From Candidatus Binatia bacterium (GTDB taxonomy: Bacteria > Desulfobacterota > Binatia > DP-6), in the NCBI GenBank assembly GCA_036009625.1, contig DASYLJ010000101.1, positions 1,483 through 65,482 of the forward strand: a stretch of 64,000 bases of DNA. The letters are read 5' to 3'. The notes below the pieces were generated by a model, which was given only the letters and a program-made list of their open reading frames with translations, had not been told where the DNA came from and did not search any database. Shown here piece by piece: positions 1 to 64,000 of the stretch. Numbering within the stretch: position 1 is the stretch's first letter; each line of letters begins with the position of its first letter. A program made the translations under genes and the position numbers.

Positions 1-1125
1 CGCCGACGTCCCACCGAGCGCAACATTGTTCATCGAGCCGCAGCTCGCCGCCGGAATGCGATCGGGTGCGGCCTTCGCCAGCGCGCGGAACAACACGTCG
101 ACGATGCGCTGCGACGTCTCGACGTTGCCGCCCGCGACCGCTGCCGGCGACAGTGCGTTCACGACCGAGCCCTCGGGCGCGGTGATGGTGAGCGGTCGCG
201 CCAACCCCTCGTTCGGTGGGATCGCCTCCGGTGCAAGCGTGGTGAAGACGTAGAGCACGGCCGAGCGCGTCACGGGGATGTTCGCGTTCACCGGTCCGCG
301 CGTCTGCGGCGCGGTGCCCGCGAAGTCGATACGGGCACGACCGCCGCGCAGCGTGATGGCGACGGCGACGCGGATGTTTCGTGTGCCGAGGCCGTCGTCG
401 TCGAGCACGTCGTGGGCGCGGAACGTGCCCTCCGGCAGACGACGGATCGTCGCGCGCATGAGCGCCGCCGAATAGTCCTGCAGCGCCGCCATCTCGGCCG
501 CCAGGCGCGACGGACCACGACGCTGCGCCAGTCCACGCACGCGCTCCGCGCCGACGCGCAGCGCCGCCCACTGTGCGTGCAGGTCGCCGACGCGCTCGTC
601 GGGCACGCGTGTGTTGGCGAGAATGAGTGCGAGCACGTCGTCGACGATGCGATCGGCCGCCACCAGCTTCACCGGCGGCAGCCGCAGGCCCTCCTGGAAG
701 ATGTCGGTCGCGAGCGGCATCGAGCCGGGCGACATGCCGCCGATGTCGGCGTGGTGCGCGCGATTCGCGACGTAGGCGAACGGTTTCCGACCGCCACGCA
801 GGAAGACGGGCGCCACCACCGTGACGTCGGGCAGATGCGTGCCGCCGGCGAACGGATCGTTCAGCACGACGACGTCCCCCGGCCCCATCGGCACGCGCGC
901 GATGGCCGCACGCACCGAGAGCGGCGTCGCGCCGAGATGGACGGGGATGTGCGCCGCCTGCGCCACGAGGCCGCCGTCGGCGTCGAAGACCGCGCACGAG
1001 TAGTCGCGCCGCTCCTTGATGTTCGGGGACAGCGCGGTGCGGCCGAGCACGACGCCCATCTCCTCGGCGACGGCGGCGAGGCGATGGTTCGCGATCTCGA
1101 GGGCGATGGGATCGTGCTCAGGCAT
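1..1125 (-). CDS. hyuB: N-methylhydantoinase B / 5-oxoprolinase subunit (HyuB family), C-terminus beyond window edge
   Basis: Absent from the ORF track because it runs off the edge. Manual reverse translation from the ATG at 1125-1123 gives MPEHDPIALEIANHR... The last codons in the window read RIPAASCGSMNNVALGGTSA, the conserved HyuB GxMNN..GG block. The ATG overlaps the hyuA stop (ATGCCTGA). Confidence 0.8.
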   Translation of the reverse strand, partial: MPEHDPIALEIANHRLAAVAEEMGVVLGRTALSPNIKERRDYSCAVFDADGGLVAQAAHIPVHLGATPLSVRAAIARVPMGPGDVVVLNDPFAGGTHLPDVTVVAPVFLRGGRKPFAYVANRAHHADIGGMSPGSMPLATDIFQEGLRLPPVKLVAADRIVDDVLALILANTRVPDERVGDLHAQWAALRVGAERVRGLAQRRGPSRLAAEMAALQDYSAALMRATIRRLPEGTFRAHDVLDDDGLGTRNIRVAVAITLRGGRARIDFAGTAPQTRGPVNANIPVTRSAVLYVFTTLAPEAIPPNEGLARPLTITAPEGSVVNALSPAAVAGGNVETSQRIVDVLFRALAKAAPDRIPAASCGSMNNVALGGTSA

Positions 1126-3076
1126 CGCGGTCCTCCAGCATCAGACCGCCGGTGCGCTCGACCGTCACGCGCCATCCGGGTGGGACGACTGTCGTCGCGC
1201 TGTACTCGCAGACGATCGCCGGACCATCGTGCCGCCATCCCGACGGCAGATCGTCGCGACGGAAGACGGGCGTGCGACGCGGGCGACCGTCGAACACGAC
1301 GGCGCGCGTCGCGCGAGGCGCCCCGTCACCGCGGCGTCGCGCCGGCTCGGCCGGCACCGTGAACGCGCCGCCGCGTGCGCGCAGCCGCAGCGTCACCACC
1401 TCGACCGGCCGTTCCGGTGCCGCATGCCCGAAGAGGCGTCGATGACGACGATGGAAGTCGGCGGTCCATCCGCGACGCCACGGTACGTTCACCTCGTACG
1501 ACTGCCCGGCGTAGCGAACGTCGAGCACCGTCTCGACGCGGGCATCGCGCACGCCCTCGGCTGCCAGCGCGGCGTCGGCCTCGCGACGCAGCGCGCGGAA
1601 GCCCGCGGCGAGCACGCGCTCGGGAGGTGCCACCTGCCGCAACGTCCGGCCGACGTCACGCACCACGTCCGCCGACAGCATGCCCCACGCCGACAGCAGT
1701 CCGGGATGTCGCGGTACGAACACGCGGCGCATGCCGAGCGCGCGCGCCAGGTCGGCGGCGTGCAGACCGCCCGCGCCGCCGAACGCCACCAACGTGAGCT
1801 CACGCGGATCGTGGCCGCGCTCGACCGTGATCACGCGCAGCGCTCGCTCCATGGCCGCGGTGACGACGTCGACGATACCGGCAGCGGCTGTCTCGAGCGA
1901 GCGACCGAGCCGCGCCGCCAGTGGCCGCAGCGCCGTCCGCGCGCGCGTCGGGTCGAGCGCGAGCTCCCCACCGAGAAATTCCGTCTCGACGAGGCGACCG
2001 AGCACGAGGTCCGCGTCGGTGACGGTGGGCAGCGTGCCGCGTCCGTAGCACGCCGGCCCGGGGTCGGCGCCGGCGCTCTCGGGCCCGACGCGCAGCGCGC
2101 CGCCGTCATCGAGCCGCGCGATCGATCCGCCGCCCGCACCGACGGTGTGGATGTCGATGACGGGCACGCGCACCGGCAGCCCCGCCGCCATCGTCTCGGC
2201 ACTCCACGACGGCGCACCGTCGACGAGACTGACGTCCGTCGACGTGCCGCCCATGTCGAACGTCACCACGCGCGTGAGCCCGGCGCGTCGCGCGCGACTG
2301 GCCGCACCGACGACACCGCCGGCCGGACCCGACAGCACCGTACGCACCGGCTCTGCCGCGGCGAGCGTGGCGCCGACGAGGCCTCCGTTCGACTGCATGA
2401 TGCGCAGCCCGTCGGGCACCGCGCGCCGCAGTCGCGTCAGATGCTCGGCCATGAGCGGGCCGACGTACGCGTTCACCACCGTGGTCGCGACGCGCTCGTA
2501 CTCGCGGTACTCGCGCAGCAGGCGGTGCGAAGCCGTGACGTGGAGCCCGGCGCCGGCGAGCGCGCGCTCCAGGCGTCGCTCGTGGTCGGGACGCGCGTAG
2601 CTGTGGAGCAGGCAGATGGCAACGGACTGGGCGCGACTCCGTCGTACCGCGGCGACGGCGCGCTTCACCGTGGCGGCGTCGAGCGCGTGTTCGACGCTGC
2701 CGTCGGCGAAGACGCGCTCGTCCAGACCGATCCGGCGGGCGGACGGGACGAGCGGCTCCGGACGCGTCGGCTCGAGGGCGTAGAGCGCGGGACGCGTCTG
2801 GCGTCCGATGGCGAGGACGTCCTCGAAGCCGGCCGTCGTGAGGAGCACGACGCGGGCGCCACGGCGCTCGAGGAGCGCGTTCGTCGCCACCGTCGAGCCG
2901 TAGTGGAGGCGTACCTCGCGCTCCCCACCGAGCCGTCGCAGGCCGTCGCGTACGGCACGTGCAGGGTCGTCGGGGGTCGACCGGAGCTTCAGGACCTCGA
3001 GTCGACCGCCGACGAGGGCGACGAGATCCGTGAAGGTGCCGCCGGTATCGGCCCCGACGAGAATGGGACCAGTCAG
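1118..3076 (-). CDS. hyuA: N-methylhydantoinase A / 5-oxoprolinase subunit (HyuA family)
   Basis: Lower part of ORF 1118..3394: LTGPILVGADTGGTFTDLV... (hydantoinase_A ATPase phosphate-1 motif) and HyuA-like throughout. The upper ORF part is an out-of-frame read of fmdB. Proposed CTG start at 3076 overlaps the fmdB stop as CTGA; the exact start is uncertain. Confidence 0.85.
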   Translation of the reverse strand: MTGPILVGADTGGTFTDLVALVGGRLEVLKLRSTPDDPARAVRDGLRRLGGEREVRLHYGSTVATNALLERRGARVVLLTTAGFEDVLAIGRQTRPALYALEPTRPEPLVPSARRIGLDERVFADGSVEHALDAATVKRAVAAVRRSRAQSVAICLLHSYARPDHERRLERALAGAGLHVTASHRLLREYREYERVATTVVNAYVGPLMAEHLTRLRRAVPDGLRIMQSNGGLVGATLAAAEPVRTVLSGPAGGVVGAASRARRAGLTRVVTFDMGGTSTDVSLVDGAPSWSAETMAAGLPVRVPVIDIHTVGAGGGSIARLDDGGALRVGPESAGADPGPACYGRGTLPTVTDADLVLGRLVETEFLGGELALDPTRARTALRPLAARLGRSLETAAAGIVDVVTAAMERALRVITVERGHDPRELTLVAFGGAGGLHAADLARALGMRRVFVPRHPGLLSAWGMLSADVVRDVGRTLRQVAPPERVLAAGFRALRREADAALAAEGVRDARVETVLDVRYAGQSYEVNVPWRRGWTADFHRRHRRLFGHAAPERPVEVVTLRLRARGGAFTVPAEPARRRGDGAPRATRAVVFDGRPRRTPVFRRDDLPSGWRHDGPAIVCEYSATTVVPPGWRVTVERTGGLMLEDRDA

Positions 3077-3414
3077 TCGCTCGACTTGGCGGCGGCGGCC
3101 TTCTTCTCGGGCTTCGACTCCGACTTCGTTTCGGATTTCGTCTCCGACTTGCTCTCGGACTTCGCCTCCGACTTGCTCTCGCTGCTCGAGCTGTCGCTGC
3201 CGCCCTTGTCCTTGTCCTTGGCGCCGCCGTTGCTGCCCGAGCGGCCGTAGTCGGTGACGTACCACCCGCTGCCCTTCAGCTGGAAGCTGGTGCTCGAGAT
3301 GAGCTTCCGAACCTTGCGCCGGCACTTCGGGCACTTCGACAGCGGCGGATCGGAGATGCGTTGGTTCTGCTCGAAATCCCCGCAGTGCTCGCACCGGTAC
3401 TCGTAGATGGGCAT
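3073..3414 (-). CDS. FmdB-family CxxC/CxxC zinc-ribbon protein with Ser/Glu/Lys-repeat tail
   Basis: MPIYEYRCEHCG...KCPKCRR is the FmdB regulatory zinc-ribbon signature. The C-terminal 55 aa are low complexity (KDKDKGGSDSSSSESKSEAKSESKSETKSETKSESKPEKK). Confidence 0.85.
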   Translation of the reverse strand: MPIYEYRCEHCGDFEQNQRISDPPLSKCPKCRRKVRKLISSTSFQLKGSGWYVTDYGRSGSNGGAKDKDKGGSDSSSSESKSEAKSESKSETKSETKSESKPEKKAAAAKSSD

Positions 3415-3423
3415 CGCTGGCGT

Positions 3424-3756
3424 CTAATCATGGGTCCCAGGCTTGTCAACGAAGAGTCTCGTCGCCAGACGGGCACGGATCGCGGCGCCGTCGATTCCCC
3501 GGACGCGGATACGCTTCTCGCGGCCATGCGCCCCGGCCTCGATGGCGAGACTCGACGGCGCGACGTCGAGCGCCGTGGCCAGCGTCGAGAGCAGCTCTCG
3601 ATTCGCGGCGCCCTCGATGGCTCGCGCACGGACTCGAACGCACACGGCGCCGCCATGGAATCCCGCCACCCCAGGCTTCGACGCCCCTGGCCGCGCGTGC
3701 ACGCGCAGGATGCTCCCGTCGCCCGTTGGGAGCAGCCAGCCGTCGGGCTCAGGCAA
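3424..3756 (-). CDS. DUF167 (YggU-like) protein
   Basis: ORF 3424..3795 contains ...GSILRVHARPGASKPGVAGFHGGAVCVRVRARAIEGAANRELL..., which is DUF167-like. An in-frame TTG at 3756 gives an 8-nt overlap with the yggT stop (TTGCCTGA) and is preferred to the ATG at 3795. Confidence 0.75.
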   Translation of the reverse strand: MPEPDGWLLPTGDGSILRVHARPGASKPGVAGFHGGAVCVRVRARAIEGAANRELLSTLATALDVAPSSLAIEAGAHGREKRIRVRGIDGAAIRARLATRLFVDKPGTHD

Positions 3757-4084
3757 TGGCGATCCAGCCGGCGACGGACGCGACACGCTCGGCAAGGATG
3801 AAGAGGCTCTGGACGACGAACATGCGCAGGAACCAGATGCCGAGCATCACCACCAGCGGCGAGAAGTCGATGCCGCTGGCATAGACGAAGGGCAGCCGTT
3901 TTCGCACCTGGTAGAGCAGCGGATCGGTCACCGCGCGCAGGAACCGCACGATGGGATTGTTGGGGTCGGGATTGACCCATGACAGCAGGGCCGAGATGAG
4001 CAGGATCCAGAAGTACAGCGTGAGCAGGTAATTCAGGATCGTCGCGACCGCGAACGTGAACTGGCTGAGGAGCACGCCTCCCAC
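3749..4084 (-). CDS. yggT: YggT-family membrane protein
   Basis: C-terminal part of ORF 3749..4351: LLTLYFWILLISALLSWVNPDPNNPIVRFLRAVTDPLL..., typical of YggT. GTG start at 4084 lies just after the proC stop; the upstream ORF part is Arg-rich read-through of proC. Confidence 0.8.
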   Translation of the reverse strand: MGGVLLSQFTFAVATILNYLLTLYFWILLISALLSWVNPDPNNPIVRFLRAVTDPLLYQVRKRLPFVYASGIDFSPLVVMLGIWFLRMFVVQSLFILAERVASVAGWIAIA

Positions 4085-4092
4085 GGCTGCCC

Positions 4093-4902
4093 TCAGGCCG
4101 CCGCGAGCTCGCGAGCGCGACGGGTGGCCGTCTCGATCGCCGTGATCACCGCCTCGCGGAAGTGATGCTGCTCGAGCGCCCCGAGCCCGGCCATCGTGGT
4201 GCCGCCCGGCGACGTCACCATGTCGCGCAGCTCGCGCGCCGACAGCCCGCTCTCGCCCAGCATGGCCGCTGCCCCGCCGAGGGTGGCGAACGCGAGCTGG
4301 GTCGCCAGGTTCTGCGGCAGCCCACCACGCACGCCGCCTTCGATCAGGCACTCCGCGAACTGGTAGACGAACGCCGGCCCGCTGCCGGACAGCGCCGTCA
4401 CCGCATCGAGCAGGTCCTCGCCCGTGATCGACACCGCCTCGCCGACGGCCTTGAACAGCTTGAGCGTCTGCTTCAGGTCGGCGTCGGTGGCCTTGCTGCC
4501 GGCGACGGCCACCGAGATGCCCTTCCCGACCAGCACCGGCGTGTTGGGCATGACCCGCACGACCCGCGCCTGCCCGCCCAACCCCGCCTCGAGGCGACGG
4601 AGCGGGAAGCCGGCCGCGATCGAGATGAAGAGCTTCTTCGGGGTGGCCTCGGACCGGATGTCCTCGAGCACCTGCGCCATGAGCTGCGGTTTCACCGCCA
4701 GGATGATGGCCTGCGACTGGCTCACCAGCTGACGATTGTCACGCGTGCCGTCGATCTTGTGGGCCCGCTTGAGCCGTCGGACCTGAGAGTCGACGGGGTC
4801 GGCCACCCAGATGTCGGCCGGCTTGTAGCGCTCTGCGCGGAGCAGCCCCCGGATAAGCGCCCCAGCCATGTTGCCCGCCCCGATGAAGCCAATCTTCTTC
4901 AT
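4093..4902 (-). CDS. proC: pyrroline-5-carboxylate reductase
   Basis: MKKIGFIGAGNMAGALIRGLL... Rossmann N-terminus and ...SPGGTTMAGL... ProC C-terminal motif. ATGA overlap with the yggS stop. Confidence 0.9.
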   Translation of the reverse strand: MKKIGFIGAGNMAGALIRGLLRAERYKPADIWVADPVDSQVRRLKRAHKIDGTRDNRQLVSQSQAIILAVKPQLMAQVLEDIRSEATPKKLFISIAAGFPLRRLEAGLGGQARVVRVMPNTPVLVGKGISVAVAGSKATDADLKQTLKLFKAVGEAVSITGEDLLDAVTALSGSGPAFVYQFAECLIEGGVRGGLPQNLATQLAFATLGGAAAMLGESGLSARELRDMVTSPGGTTMAGLGALEQHHFREAVITAIETATRRARELAAA

Positions 4903-5627
4903 GCACCCTCCCGCCAGTTACCAGGCCCACGAGGTCCGAAGAGCGCACGTCCCAGCCGTACGAGCGTCGCGCCCTCCTCGACGGCGAGCGAGAAATCGTC
5001 GCTCATTCCCATAGACAGGTGGGGTAGTTCAACCCCGAGCACCCTCTGGACGTCGTCCCGGAGCGTGCGAAGCGCCCGGAAATGTCCCCGCAGCTCAGCC
5101 TCGGCGCCCGTGGCGGGCGCGATCGTCATCAGGCCGTCGAGCGCCAGGGCGGGAAGTCCCGCCACATGGCGCGCGAGGGCCGGCACGGCGTCCGGCATGG
5201 CACCACGCTGGGCGTCCCGTCCTGCCAGATTCACCTGCAGCAGCACCGGCATTCGACGTCCCGCGGCCGCGGCCTCGCGGTCGAGGGCGTCCGCGATGCG
5301 GACCGAGTCGACCGAATGCACGCGATCGAACAGGGCGACGGCGACGCGTGCCTTGTTCTGCTGCAGCCCACCGATGAGGTGCCAGGTGACGCCGGACGGC
5401 GACCCGTCGCGCTTGGCGCGGGCCTCCTGGACGTAGTTCTCGCCGACGTCGGTGAGGCCGGCATCCAGTGCCGCCTGCACGGCCGCGGCAGGGAGCGTCT
5501 TGGTGACCGCGACGATGCGGACGGTGGCGGGATCGCGCCCGGCCCGCATCGCGTGCTCGGCGATTTCGGCGCGCACGACGGCGATGCGAGCCGCCATGAC
5601 GTCGAGCGCTTCGGACACGGCGCGCAT
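4899..5627 (-). CDS. yggS: YggS-family pyridoxal-phosphate homeostasis protein
   Basis: ...VRIVAVTKTLPAAAVQAALDAGLTDVGENYVQEA...WHLIGGLQQNK...LSMGMSDDF... is the YggS/PROSC signature. Start placed at the internal ATG 5627 (MRAVSEAL...); the ORF extends to 5654. Confidence 0.85.
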   Translation of the reverse strand: MRAVSEALDVMAARIAVVRAEIAEHAMRAGRDPATVRIVAVTKTLPAAAVQAALDAGLTDVGENYVQEARAKRDGSPSGVTWHLIGGLQQNKARVAVALFDRVHSVDSVRIADALDREAAAAGRRMPVLLQVNLAGRDAQRGAMPDAVPALARHVAGLPALALDGLMTIAPATGAEAELRGHFRALRTLRDDVQRVLGVELPHLSMGMSDDFSLAVEEGATLVRLGRALFGPRGPGNWREGA

Positions 5628-5695
5628 GCTCTCGGCACGAGGGCCACGTGTCAAGTTGCCGGCATACGGATCGCGTGGTAGCCCGGAAGAAGGTC

Positions 5696-7786
5696 ATGCG
5701 CCGCATATCGGCGTGTTGGGTGGCTGGGCTGGTGGTGGCCGCCGGTTGCCTCTCGGTCCAGCACGACCCCGTCGTTTCGCGCTCGCAGCCTCGCGCTGTG
5801 CCTGTCGTTCCCGCTCCGCAGCCTGCCGCACCGCAGCGTACCGGGGCCCCGCCACGACACCTGATCGACGTCGCGAATGCCCATCCCGAGCTCGAAGACC
5901 TGGCGCTCTACCTCCGGGTGTGGCGGGCGGCGGCGGGTGGCGACGCCGACGGCGCGGCCCGTCGCGCGAACACACTGACACGCGAGCATCCCGAGTCGAT
6001 CTGGATCGGACCGGCGCAGCTCGTCGTCGGCAAGGTTCGTCGTCGAACTGGTGACGACGCCGACGCGCGGGCGTGGCTGATCTCGGCGCGGGCGGCGCTG
6101 CCGGCGACCGACCGCCGCGCCACGATCACCACCCTGATGCTGGCGGACATCGCACTCGAGCAGGGTGACGACGCTGAGGCATCACGACTCGCGCTCGAGC
6201 TGCGGACCGCACGCGTGCGCGGCCTCGCTGCCCGTCGCGCTCGCCGGATCGCGGATCGAGTCCGCGAGCGGCAGCCTGCCCTGCTGGCCGACCCCGGCGG
6301 GCGTCTGACGGAAGGCGAGCTGCGGCTCGGCGAGGGCGACGCCGCCGGGGCAATGGACGAGGCGCAGGCCGCGCTCGCGATGAACCTCGACCCCGACCAG
6401 CGCGAGCAGGCGCTGTGGATCGAGGCCCGCGCCGAGCACGGGCTCGGTCATCGCGAGCGTGCGCAGGCCCTCTGCCTCACCCTGGCGGGTCGTGGACACC
6501 CGACCTTCGGCCCCAAGGCACTGGCCGGCGCCGCCAAGTGGCGATGGAACGCCGACGACGATGCCGGGGCGCAGCGCCTGTTCGCCGATCTGCTGGAACG
6601 CTTCCCGCAGAGCCAGGAGGCCCCCGACGCGCTCTACGCCGTCGGGCGCATCCAGCAGGAGGCCGGACAGTACGCCGAGGCCGCGACCTCCTATACCGCG
6701 CTGGCACGGCGCTTCCCCCTGGCGTCGACGGCGCAGGAGGCACGCTGGCGCGCGGGGTGGGTGCGCTTCCTCGCCGCCGACTACGACGCGGCGGCCACGG
6801 CCTTCCACGACCTTGCCATCGACAGCGAACGCGACACGCGGATCGCAGCCGAGTACTGGGAGGCGAGGTCGCTCGAAGCCACCGGATCGTCCGAGGCCGA
6901 CGCGAAGCTCGCGCACATAGCCGACCGTCACGCCGCGACGTACTACGGCGGGCTGGCGCGCGCACGACGTGGGGAGCCGCCGCAGGGTGCGACGTCGGTC
7001 GACGTCGAGGTCGCACGGCCCGTCTTTCCGTCCGGCCTGTATGGTCCGCACGCGACGCGCGCGCGTCTCCTCTACGAGCTCGGCTACCGACGGCTCGCGC
7101 GTCTCGAGCTCGATGCCGTGGCGGCGACGACGCCCACCGGCGACCTGCTCGACGCCTACAGCGCGATCGATGCGCCGGGCGCCGCACTTCGTCTGGCACG
7201 CACCAGCCCGACCGCCCGTCGCCACTACCTCTACCCGCTCGGATTCTGGGACGTCATCCGCGATCGCTCCGCCGAGGTCGATCTCGACCCACTGCTGGTG
7301 ACGGCGCTGGTGCGTCAGGAGAGTCTCTTCGTGCCCGAGGCGGTCTCACCCGCCGACGCGCACGGGCTGATGCAACTCCTGCCCGGCACGGCGCGCGAGG
7401 TTGCCGCCACGCGCGGCCTGCCCGCGCCGGATCGTCCGACGCTCCACCAGGTGGAGCCGAACGTCACGCTCGGCACCACCCTGCTGCGCCGTCTCCTCGA
7501 TCGCTACGACGGCTCGAAGGTGCGGGCGCTCGCTGCCTACAACGCCGGCGAGGACGCCGTCGCCAAGTGGGACCGCCGTTACGGCACGCGACCCGACGAC
7601 GAGTTCGTCGAGCTCATCAGCTACCGCGAGACGCGCGACTACGTGAAGTCGGTCCTCGGGCACTACGAAGTCTATCGACAGCTCTACGCGCCGAGCCCGG
7701 ACGCCACCAGCGACGGCAGGCCGCCGAACGCGCCGTTGGACATGATCACGATGACGTCGCCGGGCTGGGCGGAAGACACCAGGTAG
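5696..7786 (+). CDS. slt: soluble lytic murein transglycosylase (Slt70-like), lipoprotein-type signal
   Basis: SLT catalytic block LVRQESLFVPEAVSPADAHGLMQLLPGTA...AYNAGEDAV...SYRETRDYV, preceded by a long helical TPR-like superhelix. ATG 5696 (MRRISACWVAGLVVAAGC) carries a lipobox-like signal and a GGAAGAAGG SD. Confidence 0.85.
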   Translation: MRRISACWVAGLVVAAGCLSVQHDPVVSRSQPRAVPVVPAPQPAAPQRTGAPPRHLIDVANAHPELEDLALYLRVWRAAAGGDADGAARRANTLTREHPESIWIGPAQLVVGKVRRRTGDDADARAWLISARAALPATDRRATITTLMLADIALEQGDDAEASRLALELRTARVRGLAARRARRIADRVRERQPALLADPGGRLTEGELRLGEGDAAGAMDEAQAALAMNLDPDQREQALWIEARAEHGLGHRERAQALCLTLAGRGHPTFGPKALAGAAKWRWNADDDAGAQRLFADLLERFPQSQEAPDALYAVGRIQQEAGQYAEAATSYTALARRFPLASTAQEARWRAGWVRFLAADYDAAATAFHDLAIDSERDTRIAAEYWEARSLEATGSSEADAKLAHIADRHAATYYGGLARARRGEPPQGATSVDVEVARPVFPSGLYGPHATRARLLYELGYRRLARLELDAVAATTPTGDLLDAYSAIDAPGAALRLARTSPTARRHYLYPLGFWDVIRDRSAEVDLDPLLVTALVRQESLFVPEAVSPADAHGLMQLLPGTAREVAATRGLPAPDRPTLHQVEPNVTLGTTLLRRLLDRYDGSKVRALAAYNAGEDAVAKWDRRYGTRPDDEFVELISYRETRDYVKSVLGHYEVYRQLYAPSPDATSDGRPPNAPLDMITMTSPGWAEDTR

Positions 7787-9078
7787 TCGCGAATCGCCGG
7801 CACGCCGTCGATCGTCCGGGCCGGCACGCCACGTCGCACGATGTCGCCGACGATGGTCTCCGGCGCGAGCCGCTCGTCGGCCGGGATCGGGTCGTTCGGC
7901 TTGGCGAAGACAGCGGCCAGCACGGCCTCGTCGGCGGTCGCGAGCGCGTCGGCGAACTCGTCCTGGAAGACGCGCCGGCGGCTCGTGTTCGAGCGCGGCT
8001 CGAACACCGCCCGCAGCCGACGGCCCGGATAGCGCAGACGGAGCGCCGCCAGCGTCCCGGCGACGGCCGTGGGATGGTGCGCGAAGTCGTCGATGACGGT
8101 GACGTCGCGCACCGACGCCACGACTTCCTGCCGACGTCGCACACCCCGGAAGTCGGCGAGCGCCGACGCCGCGGACTCCCACGACACTCCCACCTCGTGC
8201 GCCACCAGCATGACGCCGAGCGCGTTGCGGGCGTTGATCGGGCCCGGCACCTGCAGCGTGGCCTCGCAGACGACGCGGTCGTGCTCGCGCACGCGGAAGC
8301 GCGTCGTCGTGCCGTCGTCGACCAGATCGGTGACGCGCCACGGATTGGCGGCGTCGAGGCCGAAGCGCACCAGCCGCGCGTGCGTGCCTTCGACGACGTC
8401 GAGCAGATGCGGGAAGTCGCCGCATGCGATCAGCGGCGCATCGGGACGCATGATGCCGAGGAGCTTCCGGAAGGCGCCCTGCACCGCCGCCAGGTCGCGA
8501 TAGATGTCGGCGTGGTCGAACTCCACCGCCGTCAGCACGACCATGTCGGGGCGGTAGTGGAGGAACTTGGGTCCCTTGTCGAAGTACGCCGAGTCGTACT
8601 CGTCGCCCTCGACGACGAACCACGGGCTGCCGCCGAGGTTGGCATTCGAGCCGAGGTCGCGCGGCGCGCCGCCGATGAGCCAGCCGGGATCGCGCCCGCA
8701 GCGCGCGAGCACGAACGCCAGCATCGACGCCGACGTCGTCTTCCCGTGCGTGCCCGCCACCACCAGCGGACGCCGGCCCTCCAGGAAGAGCTCTTCGAGC
8801 GCCTGCGGGAACGACGTCATGCGCATGCCCTGCTCACGCGCCGCCGTGGCCTCGAGGTTGGTGCTGCGAACGGCATTGCCGCACACGACGAGATCGGCAC
8901 CGACCAGGCGCGCCGGGTCATAGCCGCTGTTCACCGTCACCCCGAGCTCTTCGAGCAGCGTGCTGGCCGGCGGATACGCCTGGTCGTCGGAGCCCGTCAC
9001 CTCGTGGCCCGCTTCGCGCAACAGGGCGGCGAGCGCGCTCATGCCGACGCCGCAGGCGGCGATCAGGTGGACCTTCAT
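7684..9078 (-). CDS. mpl: UDP-N-acetylmuramate:L-alanyl-gamma-D-glutamyl-meso-DAP ligase
   Basis: Lower part of ORF 7684..10104: MKVHLIAACGVGMSALAALL...VVAGTHGKTTSASML...VVEGDEYDSAYFDK... Mur-ligase/Mpl motifs. ATG 9078 forms an ATGA overlap with the upstream gene stop. Confidence 0.9.
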   Translation of the reverse strand: MKVHLIAACGVGMSALAALLREAGHEVTGSDDQAYPPASTLLEELGVTVNSGYDPARLVGADLVVCGNAVRSTNLEATAAREQGMRMTSFPQALEELFLEGRRPLVVAGTHGKTTSASMLAFVLARCGRDPGWLIGGAPRDLGSNANLGGSPWFVVEGDEYDSAYFDKGPKFLHYRPDMVVLTAVEFDHADIYRDLAAVQGAFRKLLGIMRPDAPLIACGDFPHLLDVVEGTHARLVRFGLDAANPWRVTDLVDDGTTTRFRVREHDRVVCEATLQVPGPINARNALGVMLVAHEVGVSWESAASALADFRGVRRRQEVVASVRDVTVIDDFAHHPTAVAGTLAALRLRYPGRRLRAVFEPRSNTSRRRVFQDEFADALATADEAVLAAVFAKPNDPIPADERLAPETIVGDIVRRGVPARTIDGVPAIRDYLVSSAQPGDVIVIMSNGAFGGLPSLVASGLGA

Positions 9079-10244
9079 GCGTCGAGCGCCTCCCAGACGG
9101 AGTCGTGCACGCGCGGACGCACCTCGCGAATGCGCTCGTTGCTGCGATGCGGATGCACGCGATTGGTGAGCAGGACGACGTGCGCATCGCGCTCGAGGTC
9201 GATCCAGATCGACGTCCCGGTGAAGCCGAGATGGCCGACGGCACGCTTGCCGACGCGCGCGCCGGCGCTCGACCCGGTGGGCGTCGGCGTGTCCCAGCCG
9301 AGGCACCACGTCGAGCCGGGCGTGGTCTCGTCGCGGGTCCAGAGCTGCTGCATCAACGTGGGCAGGATGAAGTCGTCGTCGCCGCGGTGACACTGGCGGA
9401 GGCGCGTCACGAGGGCGTGCACGTCCGCGGCGTTGCTGAACAGCCCGGCGTGGCCGGCGACACCGCCGATGGACCACGCGTTGTCGTCGTGCACCTCGCC
9501 GCACAGCACGCGGCCGCGCCACGGGCAGCGCTCGGTGGGGGCGATGCGCTCCGTCACCGGGACGATCTTCTGCACCTTGAGGCGCGACAGGTCGACGAAG
9601 CCGGTCGCGTGCAGGCCGAGCGGACGAAAGATGCGCTCCTGGCAGACGCGGTCGAGGCTCGAGTACGTCAGCATCTCGATCAGCTCGCCGAGGAGCATGA
9701 AGCCGAGGTCGCTGTACACCGCCTTCGACCCGGGCTGGTACTCGAGGCGCTCGCGATGGATCTGCTCGTAGACCAGCTCGCGCGCACCGCGGCTCGCGAG
9801 CCAGTTCGGTCGTCCCTGCCGCTCGGTGCGGACGATGTCCTTCCAGAACGGACGCCACGCCGCGAAGCCCGAGCAGTGCGACAGCAGATGGCGCACGGTG
9901 ATGTGCGTCTTTCCGTGCACGCCGAAGTTCGGGAGGAAGCGCGTGATGCGATCGTCGAAGCGAATCTTCTCTTCGCGCACGAGCTGCAGCAGCGCCGTCG
10001 TCGTGGCGAGCGGCTTCGTCAGCGACGACAGGTCGAAGACCATGTCGGGCGTCATCGGCGTGCGCTCGGGCTCGAGGCTGCGCGAGCCGAACGCCGCGTG
10101 CCACACCACCTCGTCGCCACGCGCCACCAGGATGACCGCACCCGGGAACGCCCCCGCCGTGATCGCCCCTTCGAGCACCTCGGCGACGCGTCCGAAGTCG
10201 ACCCGCGTCGAGCTGGCGACCCGGATGGGCACGGCGTTAGACAA
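9075..10244 (-). CDS. beta-lactamase-family serine hydrolase (AmpH/PBP4*-like)
   Basis: SxxK motif (DLSSLTKPLATT), YSD (Y-x-N position) and HLGFTGTS (KTG-box equivalent), typical of class-C-like penicillin-binding hydrolases. Confidence 0.8.
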   Translation of the reverse strand: MSNAVPIRVASSTRVDFGRVAEVLEGAITAGAFPGAVILVARGDEVVWHAAFGSRSLEPERTPMTPDMVFDLSSLTKPLATTTALLQLVREEKIRFDDRITRFLPNFGVHGKTHITVRHLLSHCSGFAAWRPFWKDIVRTERQGRPNWLASRGARELVYEQIHRERLEYQPGSKAVYSDLGFMLLGELIEMLTYSSLDRVCQERIFRPLGLHATGFVDLSRLKVQKIVPVTERIAPTERCPWRGRVLCGEVHDDNAWSIGGVAGHAGLFSNAADVHALVTRLRQCHRGDDDFILPTLMQQLWTRDETTPGSTWCLGWDTPTPTGSSAGARVGKRAVGHLGFTGTSIWIDLERDAHVVLLTNRVHPHRSNERIREVRPRVHDSVWEALDA

Positions 10245-11169
10245 CGGCCGGCTCGAGCGCCGTCAGCCGGCCGCGCGCGGTATCGAGCACGACGCGCGTC
10301 CCGAGCGGGAGCGCCAGGTTCTCGACGTCGTGCTCGGCCGGGTCGTGGCCCGACGCGAGCCCGAATGCGACTGGATACGCGACGTCGGCGAAACGCTCGC
10401 GCACGACGTCGAGCGATTCCACGCCGTCGAGCGAGCGACACGATGCCATCGTACCGAAGACGACCCCGGCGACGCCTTCGAGCCGGCCCGATTGGAGGAG
10501 CTGGGTGAGCAGACGGTCGAGTCGGTAGGGCCACTCGTGGGTGTCCTCGAGGAACAGGATGGTGCCATCGAGATCGGGCGCCCACGGCGTGCCCGCCAGC
10601 GACACCAGAACGGACAGGCATCCACCCACGAGTCGACCCGTCGCCCGGCCCGGGCGGACCTCGACCGGGACGTCGACCTCCCAGAGGTAGTCGGGGTCGG
10701 TGAGCACCCGCAGCAGGTGGTCGCGGGAGTGGTCCGTGATTCCGCGCGACAGGTCGGCCGCCACCATCGGGCCGTGGATGCCAGACACGCCGGTGCCGAG
10801 CATGGCGGTGAGCAGCGCCGTGATGTCGCTGTAGCCGATGACCGGCTTCGGCCGCTGCACGAGACCGGTCAGGTCGAGGGAGGGGATGATCCGCTGGCTG
10901 CCATACCCGCCGCGGGCGCAGAAGATGGCGTCGATGCCGGGATCGTCGATCATGCGCTGGAGATCGCCGCGGCGCGCGTCGTCCGGTCCCGCCAGATAGG
11001 CCTGCCGAGCCAGTACCGCGTCTCCCATCACCACTCGCAGCCCCCAGCCTTCCAGGACCCGCGCACCGGCCACCAGCCGCTCCTCGTGCACTCGCCCCGC
11101 AGGCGCCACCACCCCGACGGTAGCGCCGCGCCGGATGCGCTTGGGCCTTCCGATCGGCGCGTCCGTCAA
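10237..11169 (-). CDS. ldcA: LD-carboxypeptidase (muramoyltetrapeptide carboxypeptidase, S66)
   Basis: ...VGVVAPAG...YLAGPDDARRGDLQRMIDDPGIDAIFCARGGYGSQRI...GYSDITAL...GHD... is the S66/LdcA pattern. 8-nt overlap with the next gene. Confidence 0.85.
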   Translation of the reverse strand: MTDAPIGRPKRIRRGATVGVVAPAGRVHEERLVAGARVLEGWGLRVVMGDAVLARQAYLAGPDDARRGDLQRMIDDPGIDAIFCARGGYGSQRIIPSLDLTGLVQRPKPVIGYSDITALLTAMLGTGVSGIHGPMVAADLSRGITDHSRDHLLRVLTDPDYLWEVDVPVEVRPGRATGRLVGGCLSVLVSLAGTPWAPDLDGTILFLEDTHEWPYRLDRLLTQLLQSGRLEGVAGVVFGTMASCRSLDGVESLDVVRERFADVAYPVAFGLASGHDPAEHDVENLALPLGTRVVLDTARGRLTALEPAVV

Positions 11170-11251
11170 CTTCGCGCCGACTTATCGACTCGTCCCCTGC
11201 AAGTCAACGTAGACCTTGCAAAATCGGAGCCGGGTAACTAAGTCCTCCGGG

Positions 11252-11545
11252 ATGCGCCCGTCCGCATCGCAGATCGAGCGGGTCGCCGCGGCGCTGGTCC
11301 GGCGCCTGGTCGACCAGAAGCTGCTCGAGCTCGACGTCCCGGAGCCCACGGTGCAATCGAGGTTCGTCGCCCTCCTCAACAAGAACTTCGACGAGGAGGA
11401 GGCCATCGAGCGCGAGGCCCAGGCCGAAGCCGAGAAGCTGATCCGCCAGGGCGCCCCGGGTGTCCGCCGCGAGGAGCTCGATCTGCGACGGGTGGAGCAG
11501 CTGGTGAAGCAGCGCATCGCCAAGGCGAAAGGATTCGCGCTGTGA
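11252..11545 (+). CDS. DUF507 family protein
   Basis: ...QIERVAAALVRRLVDQKLLEL...KNFDEEEAIEREAQAEAEKLIRQ... is DUF507-like. Start at the second ATG (11252); the ORF opens at 11216. Confidence 0.7.
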   Translation: MRPSASQIERVAAALVRRLVDQKLLELDVPEPTVQSRFVALLNKNFDEEEAIEREAQAEAEKLIRQGAPGVRREELDLRRVEQLVKQRIAKAKGFAL

Positions 11546-11805
11546 CGCTCTCCGAGGGTCGCCTGTCGTACCTCGCGCACGCCGTCCAGAAGTGCATCGT
11601 CGACGGCAAGCTCGGCCGCGTCCGCAACGACCGATTGTTCCTCAACGAAGCCAAGCAGATCCTGACGGACGCGTTCGACGTCGACGCGCGTCTGGATCAG
11701 GCCGCCCGAGGCCGCATGCCGAAGCGCGTCCTCCCCGGCAGCCGGGAGTGGGACGTGCTCTACCGGCAGTACCTCGAGGAGGAGCGCCGGAAGCTCGGTC
11801 GCTGA
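11542..11805 (+). CDS. DUF507 family protein (second paralog)
   Basis: GTGA overlap with the previous gene. ...RLSYLAHAVQKCIVDGKLGRVRNDRLFLNEAKQIL...SREWDVLYRQYLEEE... is DUF507-like. These genes commonly occur as adjacent pairs. Confidence 0.7.
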   Translation: MTLSEGRLSYLAHAVQKCIVDGKLGRVRNDRLFLNEAKQILTDAFDVDARLDQAARGRMPKRVLPGSREWDVLYRQYLEEERRKLGR

Positions 11806-11818
11806 CGCAAAACCCCGC

Positions 11819-11846
11819 TTGACACCTGGGGGCGTGTGGTTAGGTT
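11819..11846 (+). promoter_or_regulatory. candidate sigma70-type promoter upstream of groES (TTGACA-N16-TAGGTT)
   Basis: Exact TTGACA at 11819-11824, a 16-nt spacer, then TAGGTT at 11841-11846. This is about 115 nt upstream of the groES ATG, in an otherwise GC-rich spacer. Pattern match only. Confidence 0.3.
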
Positions 11847-11961
11847 GCGGCCGCCTCGCAAATCCGGATCGTGATCCTCGACGTCGACGTCACCGTTTGA
11901 CCGTCGATTTTCCTCACGTTCTCGTCACGTTAGCTCGTACAGAAAGGAAGGAGCAGTGGGC

Positions 11962-12255
11962 ATGAAGATCAGACCACTTCAAGATCGCGTCATCGTGAAG
12001 CGACTCGAAGAGGAAGCGCAGAAGTCCAAGGGGGGCATCATCATCCCCGACACCGCCAAGGAGAAGCCCCAGCAGGGCAAGATCATCGCGGTCGGCAAGG
12101 GCAAGGCCAACGACGACGGCAAGATCCAGCCGCTCGACGTCAAGGTTGGCGACGTCATCCTGTTCGGCAAGTATTCCGGTTCCGAAATCAAGCTCGACGG
12201 CGACGAGCACCTGATCATGCGCGAGGAAGACATCCTCGGCGTGGTCGAGAGCTGA
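11962..12255 (+). CDS. groES: co-chaperonin GroES
   Basis: [18 protein letters not shown]...[22 protein letters not shown]... SD GGAAGGAG lies upstream of ATG 11962. Confidence 0.95.
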
Positions 12256-13917
<1,662 letters not shown>

Positions 13918-13949
13918 TGCCGACCCGTGCTCACTGAGACTGCAGTATC

Positions 13950-13986
13950 CGGGGCCCCCGGGTGGACCTTCCGCCCGGGGGCCCCG
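13950..13986 (+). terminator. stem-loop after groEL (13-bp perfect GC stem, 11-nt loop)
   Basis: CGGGGCCCCCGGG (13950-13962) pairs perfectly with CCCGGGGGCCCCG (13974-13986). It is followed by the moderately T-rich TCGTTTCGGGGTTTCTT. Confidence 0.55.
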
Positions 13987-14061
13987 TCGTTTCGGGGTTT
14001 CTTGACAGCCCCACCCACCTCCAGTAGCGTCCGCCCTTTCCGGCGTTTGGTGTAATTGGGC

Positions 14062-15396
14062 ATGTTTGAATCCCTGGGTGAGAAGTTCGAAGGCTTGTGG
14101 CGGAAGCTGCAGGGCCAGGGAAAGATCAGCGAACGGAACATCGAGGAGGCGCTGCGCGAGGTTCGGCTGGCGCTCCTCGAGGCCGACGTCAACGTCGGCG
14201 TGGTCCGCGACTTCGTAGAGGCGGTCAAGAAGGACGCCCTCGGTCAGGACGTCCTCCGCAGCCTCACGCCGGAACAGCAGTTCATCAAGCTGGTCCACCG
14301 CGAGCTGCAGCGGCTCCTCGGCGGACAGCCCACCACGCTGGATCTCGGCGGTCCGTCGCCCGTTGTCATCATGATGGTGGGCTTGAACGGCGCCGGTAAG
14401 ACGACGTCCACCGCCAAGCTGGCGCGCTGGCTGCGCGACGAGCGCGGACGCCGCCCGTATCTCGTACCCGCCGACGTCTACCGCCCCGCCGCCATCGAGC
14501 AGCTCGGCCTGCTCGCGGCGCAGCTCGGGGTCCCCGTGCATCCGTCCACGGCGGGCGGCGACCCGGTGAACATCGCGCGCGGAGCCGTCGCCGCCGCGCG
14601 GGCGCAGGGCGCCGACGTCGTCCTCATCGACACCGCCGGCCGCCAGACGGTCGACGAGGAGCTCATGGGCGAGCTCGAGCGCATCCGCGCCGCCGTCGAC
14701 CCGCGTCAGATCCTGCTCGTCGCCGACGCCATGACCGGCCAGGACGCCGTCGCCACGGCACAGGGCTTCGGCAAGCGTCTGACGCTGTCGGGCATCCTGC
14801 TCACCAAGATCGAGGGTGACGCGCGCGGCGGTGCCGCGTTGTCGCTGCGCTCGGTCACCGGCAAGCCCATCATCTTCGCGGGCACCGGCGAGAAGCTCGA
14901 CGCGCTCGAGGCGTTCCATCCCGACCGCATCGCATCGCGCATCCTCGGCATGGGCGACATGCTGTCGCTCATCGAGCGCGCCGAGAAGGCCTACGACAAA
15001 GACCAGGCCGAGGCGCTCGGCAAGAAGCTCAAGAAGAACGAGTTCGACCTCGAGGACTTCCGCGATCAGCTGCGCGCCGTGAAGAAGATGGGATCGGTCG
15101 CCGAGCTGCTCGGCATGATCCCCGGCGTCAAGAAGATGCTGAAGGGCGCCGATCTCGGTGGCGCCGACCACGAGCTCAAGCGGGTCGAGGCCATCATCGA
15201 CTCGATGACACGCGAAGAGCGCCGCAACGTCCACATCCTGAACGCCAACCGGCGCAAGCGCATCGCCGCCGGCAGCGGGACGTCCGTGTCCGAGGTCAAC
15301 CGTCTCCTGAAGCAGTTCACCCAAACCAAGAAGGTCCTGAAGAAGCTCGGCTCGGGACCCATGATGCAGGGCATGCCGCCCGGCATGCTTCGCTGA
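14062..15396 (+). CDS. ffh: signal recognition particle protein Ffh
   Basis: MFESLGEKFEGLWRKL aligns with the E. coli Ffh N-terminus. GLNGAGKTTS, DTAGR and TKIEGDARGG are SRP GTPase boxes, followed by a Met-rich M domain. The track ORF opens at TTG 14056. Confidence 0.95.
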   Translation: MFESLGEKFEGLWRKLQGQGKISERNIEEALREVRLALLEADVNVGVVRDFVEAVKKDALGQDVLRSLTPEQQFIKLVHRELQRLLGGQPTTLDLGGPSPVVIMMVGLNGAGKTTSTAKLARWLRDERGRRPYLVPADVYRPAAIEQLGLLAAQLGVPVHPSTAGGDPVNIARGAVAAARAQGADVVLIDTAGRQTVDEELMGELERIRAAVDPRQILLVADAMTGQDAVATAQGFGKRLTLSGILLTKIEGDARGGAALSLRSVTGKPIIFAGTGEKLDALEAFHPDRIASRILGMGDMLSLIERAEKAYDKDQAEALGKKLKKNEFDLEDFRDQLRAVKKMGSVAELLGMIPGVKKMLKGADLGGADHELKRVEAIIDSMTREERRNVHILNANRRKRIAAGSGTSVSEVNRLLKQFTQTKKVLKKLGSGPMMQGMPPGMLR

Positions 15397-15426
15397 CACC
15401 CGAGACCCGAAGAGGAATTCGATCCC

Positions 15427-15687
15427 ATGGTCAAGATTCGCCTCGCCCGCCACGGCAGCAAGAAGCACCCGGTGTACCGCATCGTCGTCGCCAGCTCGGC
15501 ATCGCCGCGCGACGGTCGGTTCATCGAGCAGGTGGGCCTCTACGATCCGACGCGCAATCCCGCCCTCGTCAAACTCGACACGGCGAAGATCAACGCCTGG
15601 CGCGCCAAGGGCGCGCAGCCTACCCAGACCGTGCAGGAGCTGATCGAGAAGCAGGCCGGCGTGACGCCCGCGGCGCCTCCCGCATAG
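15427..15687 (+). CDS. rpsP: 30S ribosomal protein S16
   Basis: [22 protein letters not shown]... Confidence 0.95.
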
Positions 15688-15730
15688 CCGCACCGGCCCT
15701 TCTGGAAGCTCCGGAGGAGCTGCGACTCCA

Positions 15731-15967
15731 ATGAAGGAACTCGTTCTGTTTCTGGCGAAGCACTTGGTGAACCACCCAGACGCCGTCGAGGTGAAGGAGA
15801 CGCAGGGGGATGCGACCTCGATCCTCGAGCTTCGGGTCGCCAAGGAAGACATCGGACGGGTCATCGGCAAGCAGGGCCGTACCGCCAAATCGATCCGGAC
15901 CATTCTCAATGCCGCCGCGTCCCGTACCAACCGCAAAGTCGTCCTCGAGATCATCGAAGAGCCCTGA
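15731..15967 (+). CDS. KH-domain RNA-binding protein (UPF0109/YlqC-like)
   Basis: ...LELRVAKEDIGRVIGKQGRTAKSIRTIL... contains the KH GxxG motif. It sits in the conserved position between rpsP and rimM. Confidence 0.85.
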   Translation: MKELVLFLAKHLVNHPDAVEVKETQGDATSILELRVAKEDIGRVIGKQGRTAKSIRTILNAAASRTNRKVVLEIIEEP

Positions 15968-15971
15968 CGTC

Positions 15972-16526
15972 ATGGCGCCGGACCGCCGGCTCCCGGGCAC
16001 CACGGTCGACGCGGATCCCACTGCCGTCGCCGTCGCCGAGATCACGGGGGCCCACGCATTGCGTGGCATGCTCCGCGTTCACCCCTATCAGCCGCCGGCG
16101 CCGAGCCTGATCGACGAGCGCGCCGTCCTGCTCGAGCGCGACGGCCAATGGCGCGAGGTCCGCATCGCCCACATTGCGCCTCACGGCGGCGGCAGCGTGC
16201 TGCTCCTGACGCTCGACGAGGTCACCGACCGCACCGCCGCCGAGAACCTGCGTGGCACGCGCATCCTGGTGCGCGAGGCCGACCTGCCGCCCGTCGATCC
16301 CGACGAGTTCTACGTCTACGAAATGCTCGGCTTCGCGGTCGACACCGTCGACGGGCGCCACCTCGGCACCATCGCCGATACCATGGCGACCGGCCTGAAC
16401 GACGTCTGGATCGTGCGCGACGGCACGCACGAGCATCTGATCCCCGTCATCGCCGACGTGGTGCGGACCATCGATCGTGACGCGCGCCGCGTCCTCATCG
16501 ACCCGATGCCGGGTCTGCTGGACTGA
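15972..16526 (+). CDS. rimM: 16S rRNA processing protein RimM
   Basis: Lower part of ORF 15810..16526 from ATG 15972: ...[18 protein letters not shown]...[14 protein letters not shown]...NDVWIVR...LIPVIADVV..., i.e. RimM plus PRC-barrel pattern. Confidence 0.85.
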
Positions 16527-17260
16527 CGCTGCGCGCGCACGTCCTCACGCTCTTCCCGGAGATGTTCGGCTCGCCGCTCGCGGCTGGACCGCTGCGGCGC
16601 GCGCGGGAGATCGGCGCGCTCGAGGTCTCGCTGCACCAGCTGCGCGACTACGCGGCCGGTCGTCATCTGCAGGTCGACGACGTCCCCTACGGCGGCGGCC
16701 AAGGCATGGTGATGAAGCCCGACCCGCTGCTCGCCGCGATCACGCACGTGAGCGCCGCCGAATCGCCCCGCCGCATCCTGCTGTCGCCGCGCGGGCCGCG
16801 CCTCACGCAGCGTCGTCTCGCGGCGCTCGCGAACGAGCCGAGCCTGCTCCTCGTCTGCGGCCGCTACGAGGGCGTCGACGAGCGAGTTCTGTCCGCCATC
16901 GACGAGGAGCTGTCGATCGGCGACTACGTCCTGAGCGGCGGCGAGTTGGCGGCACTGGTCGTGCTCGACGGCATCGCGCGCCTGCTGCCCGGCGTCCTCG
17001 GCAACGACGCGTCCGCGCCCGACGACTCGTTCGCAACCGGCCTGCTCGAGTATCCACAGTACACGCGGCCGTGGGCGCACGACGGCGCCGAGGTTCCCAC
17101 CGTCCTCGGGTCGGGCGACCACGCCGCCATCCGTCGCTGGCGACGGCAGGAGGCGCTCCGTCTCACGCTCGAGCGCCGTCCCGATCTTCTCGCCACCGCC
17201 CCGCTCGACGCGGCCGACCGGACCTGGCTGCGCAGCCTCGGATGGTGCGACCATGGCTGA
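16523..17260 (+). CDS. trmD: tRNA (guanine37-N1)-methyltransferase TrmD
   Basis: ...[19 protein letters not shown]...[13 protein letters not shown]...[16 protein letters not shown]... The conserved N-terminal TLFPEMF block lies upstream of the first canonical start (ATG 16562). Proposed CTG start is 16523 (CTGA overlap with the rimM stop) or CTG 16529. Confidence 0.9.
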
Positions 17261-17813
17261 CCTCTACCTGGTGCTCCTCCACCACCCCGTCTACGACAAG
17301 ACCGGGGCGGTTGTGACCACGGCCGTCACCAACCTCGACGTCCACGACATCGGGCGTGCCAGCAAGACGTTCGGGGTCCGTGCCTTCTACGTGTGCACCC
17401 CCGTGGTGACGCTGCGACGGCTGGTCGACCGCATCATCCGTCACTGGGAGAGCGGGCCCGGGGCCACCTACAACGCCAATCGCGGCGAGGCCCTGGCGAC
17501 GGTACGTCAGGCCCCCGAGCTGGATGCCGTGATCGCAGAAATCGAACGGGAAACCGGCACCATGCCCCGTCTGGTGGGGACCAGCGCCAGGTCCGGGCCT
17601 GGCCGGGTGCCGTACGCGGCCATGCGAGAGCGTCTGGACCGCCCGGGGCCGCCCGAGCTCCTCGTCTTCGGGACGGGTTGGGGCTTGGCGGACGAGGTGG
17701 TCGAGCGACTCGACGACCTCCTCGAGCCCATCGAGGGCACCGACGGCTGGAACCACCTGTCGGTCCGCAGCGCGGCCTCCATCATCCTTGACCGCCTCCG
17801 GCACGGACGCTAG
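17253..17813 (+). CDS. predicted SPOUT-type RNA methyltransferase (Methyltrn_RNA_4/DUF2168-like, tentative)
   Basis: [42 protein letters not shown]...[14 protein letters not shown]...[16 protein letters not shown] recalls the predicted SAM-dependent RNA methyltransferase family. ATGGCTGA overlap with trmD. Confidence 0.6.
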
Positions 17814-17815
17814 TA

Positions 17816-18205
17816 ATGCGAATTCCCATGAACACCATCGACCGGATCGAGTCGGAACAGCTGCGCAGCGACATCCCTGCCTTCAAGCCTGGTGACACCG
17901 TCAAGGTGCACGTGCGCGTCGTCGAAGGCGACAAGGAGCGCATCCAGGTTTTCGAGGGCACCGTGCTGGCCCGCAGCGGCGGCGCGAACCGCGAGACGTT
18001 CACGGTCCGCAAGACGTCCTACGGCGTCGGCGTGGAGCGCATCTTCCCGGTGCACTCGCCGCGCATCGAGCGCATCGACGTCGTCATGCGTGGCGCCGTT
18101 CGTCGCGCCAAGCTGTACTACCTGCGCGAGCTGTCCGGTCGCGCCGCCCGCGTGCAGGAAGACAAGCGCGCGAAGGTCGGCGCCACCACCAAAGCCAAGG
18201 CCTGA
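17816..18205 (+). CDS. rplS: 50S ribosomal protein L19
   Basis: ...[33 protein letters not shown]...FTVRK...[11 protein letters not shown]...[10 protein letters not shown]... The true start may be ATG 17828 (MNTIDRIE). Confidence 0.95.
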
Positions 18206-18212
18206 CGGCCGG

Positions 18213-18587
18213 CTACTTGCTCAGGCCCGCCGCCACGCCGGCGCCCTGAGCCATGCGCGACTGGCCCTCGAAGACCGCGCCTTCCTGAATCACGAGGCTG
18301 CGCGTCTCGACGTCGCCGAACAGGCGACCACCGGAGCAGATCTCGATGCGTGCGGCGCCGATCACCTCGCCCCGCACCTCACCGAGCACGACGAGCTTGT
18401 CGGCGTGCACCGTGGCCTGCACCACCGCTTCCGGACCGATGATGAGCAGGTCGGACGAGCGCACCTCGCCCTTCAGCTTGCCCTCGATCCGGGTCGGGCT
18501 GACGAACGACAACTTGCCCGTGACCTCGGCGTCGGGTCCCAGGGACACGCGCACATCCTGCCACACCTTGGGACCACCCATGAGCAA
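18213..18587 (-). CDS. bactofilin (polymer-forming cytoskeletal protein)
   Basis: Repeating beta-helix pattern: ...AEVTGKLSFVSPTRIEGKLKGEVRSSDLLIIGPEAVVQATVHADKLVVLGEVRGEVIGAARIEICSGGRLFGDVETRSLVIQEGAVFEG... AGGAGG SD upstream. Confidence 0.85.
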   Translation of the reverse strand: MLMGGPKVWQDVRVSLGPDAEVTGKLSFVSPTRIEGKLKGEVRSSDLLIIGPEAVVQATVHADKLVVLGEVRGEVIGAARIEICSGGRLFGDVETRSLVIQEGAVFEGQSRMAQGAGVAAGLSK

Positions 18588-18658
18588 CCTCCTGAGGCGC
18601 GACCTGGACGGAGCATCGCGCGAAGCGGCGGGAGTATAGGGGGGCCGCGCGTGGCTGT

Positions 18659-19650
18659 CTACGTGTCCGCCGGCAAGTCCGCCGGAAAGACGTGGCAGGC
18701 GACGGCGCGCCCGCTGCGCCCGCGTTCGAGCGGCGGCACCACCTGATGACAGACCTGCATCGCGTGCGGGCAGCGCGGGTGGAAGGCGCAGCCGGTGGGC
18801 GGCGCCACCGGGCTTGGTATGTCCCCCGTGACGGCGACCCGATCGACCTGCCGTCGCGGATCGGGTACCGGCACCGCCGACAGCAGCGCTCGCGTGTAGG
18901 GATGGCGCGGATCGCCGTACACCTGCTCGCGCGGTCCGATCTCGACGATGCGACCGAGATACATGATCGCTACCCGGTCGCTCAGATGCTCGACGACGCG
19001 CAGGTCGTGCGAGATGAACAGCATGGTAAGCCCGAGCCGACGCTTCAGGTCCTGCAGCAGGTTCAGTATCTGCGCCTGGATCGAGACGTCGAGCGCCGAC
19101 ACCGCCTCGTCGGCGACGATGAAGCGCGGCTCGACCGCGAGTGCGCGCGCAATGCCGATGCGTTGCCGCTGCCCGCCGCTGAACTCGTGCGGATAGCGAT
19201 CACCGGCGTCGGCCGGGAGCCCCACCAGCGTGAGCAGCTCGCGCACGCGCTGCTCGCGCTCGGCGCGCGTCCCCATGCCGTGGATGACGAGCCCCTCGCC
19301 GACGATCTGCGCGACCCGCATACGCGGGTTCAGCGATCCGTACGGATCCTGGAACACGATCTGCATCGCGCGACGCATCGCGCGCAGCTCGCGGGCGCCC
19401 AGCTCGTAGAGTGAGCGGCCTTCGAAGCGCACGTCACCGGACGTGGGCTCGATCAGACGGAGGATCAGGCGGCCGAGCGTCGACTTGCCGCAGCCGGACT
19501 CGCCGACGAGACCGAGCGTCTCGCCCGGGCGGATGTTGAACGTCACGCCCTCGACGGCCCGCACGACGCCGCTGCCGCGACGGAACAGGCCGCCGCCGAG
19601 CGGGAAGTGCTTGCGCAGATCGCGCACCTCGACGAGTGGTGCCGGAGTCG

Positions 19651-19654
<4 letters not shown>
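18659..19654 (-). CDS. oligopeptide/dipeptide-type ABC transporter ATP-binding protein (OppF/DppF-like)
   Basis: Lower part of ORF 18659..20101 from ATG 19654: Walker [10 protein letters not shown], signature [15 protein letters not shown], Walker [12 protein letters not shown], and the oligo_HPY C-terminal [20 protein letters not shown] overlap with the upstream ATPase. Confidence 0.85.
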
Positions 19655-20609
<955 letters not shown>

Positions 20610-20610
<1 letters not shown>

Positions 20611-21386
20611 CAGCTCGACGTGGCCGCGGACTCGAGGGGCAACGTGCGCGGCGCCGGCGGCGGCAAGAACAGCGCCGCGTCGATCGACGCGTTGGTCTCG
20701 ACGTCGTCGTAGGCGAGCTGGACGCTCGAGCCGACGACCGGCGCCGTCACCGCGAGCGCGTGCGGGAAGCCGTCGCGATAGTCGTCGAAGGCGACGGTGA
20801 GCACCGTCGATTCGCCCCGATGCTCTTCTGCGCGACGCAGGTCGAGCGTGTCGCCGGCGAACCACAGGGTCTGCACGCCACCGTCGAACGTGATCGTCAG
20901 GCGATACTCGTCGTTGGCGACGACCGCGATCTCCGGATCACCGGATGGCACGCGCGCCGGCGCCATGCCGAGGAGGATGTCGACGAGGTCGGTGACCTCG
21001 ACCGGTGCGCCGAGAAAGCGCGACAGGTTCTCGGGGCTCGATGCGCCCTCGAACCGCACGCCCTGCGCCGGCGGATACACCCACAGCCGGTCCGCGCTGG
21101 CGCCGAGCGCGAGCGCGAGCCCGAACGGCGACAGCACATCGACGCGGACGTCACTCGGACGGCGCACCAGCACCGCCTCGCGCGTCCACATGCCCGCGAG
21201 CCCGGCCTTCAGACGCGCGCGCGCGCGAAGCGACGTCACCGCCGCGCGACGCTCGGTCATGCGGGTGACGAGCTCCTCCGCCGTGACACCGGTGCGGAAC
21301 GCTCCCGGCCCGCCGCGGAAGAGCGAGCACCCCGCGACCAGGACCAATGCGACGAGCCAGCCGTGCCGGCGCGGGCGGCCCACCAT
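20610..21386 (-). CDS. outer-membrane lipoprotein, LolB/DUF4292-like (tentative)
   Basis: Lipobox LVLVAGC|S at the N-terminus and about 250 aa rich in beta-strand pattern. The family call is tentative. Its stop overlaps the oppD-like ATG by 1 nt. Confidence 0.6.
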
Positions 21387-21389
21387 GCC

Positions 21390-23138
21390 TCAGAGCCGGG
21401 AGCCGCCCGCTTGCACGGCTCCGCCAAGCGTCTGGATCTTCCCCTTGAGGCGCTCGATCTGCTCGGTCTCCTTGGCGCGACCGAGCGCATCGCGGTAGAC
21501 GCGCAGCGCTGCTTCCGTCTGACCGGAGCGCTGGTAGGCGTCGCCCAGATGCTCGACGATCGTCGGATCCTCGCCGGCGAGCTCGACGGCGCGCTCGAGG
21601 TGCTCCACCGCCTTCGGGTAGTCACCGCGCTGGTAGTACACCCAGCCGAGGCTGTCGATGTAAATGCCGTCCTCGGGCTCGAGCTCGAGGGCACGACGGA
21701 TGAGCTTCTCCGCCTCGTCGAGATTGATGCCGAGATCGGCGTAGGTGTAGCCGAGGTAGTTGAGCGCGGCGGCGTTGCGCGGGTTGATCGCGATCGCGCG
21801 CTGCATCTCCTCGATCGCCTTGTCCTTGTTCTTGACCTCGTCGTAGGCGGCACCGAGCGTGAAGCGGTAGCGGTCGTTGTCGGGCGCCGTCGCGACCATC
21901 TGCTCCAGCACGACGACCGCGCCCTCGTAGTTCTTCTGCTCACGGTAGAGCGACGCCAGGTAGCTCATCAGCTCGGGATTGCCCGGCTTCACCTCGAGCG
22001 CGGTCTCGACTTCCTTCACGGCGCCGGGAAGGTTGTCCTTCTGCATGAGGTACGCCCGACGCAGACGCGCGTCGACGTAGTACTCCGACTCGGGCGGAAT
22101 CTCGCCGAAGCCCTCGATGGCACGATCGTCCTCGCCGAGCTCGGCGTACACGGCGGCGAGGTAGTAGCGCACGCGCGTGTTCTCGGGCTCGGACGCCAGC
22201 ACCAGGTTGAACTCGGTGGCGGCGCGATCGAGCTCGCCCTTCTCGAAGTAGATGAGACCGATCTTGGTGCGCGCCTCGCGCGGGTCGGCGTCGACCTTCT
22301 CGAGCTCGCGGAACTGCGCCAGCGCCTCGTCGAGCTTCTTCTGCCCGACGTAGATGCCACCGAGGCGCCGTCGCACCATGATGCTCTGCGGGTTGAGCGC
22401 CAGGATGCGCTCGTAGAGCTCGACGGCCTTCGGCGTACGCCCCTGCAGCTCGTAGGCGACGGCGAGGTCGGTGAGGATGAGCTCGGACTGAGGGCTCAGC
22501 TTGAGCGCCTCGAGGTAGTACTTCTCGGCCTGGTCGAGCTGACCCGCCGCCGCATGGACCCGACCGAGATAGTAGTAGCCGAGGATCGAGCCCGGGTTCT
22601 TGAAGATCAGGCGGCGCAGCGTCGCGACGGCGCGGTCGGTGTCGCCGCGCTTGCCATAGAGCGCACCCAGATAGAGGTATGCCTCCTGCCCGTCGGGGTC
22701 GGCGTTGAGCATGCGCTCGTACGCCGCCACCGCCTCGTCGTCGCGCCCCATCGACGACAGGACGCCGGCATAGAGCGCGAGCGCCTCCATGTTGTCCGGC
22801 TCGGCAGTGACGACGACCTGGCACTGCTCGAGCGCAAGCTGCAGCTGGCCGGTGCGGACGTAGAGGTTCGCGAGACGCAGCCGCAGGATGGACGCACCCG
22901 GATCGGCGGCGACGGCGCGCTGGAACGCCGCAATGGCCGTCGGCACGTCGTTGCGCTGCAACGCCACCTGCCCGACCAGGAAGTCGCCCATGGCGCTGGC
23001 TTCCGTCGGAAGGTCGTTCGCGCCCTTGGCAGGCGCGCGTCCATCGAGGACGTCGCCTTTCCACCCCTTCCGCATCCCTGCGCACCCGCTCGCCGCCACG
23101 AGGGCGAGCACACATACGGCAGCCGTGCGGGTACTCAT
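21390..23138 (-). CDS. TPR-repeat lipoprotein
   Basis: From ATG 23138: MSTRTAAVCVLALVAASGC (lipobox), then at least 12 canonical TPR units (...A...F..AL..DP....A...LG..Y...G....A...). The upper ORF part (to 23456) is probably not translated. Confidence 0.8.
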   Translation of the reverse strand: MSTRTAAVCVLALVAASGCAGMRKGWKGDVLDGRAPAKGANDLPTEASAMGDFLVGQVALQRNDVPTAIAAFQRAVAADPGASILRLRLANLYVRTGQLQLALEQCQVVVTAEPDNMEALALYAGVLSSMGRDDEAVAAYERMLNADPDGQEAYLYLGALYGKRGDTDRAVATLRRLIFKNPGSILGYYYLGRVHAAAGQLDQAEKYYLEALKLSPQSELILTDLAVAYELQGRTPKAVELYERILALNPQSIMVRRRLGGIYVGQKKLDEALAQFRELEKVDADPREARTKIGLIYFEKGELDRAATEFNLVLASEPENTRVRYYLAAVYAELGEDDRAIEGFGEIPPESEYYVDARLRRAYLMQKDNLPGAVKEVETALEVKPGNPELMSYLASLYREQKNYEGAVVVLEQMVATAPDNDRYRFTLGAAYDEVKNKDKAIEEMQRAIAINPRNAAALNYLGYTYADLGINLDEAEKLIRRALELEPEDGIYIDSLGWVYYQRGDYPKAVEHLERAVELAGEDPTIVEHLGDAYQRSGQTEAALRVYRDALGRAKETEQIERLKGKIQTLGGAVQAGGSRL

Positions 23139-23194
23139 GAACTTCTCTCGTGTACCATGACCAAGGGGTCTCGGAAACGCAAACATCATGCCGC

Positions 23195-23659
23195 TCAACG
23201 CACCGCTTTCCGGCGTGTTTTGCTGCGCGTCGCCGGTACCGGCGGACCACCCTGCTGCTCGCCGATCCAGACCGTGCCGCCGCGGAAGTGCTCCTTCTTC
23301 CAGATCGGCACGATCTCCTTCAGACGATCGATCAGCCAGTGACACGCCTCGAACGCCTCCGTGCGATGACCGGCGCTGACGGCGATGCCGACGCTGCTCT
23401 CGCCCACCGGCACGACGCCGATCCGGTGCACCATCGCCACGCGCGTGAGCGGCCATCGACGGCGCGCCTGCGTCGCGAGCTTCCGCATCTCCTTCGTCGC
23501 CATGCCGGCGAATGCCTCGTACTCGAGACGGACGACCCGTCGACCGACGTTCTCGTTGCGGGTCGTGCCGAGGAACAGCACTGATGCACCGGCCGACGGA
23601 TCGCCGACGGCGGCGAGAAGGCGCATCGGGTCGATCGCGTCGTCGATGATCTCGAACAC
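23195..23659 (-). CDS. moaE: molybdopterin synthase catalytic subunit MoaE
   Basis: From GTG 23659: VFEIIDDAIDPMRLLAAV...VLFLGTTRNE...VRLEYEAFAGMA...VHRIGVVPVGESSVGIAVSAGHR.EAFEAC.WLIDRLKEIVPIWKKE. Confidence 0.85.
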   Translation of the reverse strand: MFEIIDDAIDPMRLLAAVGDPSAGASVLFLGTTRNENVGRRVVRLEYEAFAGMATKEMRKLATQARRRWPLTRVAMVHRIGVVPVGESSVGIAVSAGHRTEAFEACHWLIDRLKEIVPIWKKEHFRGGTVWIGEQQGGPPVPATRSKTRRKAVR

Positions 23660-23660
23660 G

Positions 23661-23900
23661 TCAGCATCCCCCGCTGACGGGTGGAAAGACGGCCAGCTCG
23701 TCGCCGTCGGCGAGGACGTGGTCGGCGTCGACGTAGCGTTCGTCGACGGCGAAGCGCACGCGCACACGGGCGACGGCGGGATGCTCGCGCACCAGCGTGC
23801 TCCACAACGCGCCGGCCGTCGTGCCATCGCGCACGGCGCGTTCGTCCGCCGTGCCGAGGGCCTCGCGCAGCGACGCGAAGTAGCGCAGGCGCACGCGCAC
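23661..23900 (-). CDS. moaD: molybdopterin synthase sulfur-carrier subunit MoaD, ending in GG-Cys
   Basis: From GTG 23900: VRVRLRYFASLREALG...DGDELAVFPPVSGGC*. ThiS/MoaD beta-grasp pattern, with one extra Cys after the di-glycine. It is flanked by moaB and moaE. Confidence 0.75.
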   Translation of the reverse strand: MRVRLRYFASLREALGTADERAVRDGTTAGALWSTLVREHPAVARVRVRFAVDERYVDADHVLADGDELAVFPPVSGGC

Positions 23901-23901
23901 G

Positions 23902-24402
23902 TCAGCCTCGGACGAGCCGCACCATGTGACCGAGCTCGGGCACCAGGAGCCGGCTGAGCGCCAGCTCGACGGCACCCGTCGAGCCGGGCAGCGACGCCAC
24001 GATGGTACGGCCGGCGACGCCGGCCACCGCGCGCGAAAGCATGGCGGCGGGACCGATCTCGGCGAACGAGAGCGATCGGAACAGCTCGCCGAAGCCGTCG
24101 ATGCGCTTGTCGAGCAGCGCCGCCACGGCCTCGTACGTCGTGTCGCGCGGCGCCAGACCGGTGCCGCCATTGACGACGATCACCTCGACGTCGGCGTCGG
24201 CCAGCAGCTCGGTGACACGGTCGCGCACCAGCGTGGGCTCGTCGGGCAGGATCGAGTACGCGACGACACGGTGCCCCGCGGCTTCGAGCAGCTCGCGGCT
24301 CCGTCGCCCGCTACCGTCCGTCTCCGGCGTGCGCGTGTCGCTCACCGTCAGGATGGCACAGCCCACCGTGCGTTGGCCGGCGTGATGTCCGTGCGCGCTC
24401 AT
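23902..24402 (-). CDS. moaB: molybdenum cofactor biosynthesis protein B (MoaB/MogA family)
   Basis: From ATG 24402: ...CAILTVSDTRT...VNGGTGLAPRDTTYEAV...PGSTGAVELAL... ATGA overlap with the upstream Zn-ribbon ORF. Confidence 0.85.
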   Translation of the reverse strand: MSAHGHHAGQRTVGCAILTVSDTRTPETDGSGRRSRELLEAAGHRVVAYSILPDEPTLVRDRVTELLADADVEVIVVNGGTGLAPRDTTYEAVAALLDKRIDGFGELFRSLSFAEIGPAAMLSRAVAGVAGRTIVASLPGSTGAVELALSRLLVPELGHMVRLVRG

Positions 24403-24647
24403 CGCGGCGCCAGCGGCTCCATCTTCGTGGCGCAGGAGCTGCCGCACACCTGGCAGACGTACTCGTGCTTCTCACCATCGAGCAGGACGAGCAGCAGGCG
24501 CTTGCGTACGGGCTTCGCCTCCCGACACCGGGGACAGAACAACAGGCTCGCCTCGAGGGAGCCATATGCGTCGGGCTGCTGCCGACGGCGCGGGGGACCG
24601 CCACCCAGCATGTCGCGGAATCTAGCCGGCCCACACAGGAGCGGCAA
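24399..24647 (-). CDS. small zinc-ribbon protein (CxxC...CxxC), function unknown
   Basis: ...FCPRCREAKPV...YVCQVCGSSC...; GC3-rich frame. Its stop is coupled to the moaB ATG (ATGA). The start is uncertain (24647 or ATG 24611). Confidence 0.55.
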   Translation of the reverse strand: MPLLCGPARFRDMLGGGPPRRRQQPDAYGSLEASLLFCPRCREAKPVRKRLLLVLLDGEKHEYVCQVCGSSCATKMEPLAPR

Positions 24648-24691
24648 TCGGGTTGCGCGTCCGGAACCCCCCGGTTAAGACTCCGCGCGCG

Positions 24692-25996
24692 GTGCGGACG
24701 GTCTACATCGAAACGTACGGCTGCCAGATGAACGTGGCCGACACCGAGCTCATCCTGGGCAGCCTGGGCTCGCACGGCTGGACCCGGGTGGAGCAGCCGG
24801 AGGCGGCCGACGTCATTCTGCTCAACACGTGCGCCATCCGCGAGCACGCCGAGTCGCGCGTCATCGGTCGCATCACCGACCTCGCGCGCCACAAGGCGGC
24901 CCGACCGAGCGTCCGCATCGGCATCACCGGGTGCATGGCGCAGCATCTCCGCGGCTCGCTGCGCGAACGGGCACCGCAGGTTGACCTCTTGGTTGGCCCC
25001 GATGGCTACCGTCACCTGCCCGTGCTGCTGGCCGAGCACGGCACCGATCCGCACCTCGGTCTGCGACTCGACCCCAGCGAAACCTACGCCGACCTGCCCG
25101 TGACGCGAGCCCCCGGCGTGCGCGCCTGGGTGACGGTCATGCGCGGCTGCGACCGATTCTGCACCTTCTGCATCGTGCCCTACGTGCGCGGCCGCGAGCG
25201 CAGCCTTCCCGGTCCGGTGCTGTTGGCCGACGTCGAGCAGCTGGCGCGCCAGGGCGTGCGCGAGATCGTCTTCCTCGGACAGACCGTCAACGCCTACCGG
25301 CACGACGACTGGGACTTCGCGCGCCTACTGCGCGCGACCGCCGCCGTCCCAGGCATCGCGCGCGTCCGTTTCACGTCGCCGCACCCCGCCGAGATGGCAC
25401 CGGCCCTGATCGACGCCATGCGCGAGTGCCCCGAGGTGTCGCCGCAGCTCCACCTGCCGCTGCAGTCCGGCTCCGACCGCATCCTCGACCGCATGGCGCG
25501 CGACTACTCCGTCGCCGAGTTCGAGGAGCTGGTGGGCCGTCTGCGCGACCAGGTGCAGGGCATCGCCCTCTCCACCGACGTCATCGTCGGCTTCCCCGAC
25601 GAGGACGACACCGACTTCGAGGCCACCGAAGCGCTCATGCGTCGCGTGCGCTTCGACTCGGCGTTCCTCTTCAAGTACTCGCCGCGGGAGGGCACGCGCG
25701 CCTTCCGCTGGGACGACAGCGTCCCCGAGGCCGAGAAGACGGTGCGCCTCGATCGTCTGATCGCGCTCCAGGAGACGATCAGCGCCGAGATCAACCGCAC
25801 GCTCGTGGGCTGCGACGTCGACGTCCTGGTCGAGGGACCGGCGCGTCGTCCCGAGGGCTGGATGCTCGGCAAGACGCCCCAATTCAAGACGGTCGTGTTC
25901 CCCGGACCCGCGGCGCCGGCATCGATGGTGCGGGTGCGCATCGAGGGCGCGACGTCGCACACGCTGACGGGGCGACCCGTGGGAGATCAGGCATGA
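24692..25996 (+). CDS. miaB: tRNA-i6A37 methylthiotransferase MiaB
   Basis: VRTVYIETYGCQMNVADTE aligns with the E. coli MiaB N-terminus. It also has the radical-SAM CDRFCTFCIVP motif and a TRAM C-terminus. GTG 24692 is preferred; the ORF opens at TTG 24653. Confidence 0.9.
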   Translation: MRTVYIETYGCQMNVADTELILGSLGSHGWTRVEQPEAADVILLNTCAIREHAESRVIGRITDLARHKAARPSVRIGITGCMAQHLRGSLRERAPQVDLLVGPDGYRHLPVLLAEHGTDPHLGLRLDPSETYADLPVTRAPGVRAWVTVMRGCDRFCTFCIVPYVRGRERSLPGPVLLADVEQLARQGVREIVFLGQTVNAYRHDDWDFARLLRATAAVPGIARVRFTSPHPAEMAPALIDAMRECPEVSPQLHLPLQSGSDRILDRMARDYSVAEFEELVGRLRDQVQGIALSTDVIVGFPDEDDTDFEATEALMRRVRFDSAFLFKYSPREGTRAFRWDDSVPEAEKTVRLDRLIALQETISAEINRTLVGCDVDVLVEGPARRPEGWMLGKTPQFKTVVFPGPAAPASMVRVRIEGATSHTLTGRPVGDQA

Positions 25997-26412
25997 ACGG
26001 ACGCATCGTGGCGGGGCTCGTCGGGCTCGGTATCGTCGCCTTCGGGTTGATGGGGCTCTTCTATCCCGTGCAGGTGATGAGCATCGCCGGCTTCTCGCCC
26101 GCGTCGGAGTCGATGCGCGCGCAGGCGTACGGCGAGACCCGCGCCATCTACGGCGGGACGTTCATCGCGCTCGGCATCTACACCATCTTCGCCGCCAGCA
26201 ATCCCATCGTGCACCGCCGGACGCTCACCATGATGGCGATGGTGTTCTTCGGCATCCTCGCCGGCCGCATGATCGGCATCTCGATCGACGGCAATCCGGG
26301 TCTGTTCGGATGGATCGGTGCCGGGCTCGAAGTGTCCACCGGCTCGCTGCTGCTCGCGTCCACGTATCTCCACCGCGTCCCCGAGGCCCTGCCGCCACCC
26401 CAGGTCGACTGA
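25993..26412 (+). CDS. small 4-TM membrane protein (DUF4345-like, tentative)
   Basis: MNGRIVAGLVGLGIVAFGLMGLF... has four hydrophobic spans. ATGA overlap with the miaB stop. It ends 11 nt before mrpA. Confidence 0.6.
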   Translation: MNGRIVAGLVGLGIVAFGLMGLFYPVQVMSIAGFSPASESMRAQAYGETRAIYGGTFIALGIYTIFAASNPIVHRRTLTMMAMVFFGILAGRMIGISIDGNPGLFGWIGAGLEVSTGSLLLASTYLHRVPEALPPPQVD

Positions 26413-26422
26413 GCGTCCCGCA

Positions 26423-28710
<2,288 letters not shown>

Positions 28711-28714
<4 letters not shown>

Positions 28715-29121
28715 AGTCACCGCTCCTCTCGACCGTCGCGCGCGTGATCCTGCCGCCGATGCTGCTGGTCGCGGCCTGGCTGCTGCTGCGCGGACACAAC
28801 CAGCCCGGTGGCGGGTTCATCGCCGGCCTGATGACGGCGGCCGCGTTCGTCCTGCAGTACGTCGCCACCGACCGGGGTCGCGCCGGCGACGCGCTGCCGT
28901 TCCGGCCGGCGCTGCTGATCCCGATCGGCCTCGCCCTCGCGACGACCACCGGTCTCGGTGCGCTGCTCGCGGGTCAGCCCTTCCTGACCAGCGCCATCGC
29001 ACACGCACACGTGCCGCTGCTCGGCGAGCTGCACCTCTCGACGGCCGTACTGTTCGACCTCGGGGTCTATCTGGTGGTCACCGGTGTCACGCTCACCATC
29101 CTGCTCGCGATCGAGGAGTGA
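28711..29121 (+). CDS. mrpB: Na+/H+ antiporter subunit B
   Basis: GTGA overlap with mrpA. ...LLLRGHNQPGGGFIAGLMTAAAFVL... is the MnhB motif. Confidence 0.85.
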
Positions 29122-29456
29122 TCGTGGAGCTCCTCGTCGCCATAGCCATCGGGAGCCTCGTCGCCGCGGGGGTGTTCCTGATCCTGCGGCCGACGGGCTT
29201 TCCCGTCGTGCTCGGGCTCGCGCTGGTGAGCCACGCCGTGAATCTCCTGCTCGTGTCGATGGGACGCGTGCGCCTCGGCAGCCCGCCGCTGGTCGCGGAC
29301 GGCACGACGGCGACTGCGGACCCGTTGGCACAGGCACTCGTGCTCACCGCCATCGTCATCTCCTTCGGCATGACGGCGTTCCTCCTGGTGCTGGCGTATC
29401 GCGGCTATCAGCGGGCGGGCACCGAGAGCGTCGATCTGGAGATCGAGCATGGCTGA
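29118..29456 (+). CDS. mrpC: Na+/H+ antiporter subunit C (NuoK-like)
   Basis: GTGA overlap. 112 aa with 3 TM segments, ...GLALVSHAVNLLLV...QALVLTAIVISFGMTAFLL... Confidence 0.85.
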   Translation: MIVELLVAIAIGSLVAAGVFLILRPTGFPVVLGLALVSHAVNLLLVSMGRVRLGSPPLVADGTTATADPLAQALVLTAIVISFGMTAFLLVLAYRGYQRAGTESVDLEIEHG

Positions 29457-30942
29457 CCTCCTCGTCGCGCCGGTGCTCTGGCCGCTGGTGACGGCCATCG
29501 TCCTGCTCTCGCTCGGCGGACGGCCCGGCGTGCAGCGCCTCGTGAGTCTGGTCTCGCAGGCATGCCTGCTCGCCGTCGCGGTGGCGCTGGCGGTGGCGGT
29601 GAAGGACGGCACCGTACTGGTGCATCGGCTCGGCGGCTGGCCGGCGCCGTTCGGCATCGTGCTCGTGGCGGATCGGCTGACGGCCGTGATGCTGCTCCTG
29701 ACCGCCGTCACCGGCCTCGCGGTGCTCCTGTACGAAGCGGCGGCACCCGATCGCGAGCTCGAGCGGCTGCCGTTCTTCCCGCTCTTCCACTTCCTGCTGA
29801 TGGGGCTCGACGGCGCGTTCGTCACCGGCGACCTGTTCAATCTGTTCGTCTTCTTCGAGGTGCTGCTGATCGCGTCGTACGCCCTGGCCACGCTCGGCGC
29901 GAGCGCGCGCCAGCTGCGCGCCGGCCTGCAGTTCGTGGTCCTGAACCTGCTCAGCTCCGCGCTCTTCCTGTTCGGCGTCGGTACGCTCTACGGCCTCACC
30001 GGCACACTCAACCTGGCCGACCTCGCGGGCAAGGTGGAGGCACTCGGCAGTGCCGACGCCGGGCTGCTGCGCGTCGCCATGATGAGCCTGCTCGTGGTGT
30101 TCGCCGCCAAGGCCGCGTTGATCCCGCTCGCCTTCTGGCTGCCCGACACCTATCCGGCGCCGTCGCCGGTGGTGTCGGCCATGTTCGGCGGCATCGCCAC
30201 CAAGGTCGGCGTCTACGCGTTGCTGCGCGTGTTCACGACGGTCTTCGACTCCGTGCGCGGCCCCGGCGCCGAGGTGCTGCTCGTGCTCGGCATCGTGTCG
30301 ATGCTGGTGGGCGTGCTGGGCGCCGTCGCACAGACGGAGCTGCGCCGACTGCTGTCGTTCCACATCGTCAGCCAGATCGGCTACCTGGTGTTCGGCATCG
30401 GTCTCTTCACCATCGCCGGGGTGGGGGCCGCGATTTTCTACATGGTGCACTACACCATCGTGAAATGCGCCCTGTTCCTCCTGAGCGGCAGCGCGGAGCG
30501 TCTCGGCGGTGCGCGGGATCTAAAGCAGCTCGGCGGGCTCGCGCACCAATCGCCCGCTCTGGCCGCGCTCTTCTTCGTGGGAGCGATCTCGCTCGCCGGC
30601 CTCCCACCGACGAGCGGCTTCATGAGCAAAGCATTCCTGGCGAGCGCCGCGATCGCCGACGGACAGTGGGTGGGCGTCGTCGTGATCTTCGCCGCCGGTC
30701 TGCTGACGCTCTTCTCGATGACGAAGATCTGGACCATGGCGTTCTGGGGCGAGCCGCCGCACGCGGCCCCGCAACACGCGCCCGTCGGCATGCTGTGGGC
30801 GGCGGCACTCCTGGTGTCGTTCTCGATGACGTTGGCGCTGGCGGCCGATCCGCTCTTCCGCTTCACGCAGGCGACCGCCACGCAGCTGCTCGATCGCACC
30901 GGCTACGTCGCCGCCGTGCTCGCACCGGGAGCCCGGCCGTGA
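29449..30942 (+). CDS. mrpD: Na+/H+ antiporter subunit D (NuoN/ND2-like)
   Basis: ...AKAALIPLAFWLPDTYPAPSPVVSAMFGGIATKVGVYALLR...; 497 aa polytopic. Confidence 0.9.
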   Translation: MADLLVAPVLWPLVTAIVLLSLGGRPGVQRLVSLVSQACLLAVAVALAVAVKDGTVLVHRLGGWPAPFGIVLVADRLTAVMLLLTAVTGLAVLLYEAAAPDRELERLPFFPLFHFLLMGLDGAFVTGDLFNLFVFFEVLLIASYALATLGASARQLRAGLQFVVLNLLSSALFLFGVGTLYGLTGTLNLADLAGKVEALGSADAGLLRVAMMSLLVVFAAKAALIPLAFWLPDTYPAPSPVVSAMFGGIATKVGVYALLRVFTTVFDSVRGPGAEVLLVLGIVSMLVGVLGAVAQTELRRLLSFHIVSQIGYLVFGIGLFTIAGVGAAIFYMVHYTIVKCALFLLSGSAERLGGARDLKQLGGLAHQSPALAALFFVGAISLAGLPPTSGFMSKAFLASAAIADGQWVGVVVIFAAGLLTLFSMTKIWTMAFWGEPPHAAPQHAPVGMLWAAALLVSFSMTLALAADPLFRFTQATATQLLDRTGYVAAVLAPGARP

Positions 30943-31433
30943 GGGCGTTCCGCCATCCCGTCTATGCGGCGGTGCTGGCCGTCGCGTGGCTGGTGCTGCA
31001 GGGTCGCGTCACTGCCGGGGACTTCGTCGTCGGCTACGCCGTCGCCACCATCGTGGTGTGGCTCTGTCGCGACTTCTGGAGCGAGCGCGTCACCGTCCGC
31101 CAGCCGCTCGTCATGCTCCGCCTGGCGGCGACGTTCCTACGCGAGCTGCTGCGCGCCAACCTCCAGGTGGCGTGGATCCTCCTGCAGCCGCGTCTTCGCA
31201 TCCAGCCCGCGTTCATCGTGATCCCGCTCGAGCTACGCGACGACCTCGCCATCACCGCGCTCGCCAGCATGATCACCCTGACGCCGGGCACGCTGACCGT
31301 AGACGTCGCCCCCGATCGTTCGGCGCTCTGGGTGCACTGCCTGTCAGCCACCGACGCGGATGCGGTGCGGGCGCAGATCAAGCAGCAGTTCGAGCAGCCG
31401 CTCGTGGAGGGCATCGAATGCTCGCCGCTGTGA
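30939..31433 (+). CDS. mrpE: Na+/H+ antiporter subunit E
   Basis: GTGA overlap. Tail of ORF 29562..31433: ...LRELLRANLQVAWILLQPRLRIQPAFIVIPLELRDDLAITALASMITLTPGTL... is MnhE-like. Confidence 0.8.
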   Translation: MRAFRHPVYAAVLAVAWLVLQGRVTAGDFVVGYAVATIVVWLCRDFWSERVTVRQPLVMLRLAATFLRELLRANLQVAWILLQPRLRIQPAFIVIPLELRDDLAITALASMITLTPGTLTVDVAPDRSALWVHCLSATDADAVRAQIKQQFEQPLVEGIECSPL

Positions 31434-31687
31434 CGTCGGTGGCCATGGCCGGGCTCGGCATCTCGCTGGCGCTCTGTCTCTGGCGACTCGTCGTCGGGCC
31501 CGACGTCGTCGACCGGTTGCTCGCGCTCGACACCATCACCGTCAACGTGGTCGCACTCCTGGTGGTGCTGTCGATCCACCTGCGCACCGACGTCTACCTG
31601 GAAGCCGTCATCGTGCTGGCGCTGCTGGGCTTCGTCGGAACGGTGGCGGTCGCCAAGGCCCTCATGCGGGGACGAATCATTGACTGA
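31418..31687 (+). CDS. mrpF: Na+/H+ antiporter subunit F
   Basis: MLAAVTSVAMAGLGISLALCLWRLVVGPDVVDRLLALDTITVNVVALL... is MnhF-like, 89 aa. Confidence 0.8.
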   Translation: MLAAVTSVAMAGLGISLALCLWRLVVGPDVVDRLLALDTITVNVVALLVVLSIHLRTDVYLEAVIVLALLGFVGTVAVAKALMRGRIID

Positions 31688-32051
31688 CGTCCTGGCGAGC
31701 CTCCTCCTCCTCACCGGCCTTGCCTTCACGCTGGTCGGCTCGCTCGGTCTGGTGCGCCTGCCGGACGTCTACACGCGCATCCACGCGCCCACGAAGGCGA
31801 CCACCCTCGGCCTCACCTGCCTCCTCGCCGCCGCCGCCCTCACCCTCCCCGGCAATCACCTGGCCATCGCCATGAAGGCCCTCCTCGTCGTCATCTTCCT
31901 CTTCCTGACCGCCCCCATAGCCGCCCAAACCCTGGCCCACACTGCCCGCGCCACCGGCATACGGCCAACCCCAATGACCCACATCGACGAACTACCCCCA
32001 CCCACCATCGAACGAGCCGGGCTCGACCCGGCACACCCCGGACCCGACTAG
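31680..32051 (+). CDS. mrpG: Na+/H+ antiporter subunit G
   Basis: TTG start overlapping the mrpF end. ...GSLGLVRLPDVYTRIHAPTKATTLG... is the MnhG motif. Confidence 0.85.
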   Translation: MTDVLASLLLLTGLAFTLVGSLGLVRLPDVYTRIHAPTKATTLGLTCLLAAAALTLPGNHLAIAMKALLVVIFLFLTAPIAAQTLAHTARATGIRPTPMTHIDELPPPTIERAGLDPAHPGPD

Positions 32052-32063
32052 GCCCTGTCCCGG

Positions 32064-32204
32064 CGGGTCGGGTGTGGACGGCGCGGGGGCGACGTCCGAG
32101 CGAGCGCGTCGAGAGCACGCGCGGAGGGGAAAAGGGGCGGCGGGGTGCCGTGCGAACGCCGCGCGCAGCCGGACGCCGTCCCCGCGCCGTCCGCGCCCGA
32201 CCCG
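32064..32204 (+). repeat. palindromic G-rich intergenic element, copy A (34-bp imperfect terminal inverted repeats plus conserved core)
   Basis: 32064-32097 is the reverse complement of 32171-32204 with 4 mismatches. The roughly 75-nt core (CGAGCGAGC..GCACGCG..GGTGCCGTGCGA..GCCGCGCGCAGCCG) is about 80% identical, by manual alignment, to the core of the element at 53659-53793, in the same orientation. Confidence 0.6.
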
Positions 32205-32270
32205 ACGCGCACTTGCCGTGCCCTCCGGGGTTGCCGGGACACGCCCGTACTGAGTAGACTGCCGGCCCTT

Positions 32271-34022
32271 ATGGCCAGCTCGAACGCCGCCCTCAACGCC
32301 TGGGTCGACGAGGTCGCCCAGCTCTGTTCCCCCGCCCGCATCCACTGGGTGGACGGCTCCCAGGCCGAGCACGACAAGCTCATCGCCGAGATGCTCGACT
32401 CCGGCGTGCTCGAGCGGCTCAACGCCGAGAAGTTCCCGAACTCCTACCTTCATCGCTCGGACCCGAGCGACGTCGCCCGTACCGAGCACCTCACCTTCAT
32501 CTGCACGGAGAAGCAGGACGACACCGGGCCGAACAACAACTGGATGCCGCCCGCCGACGCGAAGAAGAAGGTCGGCGCGCTCTTCAAGGGCGCGATGGCC
32601 GGTCGCACCATGTACGTCATCCCGTACGTCATGGGCCCGCTCGGCTCGCCGCTCAGCAAGGTCGGCGTCGAGATCACCGACAGCCCCTACGTCGTCGTCA
32701 ACATGCGCATCATGACCCGCATGGGCGACGCCGCGCTGAAGCAGCTCGGCCAGAGCGACGATTTCGTGCGCGGTCTGCACTCGCTCGGCGATCTCTCACC
32801 GGACCGCCGCTTCATCCTGCACTTCCCGCAGGAGAAGCTCATCTGGAGCGTCGGGTCGGGCTACGGCGGCAACGCGCTGCTCGGCAAGAAGTGCTTCGCG
32901 CTCCGCATCGCCAGCACCCAGGCACGCGACGAAGGTTGGCTCGCCGAGCACATGCTCATCGTCGGCATCGAGAACCCGCAGGGCGAGACACACTACGTCG
33001 CGGCGGCGTTCCCGAGCGCGTGCGGCAAGACCAACCTGGCCATGCTCGTCCCCCCTGCGTCGCAGAAGGGCTGGAAGGTCTGGACCGTCGGCGACGACAT
33101 CGCCTGGCTGCGTCCGGGCCCCGACGGGCGGCTGTGGGCCATCAACCCCGAGGCCGGCTTCTTCGGCGTCGCGCCGGGCACGTCGTCGAAGACGAACCCG
33201 AACGCAATGAAGACGCTGCAGGGCAACTCCATCTTCACCAACGTCGCCGTCACGCCGGACGGCTCTCCGTGGTGGGAGGGCATCGACGGTGCGGTGCCGG
33301 AGAAGATGACCGACTGGCAGGGCAAGCCGTGGACACCGCAGTCGGAGGGCAAAGCCGCCCATCCGAACTCGCGCTTCACCGCACCCGCGCGCCAGTGCCC
33401 GTCGATCTCGCCGAACTGGGAGGAGCCGCAGGGCGTGCCGATCTCGGCGTTCGTCTTCGGCGGCCGTCGCGCCCGCACCGCGCCGCTCGTGCTGCAGGCG
33501 TTCGACTGGAACCACGGCGTCTTCGTCGCTGCCTCCGTCGCCTCGGAGACCACCGCCGCGCAGAGCGGCGCCGTCGGCGTCGTGCGCCGTGATCCCATGG
33601 CGATGCTGCCCTTCTGTGGCTACAACATGGCCGACTACTTCGGGCACTGGCTGAAGATGGGCACCGCGGTGAAGAACCCGCCCGCCATCTTCCACGTCAA
33701 CTGGTTCCGCCAGAACGCCGACGGCAAGTTCCTCTGGCCCGGCTTCGGCGAGAACCTTCGGGTTCTGCGCTGGATCCTCGAGCGCGCCCAGGGCAAAGGC
33801 GCCGCAGTGAAGGCTCCCATCGGCTACCTGCCGGAGAAGGGCGCCATCGACACCACCGGCATCGACGTCTCGCCGGCGGTGATGGACGAGCTGCTCACCG
33901 TCGACCCCGAAGCGTGGCGCGGCGAGGTCGCCGGCATCGGCGAGTTCTTCGACAAGTTCGGCGACCGACTGCCGAAGGAGCTCGAACGCCAGCGCCAGGA
34001 GCTGGCGAAGCGTCTCGGCTGA
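32271..34022 (+). CDS. pckG: phosphoenolpyruvate carboxykinase (GTP)
   Basis: From ATG 32271: ...[16 protein letters not shown]...[34 protein letters not shown]...HPNSRFT...FHVNWFR... are GTP-PEPCK signatures. Confidence 0.95.
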
Positions 34023-34040
34023 CGCCGGGACTGCGCGCGC

Positions 34041-34799
34041 TCAGCTCGCGGGACGTTCGCCGCGTGCGATCCGCATCTCGCGCTCGAGCTTGTCGAAGAC
34101 CTGCGGCCCGTCCGCCAGCGTCGGGCCCACCTGCACCGCCTTGGCACCCTTCGCCAGCGTGCGCGTGACGTCGTAGCCCGACCAGAAGCCGCCCATCGCG
34201 ATGACGTCGATCGGCGTCTCGGCCTCGAGCAGCAGTCGCTCGAAGCCGGTGAAGTCGTTGCGCGCCACGGCCGCGCTGACGCCGGCGGCTGTGAGGATGG
34301 CCGTCACCGCCTTGTACGGCACCGGCATGTCCGGCAGCTGCACCCACACCGGCGCACTGCTCGACAGCACCGCGCGGGTGACGATCTGCTCGAGCATCTC
34401 GAGGTCGTCGAACGGCCCGAGGGTTGCCGACACCCACGGCTCCGCGAGATCGAGCTCGACGGCCGACGCGCCCGCTTCCGAGAAGACCCGGGCGAGCAAC
34501 GCGTACTCGTCGGCCGTGCCGCCCGCGACGCTGGCGATGACCGGCCGCTCGCCGATCTCCACCAGCTCGCGCACCAGCGGCACCAGCTTGTCGTAGCCGG
34601 GGTTGTGCAGCGTGCGGAACTCCGGGTGCACGAACGGATGGACCGTCGCCGTGCGCAGGACGACGGCACCGGTACGCGACCGCGCCAGCGCCCGCAGCTC
34701 GGCCATGGTGACGACGCTCCCGGCGGCGTTCATGACGCTGAACGGCAGCGTGACGCCGCCGGCGACCGCGCCGAGGTCGGCTTCGGGACGTGTGCTCAC
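34041..34799 (-). CDS. dihydroorotate dehydrogenase-like (class-1 DHOD/DHPD TIM-barrel) protein
   Basis: From GTG 34799 (GTGA overlap with the JAMM gene stop): ...LPFSVMNAAGSVVTMAELRALARSRTGAVVLRTATVHP...ASVAGGTADEY...AVELDLAEPW...VIAMGGFWSGYDV...GAKAVQVG... The family-level call is moderate; the substrate is unknown. Confidence 0.65.
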   Translation of the reverse strand: MSTRPEADLGAVAGGVTLPFSVMNAAGSVVTMAELRALARSRTGAVVLRTATVHPFVHPEFRTLHNPGYDKLVPLVRELVEIGERPVIASVAGGTADEYALLARVFSEAGASAVELDLAEPWVSATLGPFDDLEMLEQIVTRAVLSSSAPVWVQLPDMPVPYKAVTAILTAAGVSAAVARNDFTGFERLLLEAETPIDVIAMGGFWSGYDVTRTLAKGAKAVQVGPTLADGPQVFDKLEREMRIARGERPAS

Positions 34800-35470
34800 T
34801 TGTGCTTCTTTCGCGCCACCGCGGTGCGCTTGGCGGCGGGCTTCTTTTTCAGAACGAGCTTCTTCTTCGCGGCGGGCTTCTTCGCGGCGGGCTTCTTCGC
34901 GGCAGGCTTCTTCGCCGGTGCCGCCTTCTTCTTCGCGGCGACCTTCGTCTTCGGCGCGGGCTTCTTCACCGCCGCCTGCTTCTTCGCCGGCGCGGCCTTG
35001 CGGGCAGGTCCCCGGACCTCGAGCGGCTGCTCGATGAAGTCCTGCGTCGTCTCGTCCCAGCGGAACGCGCGCACCTCGCCCTCGAGCCGGGCATCGGAGA
35101 GCACCACGTAGGAGACGTCGGGATACGAGGGTTCGTCGCCGAACATGGCGCGGGTGCGATCCTCGTCGGAGAAGTACGAGCCGTTGATCGCGTGCGAGTG
35201 GTAGAAGACCGCCAGCCGCGCGCCGGGCTCCTCGCCCGCGCGAATCGCCGCGAAGAGCTCCTTCGGCTCGGGCGCATAGCCCATCGCCGCGGTGCGCGGG
35301 TTCTCGGCGGGATTGTCGGCGTGCAGACGATTCTGGATGTTGGTGAAGCGCAGCACGCGGTCGTTTCCGTTCTGCGTCACGACGGCACCGCAGCACTCGT
35401 CGGGAAGCTCGCCACGCGCGTGGGCGAACATGTCGTCGAGGGCTGCACGATCGAGCGTCAATTTCTCCAT
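34796..35470 (-). CDS. JAMM/MPN+ metalloprotease (Mov34/Mec-like) fused to Lys/Ala/Pro-rich histone-H1-like tail
   Basis: From ATG 35470: ...LPDECCGAVV... and FYHSHAINGSYFSDED form a complete E...HSH-x7-S-xx-D JAMM motif. The C-terminal ~75 aa read PARKAAPAKKQAAVKKPAPKTKVAAKKKAAPAKKPAAKKPAAKKPAAKKKLVLKKKPAAKRTAVARKKHK. Confidence 0.8.
   Translation of the reverse strand: MEKLTLDRAALDDMFAHARGELPDECCGAVVTQNGNDRVLRFTNIQNRLHADNPAENPRTAAMGYAPEPKELFAAIRAGEEPGARLAVFYHSHAINGSYFSDEDRTRAMFGDEPSYPDVSYVVLSDARLEGEVRAFRWDETTQDFIEQPLEVRGPARKAAPAKKQAAVKKPAPKTKVAAKKKAAPAKKPAAKKPAAKKPAAKKKLVLKKKPAAKRTAVARKKHK
34863..34915 (-). repeat. 3.5 tandem copies of a 15-bp unit encoding (P)AAKK repeats
   Basis: Plus-strand unit TTCTTCGCGGCGGGC at 34863, 34878 and 34893 (one A/G change), plus a partial copy at 34908. 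It lies in-frame inside the JAMM gene tail. Confidence 0.8.
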
Positions 35471-36435
35471 GGGGCCTCGTCCGTCCTGGCGCGCCGCACG
35501 CGCGCGTGGATCATGCGGGTGAGCGTGGCGTTGGTCGGAGTGGGCACGCCGAGCGCGGCACCCCGCCTGACCACCCAACCGTTGATGGCATCGATCTCCG
35601 TGGGCCGGCCGCGCTCGAGATCCTGCAACATGGACGAGCGATGCCGCGCCGTCGAGGGCACGAGCCGGCCGAAGAACAGGGCACGGTAGGCGTCGGCGTC
35701 GGTCCAGGGCAGCTCGACCCCCGACGCGACGGCGACCGCGAACGCCTCGCCGATGACCTCGTCCATGATGGCGCGGGCGTCGGGATCGTCGGGCAGCCAG
35801 CCGTACGGCACACCGAGGAGCGCGCCGAGCGGATTCAGCGCGGCGCTGTAGAAGACCTTCGCCCACAGCTCGGCGAGGAGGGTACGGGTCGGCTCGGACG
35901 GTATGCCGGCGTCGGCCAGCGCCGCGGCCCAGCGCACGGCTGCGTCATCGCCGCCGGTGGGGCTCCCGATCAGCGTAGGGGCGGCGTGCACCGTCACCCG
36001 GACACGTCCGGGAGCCGCGATCTCGGAGCCGAAGATGACGCGGGCGCCGAGCACTCGCGCCGCACCGACCACCTCTGCCGCCGCCTCGAGGTTGCCGAGA
36101 CCGTTCTGCATCGAGATGAGCGTTCCGTCCACGGCCAGCCGAGGTGCGATCGCGGCGCTCATGGCGGCCGTGTCCCATGCTTTGACGGTCAGCAGGATGG
36201 CCCCGAAGGTTCCCTGCAGCTCGTCCGCGCTGGTCGCACAGGCGAGGCCGCGGACGTGGTGGTCGCCGTAGAGCCCCTCCACGAACAGGCCGTCACGCGC
36301 GACGGCGTCCAGATGGTCGTGGCGCCCGAGCAGCGTCACCGGCCAGCCGCGTCGCGCCACCAGGCCCCCGACGACCGAGCCGAGCGCCCCGGCGCCCGCC
36401 ACCAGCACGGGCACGGGTCCATCGGTCGCGGCCAT
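35458..36435 (-). CDS. 2-dehydropantoate 2-reductase family (PanE/ApbA-like) oxidoreductase
   Basis: From ATG 36435: ...VLVAGAGALGSVVGGLVARRGWPVTLLGR...LLTVKAWDT...SMQNGLG...LWAKVFYSAALNPLGALL...SSMLQDLERGRPTEIDAING... It overlaps the JAMM gene start by 13 nt. Confidence 0.75.
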   Translation of the reverse strand: MAATDGPVPVLVAGAGALGSVVGGLVARRGWPVTLLGRHDHLDAVARDGLFVEGLYGDHHVRGLACATSADELQGTFGAILLTVKAWDTAAMSAAIAPRLAVDGTLISMQNGLGNLEAAAEVVGAARVLGARVIFGSEIAAPGRVRVTVHAAPTLIGSPTGGDDAAVRWAAALADAGIPSEPTRTLLAELWAKVFYSAALNPLGALLGVPYGWLPDDPDARAIMDEVIGEAFAVAVASGVELPWTDADAYRALFFGRLVPSTARHRSSMLQDLERGRPTEIDAINGWVVRRGAALGVPTPTNATLTRMIHARVRRARTDEAPWRN

Positions 36436-36517
36436 CCGCGCACGATACGTGCCCGTACCCGGCGCGACAAGGCGATCGCGTTGACCGCGCGACGACGGAT
36501 TGCGTATCGTCCGCCGC

Positions 36518-37636
36518 GTGATCCAGGCCGACCGGTTGCAGTCGCTGTTCCTCGAGCTGGTCCAGATCGACAGCCTGTCACGCCGCGAAGGCGAGATCGC
36601 CAGACGCCTCGCCCGCGAGATGCAGGCCCTCGGCGCCACCGTCACCTTCGACCGCGCCGGCGAAGCCGTGAGTGGCGAAGTCGGCAACCTGGTGGCCCGC
36701 ATCCCGGGCACCGCCGACGCCCCCGCCATGCTGCTCTGCGCCCACATGGATACCGTCGAGCCCGGCGCCGGCGTGAAGCCGGTGGTCGAGGGCGACGTCA
36801 TCCGCAGCGACGGCACGACGGTCCTCGGCGGCGACGACAAGTCGGGCGTGGGGATCATCTGCGAGGTCGTCCGCGTCTGCCGCGAGCACGGCCTGCGACA
36901 CCCGCCGATCGACGTCGTCTTCACCGTCTGCGAGGAGGTCGGACTGCTCGGCGCGCGCCACCTCGACCTGTCGCTGGTGGAGGCCAAGCGCGGTTTCGTG
37001 TTCGACAGCGACGCGGTCGGGTTCGTGTTCACCCGCGCGCCCGGATCGAACCTGCTCGAGGTGGTCATCCACGGCCAGGCGGCGCACGCCGGCATGGCGC
37101 CCGAGCAGGGCGTCAGCGCCATCCGCGTCGCCGCCGATGCCATCGCCGCCATGCGCCTCGGTCGCATCGACGAGGAGACCACCGCCAACATCGGCCTCAT
37201 CTCCGGCGGTCGCGCCATCAACATCATCCCGGACGAGGTGCGCATCCGCGGCGAGGCGCGCAGCCACGATCCCAACAAGCTCACCGCCCAATGCGCCCAC
37301 ATGCGACAGTGCGTCGACGACGCCGTTGCCCGTCACCCCGGCTCCTCCGCCGACGTCTCCGTCAAGGCGATGTACGAGCCCATGAAGGTCGACGAGAACG
37401 CCGCCATCATGCGTCTGCTACGCGCCGCCGCCGAGCAGGTGGGCCGCCCGATCACGTCGGCGGGGATGGGCGGCGGCTGCGACGCCAACGTCCTGAACGA
37501 GCGCGGACTCGAAGTCGTGAACCTCGGCACCGGCATGCGCGAGATCCACACCACGCACGAGTGGCTGAAGGTGAGCGACATGGTCGCCACCGCCGAAGTC
37601 ACGCTCGCCGCAGTGACGCTCGCCGCCGACCAGTGA
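36518..37636 (+). CDS. M20-family metallopeptidase (PepT/tripeptidase-like)
   Basis: ...LELVQIDSLSRREGEIA...GNLVARIPG...LLCAHMDTVEPG...VLGGDDKSGVGII...FTVCEEVGLLGA...GGGCDANV... GTG 36518 is preferred; the ORF opens at TTG 36500. Confidence 0.8.
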   Translation: MIQADRLQSLFLELVQIDSLSRREGEIARRLAREMQALGATVTFDRAGEAVSGEVGNLVARIPGTADAPAMLLCAHMDTVEPGAGVKPVVEGDVIRSDGTTVLGGDDKSGVGIICEVVRVCREHGLRHPPIDVVFTVCEEVGLLGARHLDLSLVEAKRGFVFDSDAVGFVFTRAPGSNLLEVVIHGQAAHAGMAPEQGVSAIRVAADAIAAMRLGRIDEETTANIGLISGGRAINIIPDEVRIRGEARSHDPNKLTAQCAHMRQCVDDAVARHPGSSADVSVKAMYEPMKVDENAAIMRLLRAAAEQVGRPITSAGMGGGCDANVLNERGLEVVNLGTGMREIHTTHEWLKVSDMVATAEVTLAAVTLAADQ

Positions 37637-37729
37637 CCGTGCCTAAAGCGCGCGTACCACGCATGCCGCGCCGGCTTCGCCGGCCGCGGCACGATGATCG
37701 CGCGTAGACGGACGCGCCACTCTCGCCGT

Positions 37730-37752
37730 GCCCCAAGACAAGGTCTTGGGGC
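37730..37752. terminator. hairpin between convergent genes (possible bidirectional terminator)
   Basis: GCCCCAAGAC-AAG-GTCTTGGGGC is a 10-bp perfect stem. It sits between the M20 peptidase stop (37636) and the minus-strand gene stop (37763). There is no clear U-tract. Confidence 0.4.
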
Positions 37753-37762
37753 AGCTACGCAG

Positions 37763-38728
37763 CTACGCCGCCCCGCGAGCGCGTTCCGCGGTCTGCGTGC
37801 GCGCCCGGAGCCGCGGCAGCTCGGCGCCCGAGAGGAGGAAGATCATGCCACCGATGATGCCGGTCGCGGCCGTCATCGCGAACCACAGGATGCCCATGGT
37901 CACCGCGATGGAATCGTCGATGTGGATGCGCGTCAGGAAATACAGGTAGCCCCCCTCGCGCACGCCGAAGCCGCCGATGCTGACCGGCATCGCCATCATC
38001 AGGCTCAGCATCGGGTGGATGATCATGCAGTACGAGAACGGCAGCTCGGCACCTGCGGCGCGCGCGATGTAGTACTGCACCGCCACCTGCGACATGTGGA
38101 ACACGATCGACACTACGCTCACGCGCAGCAGGAGCCCGGTGTCGCGCCAGAACGGACCGAGGTCGTCCTCGACCTGGCGCCGCAGGCGATTGCCGACGGG
38201 CAGCAGGCGCACCAGGAGCGGGCAGGTCCACCAGCCGACCACGAGCGTCAGGCCGCCGGCGATGCACGCCGCGCTCAGGATCCACGGGAAGTCGTACTGC
38301 GGGAAGGCGATCAGAGCCGCGGCCCCCGTCGCCATCAGGAGCGCCAGGCCAGTGATGCGGTCGAAGATCACCGAGTTCAGCGCCAGGACGGGCCGGCGGC
38401 CGTCGCCGAGATAGAGCCCGCGCACGACGTCGCCACCGATGGTGCTGAGCCCGAAGACGTTGAAGAAGGCGCCGATGTAGTAGAAGCGGATGTACTCGTG
38501 CCACGGGCGGTCGAGGCCGACGGAGCGCCCCAGCATGCCCCACTTGATGCCGCTCAGCGCCTGCCCCGCCAGGAAGATGGCGAGCGGAAGCACGAGATTG
38601 CCGAGCTTCACCGCCGCCAGCGCCGCGCGCAGGTCGGCGTTGTCCACATCCACGAGGATGTAGGCGATGATGCCGGCGCTCACGCCGACGCGGAGCAACC
38701 ACCGCGCTACACCCCGGGCCCGATCCAC
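37763..38728 (-). CDS. flippase-like membrane protein (lysyl-PG synthase TM region / UPF0104 family)
   Basis: Lower part of ORF 37763..39559 from GTG 38728: 8 or more hydrophobic spans, ...FYYIGAFFNVFGLSTIGGDVVRG...MPVSIGGFGVREGG..., typical of LPG_synthase_TM. Confidence 0.65.
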   Translation of the reverse strand: MDRARGVARWLLRVGVSAGIIAYILVDVDNADLRAALAAVKLGNLVLPLAIFLAGQALSGIKWGMLGRSVGLDRPWHEYIRFYYIGAFFNVFGLSTIGGDVVRGLYLGDGRRPVLALNSVIFDRITGLALLMATGAAALIAFPQYDFPWILSAACIAGGLTLVVGWWTCPLLVRLLPVGNRLRRQVEDDLGPFWRDTGLLLRVSVVSIVFHMSQVAVQYYIARAAGAELPFSYCMIIHPMLSLMMAMPVSIGGFGVREGGYLYFLTRIHIDDSIAVTMGILWFAMTAATGIIGGMIFLLSGAELPRLRARTQTAERARGAA

Positions 38729-38825
38729 TTTCGCGATTGTCTCGATTGCTGGACCTTTTGCAATCACTTTTGGGTTCGTCGGTTTCCTTGACTCCACGGA
38801 CCCCACCCGGCTAAGGCGCACGCCG

Positions 38826-40223
38826 ATGGCCCAAGCGGAGCGGCGTGAGTCGACCGACTTGATCGTCGTCGGCGCCAGTGTAGGTGGATTGCTCGCAGCC
38901 ATCCTTGCTGCGGATCGCGGATGCCACGTCGTCGTGCTCGAACGCACACGAGAGCTCGGCGGCGGCGCGGCCACCGGCACCGGCCTTCTGGCGGCCGCTG
39001 GCACGCGCTGGCAGCGCGACACGGGCATCGACGACGCACCGGAGAAGCTCCTCGCCGACCTGCGCGCCGTCACGCAGCACCACGTCGAGCCCGAGGTGGC
39101 GCAGGCGGTGGTCGAGCAGGGGGCGTGGATCGTCGAGTGGCTCGCCGATCGCTGTGGTGCCGCCATCGACCTCACGCGGCAACCGACCAACGTGCACTCG
39201 GTGCATCGCCTGCACGCGTGCGGCCAACAGGGCGGCACCAGCCTGGTGACGGCGCTGACGCGCGTCGCGTCGCGCCACAACCGGATCCGGATGCGACCCG
39301 GCAGCGAGGTGCAGTCGCTGCTGCGGGACTCCGCCGGCGCGGTCACGGGCGTGGCGCTGCGTCCCGAGCGACGCGGCACGGCGGCGATCGCCGGTCGCGT
39401 CCTCCTGGCTTGCGGCGGATTCGGCGGCGATGACGCCCTCATCGGCGAGCACTGCCCCGACGCCGCGTCCCTGCCGCATCCCGCCCCCGCGCTCGCCGAC
39501 GGCACCGGCCTGCGGCTCGGCCTGTCGGTCGGCGCCGGCACGCACGAGCTGGATGCCATCGAGGTGACGCCGTTCCTCGCTCAGCCCTCGCTGCTGCCGG
39601 TGCCGGACACGTTGATCGAGCTGGGCGCCATCATGGTCAACCAGAGCGGCAGACGCTTCGTCGGCGAGGACGGCGACGCGCTGCCCCTGGCGCGCGAGGT
39701 CCGCGCCCAGCCGGGACACATCGCCTATCTGGTGTTCGACGACCGCATCGTGCGGCAGGCATCCGTCGACCCGTTCTTCGAGCACGTCGTCCTGCCGCGC
39801 GCGGGGCGCCGCGGCTCGACGCTCAAGTATCTCGCACGTCAGCTCGACCTCGACGCCGAAGGGCTCACGATGACGGTCGAGAACTTCAACGCCAATCTCG
39901 AGCTGGGCGGCGATCCCTTCGGGCGCCAGCGATGCGGCAACCCGCTCGAGCCGACGTTCCACGCCATTCGCGTCACCGGCGCCCGTCTGCGCACGCTCGG
40001 CGGCCTCACCACCAACGCCGACGCCCGGGTTCTCGACCCGAGCGGCACGCCGATCCCCCGCCTCTATGCCGTCGGCGGAACGGCAGCCTGCTTCTTCGCC
40101 AGAGACGCGACCAGCGCCATCGAAGGGCTCGACCTGCTGACCACGCTCGCCATGGCCCGCCGCGCCGCCCAATGCGTCGTCAGAGCCACTCAGGACCCCG
40201 GCGAGGAAACGTCCGCGACCTGA
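38826..40223 (+). CDS. FAD-dependent oxidoreductase (FAD_binding_2; fumarate reductase / 3-ketosteroid dehydrogenase-like)
   Basis: From ATG 38826: DLIVVGASVGGLLAAILAADRGCHVVVLERTRELGGGAATGTG...TRWQRDTGIDD... plus the C-terminal ...RLYAVGGTAA... FAD-anchoring motif. Confidence 0.75.
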   Translation: MAQAERRESTDLIVVGASVGGLLAAILAADRGCHVVVLERTRELGGGAATGTGLLAAAGTRWQRDTGIDDAPEKLLADLRAVTQHHVEPEVAQAVVEQGAWIVEWLADRCGAAIDLTRQPTNVHSVHRLHACGQQGGTSLVTALTRVASRHNRIRMRPGSEVQSLLRDSAGAVTGVALRPERRGTAAIAGRVLLACGGFGGDDALIGEHCPDAASLPHPAPALADGTGLRLGLSVGAGTHELDAIEVTPFLAQPSLLPVPDTLIELGAIMVNQSGRRFVGEDGDALPLAREVRAQPGHIAYLVFDDRIVRQASVDPFFEHVVLPRAGRRGSTLKYLARQLDLDAEGLTMTVENFNANLELGGDPFGRQRCGNPLEPTFHAIRVTGARLRTLGGLTTNADARVLDPSGTPIPRLYAVGGTAACFFARDATSAIEGLDLLTTLAMARRAAQCVVRATQDPGEETSAT

Positions 40224-40241
40224 CGCCCCGAAACGGGACGC

Positions 40242-40457
40242 TCAGTTCGAACGACGGTCGCGGCCGGTCACGGCCAGGTTCACGAGCGCGAAGAAGAGCT
40301 CGTCGAGCGACTCATAGACGAAGGGCGAGCTCTTGCCGACGCCCTTGATGTCGTCGGCACGCGTGCTCCAGCCGCGCAGATCGTCGCCGTACACCGGGTA
40401 CACCGCCGCCCCGATGCGTAGGTACGTGCGGGACGCGCTACCGATGCTGGGGGTCAT
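40242..40457 (-). CDS. hypothetical 71-aa protein
   Basis: MTPSIGSASRTYLRIGAAVYPVYGDDLRGWSTRADDIKGVGKSSPFVYESLDELFFALVNLAVTGRDRRSN. Strong GC3 bias, and its ATG forms an ATGA overlap with the acyltransferase stop. Confidence 0.5.
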   Translation of the reverse strand: MTPSIGSASRTYLRIGAAVYPVYGDDLRGWSTRADDIKGVGKSSPFVYESLDELFFALVNLAVTGRDRRSN

Positions 40458-41290
40458 CCGAAGAAGAGCGATTTCCGACGCTGCTTGAGACGCGTGACCA
40501 TGGCCTGCAGACGACGGCGTACGCGCATGGCTTCGACACGGGCACGCCCGTAGCGCGCCTCGTCGTCGCCCGCCGTGAGCCGCAGCGGCTTGCCGAAACG
40601 GATGTACCATTTCGTCGGAAGCGGCAATGCCCCGAGAATGCCCAGCACCGGAAAGAACGGCGTGATGGGCACGTACGGCATGCCGAGCAGCTTACCGATG
40701 CCCTCGGCACGGCCGACCAGCGGGTATATCTCCTCGGCGCCGACGACGGCCACCGGCACGACGGGCACGTCGAGCGCGAGCGCCATGCGGGCGAAGCCCG
40801 GGCTGAACGGACGCAGGCGGTAGCGGTCGCTGAACGGCTTGGCGACGCCGGGCACGCCCTCGGGGAATACCAGGAGCGGCTCGCCGTGCTGCAGCAGCGT
40901 GATCGCGTTTTCGCGCGACGCCACCACGCCGCCGACCTTGCGGTAGAACGCGTCGACCGGTCCAAGGTTGGCGACGAAGCGATCGTAGAGGAAGCGCACC
41001 GGGCGGCCGCGGTGCTTGTCGAGCGCCGTGATGATCATGGCGCCGTCGAACGGCAGCGCGCCGGAGTGGTTGGCGACCAGCAGCACCGGCCCGGTGGCCG
41101 GCACGTGGTGCGCGCCCGCGACGTCGACCCGCCAGTAACGATCGTGCAGGAAGCGGAACGCCGGCTTGACGCGATTGCGGACCGTCAGGTCGAGGCCGAA
41201 CGGATCGCCGGAGGGTGCGTCGTCGGTCTTACCGACGTCGAGCGTGATCGATGATGCCACTCCACTCACGCCCCTGCCTCCACCGCGCAC
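40454..41290 (-). CDS. lysophospholipid/1-acyl-glycerol-3-phosphate acyltransferase family (PlsC-like)
   Basis: ...GPVLLVANHSGALPFDG... (HX4D-box variant) and ...LLVFPEGVPGV... (FPEG box). The start is uncertain (GTG 41290, 41263 or 41254). Confidence 0.8.
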   Translation of the reverse strand: MRGGGRGVSGVASSITLDVGKTDDAPSGDPFGLDLTVRNRVKPAFRFLHDRYWRVDVAGAHHVPATGPVLLVANHSGALPFDGAMIITALDKHRGRPVRFLYDRFVANLGPVDAFYRKVGGVVASRENAITLLQHGEPLLVFPEGVPGVAKPFSDRYRLRPFSPGFARMALALDVPVVPVAVVGAEEIYPLVGRAEGIGKLLGMPYVPITPFFPVLGILGALPLPTKWYIRFGKPLRLTAGDDEARYGRARVEAMRVRRRLQAMVTRLKQRRKSLFFG

Positions 41291-41360
41291 GAGTTACAGC
41301 TCCCGCGACGCTGTATAGCCCACCGCCGTCGGAGAAAACAAGGTAGTGCCCACGCCGAAT

Positions 41361-41762
41361 TCACGCGAGGGCGACCGTCGCGGTGCCGATGACCAGGCGA
41401 TCGCCCTCGTCGCTCTCCATCCACAGATCGAGCTCGACGGTGCGCGCCGCGTCGTCCTTCTGGGTCACCGCACCGCACAGACGGATCGTGCGATCGGGCA
41501 GGACGAGACCGCGGAAGGTGGTGCCGAGCCGGCGGAGCCGCCCCGGACCGGCCCAGCCGTCGATCAACATCGTGAGAAGGCCCATGCTCATGTTGCCGGG
41601 CGCGATCATGCCCGGCAGTCCTTCGGCGCGGGCGCCCTCGTCGTCGGTGAAGCGCGGGAACGTGATGTCGTTGGCGCGCGCATACTCGCGCACCTGATCC
41701 TTCGACAGGTACAGCTCGCGCGGGCCGAGGTCGTCGCCCTCGAAGACGTCGTCGAAGCGCAC
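41361..41762 (-). CDS. MaoC-like hotdog dehydratase/hydratase subunit
   Basis: ...SKDQVREYARANDITFPRFTDDEGARAEGLPGMIAPGNMSMGLL...TTFRGLVLPDRTI... is a MaoC dehydratase motif. GTG start lies 1 nt after the upstream stop. Confidence 0.8.
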   Translation of the reverse strand: MRFDDVFEGDDLGPRELYLSKDQVREYARANDITFPRFTDDEGARAEGLPGMIAPGNMSMGLLTMLIDGWAGPGRLRRLGTTFRGLVLPDRTIRLCGAVTQKDDAARTVELDLWMESDEGDRLVIGTATVALA

Positions 41763-41763
41763 G

Positions 41764-42201
41764 TCAGCGATCTCCCTTGAACATCATGCGGTTGTCGATC
41801 GTCGCGAGGTGCTCGTCGCGATCGTTCGTGATCATGAAGCGGACCACCAGGAAGATCATCGTGCCGGTGCGGCCGGTCTTCTCGTAGACGTCGTGCAGCG
41901 TGGAGACCACCCGCACCATGTCGCCGGGACGGATGGGTACGCCGAACTCGATGTCCTTGCCGGCATCGAGGCTCATGCGCGGGTTGAGACCGGCCGGCAG
42001 GTCGTCGGGGAGGAACTTCCGGCTGCGGTACCGCACGCAGTACGTCGGATGGCCGATCAGATCGGGACCAGGCTCGACGTAGCAGGGGGTGGTCTCGCCC
42101 AGCGCGCGCGCGAACGCGATCAGCGACTCGGCGGTGACGGGCTCGGCGTCGGCACGGTCGAACTCGCGACCGAGGATGGAACGATCGAACTCCAGGGGCA
42201 T
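41764..42201 (-). CDS. hotdog-fold protein (FAS1 dehydratase N-terminal / MaoC partner subunit)
   Basis: MPLEFDRSILGREF...VTAESLIAFARALGETTPCYV...HPTYCV...GDMVRVVSTLHDVYEKTGRTGTMIFLVVRF... resembles the non-catalytic partner of heterodimeric HadAB/ChsH-type hydratases. Confidence 0.7.
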   Translation of the reverse strand: MPLEFDRSILGREFDRADAEPVTAESLIAFARALGETTPCYVEPGPDLIGHPTYCVRYRSRKFLPDDLPAGLNPRMSLDAGKDIEFGVPIRPGDMVRVVSTLHDVYEKTGRTGTMIFLVVRFMITNDRDEHLATIDNRMMFKGDR

Positions 42202-42247
42202 GACCCGGGCGAAGCTAGGCGAACCGCCGGTACGCCGCAAGGTGCGA

Positions 42248-43030
42248 TCAAACGCCGAAACGTCCGAGCAGTCGCTGCACCAGCCAGATGATGATCGGCA
42301 GTACCAGCGTGGTGATGAACCCCGTCGCCGTGGAGACGTCCCACGGCCAGGTCGAGATGCGGGTGAGCGCCTCGCGCTCCGTGACGATCGACGACAGCTG
42401 GTTGTTGAGCTTGTCGGCGTCCGTGAGCACGTCCTGGTCGACGCGCTCGTGCAAGCGACCGACGATGCGTTCGAAACGGGCGCCGGCCTCCTCCAGCAGC
42501 CGATGTTTCTCGGCGACGAGGCGCAGGTGCATCCCGTACAGCGGCAGGAGGAAGCACGCCACGGCGGTCGGCACCATGGCGACGATCAGCAGCTTCAGCA
42601 ACGGGGTGTCGTGCACGATCTCGGGTCGGACGGCGGCGATGTAGTAGGCCAGCAGCAGGAAGCTCATCCCGGTGCGGGCAGTCAGGCGCGAGAAGGCGTA
42701 GAGCGGCTTGGCGCGGAAGAGGCTGACCTTCCGGGCGAGGCCGTGGATCAGGTCCACCATCCAGAGCTGCCGGATCGCCTGCGCCGTGCTGATGCCGACC
42801 ACGGCCAGCGTGAACAAGCCCACCGGGGCCAGAATCAGGGCGCTCGACAGGCGCGACGCCCCGAACTGCATCATGATCCAGTCGGGGAGGAGGGCCGCGT
42901 TGACGACGTACGCCAGCATCCCGAACGCAGTGACCACCCACGTCGTGCGTGCAGGCAGCGTGGTGAGCTCGTAGCGCAGGCGGTGGAACTCCTCGTCGCC
43001 CACGGCCAACGCGGAACGGAAGCCGTCCAT
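42248..43030 (-). CDS. polytopic membrane protein, unknown family (N-terminus probably extends upstream)
   Basis: Hydrophobic spans, a central coiled segment and C-terminal ...WPWDVSTATGFITTLVLPIIIWLVQRLL. The same frame stays open and GC3-rich up to 43411, but with no ATG, GTG or TTG (see finding). Confidence 0.6.
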   Translation of the reverse strand: MDGFRSALAVGDEEFHRLRYELTTLPARTTWVVTAFGMLAYVVNAALLPDWIMMQFGASRLSSALILAPVGLFTLAVVGISTAQAIRQLWMVDLIHGLARKVSLFRAKPLYAFSRLTARTGMSFLLLAYYIAAVRPEIVHDTPLLKLLIVAMVPTAVACFLLPLYGMHLRLVAEKHRLLEEAGARFERIVGRLHERVDQDVLTDADKLNNQLSSIVTEREALTRISTWPWDVSTATGFITTLVLPIIIWLVQRLLGRFGV

Positions 43031-43331
43031 GGCCGCCGCCGCCGCCCGATCGAGACGGAAGCGGACCCAGAGGAGGTACGGCGCGATGACGACGATGAAC
43101 GTGCGCCCCAGATCGAACGTGCCGAATGGCAGGACATCGTTCGACCACAGCAGCGCCGTCGTCCAGAGCCACTCGACGAGGAGTATCGCGAGAACGTAGA
43201 GGCCGTCCGGTCCCGGCAGCCGGTCGATCCGATCGAGCAGCAGGTCGAGCCAGCCGGGGACGTAGTGACGCTCCCGAACTCTCCGTAGTCCCCGCTCGAC
43301 AGCCGCCGGCTTCGTGGCTTCCTCCTCGTCC

Positions 43332-44402
43332 TCAGGGACGCACGACGTAGAACGCGTTGATCGGATGCCCGAGCTCGAGCGGCTCGAACGACGCGAAGCC
43401 CGCCTCCTGCGTCATGCGACGCGCGAGGTCCGCCGTGAGCCCCAGCGTGCCGAGCCCTGCCCCACCGGGCTCGGACAGCGCCGACGACATGCACGTCAGT
43501 ACCGACGTGCCGTACATCATGGCCGCCATCGGGTTGCGCGCGACGTTGGCCTCGTAGCTCTCGCGCGCCTTGATGTCGCAGATGAGCCACACACCGTCGG
43601 GACGGATCGCCGAACGGATCGCGCCCATGACCGCCTGTGGGTGGGTCATGTCGTGCAGGCAGTCGAACGTCGTGACGAACGCGAAGCGACCGTCCGTCGG
43701 TAGCGGATCGCGTCGCGCATCGTGGAACGTGACGTTGGAGATGCCGGCCGTGGCGCGGTTCTCCTCGGCGCGGCCGAGCGCGTACTCCGAGACGTCCCAG
43801 CCGTGGAACGTCGACCGCGGGAATGCCTTCGCCATCTCGATCAGGGCCACGCCACTGCCGCAGCCGACGTCCGCCACCGTGGCTCCCGCGGCGAGAACGT
43901 CGGTCAGGCCCGGAACCGCGGGCAACGCCAGCGGCACCAGCAAGGCGCGGAACCAGGGCGCGAAGCCGCGCTCGATACCGGCCGCACCCTCGGGACCGAA
44001 GGCGTCGTACGGCAGCCCGACGCCGGTGCGGAAGGCCTCCGGCAGGAGGTCGACCACGCTCATCATCTGCGGGAAGTGCGAGAAGAAGCCGGCGCCGAAG
44101 GCGGGTGACGCTTCCTCGGCGAGCACGGCGCGGCCCTCGGCGGAGAGCGCGAAGCGGCCGTCGCCGCGATGCTCGAGCACTCCGGCGGCACCCTGCTGAT
44201 GGAGCCATTCGCGTACCCAGCGCTCGGCGAGGCCGGTACGTGCGGCCAGCGCGACGCTATCCGTGGGCTCGCCATCGGCCAGCGCCCGATAGAGGCCCAG
44301 GCGATCGCCGAGGCAGATCATCGCCGACGTCATGGCACCACCGAGGGCCCCGAAGACGACCTTCGCGTAGGCCTTGAGTCGGTCGACGTCGAGCTCGGCC
44401 AT
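43332..44402 (-). CDS. class I SAM-dependent methyltransferase with N-terminal winged-helix (Rv2258c-like)
   Basis: From ATG 44402: ...MICLGDRLGLYRALADGEPTDSVALAARTGLAERWVREWL... (wHTH), then VADVGCGSGVALIEMAKAF (motif I) and ...FDCLHDMTHP... Confidence 0.8.
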   Translation of the reverse strand: MAELDVDRLKAYAKVVFGALGGAMTSAMICLGDRLGLYRALADGEPTDSVALAARTGLAERWVREWLHQQGAAGVLEHRGDGRFALSAEGRAVLAEEASPAFGAGFFSHFPQMMSVVDLLPEAFRTGVGLPYDAFGPEGAAGIERGFAPWFRALLVPLALPAVPGLTDVLAAGATVADVGCGSGVALIEMAKAFPRSTFHGWDVSEYALGRAEENRATAGISNVTFHDARRDPLPTDGRFAFVTTFDCLHDMTHPQAVMGAIRSAIRPDGVWLICDIKARESYEANVARNPMAAMMYGTSVLTCMSSALSEPGGAGLGTLGLTADLARRMTQEAGFASFEPLELGHPINAFYVVRP

Positions 44403-44926
44403 CAGTGTTCCAGCGTGAAGTACAGCACGCAGGCGTACGCCGAGCCGGCACGATAGTTCATGCGCGCCAGCAGCAGGCCGGGCCCGAGCCGCCGCACCTC
44501 GCCGACGATGCCGCGCATCGGCAGCAGGTTCTCGTCGACGTCGTAGTCGAGCTGGACGCACGGACCGGTGCCGTCGAGTGCGAGGGTGAGCTTCACGCGG
44601 TACGCCGCGAAGCTCAGTTGTCCCGTCCCGACGCCCCAACGATTGACGCCGTGGTCACCCGCGAAGCGCTTCGCGCGCCAGACGTTGAGCGGCGTGCGGA
44701 GCACGGCGTAGATGCCGTCGCGCAACCAGATCGGCAGCCGGTCGATGCCGAGCACGCCCATGAGCGAGCCGCGGAGATCACCGCGCAGCTCCGAGAGCTC
44801 GGGCACCGGAAGCGCCGCGAAGAGAGCGTCGAGCTCGGCGCGCGAGCGACGCGCGAGCGAGCGCGCGTCGACTGCCTCGGGGCGGAAGCCGGTGTCGGTG
44901 ACGGGGATGCGGATGGCCTGTTCCAT
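44402..44926 (-). CDS. hypothetical protein (174 aa), no recognised family
   Basis: GC3-rich ORF. Its stop overlaps the methyltransferase ATG by 1 nt, and it lies 18 nt downstream of the GMC oxidoreductase stop. Confidence 0.55.
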   Translation of the reverse strand: MEQAIRIPVTDTGFRPEAVDARSLARRSRAELDALFAALPVPELSELRGDLRGSLMGVLGIDRLPIWLRDGIYAVLRTPLNVWRAKRFAGDHGVNRWGVGTGQLSFAAYRVKLTLALDGTGPCVQLDYDVDENLLPMRGIVGEVRRLGPGLLLARMNYRAGSAYACVLYFTLEH

Positions 44927-44943
44927 GATTTCCTCCGTGGACG

Positions 44944-46425
44944 TCAGTGCATCAAAGCGGCCTGGCGCTCGGCGAGCGCCGCGATCGTGAGCGACGGCGG
45001 GATGCCGGGCGAGCGTGGGTAGAGCGCACCGTCGGCGATGAAGAGCCCGGGATTGCCGAAGACCTCTCCGGTGTGGTCGACGACCCCGTCGTCGGGAGTC
45101 TTCCCGATCGACGCGCCACCGAGCGGGTGCACCGTGCCGACCCGCGGCGCGCCGCGCCCTGACGGCACGTTCAGATAGAGACGGCGCGCGCCGTAGGGAC
45201 GGCTCACGACCTCGATGGCGTGCTCGATGTCGTCGAACAGCGCGGGGTCGACGTCGCGGCCGGCGCTGGTACGGAGCGCGCTGCCGTCGAAGGTGATCTC
45301 GCCGGTGGATGCGTCGCGTCCCATGGCGAGCAGCAGCGCCGCCCGTCCGAGCCGGCGCTTCAGCGACCGCGGCAGCGGCATGGCGGCGAGCGGCAGCCCG
45401 ACCTCGCCGACGATGAAGCGGGCGCGACGCACGAAGGCGTTCAGGGCAGCCCCCCGGCCCACATCGGTCACCGTCTGCGTGTCGGCGGCGATCGCGAGCA
45501 GATCGCCGTTCGGCGAGAAGTGACGGCCGAGCGCAGGCGGCAGATAGGGCAGCGCGCCGTGGCGATCGCGCGCCTGGAAGAGCAGCCGGATGGTGTTGAG
45601 CGATCCGGCGGCCAGCACGAGGCGCGGCGCGTCCACCTGCTGCTGCGCACCGGTGCGGTGATCGCGGTAGCGCACGCGATAGCGACCGTCCTCACGCCCG
45701 ATCGCGACCACCTCGCACAACGGCCGCAGCTCGGCGCCGTGGCGCAGTGCGATCGGCACGTAGGTGAGGTCGAGCGTCGTCTTGGCGCGCTCGGTGCAGC
45801 CCATGACGCAGCAGCCGCAGTGCGTGCAGCTCGACTGCATCACGCCGGCGGCGTTCACCCGCTTCTCGGGGCGCGCCGGATCGCTGCTCCACATGATCCC
45901 CAGGTCGGGATAGACGGGTGGACCCAGGCCCGCCTCGACGGTGGCACGCTCGAAGGCCTGGTTCTTGTCCGGACGGACGGGGATGGGCGACGGACGCAGC
46001 ACCGACCGCACGCGCCCGAACCACGGCGCCATCTCGCCGCCGGTGATCTCGTCGGGAAAGGCGTCGAAGAATTCCGCGTCGGGCGCCTCGAGCACGTTGG
46101 TGTAGATCAGCGAGCCGCCGCCCACGCCGCTGCCGGTCACGACGTCGAGGTGCTCGAAGGCGTGCATCTCGTAGAGGCCGTCGGCGTTGACGAGGACCTC
46201 TCGCGACCGTCGACCGCGCGCCCAGCGCACGCTGCGGACGGACTTCCGCAACCCGAGCACGCCGCGTGGGAACGCGCGACGATCGGCCGCGGGCTGGCCC
46301 TCACCCGCCGGGCCCCACCACGGCCCACGCTCGAGGATCAGGACGCGCAGGCCGCGTTGCGCGAGCCGGGCCGCGGTGACCGCGCCGCCGAAGCCGGAGC
46401 CGATGACGATGACGTCGGGGGTCAC
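44944..46425 (-). CDS. GMC-family FAD oxidoreductase (cholesterol-oxidase-like)
   Basis: From GTG 46425 (GTGA overlap): DVIVIGSGFGGAVTAARLAQRGLRVLILERG..., ...GSGVGGGSLIY.N..., ...TVHPLGGASIG... and ...NPGLFIADGALYPRSPGIPPSLTIAALAER are typical GMC N- and C-terminal motifs. Confidence 0.85.
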   Translation of the reverse strand: MTPDVIVIGSGFGGAVTAARLAQRGLRVLILERGPWWGPAGEGQPAADRRAFPRGVLGLRKSVRSVRWARGRRSREVLVNADGLYEMHAFEHLDVVTGSGVGGGSLIYTNVLEAPDAEFFDAFPDEITGGEMAPWFGRVRSVLRPSPIPVRPDKNQAFERATVEAGLGPPVYPDLGIMWSSDPARPEKRVNAAGVMQSSCTHCGCCVMGCTERAKTTLDLTYVPIALRHGAELRPLCEVVAIGREDGRYRVRYRDHRTGAQQQVDAPRLVLAAGSLNTIRLLFQARDRHGALPYLPPALGRHFSPNGDLLAIAADTQTVTDVGRGAALNAFVRRARFIVGEVGLPLAAMPLPRSLKRRLGRAALLLAMGRDASTGEITFDGSALRTSAGRDVDPALFDDIEHAIEVVSRPYGARRLYLNVPSGRGAPRVGTVHPLGGASIGKTPDDGVVDHTGEVFGNPGLFIADGALYPRSPGIPPSLTIAALAERQAALMH

Positions 46426-47072
46426 GTCGTCACCGGACGCTGGCGGAAGTCGACCGCGCGACACCGCCCCGCGCGCAGCTCGCGCACCAGATCGTCGATG
46501 GTGCGGATGTCGACGTCGAACTCCGTGGCGCAGATGCCGACGAAGCTGACGAGGTGCGCATCGCTGCCGCCGTAGCCCGAGTAGCCGTGCGTGCGCATCA
46601 GCTCGGCGACGCGTGCGTCCTCGCCCTTCTTGCTGCCGCCGTTGATGGCCTCGACGGCGACCACGCCGTCGAGGTGCGGTCGAGTCTCGTAGTGCGCGCA
46701 CAGCCCCACGTTGGGCCGGCCCGGATGACACGGCAGCGCGACGCCGCCGAGTCGCCACACCTCGCTTACGACCTCCTGCGCCGGCAGTCGCACGTTGGCG
46801 AAGTCGAAGCGCCCGAGGATGTCCTCGTTGACGCCGTAGACCAGCACGTGACCGTAGTCGGTCTCGACCTCGGCCGCGTTCAGGATGACGAAGCCGTACT
46901 GGTCTTCGAGATCGCGGTAGTCGCGATGCAGGTCGAACTGGCGGTGCTCGGTGAGGACGATGCCGTCGAGCGGTCGCTCCTCGCGCTTGCGCTGCAGGAT
47001 GCGGAGATACGCCTCGACGGGTGCGCGGCTGTCGTCGGAGAGCTCGGAGTGCAGATGCAGGTCGAGGATCAT
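46422..47072 (-). CDS. PHP-domain metal-dependent phosphoesterase
   Basis: From ATG 47072 (ATGA overlap): MILDLHLHSELSDDS...VLTEH...EVET.YGHVLVYG...GGSDAH... are PHP His/Asp motifs. Confidence 0.75.
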   Translation of the reverse strand: MILDLHLHSELSDDSRAPVEAYLRILQRKREERPLDGIVLTEHRQFDLHRDYRDLEDQYGFVILNAAEVETDYGHVLVYGVNEDILGRFDFANVRLPAQEVVSEVWRLGGVALPCHPGRPNVGLCAHYETRPHLDGVVAVEAINGGSKKGEDARVAELMRTHGYSGYGGSDAHLVSFVGICATEFDVDIRTIDDLVRELRAGRCRAVDFRQRPVTT

Positions 47073-47482
47073 GATGCCGGACGGAACTTCGGCAGCGTCA
47101 CGTCGGGCGTGACGTCGTCGAAGACCACCTCCACCGGCATCCCGATGCGGACCTGGTCGGGCGCGCACTCGACGACGTTGGTCATCAGGCGCGGCCCTTC
47201 CGCCAGCTGGACGATGGCGAGCACGTACGGCAGCTCCTCGCGGAACCCCGGCGCCTGATTTTGATGCGTGACGGTGTAGCTGTAGACGACGGCCTTGCCG
47301 CTCGACCGCACCCACTCGATGGCCCCCGACAGGCAGTTGGTGCAGAGCGCGCGCGGCGGCAGACGCAGCGTGCCGCAGTCGCGGCAGCGCTGCACGCACA
47401 GCTCGTGCCGAGCCAGCGCCTCCCACCAGCCGCGCGACTCCTCGTCGATGCGCGGCAGCGGCTTGCGGTACTTGTCGCTCAT
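47069..47482 (-). CDS. Zn-ribbon/OB-fold protein (DUF35)
   Basis: ...WWEALARHELCVQRCRDCGTLRLPPRALCTNCLS...VYSYTV...PYVLAIVQLAEGPRLMTNV... is the classic DUF35 pattern. ATGA overlap with the thiolase stop. Confidence 0.85.
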   Translation of the reverse strand: MSDKYRKPLPRIDEESRGWWEALARHELCVQRCRDCGTLRLPPRALCTNCLSGAIEWVRSSGKAVVYSYTVTHQNQAPGFREELPYVLAIVQLAEGPRLMTNVVECAPDQVRIGMPVEVVFDDVTPDVTLPKFRPAS

Positions 47483-48630
47483 GGCCGCCCCAGGATCATC
47501 GTGACCCCGCTGTGACGCTGGCCGAGCATGCCGCCGGTGCCGTGCACCAGTGCCAGCGCCGCGTCCGGCACCTGCGCTGCTCCGCGCTCGCGCCGGAGCT
47601 GCTTCGTGGCCTCGATGACGAGGAAGATGCCGCGCATGCCGGGATGGTTCGAAGACAGTCCGCCGCCGTCGGTGTTCACCGGCAACGCCCCGCCGAGGCC
47701 GATGCGACCATTCGCGCAGAACGCCCCACCCTCACCCGGTTTGCAGAAGCCCAGCGCCTCGAGCGTCGCCAGCACCGTGATGGTGTACGAGTCGTAGACC
47801 ATGCACATGTCGATGTCGTCGTGCGTGACGCCGGCACGCTGGAAGGCCAGCGGGCCCGACTGCCGCGCCGCGATGTCGAGCAGGTCGCGATCGCCGATGC
47901 CCTGATGGCGCACGGCCTCGGCGCCGCCGAGGATCACGACCGACGGCTTGGCGAGGTCGCGCGCGCGCTCCGCCGACGTCAGCACCAGCGCGCCACCGCC
48001 GTCGGAGATGATGCAGCAGTCGAGCAGGTGGAGCGGCGACGAGATGATGCGCGACGCCGTTACGTCCTCGATGGTGATCGGATCGCGGTACTTCGCCTGC
48101 GGGTTGAGCCCGGCGTGCCGTCGCATGGTGACGGCGATCTCGGCGAGCTGCTCGCTGGTGGTGCCGTACTCGTGCATGTGGCGCTGCGCGACGAGCGCGT
48201 AGGAGCCGACGATGGTGGGGCCGAAGGGCGACTCGAAGTGGTCGGGCGGGTCGGACACCATGCCGCCACCGGTGCCGATCGCGAAGCGCTCCGACGCCGC
48301 CGTGGAGCCGTAGGTGACGAGCGCCACCGAGCACAGCCCGGCGTCGATGGCAGCCGCCGCGTGCAGGCAGTGCGACACGAACGACGAGCCGCCGATCGCC
48401 TGCGAGTCCATGTAGCAGGGCTTCAGGTTCAGGTGCTGCGCCAACGACATGATGCCGATCGGCCCGACGCCGCTCGTGAACAGCCCGTCGACGTCGTGGA
48501 TGCCGAGCCCGGCGTCGGCGAGCGCGCCACGCGCGCTCTCGGTGTGTATCTGGTACGCGGTTTTGTCCGGCGCGAACCGCGTCGGATGCTCGTACACGCC
48601 GGCGACGGCGACGCGGCCCCAGACACTCAC
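47479..48630 (-). CDS. thiolase-like protein (SCP-x/Ltp-type, DUF35-partnered)
   Basis: From GTG 48630 (GTGA overlap): ...VAVAGVYEHPTRFAP...QAIGGSSFVSHCLHAAAAIDAGLCSVALVTYG...VNTDGGGLSSNHPGMRG... is the non-specific lipid-transfer thiolase pattern. Confidence 0.85.
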   Translation of the reverse strand: MSVWGRVAVAGVYEHPTRFAPDKTAYQIHTESARGALADAGLGIHDVDGLFTSGVGPIGIMSLAQHLNLKPCYMDSQAIGGSSFVSHCLHAAAAIDAGLCSVALVTYGSTAASERFAIGTGGGMVSDPPDHFESPFGPTIVGSYALVAQRHMHEYGTTSEQLAEIAVTMRRHAGLNPQAKYRDPITIEDVTASRIISSPLHLLDCCIISDGGGALVLTSAERARDLAKPSVVILGGAEAVRHQGIGDRDLLDIAARQSGPLAFQRAGVTHDDIDMCMVYDSYTITVLATLEALGFCKPGEGGAFCANGRIGLGGALPVNTDGGGLSSNHPGMRGIFLVIEATKQLRRERGAAQVPDAALALVHGTGGMLGQRHSGVTMILGRP

Positions 48631-49430
48631 GCGAGGCCCTCCGCGAACGCCGTCAGCAGGGCGTCGAACTGCGCGGTCTGCTCGAGCGGCACCTGATGGC
48701 CGGCCTTGGCGACGACCTCGAGCCGCGCGCCGGGGATGGCTGCGGCCAGCGCCTCGGACTGCGCCGGCGGCGTCACCTTGTCGTCGATTCCCGCGACGAC
48801 GAGCGTCGGCACGCGGATGCCGGGGAGCGCCGCGCGGCCGTCGAACACGTCGCAGGCGAGCAGATCGGTGAGCCGCACGCGCGGATCGGTCTTCACCTGC
48901 TCCATCCAGGCCTCGCGCATCAGGTCCATGCCGGTGTCTGGCGAGAAGGTCTCGGTGGTGAACTGCTGCGGCAGGCGGCCGCGCACGACGTCGCGCGTGG
49001 TGGCGATGCTCTCGGGGGCCAGGGTGAAGCGCGCCGACGAGCAGACGAGCGCGAGGCCCCGCAGCGCTGGTCTCCGGGCCGCCACCACCTGGGCGACGGC
49101 GCCCCCCATGCTGCGACCGACGAGGACGCAGGGTCGCCGGCAGACCGCATCCAGGAACGCCTCGACGACGGCGGCAGCGACCGCGATCGACTCGGGCCCC
49201 TCGACGCCGGGAGAGCGACCGTGTCCCGGCAGGTCGAGCGCGACGACGCTGTGCGCACTGCCAAGGTCGTCGAGCTGCCGGCGCCACATGCCGGCGTTGC
49301 TGCCGGCCGCATGGAGCAGGACGAACAGAGTGCCCCGATCGAGGCCCGGCGGCACGTCCGGGAGCGTGGTGGGACCCGTGTGCAGGTAGTGGACGGCGGT
49401 GCCGTCGAGGTCGACGTACTTGGAAGGCAA
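48627..49430 (-). CDS. alpha/beta-fold hydrolase
   Basis: ...LFVLLHAAGSNAGMWRRQL...LDLPGHGRS...VLVGRSMGGAVAQ... (nucleophile elbow GxSxG) ...AGHQVPLE... Confidence 0.8.
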   Translation of the reverse strand: MPSKYVDLDGTAVHYLHTGPTTLPDVPPGLDRGTLFVLLHAAGSNAGMWRRQLDDLGSAHSVVALDLPGHGRSPGVEGPESIAVAAAVVEAFLDAVCRRPCVLVGRSMGGAVAQVVAARRPALRGLALVCSSARFTLAPESIATTRDVVRGRLPQQFTTETFSPDTGMDLMREAWMEQVKTDPRVRLTDLLACDVFDGRAALPGIRVPTLVVAGIDDKVTPPAQSEALAAAIPGARLEVVAKAGHQVPLEQTAQFDALLTAFAEGLA

Positions 49431-49481
49431 GGCGTTCCTGTCTAGGTCCGGCGTGCGGGAGCTGTCAATTCCGCGTCTGCC

Positions 49482-49509
49482 TCAAGAACGGTCAGCGGAC
49501 GGCCGATAA
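49482..49509 (+). promoter_or_regulatory. candidate sigma28 (FliA)-type promoter upstream of motA
   Basis: TCAAGAAC-N12-GCCGATAA compares with the enterobacterial consensus TAAAGTTT-N11-GCCGATAA. The -10 box matches 8/8 at 49502-49509. Only 12 nt separate it from the motA ATG. Confidence 0.35.
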
Positions 49510-49521
49510 CCCGACGGAATC

Positions 49522-50391
49522 ATGTTCACTCTCATCGGCCTGCTCGTGGTCTTCGGATGCGTCATCGGTGGGTTCGTCATGGTGGGCGGGCCCTTGCACG
49601 TGCTCATCCAGCCGGCCGAGCTGGTGGTCATCGGCGGCGCATCCCTGGGCACGCTGATCGCCGGAGCCCCGGGCAAGATGCGCGGACGCCTCTTCGCGAC
49701 GTTCGGCAAGGCGTTCAAGAACTCGGCCCCCACCAAGGAAGCCTACGTCGACCTCCTGAAGCTGCAGTACGAGGTCTTCACGTTCATGCGGAAGAACGGG
49801 GCCGTCGCCCTCGACGAGCACGTCACCGACATCGAGAAGAGCTCCATCTTCAAGAAGTATCCGACGTTCCTGGCGCGCCATCACGACGTCGAGTTCTTCC
49901 GCGACGCGCTGAAGCAGATCGTCAACGGCACCGCCTCGGCGGACGAGCTCGACATCCTGCTCGACAACGAGCTCGAGACGCATCACGAGGAGTCGGCGAT
50001 TCCGATCGGCCTGCTCAAGACCACCGGCGACGCCCTGCCCGGCCTCGGCATCGTCGCCGCCGTGCTCGGCATCATCGTCACGATGGGCCATCTCGACGCC
50101 GGTCCCGAGGAGATCGGGCATCATGTCGCGGCCGCGCTCGTGGGTACCTTCCTCGGCATTCTGCTCTGCTACGGCGTCATGCACCCGATCGCGAACAGCG
50201 CCGAGCTGCAGGAGATCTCGAACGGCAAGTACATGAAGTGCATCAAGGAGGGCGTCGTCGCCTCGCTGCGCGGCGCCGCCCCCATCGTGGCGATCGAGTT
50301 CGCCCGCAAGGCCATCTTCTCCGACGAGCGTCCCACCAGCGAAGAGACCGATGCGGCCTGCCGAGCCGTGAAGGCGGCGGGCGGCGCCTGA
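49522..50391 (+). CDS. motA: flagellar stator protein MotA (MotA/TolQ/ExbB channel family)
   Basis: Collinear with E. coli MotA by eye: MFTLIGLLVVFGCVIGGFVMVGG.L..L.QPAELV.IGGA..G..., ...GDALPGLGIVAAVLGII..., ...AAALVGTFLGILLCYG..., ...PIVAIEFARKAIFSDERP. Confidence 0.9.
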   Translation: MFTLIGLLVVFGCVIGGFVMVGGPLHVLIQPAELVVIGGASLGTLIAGAPGKMRGRLFATFGKAFKNSAPTKEAYVDLLKLQYEVFTFMRKNGAVALDEHVTDIEKSSIFKKYPTFLARHHDVEFFRDALKQIVNGTASADELDILLDNELETHHEESAIPIGLLKTTGDALPGLGIVAAVLGIIVTMGHLDAGPEEIGHHVAAALVGTFLGILLCYGVMHPIANSAELQEISNGKYMKCIKEGVVASLRGAAPIVAIEFARKAIFSDERPTSEETDAACRAVKAAGGA

Positions 50392-51260
50392 TGGGCGACG
50401 AACCGCGCGTCCGCATCATCAAGAAGAAGGGTGGTCACGCCGCGCACCACGGCGGCGCCTGGAAGGTGGCCTACGCCGACTTCGTGACCGCCATGATGGC
50501 GCTCTTCATGGTGCTGTGGCTGCTGACGCAGGCGGACCTCAAGCTGCGCCAGAACATCGCGCAGTACTTCCGCAGCCCCGGCGTCCTCCAGGGCGGCGCC
50601 GTCATCACCGAGGAGCACAACGAGGCCAAGAGCCGCGAGCCCAAGGTCGTGAGTCTCGAGGTCACCATCATCCAGGGTGACGCCGAGGAGCAGCTGCTGC
50701 AGAACCAGGCCAAGGAGGTCGAGGAGGCCATCAAGCGCGGTGCCGAGGAGGACCCGGCGCTGGCCGAGCTGAAGGAACAGGTCATCGTCCAGGTGACCGA
50801 CGCCGGCCTGTCCATCCAGGTGGTGGACAAGAGCAAGCTCATGCTCTTCGACCTGTCGTCCTCTGATCTGAAGCCGCAGGTGGTGGAGCTGCTGAAGCGC
50901 GTCGGCGGCATCCTCGGTCACATGCCGAACCCGATCATGGTGGGCGGTCACACCGACAGCCGTCCCTACCCGCCGCAGACCGTGATGACGAACTGGGAGC
51001 TGGCGTTCCGTCGTGCCGACAACGCCCGCCGCATCCTCGAGTCGAACGGGCTGCGCCCCGGGCAGGTGAAGCAGGTGCTGTCGTTCGCCGACAGCCAGCC
51101 GATCGTGATGGACAATCCGCTCGCCGACGAGAATCGCCGCCTGTCGATCCTGGCGCAGCGTCAGGCGCCGCCGCCGCCGGTCCCCGGTACGCCCAACGAC
51201 GAGCCACCGCCCATCATCCTGCCGCCCGACCCGATCCCGGGTCATCCGCCGGCCGTGTAG
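50391..51260 (+). CDS. motB: flagellar stator protein MotB (OmpA-like C-terminal domain)
   Basis: Tail of ORF 49557..51260 from ATG 50391: ...HHGGAWKVAYADFVTAMMALFMVLWLL (plug/TM with conserved Asp), ...VGGHTDSRPY...NWELAFRRADNARRIL... OmpA-like. 1-nt stop/start overlap with motA. Confidence 0.85.
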   Translation: MGDEPRVRIIKKKGGHAAHHGGAWKVAYADFVTAMMALFMVLWLLTQADLKLRQNIAQYFRSPGVLQGGAVITEEHNEAKSREPKVVSLEVTIIQGDAEEQLLQNQAKEVEEAIKRGAEEDPALAELKEQVIVQVTDAGLSIQVVDKSKLMLFDLSSSDLKPQVVELLKRVGGILGHMPNPIMVGGHTDSRPYPPQTVMTNWELAFRRADNARRILESNGLRPGQVKQVLSFADSQPIVMDNPLADENRRLSILAQRQAPPPPVPGTPNDEPPPIILPPDPIPGHPPAV

Positions 51261-51298
51261 GCGTTCCCCTCCCGTTGCTGGGCGGCTAGGATCGCCGT

Positions 51299-53632
51299 GT
51301 GCGTCCCCGTGATCTGGAAACGCTCGAGCTGCCCCGCGTGCTCGAGGCCATCGCCGGCTTCGCGCGATCCGAGTCGGGTCGCGACGCCGTGCATGCGTTG
51401 CGACCGACGACCGATCGCGCCGTCGCCGACGACCGGCTCGACGTCGCCGCCGAGCTGCTGGCGCTGACCGCCGAAGCCGGCGCGATGCCCACCGCCGATG
51501 TACCGCGGCTCGGGCCCGCGTTGACGCAGGCCGCTCCGGTGGGTGCTGCCCTCGAGGGACGCTGGCTGATGGAGGTGCGCGATCTCCTCGTCGTCGCCCG
51601 GCACGTGCGCACCTGGCTGCGACGCGACCCCGATCGCCTGCCTCGGCTCGCGACCCTCGCCGACGGCCTGCCCGAGGTGCCCGAGCTGGAGGAGGCGCTG
51701 CTCTCGACGCTCGACGACAGCGGCCAGGTCCGCGAGGACGCGAGCCCGGCCCTCGCCGCCGCCCGTCGCGCCACCCGCGAGCTGCGCACCCGTCTCGAAG
51801 CCGACCTGATGACCGTCGTCCGCGACCCGCAGCACGAAGGCATCATGGGCGACCAGTACGTCACGGTGCGCAACGGTCGCTACGTGGTCCCGATCCGCAC
51901 TGCGGCGGCGTGGACGTTCAACGGCGTCGTGCAGGACCGCTCGGCGTCCGACGAGACCGTCTTCGTCGAGCCGCTGTTCGCGATCGAGCAGAACAACCGG
52001 CTGCTGCTGGCGTCGAAAACGGAAGAGGCGGAGGAGCGGCGCGTGCGTGCCGAGCTCACTGCCGCCGTCCGCACCCATACCGAGCCGCTGCGCGCGCTCG
52101 AGGAGGCACTCGCCGAAGCCGACGCGCTCGCCGCCGTCGCTGCCTTCGCGCATCGGCATGCCTGCACGCGCCCAGTGCTCGGCACCGACGACGTCGTGCT
52201 GCCGGCGGCGCGCCATCCGCTGCTGGTACTGAGCGGACGCGAGGTGACGCCCGTCGACATCCGGCTGCGCGCCGGACAGCGCGGGCTCGCCATCACGGGG
52301 CCCAACGCCGGCGGCAAGACGGTGACGCTCAAGACCTTGGGGCTCATGGCCTTGATGGCCCAGGCCGGCATCTTCATCCCTGCCGGCGAGGGCAGCCGCC
52401 TGCCCTGCTTCACCGCCATCCTGGCCGACATCGGCGACGAGCAGTCGATCGAGCGCGACCTCTCGACGTTCACCGGCCACGCCGAGAACCTCGGTCGCAT
52501 CGCCAATGCCGTCACCCCCGGCAGCCTCGTCCTGCTCGACGAGCCGGGCGCCGGCACCGATCCGGTGGAGGGTGCGGCGCTCGCCACCGGCGTGCTCGCC
52601 GATCTCCTGGCGCGCGGACCGATCATCGTCTTCACGACGCACTTTCCGCAGGTGAAGACGTTCTCCCTCGCCGAGCCCGAGCTCGAGGTGGCGGCGTTCG
52701 ACGTCGATCCCGTGAGCGGCGCGCCGCGCTATCGGCTCGACTACCACACCATCGGCCAGAGCTTCGCGCTGCCGATCGCGCGCCGTCACGGCATTCCGGC
52801 GCGCGCGCTCGAGACCGCGGAGCGACTGCTCGCCGGCGAGAGCCAGGACCTGTCACGCGCGATCGCACGGCTCGAGACCAGCCGTCGCGAGCTCGAGACC
52901 GCCCGCGAGGCCGCCGAGACCGAGGCTGCCCGCCTCGCCGCGGAGCGGGCCACCGTCGAAACGCTGGCCGACGACCTGCGCCAGCGCCGCCGCCAGCGCT
53001 GGGCCGACGATCTCGAGGCGTCGCGTCGTTTCGTCCGCGACCTCGAGACCCAGGGTCGCGCCGTGCTCGACGAGCTACGCCGCACCCCCGACCCGACCGC
53101 GCTGCGCCGATTCGTCACCGAGGCGAAGGAGGGCATCGCCGCACACACGGCGGATGCCGCCCCCGACGCGCCCCCTCCCGGCAGACCACCCCGCGTCGGC
53201 GACACGGTCGAAGTCACGGGCCGCGGCATTCGCGGCGAGCTCCTGGAGCTGACCGGCGACCGCGCCCGTCTGCAACGCGGCGGCTTGAAGTTCGAAGTCC
53301 CGTCCAACCAGCTCCGCGTGGTGACCGGCGCCCCCACGACGAAAGAGCGTACGACCGGCCATCAGGTGACCTCGGCAGAGTCCGACAGTTCGGCCATCGA
53401 GCTCAACGTCATCGGCCAACGCGCCCGCGACGCCGTTGCCGCCCTCGGCCCCTTCCTCGACCGCGCCATCCGCACCGGCGCCAGCGAAGTACGAGTCGTG
53501 CACGGCCTCGGCAGCGGCGCCCTACGCCGCGCCGTCCAAGACTTCCTCGCCTCGAGCCCCTACTGCGCCAAATACCGCGACGCCGACCCCCAGAACGGCG
53601 GCGCCGCCGTCACCGTCGCCGAGCTGAACTGA
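51299..53632 (+). CDS. mutS2: endonuclease MutS2 (MutS domain V ATPase plus Smr)
   Basis: ...ITGPNAGGKTVTLKTLGL... Walker A, ...LVLLDEPGAGTDP..., a long coiled coil, and the C-terminal Smr domain (...ELNVIGQRARDAV...VRVVHGLGSGALRRAVQDFL...). GTG start. Confidence 0.9.
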   Translation: MRPRDLETLELPRVLEAIAGFARSESGRDAVHALRPTTDRAVADDRLDVAAELLALTAEAGAMPTADVPRLGPALTQAAPVGAALEGRWLMEVRDLLVVARHVRTWLRRDPDRLPRLATLADGLPEVPELEEALLSTLDDSGQVREDASPALAAARRATRELRTRLEADLMTVVRDPQHEGIMGDQYVTVRNGRYVVPIRTAAAWTFNGVVQDRSASDETVFVEPLFAIEQNNRLLLASKTEEAEERRVRAELTAAVRTHTEPLRALEEALAEADALAAVAAFAHRHACTRPVLGTDDVVLPAARHPLLVLSGREVTPVDIRLRAGQRGLAITGPNAGGKTVTLKTLGLMALMAQAGIFIPAGEGSRLPCFTAILADIGDEQSIERDLSTFTGHAENLGRIANAVTPGSLVLLDEPGAGTDPVEGAALATGVLADLLARGPIIVFTTHFPQVKTFSLAEPELEVAAFDVDPVSGAPRYRLDYHTIGQSFALPIARRHGIPARALETAERLLAGESQDLSRAIARLETSRRELETAREAAETEAARLAAERATVETLADDLRQRRRQRWADDLEASRRFVRDLETQGRAVLDELRRTPDPTALRRFVTEAKEGIAAHTADAAPDAPPPGRPPRVGDTVEVTGRGIRGELLELTGDRARLQRGGLKFEVPSNQLRVVTGAPTTKERTTGHQVTSAESDSSAIELNVIGQRARDAVAALGPFLDRAIRTGASEVRVVHGLGSGALRRAVQDFLASSPYCAKYRDADPQNGGAAVTVAELN

Positions 53633-53658
53633 ACCGATCATCACGCGAGACCCCGTCC

Positions 53659-53793
53659 CGGGTGGGTGGTTGGGGCGCGGAGGCGCGGCGAGCGAGCAGC
53701 GTCAGGAGCACGCGGGAGGAGGGAGTGGGGGGCGTGGTGCCGTGCGAGTGCCGCGCGCAGCCGCCACGTCTCCGCGCCCCAACCACCCACCCG
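53659..53793 (+). repeat. palindromic G-rich intergenic element, copy B (24-bp perfect terminal inverted repeats)
   Basis: CGGGTGGGTGGTTGGGGCGCGGAG (53659-53682) is the exact reverse complement of 53770-53793. The ~87-nt core shares CGAGCGAGC, GCACGCG, GGTGCCGTGCGA and GCCGCGCGCAGCCG blocks with copy A (32064-32204). Confidence 0.7.
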
Positions 53794-53800
53794 CGACAAA

Positions 53801-54973
53801 CTACAGGACGAGCAGCTTGGTGACGTGCTCGAACACCCCCGCCGAGCTGTCGATCTCCACGGCGCACGCCCCGATCGCCCCCGGCGGCACCGCGACGGTG
53901 ATCTCCCCCGCGAGCTGCGTGAGGATCGGCGTAGTGATCCCGCAGATGCGCACCGCCGTCCCCGCGTTCAGGTCGCACTGACTCGTCAGCGTGACGATGT
54001 CCCCGACGTGTGCCGACGTCGGCGCGAAGGCGTCGAAGCAGGTGCACGCCATGCCGGCGAGGCCGCAGCACTCGCCCAGGTTGTTCAGGTCGGCGAGCAC
54101 GACGTCACCGATGAACTGCCCCGTGAGCACGTTGCCGTGCCCGAGACGGATCAACGCCTCCGGTGCGCACACCCTCGCCGCGACGCTGCTCTTGCGGCCG
54201 AACGAGATCGTACCGGTGCCCTTCTGCTGGATGACGAATCCATCGCACCCCATGCCGACGGCGCTGCCGTTGTTGACGCGGAAGAAGCCGGGGTCGGGGA
54301 TCGTGAGCGTCACGCCCGTACCCAGGACGAGCACGTTGCGACCGCCGTGGAACGAGCACACCGCGTAGCTGCCGGGCGCGAACGAGATGCGGGCCGCGTT
54401 CTGTGCGGTGATGGCGCCGTAGGTGCCGGGCGCCAGGTCGCACTGGCCGTTGCCGAGCTGGGTATCGAACGCACTGCAGTCGAGGCCCGGCAGCGCCAGC
54501 ACCGGCTTCGTCGCGTCGCAGGCGGGGAACGGATTCGGGAATCCGCACGCCTCCTCGACCTTGGCGATGTCGGGCACGCAGTCCGCGCTGCACGTGTCCG
54601 GAATGATCGGCGTCGTGAACGGCTCGGGCGGCGGCTGCGCGATGGTGACGTTGTCGAGCGGGCCACCACCGTTGCGGAAGACCTGGAACACCTGCGCGCC
54701 GGGCTTGGTGAAGAACTGCTTGTCCGCCACCGATTGCGTGCCGGGACCGAACGACACCTCGTCGAGCCGCATGCTGCCGCACACGGCGCCAGCGATCGGC
54801 GACGCGCAGTTCACACCGACGTTGCATGCGCCGCTCAACGACAGGTTCTTCAGCGCCGCCTTCCGCAGCGCCAGGACGAAGTACGAGCTCAGGTCGCGAT
54901 CGAGCGGCTGCGCCGAAGCGGGCAGCGCCGCGAGCACGAGGGCGAGAACGACGAATCGAGTGACGTATCGCAT
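53801..54973 (-). CDS. secreted Cys-rich protein with C-terminal IPT/TIG-like domain, paralog 1 (most divergent)
   Basis: Signal peptide MRYVTRFVVLALVLAALPASA|QPL, 19 Cys alignable with the other three paralogs, and motifs ACNVGVNC, CGFPNPFPAC, GNGQCDLAPGTYG, VCAPE, GECC. SD GGAGGG lies 7 nt before the ATG and overlaps the paralog-2 stop. Confidence 0.8.
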   Translation of the reverse strand: MRYVTRFVVLALVLAALPASAQPLDRDLSSYFVLALRKAALKNLSLSGACNVGVNCASPIAGAVCGSMRLDEVSFGPGTQSVADKQFFTKPGAQVFQVFRNGGGPLDNVTIAQPPPEPFTTPIIPDTCSADCVPDIAKVEEACGFPNPFPACDATKPVLALPGLDCSAFDTQLGNGQCDLAPGTYGAITAQNAARISFAPGSYAVCSFHGGRNVLVLGTGVTLTIPDPGFFRVNNGSAVGMGCDGFVIQQKGTGTISFGRKSSVAARVCAPEALIRLGHGNVLTGQFIGDVVLADLNNLGECCGLAGMACTCFDAFAPTSAHVGDIVTLTSQCDLNAGTAVRICGITTPILTQLAGEITVAVPPGAIGACAVEIDSSAGVFEHVTKLLVL

Positions 54974-54986
54974 CTTCCCGCCCTCC

Positions 54987-56225
54987 TTAGTTGACCGTGA
55001 GCGTGGCCAGCGCCGAGTAGGTGCCGGCCGTGCTGTTGGCTTCGATGACGCAGGCGCCGGCAGCGCCCGCGGGTACGGTCACGTGGATCTCGCCGGGCGT
55101 CTGGACGGTGATCGGCGCCGCGATGCCGCAGATGGTGATGCTGGTGACCAGCGTCAGGTCGCACGCACCGATGAGCGTGATGGTGTCGCCGACGACCGCG
55201 GTCGCGGGTGAGAACGAGTCGAAGCAGGTGCAGAGGCCGCCGCTCGGCGCGCAGCAATGGCCGCGGTTGCTCGAGTCGGCCTGCACGATGTCGCCGATGA
55301 ACTGGCCCGTCAGGTCGTTGTTGTGGCCGACGAACATGCGGCGCTCGGGAGCGCAGAAGCGGCCGAGGATGGTGGCGTTGCGGCCGAACGAGAAGTCGCC
55401 GGGGCCCTTCACGTGCACCCGCACGTCGTTGCAGCCTTGGCCGAAGGTCGAGTCGTTGTTGATGCTGAAGTCGCCGCTGACGTCCCACACCGCCGGCGCG
55501 TTCGCCGTCGTCGTCGTGCTGCGACCGAACGACACGCCGCAGAAGACGTAGTTGCCGCCGACGAGCGTCAGCATGGCGTTGTTCTGCACCTTCAGGTCGC
55601 CGTAGACGCCCGGCGACAGGTCGCAGCGGCTGTTGCCGGGGAGCGCGTCCGGGACACCGATGCAGTCGGAGTTGTCCGGCACCAGGACCGGCACCGCTGG
55701 CGTGCAGGCCGGGAAGGGCACCGGGAAGCCGCACCCGGCCTCGAGGTCGCCGAAGTCGGTGACGCAGCCAGCGTCGCAGCTCGGCGTCCCGTCCATGTCG
55801 AGGTCGGCGAGGATGGGATTCACCAATGGGTCGCTGCCGTCCGGCTTGGAGCCGGGCAGGCGGATGGTGACGTTGCCGGAGCCGTTGAGCTCGTTCGTGA
55901 ACAGCTGCCAGATGCTGGCGCCCGCCTTGTTGAAGCGGGTGACGTCGGCGGCCAGCTGCGAGCCGTCGGCGAAGAAGGAGTCCTCGTTGGTGGCCACGCC
56001 GCAGGCGCTGTTGGCCGTCGGCCGCTTGCAGTTGACGCCGACGTTGCACGCCCCGAGCAGCGTGAAGTTCTTCAGGCCCACGCTCTGCTGCGCGAAGATG
56101 AAGTAGGCGTCGAGATTGGTGGCGAGCGGCGGATTCGCCGCCCGTGCCGGTGGGCCGGACAGAACCGCAACGCAGGCCGCGATCAGACCGAACCGGCCCG
56201 ACCGGAGCAGCATCGAGATGTGCAT
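54987..56225 (-). CDS. secreted Cys-rich protein with C-terminal IPT/TIG-like domain, paralog 2
   Basis: From ATG 56225 (MHISMLLRSGRFGLIAACVAVLSGPPARA|ANPPL). Motifs ACNVGVNC, LADLDMDGTPSC, CGFPVPFPAC, GNSRCDLSPGVYG, FCAPER, VGHNNDLTGQFIGD, RGHCC. SD GGAGGAAGG. Confidence 0.8.
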   Translation of the reverse strand: MHISMLLRSGRFGLIAACVAVLSGPPARAANPPLATNLDAYFIFAQQSVGLKNFTLLGACNVGVNCKRPTANSACGVATNEDSFFADGSQLAADVTRFNKAGASIWQLFTNELNGSGNVTIRLPGSKPDGSDPLVNPILADLDMDGTPSCDAGCVTDFGDLEAGCGFPVPFPACTPAVPVLVPDNSDCIGVPDALPGNSRCDLSPGVYGDLKVQNNAMLTLVGGNYVFCGVSFGRSTTTTANAPAVWDVSGDFSINNDSTFGQGCNDVRVHVKGPGDFSFGRNATILGRFCAPERRMFVGHNNDLTGQFIGDIVQADSSNRGHCCAPSGGLCTCFDSFSPATAVVGDTITLIGACDLTLVTSITICGIAAPITVQTPGEIHVTVPAGAAGACVIEANSTAGTYSALATLTVN

Positions 56226-56359
56226 GTGGCGCCTTCCTCCCTGGTGGGGGACGCCACGTCGGCGCCCCGCGCCGGAGAGCAAGAGCGATGCCGGCCAACT
56301 TCGTCCGCCGGATGGGGAGATGTGGCCGCGTAACCGGGCAGAATTGTGCGGCGCTGGGC

Positions 56360-56402
56360 AAAAATGAGCCCCGGGGAGCGTGGTTGCTCGCTCCCCGGGG
56401 CT
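56360..56402 (-). terminator. rho-independent terminator after paralog 3
   Basis: A 14-bp perfect stem (56367-56380 / 56389-56402) with an 8-nt loop. On the minus strand it is followed by TTTTT (plus-strand AAAAA at 56360-56364). It lies 13 nt downstream of the paralog-3 stop. Confidence 0.65.
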
Positions 56403-56414
56403 GCGCTCGGCGGG

Positions 56415-57635
56415 TCAGCTCACGGTGAGCTTGGTCAGAAGCGTGAACGTTCCGGCCGCGCTGTCCACCTCGACGGGGCACATGCCCGTCGCGCCGACGG
56501 GCACGGTGACCTCGACCTTGTCGATCGACTGGAACGTGATCGGCGCCACGATGCCGCAGATGCGGACGCCGGTGACGTTGGTCAACGAGCAGCCACCGGT
56601 GAGCGTGATGGTCGCTCCGACGGCCGCGGTCGTCGGTGAGAATTCGTCGACGCAGGCACACGAGCCGCCGCAGCAGTGGCCACGATCACTCGAGTCGGCC
56701 GTGATGACGTCGCCCACGAAGCGGCCCGTCAGGTCGTTGTTGTGCCCGAGGCTCATGTTGCGCTCGGGAGCGCAGAAGAAGCCGGTGACGGACATGTTGC
56801 GCCCGAAGCTGACGGAGCCGACTCCGAACGCATTCACCGTGAAGTCACCGCACTCCTCGCCGAATGCGGAGCCGTTGTTGACGGCGAAATCACCGGTCAC
56901 GTTGAGCGTCGTGGCGTTCTTTACGAGCGAGTTGACGTTGCGACCCATCTGCACGTTGCAGAACACGTAGGTGCCGCCGTCGAAGCTGATCGTGGCGCCG
57001 TTCTGCACCGCGAGGTTGCCGTAGGTGCCCGGAGGGAGATCGCACTGTGCATTGCCGGCCTGCGCATCGGGCGCTCCGACGCAGTCGCCGCCGGCCGTCA
57101 CCAGGATCGGCTTGGTGACATCGCAGAGGGGAGCGGGATTGGGCAGGCCGCAGAAGACGCCGACGTCACCGAAGTCCGGCGTGCAGGCGGGGCCGCAGCT
57201 CGGATTCCCGTCACCGTCGAGGTCGCCCAGAATGGGCAGCGTCAGCGGGTTGGTGCCGTTCGGTCCCGGGCCCGGCTGCCGGATCGTCACGTTCGCCGGG
57301 TTGGGCAGCAGGTTCGAGAAGACCTGGAACATGCTGGCGCCGCCCTTGTTGAACTTGGTGACGTCCGCTGCCAGCTGTGAGCCATCGGCGAAGAACGAAT
57401 CCTCCAGCGACGACGAACCGCAGCTGTTGTTCGGGGCAGGGTTTGGACAGTTCACCCCGACGTTGCACGCACTGAGCAGGTCCATGTTCTTCAGGTTCGC
57501 GCTGCGCATCGCGAAGATGAAGTACGACGCGAGATCGGTGCGGAGCGGCTGGGCCCCCGCGGTGGACGCAACGAGCAACAGCGCGGCCAGCGCCGCGCCG
57601 GGGACGAGGCCGCTGGGCCTCCGCATGGTGGACAT
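56415..57635 (-). CDS. secreted Cys-rich protein with C-terminal IPT/TIG-like domain, paralog 3
   Basis: ATG 57635 (MSTMRRPSGLVPGAALAALLLVASTAGA|QPL) is preceded by GGAGGG at 5 nt; the track ORF opens at GTG 57641. It shares the motifs of paralog 4, to which it is closest (roughly two-thirds identity by eye). Confidence 0.8.
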   Translation of the reverse strand: MSTMRRPSGLVPGAALAALLLVASTAGAQPLRTDLASYFIFAMRSANLKNMDLLSACNVGVNCPNPAPNNSCGSSSLEDSFFADGSQLAADVTKFNKGGASMFQVFSNLLPNPANVTIRQPGPGPNGTNPLTLPILGDLDGDGNPSCGPACTPDFGDVGVFCGLPNPAPLCDVTKPILVTAGGDCVGAPDAQAGNAQCDLPPGTYGNLAVQNGATISFDGGTYVFCNVQMGRNVNSLVKNATTLNVTGDFAVNNGSAFGEECGDFTVNAFGVGSVSFGRNMSVTGFFCAPERNMSLGHNNDLTGRFVGDVITADSSDRGHCCGGSCACVDEFSPTTAAVGATITLTGGCSLTNVTGVRICGIVAPITFQSIDKVEVTVPVGATGMCPVEVDSAAGTFTLLTKLTVS

Positions 57636-57796
57636 GAGCACCCTCCTTCAGTTGTTGTGGAGAGTCGCGCCCGGGCGGCAGATCATCGTTGGCCCGGACA
57701 CGACTCCCAGGCATCTGAGACCAGGAGTACCATGCGGTCCGCCGCTGCGAATGCCCCCTAAAACAAGTTTTTTTGAGGCACAGAAAAGCGCCGGGG

Positions 57797-58999
57797 TCAG
57801 CCCACTGTGAGGGGTACCTCGTGGATGAACGTGCCCGCGCTGCTGTCCACCTCGACCGGGCAGCTGCCGGCCGCGCCGAGGGGAACGGTCACCTGGACCT
57901 CGTCGTCGGACTGCGCGGTGATCAGCGCAGGGATACCGCAGATCCGCACCTCGGTGACGTTCGTCAGCGAGCAGCCGCCGGTGAGGCTCACCGTATCGCC
58001 CACCCCGGCCGTGGTCGGCGAGAAGGCGTCGATGCAGGCGCACAGACCACCGCAGCAGTGGCCCCGATTCTTCGAGTCGGCGGTGATGACGTCGGCGACG
58101 AACCGCCCCGTGAGGTCGTTGTTGTGGCCGAGGCTCAGCGATCGCTCCGGCGCGCAGAAGGCGCCGGTAACCGAGAGGTTACGACCGAAACTGACGACGC
58201 CCTGGCCGAACGCGTTGACGGTGAAGTCGCCGCACTGCTCGCCGAACGTCGAGCCGTTGTTGACGTTGACGTCGCCGCGGACGTCGAGACGGGTCGCGGC
58301 GCCGACGGCGGCGTGTGCGTTCTTGCCCAGCTGAATCTCGCAAAAGGCGTACGTACCGCCGTCGAACGAGATGCTGGCGCCGTTCTTCACCGTGAGCGCG
58401 CCGTAGGTCCCCGGCTGCAGGTCGCAGCGCCCGTTGCCCTGGAAGGTGTCCGGCGCCCCGCCGCAATCGCCACCGGATGCCACCGTGACGGATCGTCCTG
58501 GGTCACAGGCCGGGAAGGGGTTCGGCAGATGGCAGAAGGCCGCGGCGTCCCCGAAGTCGGGCGTGCAGCCTGCGCCGCAGCTCGACTGTCCATCGCCGTC
58601 GAGGTCGCCGAGCAGGGGCAGCGCGAGCGGCGTGGGGCCGGGTTCGCGCAGGGTGACGTTGTCCGGGTTCGGAAGCTGGTTCGCGAACACCTGGAAGGCG
58701 CTCGCCCCCGGCTTGGTGAAGCGCGTGACGTCGGCCGCCACCTGCGAGCCATCGGCGAGGATGGCGTTCTCGAACGACGCATTGCCGCAGCTGCTGTTGC
58801 CGTTCGGGCGCGCGCAGTTGACGCCGACGTTGCAGGAGCTCAGCACGTCGAGGTCCTTCACGTTGGCGCTGCGCATCGCGAACAGGAAGTACGACCCCGC
58901 GTTGGTGCGCAGCGGCTGCGCATCCACTTCGGTTGCCAGCGCAAGGGCGGTCAGCACCGCCCCCCGCACGAGGCTCCCCGACCTTCGCATGCTCGACAT
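57797..58999 (-). CDS. secreted Cys-rich protein with C-terminal IPT/TIG-like domain, paralog 4
   Basis: MSSMRRSGSLVRGAVLTALALATEVDA|QPL. Motifs SCNVGVNC, LGDLDGDGQSSC, CTPDFGD, CHLPNPFPAC, GNGRCDLQPGTYG, FCAPER, LGHNNDLTGRFVAD, RGHCC. The C-terminal FSPTTAGVGDTVSLTGG...VTVPLGAAGSCPVEV is IPT/TIG-like. SD GGAGGG lies 7 nt upstream. Confidence 0.8.
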   Translation of the reverse strand: MSSMRRSGSLVRGAVLTALALATEVDAQPLRTNAGSYFLFAMRSANVKDLDVLSSCNVGVNCARPNGNSSCGNASFENAILADGSQVAADVTRFTKPGASAFQVFANQLPNPDNVTLREPGPTPLALPLLGDLDGDGQSSCGAGCTPDFGDAAAFCHLPNPFPACDPGRSVTVASGGDCGGAPDTFQGNGRCDLQPGTYGALTVKNGASISFDGGTYAFCEIQLGKNAHAAVGAATRLDVRGDVNVNNGSTFGEQCGDFTVNAFGQGVVSFGRNLSVTGAFCAPERSLSLGHNNDLTGRFVADVITADSKNRGHCCGGLCACIDAFSPTTAGVGDTVSLTGGCSLTNVTEVRICGIPALITAQSDDEVQVTVPLGAAGSCPVEVDSSAGTFIHEVPLTVG

Positions 59000-59098
59000 G
59001 TGACGACCCTCCTTCGTGTGAAGAGGGCGCTAGCACGTCGGTCGTAGAGTCCGCCTCCCAGGGAGGCGTGATCTCCGACGATGGAAAGGGATGAGACG

Positions 59099-59962
59099 TC
59101 AGCCGAGCAGGGACGCGATCTCGGCCTCGCCGACGTCGTACAGCTGCGCGCAGAACTCGCAGGTGACCGCGGTGCGACGCTCACCCGCCAGGATGTCGAG
59201 CAGCTCCGCCCGACCCATGGCGGCGATGGCGCCGAGCACACGCTCGCGGCTGCAGCGGCAGCGAAAGCGGACGGGGCGATCCTCGAGCGGGACGGTGCCG
59301 TCACCCAGGACGGCGGCCAGCATGTCGGCCGCGGTCAGGCCGGAGCGCACCATGTCGCTCGGCGGACGCACGCCTTCGACGCGGGTCGCCATGCGATCGA
59401 GCGCGGCCGGCTCGGCGTCGGGCAAGGCCTGCACGAGCCATCCGCCGGCCGCCGCCACCCGGCCGTCGGGCTCGACGAAGACGCCCACGCCGACGGCCGA
59501 CGGCGTCTGCTCGGACGTCGCCAAATAGCTCGCGATGTCCTCGCCGATCTCGCCCGAGGCCAGCGGCACCACGCTGCGATAGAGCGAGCCACCGGCGAGC
59601 GGCACCCGCATCACGCAGAGGACGCCGCGGCCCAGCGCACCGCCGACGTCGAGCTTGCCGGCACGCGGCGGCACGTGGGTCGCGGGGCGGTAGGCGTAGC
59701 CGCGCGTGTCCCCGTCGGGGGTGGCGTCGACCAGCACGCCGCGCAGCGGGCCGTCGCCGCTGAACTCGAGCGACAGACGCTCGTCGCGCTTGAGCGTCGC
59801 GGCCAGCAGGAGCGCACCGGTGAGCGCGCGGCCGAGCGCCGCCGTGGCGGTGGGCAGCGTGCCGTGGCGCCCGCGAGCCTCCTCGACGAGGTCGGTCGTG
59901 ACCGCCGCCAACGCCCGCACCGAGCCGTCGGCCGCGATCGCGCGCGCGAGCGTGTCAGCCAC
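59099..59962 (-). CDS. hslO: redox-regulated chaperone Hsp33
   Basis: ...LGRALTGALLLAATLK...GEIGEDIASYLATSEQ... and the C-terminal zinc centre CRCS...CEFC. Confidence 0.9.
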   Translation of the reverse strand: MADTLARAIAADGSVRALAAVTTDLVEEARGRHGTLPTATAALGRALTGALLLAATLKRDERLSLEFSGDGPLRGVLVDATPDGDTRGYAYRPATHVPPRAGKLDVGGALGRGVLCVMRVPLAGGSLYRSVVPLASGEIGEDIASYLATSEQTPSAVGVGVFVEPDGRVAAAGGWLVQALPDAEPAALDRMATRVEGVRPPSDMVRSGLTAADMLAAVLGDGTVPLEDRPVRFRCRCSRERVLGAIAAMGRAELLDILAGERRTAVTCEFCAQLYDVGEAEIASLLG

Positions 59963-61624
59963 GCTCGGCGCCGTCCGCCACCGCGCGCATCGCCTCGAGC
60001 ATGTCGTCGACCGGCACGAAGCCGACGAAACGGCGGCGCTCGTGACCGTCGGGGCCGAGCAGCACGTAGGTGGGCACGCCGGGTACGGTGTAGCGCTGCA
60101 TCAGCGCCTCGGCCGCGGCGTCCTGCTCGGTGACGTCGGCGAGCAGCGTCGTGAAGTCGCGCGACGCGCGAACCACCTGGGGATCGCGAAACGTCGTGCG
60201 CTCCATCTCGCGGCACGGCAGGCACCAGGCGGCCTGGAAGTCGATGAGCACCGGTCGTCCGGCGGCGGTCGCGGCGGACAGCGCACCGTCGGAGTATGGC
60301 GTCCACGCGATCGGGCTCTCGGTCTCGGCGACGAGCAGCCCGCTCAGACCGAACACCACGACGGCGGCGCCCGCGGCGCCACGCGCCAGTCGCACGAACG
60401 GTGTCCCGCCCGCGCCGAAGAAGCCCAGCACGACGCCGGCGGTGGCGAGCAGCACCGCCCAGGTGATGCGTACGACGAGCGCCGGCAGCAGCGGCGTCGC
60501 GAAGTAGAGCGCCAGACCGAGGAGCAGGAAGCCGAAGAGCCACTCCATCCAGCCGAGCCACGCACCGCCGCGCGGCAATCGTCGCAGCCGTCCCGCCGCC
60601 AGCGCCAGGCCGACGTAGGGCAGACCGAGCCCGAGGCCGAGCGTGAAGAACAGCGCGATGCCGAGCGGCGCCGACTGCTGCGCGCCGACGTAGAGCAGCA
60701 GGGCGGCGACGATGGGCCCGATGCAGGGCGCACCGACGACGCCCATCGTGGCGCCCATGAAGAGCGCGCCGAGCGCGCCCTCGCCGGACTGCCCCGCCCA
60801 CTGCATGAGCGCGTTCGGCATGCGTATCTGGTAGAGGCCGAAATTACTCAGCGCGAGCGCCACCATGAGCAGCGCGATGCCGCCCAGCACCACCGGTTGC
60901 TGCAGCGCCGCGCCGAACAGCGAGCCGGTGAGCGCCGCCGCGGCGCCGAGCGCCGAGAACGTGATGCAGATGCCGAGCACGTAGACGAGCGCGTGCCACA
61001 CGGCGCGCGAGGTGTCTTCGCCGGTGCGCCCGCCGAAGAACGCGACCGTGACCGACACCATCGGGTAGACGCACGGCGTGAGGTTCAGCGCGAGGCCGAG
61101 CACGCCAACCCACAGGAACGTGACGCCCCAGCCCCAGCGCGCGACGAAGTCGGCGACCTCGTTGGCACCACCGAAGCCGGCGGCTGCGGCCTGCTCCTGG
61201 GCCACCAGCTCGATCGTCTTCGGCGGCAGGCACGTGGTGTCGTTGCAGGCCTGGAAACGCAGCGTTCCGCGCAGCGGCGACGTGGCCTTGCCTTCGAGCG
61301 CGGCGGTGAGCTTCACCGTGCCCTCGTAGAGCGACATCGGCTTGCCTTCCGAGAAGGCCAGCACGCGGTCGATGGGCTTCGGGTACGTGACGGCGGCCGC
61401 GGTGACGCCGGTGGAAGGCGTGAGCGTGAGCGTCGTCGGAATCAGGAAGTCGTCGTGCGGCTCGTGCGAGTTCACGTGCCATCCCGACGCGATGGTCAGC
61501 TCGACCACCGCTTCGGTGCCGGTGGCGCGCAGCGTGGCCGTCACCTCTTCGGCGTGGGCGAGGCACGGGAGGAGCATCGCGACGACGGTCGCCAGCAGGA
61601 TGGACCGGGCCGTGGGTCTGCGTC

Positions 61625-62827
<1,203 letters not shown>

Positions 62828-62925
62828 CGCCGCGGATCATAACCGCGGGGTTTCACGGAGGCCAGACCCTCGGAGGTCGGGAAAATTCATTGCCCGCCGC
62901 CGTGACCGCGTGTTAGCGACGCTGC

Positions 62926-64000
62926 ATGCGGACCCTGGCGTTGCTTACGACCCTCGTCCTCGCAGGTGCGTTGTCGGCACATGCGCTCACCCCCGCCGAG
63001 GTCGAGCACGCGGCCGCCGGTGCCACCCGCGGCCTGCGCTCGGTGACGAAGCGCCTCGCGAGCCCGGCGTTCGGGGGCCGCGACAACAATACGCCGGAGT
63101 CGAGCAAGGCGCAGCGCGACCTCATCAAGCGGCTGCGACGGCTCGGTCCCGGACTCGATGCGTCCGCTCCCAGCGACGACGCCTACCGCCAGCCGTTCGT
63201 GCAGTCGGGTCAGATCGGCACGAACCTGTTCGCGGTCATCCGCGGACGCGAGCTGCCCGACGAGTATGTGCTCGTGGGTGGCCACTACGACCACCTCGGC
63301 TCGCGCAGCAACGCGGCCGGCGACTGCGCCTCGCGACGCGCGCCGGGTACCGAAATGTGCCCCGGCGCCACCGACAACGCCGCCGGCACCGCCATCGTGC
63401 TGGCCGTCGGCAAGGCGATCCGGAAGCTGCCGATGGCGCCGCGTCGCTCGATCATCCTGGCGCTGTGGGATTCCGAGGAGGACGGGCTCCTCGGCTCGCT
63501 CTACTACGTGAACCATCCGATCGTGCCGCTGGCGCAGACCGTCGGCTACGTGAACATGGACCTGCAGGGCGCCAATCTGCTGCCGTCGCTGAATCGCACC
63601 AGCTTCGCCGTCGGCGCCGAGACCGGCGGCAGCGCGTTCAGCGCATTCGTCGCGCAGGCCGTCGCCGACGAAGGCGGGCTCAACACGCTGCCGGTGAGCT
63701 ACATCTTCGGCCAGCTGCGCAGCGACTACGCCAACCTGGTCGACGCCGGCGTACCGACGGTGTTCTTCGGCGATTCGAGCGGCAGCTGCTACCACACCAC
63801 CGGCGACACCTTCGACAAGGTCGACATGCAGAAGCTGCAGATGCAGAGCCGCATCGCCTTCCGCACCACGATGGCCCTCGCCGAGAGCCCGACGCGTGTC
63901 CCGTTCCGCGGCGCCGACCCGGCACTCGCAAAGTTCGAAGACGCGGTGTCGCTTCTCGACGTCTTCTCCCGCGCCCAGGCCGACCTCCCGATCTTCCCTC
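62926..64000 (+). CDS. M28-family secreted metallopeptidase (aminopeptidase-like), C-terminus beyond window edge
   Basis: Absent from the track because it runs off the edge. Manual translation from ATG 62926: [20 protein letters not shown] (signal) ...NLFAVIRG...[12 protein letters not shown]...[20 protein letters not shown]...[17 protein letters not shown]... are M28 metal-ligand motifs. The frame is open to 64000. Confidence 0.75.

What the first reader, a model, noticed from the sequence alone, without database searches (positions are those of the whole stretch)
40242..49430. Roughly 9-kb, 12-gene co-directional operon mixing steroid-side-chain-type enzymes, lipid acyltransferase, methyltransferase and unknowns
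Gene order on the minus strand is: alpha/beta hydrolase, SCP-x/Ltp-type thiolase, DUF35, PHP phosphoesterase, GMC (cholesterol-oxidase-like) flavoprotein, a 174-aa unknown, an Rv2258c-like SAM methyltransferase, an unknown polytopic membrane protein, a heterodimer-type MaoC/hotdog pair, a PlsC-like acyltransferase and a 71-aa unknown. Most junctions are 4-nt or 1-nt stop/start overlaps: GTGA at 48627, ATGA at 47479, ATGA at 47069, GTGA at 46422, a 1-nt overlap at 44402, a 1-nt spacer at 41763 and ATGA at 40454. The only sizeable gap is 70 nt at 41291-41360. The set Ltp-type thiolase plus DUF35, MaoC pair, GMC oxidase and alpha/beta hydrolase recalls actinobacterial steroid side-chain catabolic families (Ltp2/ChsH1-ChsH2, ChoD, HsaD). 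A convergent KstD-like FAD_binding_2 flavoprotein (38826-40223) adds to that resemblance. However, no ring-opening enzymes, acyl-CoA dehydrogenases or CoA ligases are present. The acyltransferase, methyltransferase and membrane proteins argue instead for synthesis or remodelling of an unusual membrane lipid. I know of no described pathway with this composition.
Basis: partly seen in the sequence, partly recalled or inferred. Interest (0 to 1): 0.65.

Follow-up and report, generated by a model that had tools for sequence, protein, structure and literature searches.

The report
Mosaic lipid-enzyme gene string in Binatia
The twelve genes are real and tightly packed, but they are an old gene set of the uncultured bacterial group Binatia, headed by three conserved promoter-like sites, with a four-gene cassette inserted into it, and none of the parts matches a characterised steroid enzyme.

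Summary
All 12 minus-strand genes, their domain families and the stop/start overlaps are confirmed. The window comes from Candidatus Binatia.

The string is not one conserved operon:
- In most relatives, abH–thiolase-like–DUF35–PHP runs straight into MaoC1–MaoC2–PlsC–u71.
- GMC–u174–MT–membrane protein is an accessory cassette at the PHP|MaoC1 boundary. Other lineages carry other cargo there, or nothing.
- Conserved sigma70-like −35/−10 elements lie upstream of abH, MaoC1 and PlsC. This points to at least three tandem transcription units.

The steroid resemblance holds only at family level:
- The "thiolase" lacks the nucleophilic Cys and has a YDSY motif. It is aldolase-like, but is neither Ltp2 nor Sal.
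- The hotdog pair lacks the canonical Asp/His dyad.
- The GMC protein keeps His447 but not Glu361 or Asn485 of cholesterol oxidase.
- The "KstD-like" protein sits closer to soluble fumarate reductases.

New results:
- The 174-aa unknown is predicted to be a lipocalin-like barrel.
- It is gene-linked to GMC enzymes in three bacterial lineages and fused to them in both orders, including in a fungus.
- It is therefore an accessory subunit or domain of that GMC subfamily.

The function remains inferred. The best reading is tailoring of a hydrophobic, probably CoA-linked, lipid-like substrate.

The parts
49439..49468 (-). P1, a promoter-like element: TTGACA-18 nt-TAGACA, ending 8 nt before the abH start codon
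   Evidence: TTGAC and TA are invariant in 10 related loci while the flanks vary. It is one of only two TTGNNN-N14-16-CCTAG matches in the window.
48627..49430 (-). Alpha/beta hydrolase, 267 aa, with GRSMGG nucleophile elbow
   Evidence: Abhydrolase_6 1e-27. Best NCBIfam hits are the PcaD and BioH types, far below cut-off; HsaD scores 57 bits against a cut-off of 400.
47479..48630 (-). Thiolase-fold, aldolase-like protein, 383 aa. It has no nucleophilic Cys (G80-G81), motif Y279-D-S-Y282, and His329
   Evidence: Only Thiolase_C_1 hits in Pfam. PDB hits: 4u4e 3e-113, then TcLtp2 (6ok1) 2e-50 and 9myr 1e-48, read as CtSal from its YDCY motif and numbering. Residue mapping; residue roles from PMC12329534.
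47069..47482 (-). Stand-alone DUF35 protein, 137 aa, with Cys4 zinc ribbon (C33, C36, C47, C50) plus OB fold
   Evidence: zf-ChsH2 3.5e-13 and OB_ChsH2_C 1.5e-27; Cys positions.
46422..47072 (-). PHP-family metallohydrolase, 216 aa, starting HLHSELSDD
   Evidence: PHP_C 1.3e-14. CehA/McbA domain model scores 64 bits against a cut-off of 80. Very conserved: the 120 best of 3002 hits are 79-95% identical.
44944..46425 (-). GMC-family flavoprotein, 493 aa (cassette gene 1). Has His433 (= ChoA His447) and CTHCGCCVMGC at residues 200-210
   Evidence: Full-length match to Streptomyces cholesterol oxidase at 1e-29, but Glu361 is Ala and Asn485 is Pro.
44402..44926 (-). u174, a lipocalin-like accessory subunit of the GMC enzyme (cassette gene 2)
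   Evidence: AF2 pLDDT 84, beta-barrel. Foldseek gives 4mve at 2.7e-6, then lipocalins. Adjacent to GMC genes in Binatia, a gammaproteobacterial MAG and Turneriella. Fused to GMC in both orders.
43332..44402 (-). Rv2258c/TnmJ-type SAM methyltransferase, 356 aa (cassette gene 3)
   Evidence: HTH_65 plus Methyltransf_31. PDB: 8g5s 2e-59, 5f8c 3e-48. Also paired with u174 in L004 and L001.
42248..43318 (-). Polytopic membrane protein, about 355 aa, with no canonical start codon upstream of ATG 43030 (cassette gene 4)
   Evidence: No Pfam or NCBIfam hit. Found only in the window and L007. N-terminal extension is coding by GC3 and substitution pattern.
42212..42240 (-). P2, a promoter-like element: TTGCGG-17 nt-TAGCTT, ending 10 nt before the MaoC1 ATG with no Shine-Dalgarno sequence (leaderless-type)
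   Evidence: TTGC and CCTAG are invariant in 22 of 22 aligned loci, whatever gene lies upstream. It is the single match in the window to TTGCNN-N14-20-CCTAGC.
41764..42201 (-). Hotdog subunit 1, HadA-like, 145 aa
   Evidence: FAS1_DH_region 3e-16; alignments.
41361..41762 (-). Hotdog subunit 2, HadB-like fold without the Asp/His dyad, 133 aa, with invariant FPRFTDDE
   Evidence: MaoC_dehydratas 1.2e-7. Alignment to HadB (5zy8_B) puts Ile and Phe at Asp36 and His41. Conserved across the family.
41312..41341 (-). P3, a promoter-like element: TTGTTT-18 nt-TATACA, ending 21 nt before the PlsC GTG, with GGGAG in the leader
   Evidence: CTTGT and TA are invariant, and GCTATA nearly so, in 21 loci.
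40454..41290 (-). PlsC/LPLAT-family acyltransferase, 278 aa, with NHSGALPFD and FPEG motifs
   Evidence: PF01553 7e-21. Only weak NCBIfam hits (Aas, AGPAT, OlsF). No PDB sequence relative.
40242..40457 (-). u71, a conserved 71-aa protein translationally coupled to PlsC (ATGA overlap)
   Evidence: 274 homologous clusters, 21 invariant positions. AF2 model is low confidence: beta-hairpin plus C-terminal helix.
38826..40223 (+). Convergent FAD_binding_2 flavoprotein. Context gene, conserved next to u71 in Binatia
   Evidence: FAD_binding_2 5e-47. PDB: flavocytochrome c fumarate reductases 1e-44 to 1e-36, ketosteroid dehydrogenases 1e-17 to 2e-29. All NCBIfam hits below cut-off.
37763..38698 (-). 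LPG_synthase_TM (flippase-like) membrane protein. Context gene
   Evidence: PF03706 5e-33. Syntenic in Binatia loci.

Best explanation
SHOWN
- The 9-kb string is a composite, not one dedicated pathway operon.
- Its backbone is an eight-gene set inherited throughout Binatia: alpha/beta hydrolase, thiolase-fold aldolase-like protein, DUF35, PHP hydrolase, then a non-canonical hotdog pair, then a PlsC-type acyltransferase with a 71-aa partner.
- The backbone is headed by three conserved promoter-like elements (P1, P2, P3), so it is read as three tandem transcription units.
- In this lineage a four-gene cassette sits at the 3' end of the first unit, just upstream of P2. It consists of the GMC flavoprotein, u174, the Rv2258c-type methyltransferase and a membrane protein.
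- u174 is tied to this GMC subfamily by conserved adjacency across three bacterial lineages and by fusions in both orders.

INFERRED
- Backbone: by analogy with ChsH1-ChsH2-Ltp2 and Shy-Sal, the thiolase-like/DUF35 complex and the hotdog pair hydrate an enoyl-CoA and then cleave (or form) a C-C bond in a bulky acyl-CoA by aldol chemistry.
- The two hydrolases and the acyltransferase release, or re-esterify, the product onto a lipid acceptor.
- Cassette: the GMC enzyme is a dehydrogenase rather than an oxidase. It carries a CxxCxxCxxxC motif, which suggests an Fe-S centre. It would oxidise a hydroxyl on a hydrophobic substrate held in the barrel of u174, and the methyltransferase would modify the same molecule.
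- The substrate is lipid-like, but there is no evidence that it is a steroid.
For: Mosaic structure
- The whole neighbourhood from MutS2 to PEPCK is syntenic in Binatia.
- In 63 loci anchored on MaoC2, PHP is followed by MaoC1 within 26-66 nt in 13 of 22 informative loci. Seven have a gap of about 0.5 kb and two carry 4-5.5 kb of other cargo.
- GMC-u174 precede MaoC1 in only 6-7 loci. MT and the membrane protein are in none.
- L024 has PHP-HTH-MaoC1 with no GMC or u174. In genome GCA_026129405.1 a CRISPR-Cas island separates PHP from GMC.
- Family sizes differ by orders of magnitude: PHP 3002, u71 274, u174 31 clusters.

Promoters
-.

Backbone linkage beyond Binatia-like GC
- L075 and L076 keep (abH)-thiolase-like-DUF35-PHP-MaoC1-MaoC2. 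In L075, MlaA, MlaC and an MMPL transporter follow.

Aldolase-like active site
-, with PMC12329534.

GMC-u174 coupling
- Adjacency in a gammaproteobacterial MAG, in unclassified contigs with the same gene order, and in Turneriella.
- Fusions P0332/P0422 (N-terminal; the latter fungal) and P0333/P0335/P0337/P0342 (C-terminal).
- Lipocalin-like fold.
- The Cys motif is conserved in the four Binatia GMC sequences aligned and absent from the two non-Binatia ones. It is also absent from the fused homologues.
Against: - No experiment and no substrate is known; every catalytic step is inferred.
- The hotdog pair lacks the canonical Asp/His dyad, so hydratase activity is uncertain.
- The thiolase-like protein has Ser where CtSal needs Cys, and the C304S variant of Sal is inactive. 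It has His where Ltp2 has Tyr344. Aldolase chemistry is therefore plausible but unproven.
- The promoter-like elements were not detected by the generic scan. No terminators were found, so read-through across all 12 genes remains possible.
- Synteny within Binatia also covers unrelated housekeeping genes. Conserved order alone does not prove that the backbone units share a function.
- The Fe-S assignment rests on a sequence motif only.
Confidence: 0.55

Rival explanations
1. One dedicated 12-gene operon encodes a single pathway that builds or remodels an unusual membrane lipid.
For: - Seven junctions are 4-nt or 1-nt overlaps or a 1-nt spacer, and no terminator-like site was found.
- The order is identical in L007, and in L006 apart from the membrane protein.
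- Lipid-related families lie in and next to the string: PlsC, LPG_synthase_TM.
Against: - The four middle genes are missing from most relatives that keep the other eight.
- Other cargo occupies the same slot in other lineages.
- Conserved promoter-like elements precede MaoC1 and PlsC.
- GMC-u174 exists as a self-contained, LysR-linked unit in other bacteria.
Confidence: 0.15
2. The genes are a steroid, sterol or bile-acid side-chain catabolic cluster: Ltp2/Sal plus ChsH-type hydratase, ChoD-type oxidase, KstD and HsaD.
For: - The second- and third-best PDB relatives of the thiolase-like protein are the steroid aldolase TcLtp2 (6ok1) and 9myr, which by motif and numbering is CtSal.
- A DUF35 partner and a MaoC pair are present.
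- The best characterised relative of the GMC protein is cholesterol oxidase.
- u174 relatives occur in Nannocystaceae, including Enhygromyxa.
Against: - Ltp2 Tyr344, Sal Cys304, ChoA Glu361 and Asn485, and the hydratase Asp/His dyad are all substituted.
- The HsaD model scores 57 bits against 400, and KstD models 82-125 bits against 788-793.
- The FAD_binding_2 protein is closer to fumarate reductases.
- No ring-cleavage enzyme, acyl-CoA dehydrogenase or CoA ligase was found among the window genes scanned, which are housekeeping types.
- The backbone sits in the conserved core neighbourhood of a lineage not known to degrade steroids, and the Binatota survey does not mention steroids.
Confidence: 0.07
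3. The genes are functionally unrelated neighbours, packed together and co-oriented only by descent and genome streamlining.
For: - Synteny in Binatia extends equally over clearly unrelated genes: MutS2, MotAB, M20 peptidase, ApbA, PEPCK.
- Insertions up to a CRISPR-Cas island are tolerated between the parts.
Against: - Thiolase-like, DUF35, PHP and the hotdog pair remain contiguous in distant 57-60% GC lineages where the other neighbours differ.
- GMC and u174 are fused in some organisms.
- PlsC/u71 and several other junctions are translationally coupled.
Confidence: 0.15

Closest known systems
ChsH1-ChsH2-Ltp2 (actinobacterial) and Shy-Sal (proteobacterial) steroid side-chain hydratase-aldolase complexes
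   Same: - A thiolase-fold protein without the nucleophilic Cys, carrying a Tyr-Asp-x-aromatic motif.
- A DUF35 zinc-ribbon/OB partner.
- A MaoC-type hotdog component encoded alongside.
   Different: - The motif is YDSY, against YDHF in Ltp2 and YDCY in Sal.
- His329 sits where Ltp2 has the catalytic Tyr344 and Sal has Gln352.
- DUF35 is a separate protein, not fused to the hydratase.
- Both hotdog subunits lack the Asp/His dyad.
- A PHP hydrolase lies between the DUF35 gene and the hotdog pair.
- There is no steroid gene context.
Class I (GMC-type) cholesterol oxidase, Streptomyces ChoA (PDB 1b4v)
   Same: Full-length GMC fold match (E 1e-29) with the catalytic His447 conserved in VHPLGG.
   Different: - Glu361 (the isomerisation base) is Ala and Asn485 is Pro.
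- Scores 149 bits against a cut-off of 850 for the NCBIfam cholesterol oxidase model.
- No signal peptide is apparent in the N-terminal sequence (my reading).
- Has an extra CxxCxxCxxxC motif and an obligate-looking lipocalin-like partner.
FAD-dependent dehydrogenase complexes of the GMC family with a small subunit and a 3Fe-4S cluster (Burkholderia cepacia glucose dehydrogenase gamma-alpha-beta)
   Same: - A GMC catalytic subunit with a Cys-rich loop near residue 200-220.
- A small (about 170-aa) partner encoded next to it.
   Different: - The partner here is a predicted beta-barrel without a Tat signal. It is not the partly helical 'hitchhiker' gamma subunit.
- There is no cytochrome c subunit.
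- The Cys spacing differs: CxxCxxCxxxC here, against Cys212/218/222 in BcGDH.
- Similarity to these enzymes is limited to the N- and C-terminal segments.
HadAB/HadBC (3R)-hydroxyacyl-ACP dehydratase heterodimers of mycobacteria
   Same: Two adjacent small hotdog genes, the first HadA-like (FAS1_DH_region) and the second HadB-like.
   Different: - HadB Asp36 and His41 are replaced by a variable residue and an invariant Phe.
- Scores are far below the equivalog cut-offs.
Tcur_1030 (PDB 4mve) and the lipocalin/calycin fold
   Same: The u174 model matches 4mve (E 2.7e-6, TM 0.55-0.63) and then odorant-binding proteins, other lipocalins and FABPs.
   Different: - No sequence-level match to any PDB chain.
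- No Pfam model hits. Only 1 of 15 members touches GXWXG, at E 0.022, and none of the distant members tested does.

Membership tests
SCP-x/SCP2-type thiolase | Nucleophilic Cys in the N-terminal domain and an HDCF motif | tested here: not met
   - GG (residues 80-81) aligns with Gly88-Gly89 of the 9myr chain, read as CtSal from its YDCY motif and numbering. The paper states that a Gly replaces the catalytic Cys in CtSal.
- The motif is YDSY.
- No Thiolase_N Pfam hit.
Ltp2 steroid aldolase | YDHF motif with the catalytic base Tyr294 | tested here: inconclusive
   The Tyr is conserved (Y279), but the motif is YDSY: Ser in place of His296.
Ltp2 steroid aldolase | Catalytic acid Tyr344 | tested here: not met
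   His329 (in SSNHPG) aligns with Tyr344 of 6ok1_A.
Sal bile-acid aldolase | YDCY motif with the essential Cys304 | tested here: not met
   Ser281 sits at that position. The C304S variant of CtSal is inactive.
Ltp2/Sal aldolases | Forms a complex with a DUF35 domain | not testable with these tools
   A stand-alone DUF35 gene overlaps the stop codon of the thiolase-like gene (ATGA). Binding itself was not tested.
MaoC/hydratase-2 (HadB, ChsH, PhaJ type) | Asp and His of the hydratase-2 motif | tested here: not met
   Alignment to HadB (5zy8_B) puts Ile and Phe at Asp36 and His41. Phe is invariant in all 13 family members aligned. The HadA-like subunit lacks them too.
Class I cholesterol oxidase (ChoA/ChoD) | Catalytic triad His447, Glu361, Asn485 | tested here: not met
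   His is conserved, Glu361 is Ala and Asn485 is Pro. NCBIfam score is 149 against 850.
3-ketosteroid dehydrogenase (KstD) | Score above the family threshold, and closest relatives being KstDs | tested here: not met
   KstD models score 82-125 bits against 788-793. PDB relatives rank fumarate reductase flavoproteins at 1e-44 ahead of KstDs at 1e-17 to 1e-23.
HsaD meta-cleavage-product hydrolase | Score above the family threshold | tested here: not met
   57 bits against a cut-off of 400. PcaD and BioH types score higher but are also below cut-off.
PlsC/LPLAT acyltransferases | PF01553 domain with the HX4D and FPEG blocks | tested here: inconclusive
   PF01553 at 7e-21 and FPEG are present. Block I reads NHSGALPFD, so the first Asp after the His comes seven residues later (H-x6-D), not at the HX4D position. 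AGPAT model scores 31 bits against 103.
GXWXG/DUF4334 proteins | Match to PF14231 or PF14232 | tested here: not met
   1 of 15 members hits GXWXG, at E 0.022. None of the distant or fused members tested hits either. The fold is similar to 4mve only.
Fe-S-containing GMC dehydrogenases (BcGDH type) | Cys-rich loop that ligates an Fe-S cluster | tested here: inconclusive
   CTHCGCCVMGC at residues 200-210 is conserved in the four Binatia orthologues aligned. BcGDH uses Cys212/218/222. No residue-level alignment to BcGDH could be made, and no metal data exist.
Single operon | One promoter and no conserved internal promoters | tested here: not met
   Conserved -35/-10-like pairs lie before abH, MaoC1 and PlsC. 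Transcription itself was not measured.

The most novel reading that the evidence does not exclude
Two unrecognised systems lie side by side.
1. A widespread two-component flavoenzyme. It consists of a cholesterol-oxidase-like GMC dehydrogenase whose substrate is delivered by a dedicated lipocalin-like subunit. The subunit is a separate protein in the bacterial loci examined here and is fused to the GMC enzyme in some sequences, including a fungal one. In Binatia it carries an Fe-S centre and is teamed with an Rv2258c-type methyltransferase.
2. A Binatia-core set of tandem transcription units. In it a third kind of thiolase-derived aldolase (YDSY/His), a catalytically re-invented hotdog pair, a PHP hydrolase and an acyltransferase with a micro-protein partner make or trim a so far unknown branched or hydroxylated lipid.
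Probability: 0.25. Interest if true: 0.65.

Novelty: new variant of a known kind. Interest (0 to 1): 0.45.

Why it matters
- Binatia are abundant, uncultured soil and sediment bacteria, and nothing is known about their lipids.
- The backbone genes are among the most conserved in this neighbourhood. The thiolase-like protein and PHP are 77-97% identical across most Binatia-like loci (69-72% in the most distant), so they probably serve a core function that no current annotation captures.
- The thiolase-like protein extends the recently recognised series thiolase, SLP, Sal and Ltp2 with a further active-site variant.
- The GMC-lipocalin-like pairing, supported by gene fusions, gives a testable hypothesis for about 600 sequence clusters of unannotated small proteins. 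It also bears on 'cholesterol oxidase' annotations that are probably wrong.
- For genome scanning, the case shows that tight co-directional packing with overlapping stops and starts can hide an insertion cassette and internal promoters.

Tried and rejected
- Sterol or hopanoid link. I suspected sterol chemistry because u174 relatives occur in Nannocystaceae (Enhygromyxa) and a gammaproteobacterial MAG. No cyclase, sterol or hopanoid genes were found among the window genes scanned. The Nannocystaceae neighbours are uninformative: Crp regulator, S41 peptidase, aldo-keto reductase. Dropped.
- u71 as a degenerate acyl carrier protein, suggested by an ESLDELFFAL motif resembling DSLD. There is no PP-binding hit. 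The model is a hairpin plus one helix at pLDDT 63. Not pursued, and no fold search was run because of the low confidence.
- u174 as a GXWXG/DUF4334 member. Not supported by Pfam.
- Menaquinone link. In L004, u185-MT-CarF-like-PNPOx lies upstream of men genes. This is a single locus and was not generalised.
- The generic promoter/terminator scan gave nothing. The conserved elements were only seen by aligning upstream regions.
- Literature searches for DUF4334/GXWXG and for Binatia lipids returned nothing relevant.
- PDB sequence searches for PlsC and PHP gave no hits.
- The cargo in the PHP|MaoC1 slot of L043 and L053 is unrelated to that of L002, L008 and L013. It was not annotated further.

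Full report
**1. What is in the sequence**

The window has about 70% G+C. Between 40242 and 49430 the minus strand carries twelve ORFs with third-position GC of 0.86-0.93 in the called frames.

- alpha/beta hydrolase
- a protein hitting only Thiolase_C_1
- DUF35 (zf-ChsH2 plus OB_ChsH2_C)
- PHP_C
- GMC_oxred_N/C
- an Rv2258c-type wHTH plus class I methyltransferase
- a FAS1_DH_region and MaoC_dehydratas pair
- a PF01553 acyltransferase

The 174-aa, 71-aa and membrane proteins have no family hit. All quoted stop/start overlaps are present. The remainder of the window, as far as it was scanned, encodes housekeeping-type functions: GroEL, SRP54, Mrp antiporter, MiaB-like, PEPCK, MotAB, MutS2, DsbD, Hsp33, RibBA. 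No steroid, sterol or hopanoid genes were seen.

**2. Two corrections to the observation**

The membrane-protein ORF (stop at 42248) is open up to 43414. It contains no ATG, GTG or TTG upstream of ATG 43030. The 96 codons upstream of that ATG are nevertheless coding:
- GC3 is 0.88-0.90 in frame.
- They contain a predicted transmembrane helix.
- Against the orthologue in L007 the substitutions fall 16/7/25 on codon positions 1/2/3, as in the rest of the gene. The two other frames do not show this.

A GGAGGAA sequence is followed by ACG in both genomes. L007 has TTG where the window has CTG at 43240. A non-canonical start is therefore likely.

The second correction is that the spacers are not empty (see section 5).

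**3. Origin and synteny**

u174 has only 31 homologous clusters in the word-indexed search. Genome loci carrying it are titled Candidatus Binatia. L007 is 93-99% identical for most of the proteins compared (memX 83%, the LPG_synthase_TM protein 76%) and shows the same order, including the membrane protein. L006 is 66-95% identical and lacks the membrane protein.

The entire stretch from MutS2-MotBA through the twelve genes to FAD_binding_2, LPG_synthase_TM, M20, ApbA, JAB, DHO-like and PEPCK is syntenic in Binatia. Conserved order within this lineage therefore says little by itself.

**4. The string is a mosaic**

I anchored a metagenome scan on the hotdog subunit MaoC2, independently of the cassette. 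It gave 63 loci.
- Where both PHP and MaoC1 are visible (22 loci), they are 26-66 nt apart in 13, about 0.5 kb apart in 7, and separated by 4-5.5 kb of unrelated cargo in 2.
- GMC-u174 precede MaoC1 in only 6-7 loci. The methyltransferase and the membrane protein occur in none.
- L024 has PHP-HTH-MaoC1 without GMC or u174, and phosphonate genes between DUF35 and PHP.
- L002, L008 and L013 carry a fused 1118-aa acyl-CoA carboxylase and a 340-aa unknown ahead of GMC-u174, with no methyltransferase.
- In genome GCA_026129405.1, abH-thiolase-like-DUF35-PHP (L023) and GMC-u174-MT-MaoC... (L001) lie about 20 kb apart, with Cas genes at both ends of the intervening stretch.

Conservation also differs:
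- The thiolase-like protein and PHP are 77-97% identical across most Binatia-like loci, and 69-72% in the most distant locus, L075.
- GMC is 65-93% identical and u174 58-93%.
- The PHP, u71 and u174 families count 3002, 274 and 31 clusters.

The backbone is therefore abH-thiolase-like-DUF35-PHP | MaoC1-MaoC2 | PlsC-u71. GMC-u174-MT-memX is an accessory cassette in a variable slot.

In distant 57-60% GC lineages (L075, L076) thiolase-like-DUF35-PHP-MaoC1-MaoC2 remain contiguous while PlsC is gone. In L075 they are followed by MlaA, MlaC and an MMPL-type transporter. The same non-canonical hotdog pair also occurs between an acyl-CoA ligase, an SDR and a crotonase in L079-L083.

**5. Three conserved promoter-like elements**

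Aligning the sequence upstream of MaoC1 from 22 loci shows two invariant blocks, TTGC and CCTAG, at fixed spacing in otherwise variable DNA. This holds whatever gene lies upstream.
- P2 in the window reads TTGCGG-17 nt-TAGCTT and ends 10 nt before the ATG, with no Shine-Dalgarno sequence. That geometry fits a leaderless or near-leaderless transcript.
- P1, upstream of abH, reads TTGACA-18 nt-TAGACA and ends 8 nt before the start. TTGAC and TA are invariant in 10 loci.
- P3 lies in the '70-nt gap' before PlsC. It reads TTGTTT-18 nt-TATACA and ends 21 nt before the GTG, with GGGAG in the leader. CTTGT and TA are invariant, and GCTATA nearly so, in 21 loci.

The pattern TTGNNN-N14-16-CCTAG occurs exactly twice in the 64-kb window, at P1 and P2. 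About 0.7 matches are expected by chance anywhere. The generic scan missed all three elements and found no terminators.

My inference is at least three tandem transcription units, with the cassette appended to the 3' end of the first. This also explains why the PHP|MaoC1 boundary tolerates insertions. Read-through cannot be excluded.

**6. Testing the steroid-type resemblances residue by residue**

*Thiolase-like protein.* The PDB relatives are 4u4e (an uncharacterised Sphaerobacter 'thiolase', E 3e-113), then the steroid aldolase TcLtp2 (6ok1) and 9myr. I take 9myr to be CtSal because its YDCY motif and numbering fit the paper. True thiolases rank lower.

Roles below are taken from PMC12329534, mapped with the alignments:
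- G80-G81 align with Gly88-Gly89 of that chain. The paper states that a Gly replaces the nucleophilic Cys in CtSal.
- The motif is Y279-D-S-Y. Ltp2 has YDHF, Sal has YDCY and SCP2 thiolases have HDCF.
- His329 sits where Ltp2 has the acid Tyr344 and Sal has Gln352.

It therefore cannot be a thiolase. It shares the catalytic Tyr of the aldolases but fits neither Ltp2 nor Sal.

*Hotdog pair.* Aligned to HadB, MaoC2 has Ile and Phe at Asp36 and His41. FPRFTDDE is invariant across the family. MaoC1 is HadA-like.

*GMC protein.* Against Streptomyces cholesterol oxidase, His447 is kept, Glu361 is Ala and Asn485 is Pro.

*FAD_binding_2 protein.* It is nearer to soluble fumarate reductase flavoproteins than to KstD.

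*Alpha/beta hydrolase.* It scores 57 bits against 400 on the HsaD model.

**7. The 174-aa unknown**
- An AlphaFold model built with 15 homologues (pLDDT 84) is a beta-barrel with N-terminal helices.
- Foldseek finds the uncharacterised Tcur_1030 (4mve, E 2.7e-6), then lipocalins, odorant-binding proteins and FABPs.
- There is no sequence-level PDB match and no Pfam match.
- The gene is adjacent to a GMC gene in Binatia, in a gammaproteobacterial MAG and in Turneriella. Unclassified contigs with the same layout as that MAG read PlsY-LysR-u163-GMC-CMD.
- An exhaustive profile search finds 615 representative clusters.
- Several of these are fusions with GMC domains in both orders: P0332 (N-terminal) and P0333, P0335, P0337, P0342 (C-terminal). 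The cluster of P0332 includes a fungal protein annotated 'cholesterol oxidase precursor'.

This is strong genomic evidence that u174 is an accessory subunit or domain of this GMC subfamily. Given its fold, it most plausibly holds a hydrophobic substrate.

The four Binatia GMC orthologues aligned additionally carry CTHCGCCVMGC (CxxCxxCxxxC, residues 200-210). The motif is absent from the two non-Binatia GMC sequences aligned and from the fused forms. A Cys-rich loop at residues 212-222 ligates a 3Fe-4S cluster in B. cepacia glucose dehydrogenase. An Fe-S centre here is an inference from the motif.

The methyltransferase (closest TnmJ and Rv2258c) is paired with u174 also in L001 and in the distant L004. 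There a CarF-like lipid desaturase follows.

**8. Interpretation**

*Shown:*
- the mosaic architecture
- the conserved promoter-like elements
- the GMC-u174 coupling
- the failure of the ChoA, KstD, HsaD, Ltp2, Sal, thiolase and hydratase-2 membership tests

*Inferred:*
- The backbone works like a hydratase/aldolase system on bulky acyl-CoA esters, with hydrolases and an acyltransferase handling the ester-linked substrate or product.
- The cassette oxidises and methylates a hydrophobic hydroxylated molecule.
- The lipid connection is circumstantial: PlsC, LPG_synthase_TM, MlaA/MlaC/MMPL, PlsY and the CarF-like desaturase.

Neither the direction of the chemistry (cleavage versus condensation) nor the substrate can be decided from sequence.

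**9. Verdict**

The finding is a new variant of known kinds of enzymes in an uncultured lineage and is moderately interesting. Its most valuable by-products are:
- the GMC-lipocalin-like module
- the YDSY/His thiolase-fold variant
- the non-canonical hotdog family
- the internal promoters

Noticed in passing
window 53801-58999, minus strand: Four tandem paralogous ORFs of 390, 412, 408 and 400 aa, 43-68% identical to each other. Each has a signal-peptide-like N-terminus, many Cys residues and no Pfam hit. They form a tandemly amplified family of unknown, probably secreted, proteins.
   Followed up: partly
window 43031-43318, minus strand: The N-terminal 96 codons of the membrane-protein gene are coding by GC3 and by substitution pattern but contain no ATG, GTG or TTG. 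The start is probably ACG (43315, after GGAGGAA) or CTG (43240, which is TTG in L007).
   Followed up: partly
window 42212-42240; 22 related loci (alignment A8): The element upstream of MaoC1 is conserved beyond the two hexamers: CTTGCSACG ... CGATCCCCTAGCTTC. It might also be an operator, or the target of a special sigma factor, rather than a plain sigma70 promoter.
   Followed up: partly
L002 3719-8480; L008 2886-7664; L013 3338-7766: In some Binatia the slot ahead of GMC-u174 holds a single-polypeptide acyl-CoA carboxylase (biotin carboxylase + BCCP + carboxyltransferase, about 1118 aa) and a conserved 340-aa protein with no NCBIfam hit and no Pfam hit on record.
   Followed up: partly
L024 1348-7156: Another Binatia lineage has a glycosyltransferase, a B12-radical SAM enzyme, a PEP mutase-nucleotidyltransferase fusion and a split TPP decarboxylase between DUF35 and PHP. 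These are phosphonate-type genes.
   Followed up: no
L004 10001-13286: A distant u174 homologue (52% identity) sits with a 71%-identical Rv2258c-type methyltransferase, a CarF/PEDS1-like lipid desaturase and a PPOX-type flavoprotein, directly upstream of a menaquinone operon.
   Followed up: partly
L009 8031-8552 and 9956-10474: An Enhygromyxa MAG carries two divergently oriented u174 paralogues about 1.5 kb apart, flanking an aldo-keto reductase gene.
   Followed up: no
L023 9029-16657 and L001 1-199 (genome GCA_026129405.1): Cas genes lie at both ends of the roughly 20-kb stretch that separates PHP from GMC in this genome: Cas_GSU0053 in L023 and a Cas4-Cas1 fusion in L001. An AbiEii-like gene lies between DUF35 and PHP.
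   Followed up: no

Follow-up and report, generated by a model that had tools for sequence, protein, structure and literature searches.

Partner types A and B in a tandem array of cysteine-rich, predicted beta-solenoid proteins with Sec-type leaders from Binatia

Four head-to-tail paralogous genes, P1 to P4, all on the minus strand of the 64,000-nucleotide stretch of Candidatus Binatia DNA analyzed here (the window), encode proteins of two ancient types that are partners across Binatia. Type A (P4, P3, and P2) carries a DxDxDG loop, whereas type B (P1) lacks 7 residues at that place; P1 is not merely the oldest local copy. The function that we favor, and consider slightly more likely than not, is that of Sec-exported, disulfide-rich, non-enzymatic binding proteins of the envelope or surface, which would combine a DUF7305/DUF3494-like solenoid with a TIG domain and act as A/B pairs.

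The array and its expression signals

The features of the array are as follows.

53801..54973, minus strand: P1, type B, 390 aa; ORF without any Pfam match of its own; leader 1-21; predicted solenoid domain 22-303 (54065-54910), without DxDxDG loop; TIG-like domain 313-390 (53804-54037)
54987..56225, minus strand: P2, type A, 412 aa from ATG; ORF, first gene of the A-B bicistron; leader 1-29; predicted solenoid domain 30-325 (55251-56138); DLDMDG loop (55788-55805); TIG-like domain 335-412 (54990-55223)
56367..56402, minus strand: intrinsic-terminator-like hairpin, 14-bp stem with 12 G-C pairs, then CATTTTTG (T run); 13 nt past the P3 stop
56415..57635, minus strand: P3, type A, 406 aa from ATG; 100% identity to P0001 (GenBank VGR62_12840); leader 1-28; predicted solenoid domain 29-322 (56670-57551); DxDxDG loop 138-143 (57207-57224); CxC linker; TIG-like domain 329-406 (56418-56651)
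57797..58999, minus strand: P4, type A, 400 aa; ORF; 19 Cys; leader 1-27; predicted solenoid domain 28-316 (58052-58918); DLDGDG loop (58589-58606); CxC linker; TIG-like domain 323-400 (57800-58033)

A sequence-only reading of this region had described four real paralogs of 390-412 aa, and the open reading frames, a full-length alignment across P1-P4, and the dN/dS values given below bear this out. P1 is 43-51% identical to P2-P4 in the multiple alignment; the pairwise identities are 69% for P3-P4, 55% for P2-P3, 52% for P2-P4, and 46-51% for P1 versus the others. An alternative GTG start at 57641 would lengthen P3 to 408 aa; the GenBank annotation has 406 aa.

The Sec-type leaders proposed earlier are present in all four proteins as judged by inspection and hydropathy, each with 2-3 positive charges, a hydrophobic core, and A-x-A ahead of Q/A, as in Sec/SPI leaders. 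In a diderm bacterium a Sec leader is proof of export as far as the periplasm only. Pfam and NCBIfam profiles did not find a PEP-CTERM signature (C-terminal PEP motif, TM helix, basic tail) in P1-P4, and because the proteins carry neither an anchor nor an outer-membrane export signal, a periplasmic location is possible; we infer that they may reach beyond the periplasm as secreted or surface proteins.

GGAGGG is found 5-7 nt ahead of the ATG in P1, P3, and P4. The claim that all four genes have this strong Shine-Dalgarno site fails for P2, which has GGGAGGAAGG in its place, about 9 nt ahead of the start. The 13-nt gap between P2 and P1 and the terminator after P3 were both found as described, and the GGAGGG of P1 (54981-54986) immediately follows the P2 stop codon. 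The order in the window is therefore read as A (P4), A (P3), terminator, and a tightly coupled A-B bicistron (P2-P1), which fits the earlier proposal of at least two transcription units, with the terminator as its basis.

In two other genomes, too, the four-gene array is flanked by hsp33-dsbD on one side and mutS2 on the other, and a third genome has a version with three genes at this position. Orthologue dN/dS values are 0.06-0.17 relative to the first comparison locus, L007 (P4 0.08, P2 0.10), and 0.24-0.31 relative to the second, L009; the flanking MutS2, Hsp33, and DsbD genes gave 0.04-0.27 in the same comparisons. Purifying selection acts on the paralogs to a degree comparable with that seen for their flanking genes.

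Types A and B in related genomes

The 7-residue indel separates the two types perfectly in the alignment, and DxDxDG is present in all type A proteins and in none of type B. The loop, DLDMDG in P2 and DLDGDG in P3 and P4, is a putative site of the calcium type. A neighbor-joining tree supports the two types, and with the indel columns removed the A|B split was recovered in 96 of 100 bootstraps; P1 clusters with genes that come last in their arrays and with the second domain of fusion proteins. A-to-B gaps measure 1-28 nt at nine of nine loci in related Binatia genomes, as compared with 160-260 nt at A-A and B-B junctions. Domain 1 of the fusion proteins is A and domain 2 is B, always in that order; the genomic surroundings of the fusions match those of unfused A-B-B arrays, and the fusions lack TIG domains. 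The A/B dichotomy, A-B coupling, and fusion are all observed. Pairing is not obligatory, since L016 has a B-B array and A genes and B genes are also found singly.

We infer from these arrangements that A and B contact each other physically, probably as a heteromer; the pTM of 0.79 in the model of a natural A-B fusion, P0013 (pLDDT 88.6), is indirect evidence at most. A competing explanation, which we regard as unlikely though deserving of weight, is that the genes are simple serial duplicates, copies of a single secreted surface protein that are redundant or diversifying and each work alone, and that A-B adjacency and fusions are by-products of tandem duplication. The graded identities among P1-P4 fit such a history, as do the B-B array and the singletons and the differences in copy number and arrangement between genomes: copy number varies (4, 4, 3, 2, or 1), and one genome has its P3 orthologue at another location. 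Serial duplication was also how the graded divergence had originally been interpreted. The order of identities (P3-P4, then P2, then P1) stands, but P1 is a distinct, ancient type B. The age of the A/B split and its discrete indel argue against by-products of duplication, as do the spacing of all A-to-B junctions relative to A-A and B-B junctions, the invariable A-then-B order of the fusions, and the pTM of the P0013 model.

Domains, cysteines, and predicted fold

By sequence profile, the N-terminal ~295 aa appear to be a divergent Cys-rich branch of Pfam DUF7305 (PF23981), though P1-P4 score below its gathering cut-off of 27 bits. P2, P3, and P4 scored 15.1, 19.5-19.8, and 17.9 bits over the C-terminal half of the domain and P1 gave no match, and no Pfam cut-off for the N-domain was reached by any of the four individually. 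Among 64 family members, however, 36 match DUF7305 (best E 1.4e-7), with precomputed PF23981 matches on record for P0013, P0020, P0032, P0038, P0051, and P0055, and some of these members exceed the cut-off, as do more distant relatives (P0157, 36.6 bits; P0120, 47.7 bits). The family profile relates 3828 representative proteins at E<=1e-3, and P3 as a single query recovers P0067 at E 4e-8. The region can consequently no longer be called unassignable, as it had been; since DUF7305 is without known function, it still has no profile match to a characterized family. PDB profile and NCBIfam searches gave no sequence match to the N-domain. The only NCBIfam choice-of-anchor match was CoaZ_rpt_PGGG, at 12.8-14.7 bits versus a cut-off of 30 and confined to the TIG-like part, and a literature search found no paper naming DUF7305.

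DUF7305 relatives, including ~300-aa PEP-CTERM-anchored proteins, have in common with the window family a signal peptide, a mature N-terminal D-[IL]-x-x-Y-[VIF]-[LF]-F-A, and a solenoid-end 'SD.N'. They differ in having few or no Cys and no central ~50-70-aa Cys-rich insert, and they match the window family in two stretches. They terminate in PEP-CTERM or other surface domains (in distant relatives a PEP-CTERM anchor, or else a surface domain of the cohesin, CHB_HEX, or SpaA type), whereas the window proteins end in a Cys linker plus TIG. A/B pairing is a feature of the window family, with none known for DUF7305 relatives.

The C-terminal ~80 aa match IPT/TIG by profile (E 3e-4), as the sequence-only reading had suggested. 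P4 (24.0 bits) passes the Pfam TIG (PF01833) cut-off of 20.9 bits, P2 (20.3) and P3 (20.4) fall just under it, and the P1 copy is too divergent for Pfam; 37 of the 64 family members match. Foldseek assigned the P3 C-terminus to IPT/TIG with prob 1.0 and TM up to 0.67 of the target (CGTase domain D, SGBPs, plexin, Sec5 IPT). Profile, Pfam, and fold thus agree on an IPT/TIG (E-set) domain in common with CGTase domain D, Bacteroides SGBPs, and plexins, from which the window domain differs by three conserved Cys and a CC-x(2-6)-C-x-C linker to the solenoid.

Each of P1-P4 has 19 Cys at aligned positions, as originally counted, and P2 has a 20th within its leader; the 16 + 3 division proposed earlier resolves into 14 up to 'CC', 2 in the CxC linker, and 3 in the C-terminal module. 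Over about 60 homologues this arrangement is near-invariant; it is absent in the distant homologue P0067. The shared motif blocks were described correctly for P2-P4; P1 departs in several (CVPDIAK, VCAPE, LGHGNVLTG, no DxDxDG). Totals are 15 Cys per solenoid unit, 19 per full protein, and 30 in natural A-B fusions. These odd numbers per unit and per protein, together with the fact that in four genomes the array immediately follows dsbD-hsp33 in the downstream direction, could mean that the proteins are redox-linked periplasmic substrates or partners of DsbD/Hsp33, such as thiol buffers or sinks for metals or oxidants. We hold this to be very improbable: the dsbD-hsp33 neighborhood is confined to close relatives, and elsewhere arrays and singletons have unrelated surroundings; the His preceding CC is not conserved; and patterns of Cys co-loss fit structural disulfide pairs. 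Tentatively, the first Cys is lost together with the first Cys of CC.

The AlphaFold model of P3 (pLDDT 91.8, pTM 0.80) is nearly all beta, in agreement with the disulfide-stapled beta-solenoid loosely like DUF3494 that had been predicted. The sole helix of the mature protein is residues 155-162 (DSSP), inside a mostly coil, Cys-rich insert; the P0013 model has short helices at 155-161 and 456-463 (DSSP). Among the matches listed by Foldseek for the P3 N-domain, DUF3494 ice-binding proteins were the only ones above prob 0.3 (0.84-0.99), with weak scores (E about 0.02, rmsd about 10 Å, TM 0.36-0.48). For P0013 the best PDB match was 5uyt, an ice-binding protein with two domains (E 1e-6, prob 1.0), followed by LeIBP, ColAFP, FfIBP (TM up to 0.58, rmsd 6.0 Å), and TisAFP, while pectate-lyase-like, tailspike, and autotransporter helices stayed below prob 0.15. 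At the level of fold class, the models show the N-domain (~295 aa) as a right-handed beta-solenoid of the DUF7305/DUF3494 'ice-binding-like' superfamily.

The modeled beta-solenoid is shared with the DUF3494/IBP-1 proteins TisAFP, LeIBP, FfIBP, ColAFP, and 5uyt, and a two-domain tandem form occurs both there (IBPv 5uyt) and in the window family. The canonical DUF3494 topology has a long alpha-helix along the solenoid and places the last coil beside the first (PMC11645318). The solenoid is found in both the P3 and P0013 models and the long helix in neither; a ~70-residue, putatively disulfide-rich insert, which carries 6 of the 14 domain Cys and in type A also the DxDxDG loop, takes its place. 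The co-loss of the first Cys with CC would fit the canonical topology, because the last coil adjoins the first there (PMC11645318). The window family further differs from DUF3494 in its 14-15 Cys per domain, in giving no significant PF11999 sequence match, and in a habitat that is not evidently icy.

Binding versus other functions

That the proteins are true ice-binding or antifreeze proteins, with a flat solenoid face that binds ice for freeze-thaw protection or anchoring as in DUF3494, appears improbable. Experimentally verified ice-binding proteins are the only structural neighbors of the N-domain among the matches listed, and ice adhesins that combine DUF3494 with Ig-like domains are known, a layout which we take to be that of SfIBP_1 (PDB 6bg8, in the P0013 Foldseek list). 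Certain non-canonical DUF3494 relatives have been shown to bind ice (PMC11645318). Against this, the canonical helix is absent from the P3 model, hhalign gave no match to an ice-active non-canonical DUF3494 protein, and Pfam Ice_binding (PF11999) matched none of P1-P4 and 1 of 64 family members (E 6.8e-4); pAdhesive_15 ('ice-binding-like adhesive') matched 4 of 64. The PDB sequence-profile search returned no ice-binding protein, and genome names, which are record titles only, point to soil or general environmental surveys rather than icy habitats.

A carbohydrate-active enzyme, in which the beta-helix is a polysaccharide lyase or glycosidase and TIG an accessory module, is only marginally less improbable. 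Right-handed beta-helices are frequent among polysaccharide lyases and glycosidases, TIG/E-set domains are found alongside glycoside hydrolases such as CGTase, and the polar blocks GHNNDLTG and CAPER are conserved. Most of the near-invariant polar residues, however, are N/D/S/Q, as expected for solenoid turns, and distant relatives do not retain the motifs; PL6 lyases, tailspikes, and glucanases reached Foldseek prob <=0.08 (P0013), and the window proteins matched no Pfam or NCBIfam enzyme family.

According to the favored binding-protein reading, each protein would comprise a ~295-aa beta-solenoid, a short Cys-x-Cys linker, and a C-terminal IPT/TIG Ig-like domain, cross-linked by disulfides and exported by Sec to the envelope or extracellular space. 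A and B would operate jointly, probably as a heteromer. Their solenoids would have no catalytic role but would bind or adhere to an extended surface, or to a polymer, in the envelope, matrix, or environment; several alternative A subunits could then diversify the binding function. Points against this reading are the Pfam scores of P1-P4 below every N-domain cut-off, the weak single-domain Foldseek scores, the lack of TIG domains in the fusions, the B-B array and singletons, and the finding of no conserved functional neighbors beyond close relatives. A more specific version, which we consider unlikely but worth stating, is a combinatorial two-component surface-recognition module in which B (P1) pairs with alternative A subunits (P2, P3, P4). 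Its heterodimers of ice-binding-like solenoids would be locked by an inter-subunit disulfide from the 'odd' Cys and would recognize a non-ice ligand. If true, this family would represent a DUF3494 fold redesigned without its helix and braced by disulfides so as to bind something other than ice.

Four leader-bearing paralogs at a maintained locus

The array at 53801-58999 consists of four minus-strand open reading frames (ORFs) arranged head-to-tail, in the order P4, P3, P2, P1 along that strand.

Genes of the array and its flanks
57797-58999, minus strand, P4, ORF of 400 aa
56415-57635, minus strand, P3, ORF of 406 aa
54987-56225, minus strand, P2, ORF of 412 aa
53801-54973, minus strand, P1, ORF of 390 aa
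51299-53632, plus strand, MutS2 gene, flanking the array on one side
minus strand, Hsp33, DsbD and RibBA genes, flanking the array on the other side

The four proteins align end to end, with identities of 69% for P3-P4, 55% for P2-P3, 52% for P2-P4 and 46-51% for P1. P3 is 100% identical to VGR62_12840 (P0001), which GenBank lists as a 'hypothetical protein' from a Candidatus Binatia MAG. By inspection, in all four leaders a hydrophobic core lies between a positively charged n-region and an A-x-A site. A GGAGG-type ribosome-binding site lies upstream of every start codon; the P2 and P1 genes are separated by 13 nt, with the GGAGGG of P1 immediately 3' of the P2 stop codon, and a hairpin with a 14-bp G+C-rich stem followed by a T tail lies 3' of P3. 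The sequence-only reading had thus described the array, the paralogy, the leaders and the terminator correctly save for details: its motif blocks are present, with P1 deviating in several, and the strong ribosome-binding sites that it assigned to all four genes were found, with that of P2 differing. A promoter scan gave no sigma-70-like sites, and tRNA and Rfam scans of the whole window were empty.

Each paralog contains 19 cysteines at aligned positions, as had been counted by eye, and P2 has one more within a lipobox-like L-I-A-A-C in its leader (window 56172-56225). Homologues resembling P2 likewise have 20 cysteines, and the leader cysteine appears conserved. A lipoprotein reading of P2 is unlikely, since just six hydrophobic residues precede the cysteine and the hydrophobicity runs on past it to an A-R-A site; its leader is better read as a normal Sec leader.

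The order dsbD-hsp33-[four paralogs]-mutS2 recurs in an independent genome (GCA_026129405.1), whose flanking proteins are ∼70% identical, and in L007, a locus of a closer Binatia MAG. At L009, three copies occupy the hsp33/mutS2 site, and the contig carries a P3-like copy at another position. Orthologue dN/dS of the paralogs was 0.06–0.17 against L007 and 0.24–0.31 against L009; mutS2, hsp33 and dsbD gave 0.04–0.27 in the same comparisons. Values between paralogs (0.27–0.72) cannot be interpreted, as dS at 70% GC is either saturated or constrained. The four paralogs are maintained genes under purifying selection, neither pseudogenes nor shadow ORFs. Their position beside dsbD and hsp33 raises the question of whether they are thiol-redox partners of DsbD/Hsp33, which we regard as hardly credible; among related loci, the hsp33-dsbD/mutS2 neighborhood is common only to L001, L007 and L009.

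The family is expanded to ∼8 copies per genome over three or four loci, with further copies in the same and related MAGs (P0034, which is VGR62_12000; L010 and L012 in CAYOIZ01; L008, L015 and L020 in CAYSOF01), and seems largely confined to Binatia-like MAGs. A search of the records for the contig encoding P0034, the additional copy from the same MAG, found none. In one genome (L002 7088-12625), a P3-like copy is displaced by ∼57 kb, lies behind an 896-aa protein with faint Disintegrin matches, and adjoins an Omp85-family gene and PMT-type glycosyltransferases.

Two further regions of the window were inspected. The strongly negative AT skew at 26000-32000 (-0.20 to -0.27) reflects ordinary membrane-protein codon composition, because a plus-strand operon for an Mrp/Mnh-type multisubunit cation/proton antiporter (Proton_antipo_M, MbhD/E, MNHE) is located there. 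A 1346-aa minus-strand ORF (11914-15954) has no Pfam match and lies where the GC content of the window is lowest (65%, AT skew +0.2); it is L/A/G/D/R-rich and looks like the antisense shadow of plus-strand ORFs 12271-13917 and 14056-15396 instead of a real gene.

Predicted fold and cysteine scaffold

The N-terminal region had been called unassignable, a view that no longer holds at the superfamily level. The ∼295 N-terminal residues of P2–P4 score 15–20 bits against Pfam DUF7305 (PF23981), below its cut-off of 27, and 36 of the 64 family members match it (best E 1.4e-7); pAdhesive_15, a 'putative ice-binding-like adhesive domain', is matched by four members and Ice_binding by one. The family profile retrieved 3828 representative proteins at E<=1e-3 from 1.84 billion searched. 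These distant relatives are mostly ∼300–350 aa long and cysteine-poor, align in two stretches that skip a central insert, and resemble the family in having a leader and, at the mature N-terminus, the motif D-[IL]-x-x-Y-[VIF]-[LF]-F-A; some exceed the DUF7305 cut-off. Some end in a PEP-CTERM anchor or carry the domain within cohesin-, CHB_HEX_C- or SpaA-type-domain proteins, a context that suggests a cell-surface or matrix location. An NCBIfam search with the four paralogs gave noise-level matches only, the family alignment, used for a sequence-profile search of the PDB, gave no match for the N-domain, and a literature search found no paper on DUF7305.

The AlphaFold model of P3 (pLDDT 91.8, pTM 0.80) is nearly all beta, with a single helix of eight residues in the mature protein. 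Among the matches listed for its N-domain, DUF3494 ice-binding proteins (IBP-1 fold) were the only solved structures with a probability >0.3. A natural two-domain relative, the fusion protein P0013, was also modeled (pLDDT 88.6, pTM 0.79); its best match was 5uyt, an ice-binding protein that likewise has two domains (E 1e-6); LeIBP, ColAFP, FfIBP (TM up to 0.58) and TisAFP came next, and other beta-helix classes had probabilities <0.15. The models and structure matches bear out the earlier suggestion of a disulfide-stapled solenoid resembling DUF3494, and our confidence in the structural class is high; support for membership in the family comes from the fold and from weak profile evidence only.

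The closest known entities to the N-domain are uncharacterized DUF7305 and the DUF3494 ice-binding proteins. The latter share the fold class, but not their helix or sequence signature: the canonical helix is absent, and a mostly coil insert of ∼70 residues, containing six of the 14 domain cysteines, lies between two conserved halves. Alignment by hhalign of the family profile with the non-canonical DUF3494 protein of Aquiluna, used as a single-sequence target and experimentally shown to be ice-active (PMC11645318), gave a probability of 0.4%, a value that says little with a target of one sequence. True ice binding by the Binatia proteins is considered highly improbable.

The C-terminal ∼80 aa form an IPT/TIG Ig-like domain, to which IPT/TIG domains are the closest known entity. 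P4 scores 24.0 bits against Pfam TIG (cut-off 20.9), P2 and P3 20.3–20.4, and P1 has no match; the C-terminus of the P3 model matches TIG/E-set structures at a probability of 1.0. In the PDB sequence-profile search, domain D (TIG) of CGTases was matched at E 3e-4, and TIG domains of CGTases were the only matches. That the proteins are carbohydrate-active enzymes is nonetheless very doubtful. Three proteins from the representative search (P0086, P0090, P0104) have the full N-domain cysteine set, but extracellular cysteine-rich repeats of other kinds (myxo_disulf_rpt, DUF4215, Dicty_CTDC) take the place of TIG; P0087 (1111 aa) carries the domain at its C-terminus.

The 19-cysteine pattern is nearly invariant within the family; the distant DUF7305 homologue P0067 lacks cysteines in that region. 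Disulfide pairings were predicted from joint cysteine losses among homologues. C8-C9 (P3 residues ∼183/196) are lost together in three proteins and C3-C5 (P3 ∼70/149) in at least two; these two predicted pairs are well supported, and C7-C10, C11-C14, C2-C6 and C18-C19 are tentative candidates. Several proteins lack just C13, the first cysteine of 'CC', or just C16. An odd number of cysteines recurs throughout: 19 in each protein and 15 in each solenoid unit, which gives a fusion 30 in all. The odd cysteine would be either a free thiol or part of an inter-subunit bond. Four fusions (P0013, P0016, P0026, P0068) have an unusual 'CCC' at the very C-terminus.

Two types, A and B

A tree of all family copies from 17 Binatia-type loci contains two clades, the ancient types A and B. 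A 7-residue DxDxDG-containing segment is present in type A and missing from type B in perfect agreement with the tree, and the A|B bipartition was recovered in 96 of 100 bootstrap replicates with the segment columns removed. P4, P3 and P2 are type A and P1 is type B.

Gene order in arrays of the family
A-A-A-B: window, L001, L007
A-A-B: L009
A-B: L011, L013, L014
A-B-B: L012, L015

Intergenic gaps are 1–28 nt at every A-to-B junction and 160–260 nt at A-A and B-B junctions; in the window, two A genes (P4, P3) and a terminator precede an A-B bicistron (P2-P1). At least nine database proteins (∼606–629 aa) are fusions. Those examined have a first domain of type A and a second of type B, and TIG is missing from both. 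Beside a sulfatase/TPR gene lies another conserved array (A-B-B), which in some genomes is replaced by a single A-B fusion gene: the fused genes in L003 and L017 have flanks in common with the unfused arrays L012 and L015. These were the only shared flanks to emerge from an all-against-all comparison of flanking ORFs, which was swamped by shadow ORFs of high-GC DNA.

Conserved gene order, spacing like that of translationally coupled genes, and Rosetta-stone fusions together form a classic signature of functional partnership. Their occurrence here argues that A and B function together, which we consider probable. The pairing has exceptions, namely the B-B array at L016 and genes of type A or type B that occur singly, and the copies might instead be independent redundant duplicates, an explanation we find unlikely. 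The modeled fusion has two equal domains, and its pTM of 0.79 suggests that they take up a defined position relative to each other; for a physical A-B heterodimer, the case is evenly balanced.

Proposed role and significance

The analysis shows the paralogs to be exported (Sec leader), disulfide-rich proteins in which an ice-binding-like solenoid is joined to an Ig-like domain, and which occur as paired A and B types under purifying selection. We propose that the solenoids act in the envelope or extracellular matrix as binding or adhesive modules without catalytic activity, a role advanced only tentatively. A and B would form a heteromer, which several A subunits would diversify, and type A may bind calcium through its DxDxDG loop.

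Thousands of bacteria that never encounter ice carry solenoids of the DUF3494/DUF7305 type. The Binatia family offers three handles on the non-ice function of these solenoids: a strictly conserved 19-cysteine scaffold in place of the canonical helix; a clear A/B organization, marked by operon coupling and by fusions found in nature, from which a protein-protein interaction open to testing is predicted; and expansion to ∼8 copies per genome in a phylum that is uncultured and found worldwide. For DUF7305, DUF3494 and IPT/TIG proteins, no such cysteine scaffold, helix-less insert or A/B pairing with fusions has been described. The result is a well-characterized hypothetical-protein family and a solid testable lead rather than a new kind of system. 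Identification of the A/B heteromer and its ligand would assign a large 'domain of unknown function' its first function, and would also supply a disulfide-stabilized solenoid scaffold of possible engineering interest.
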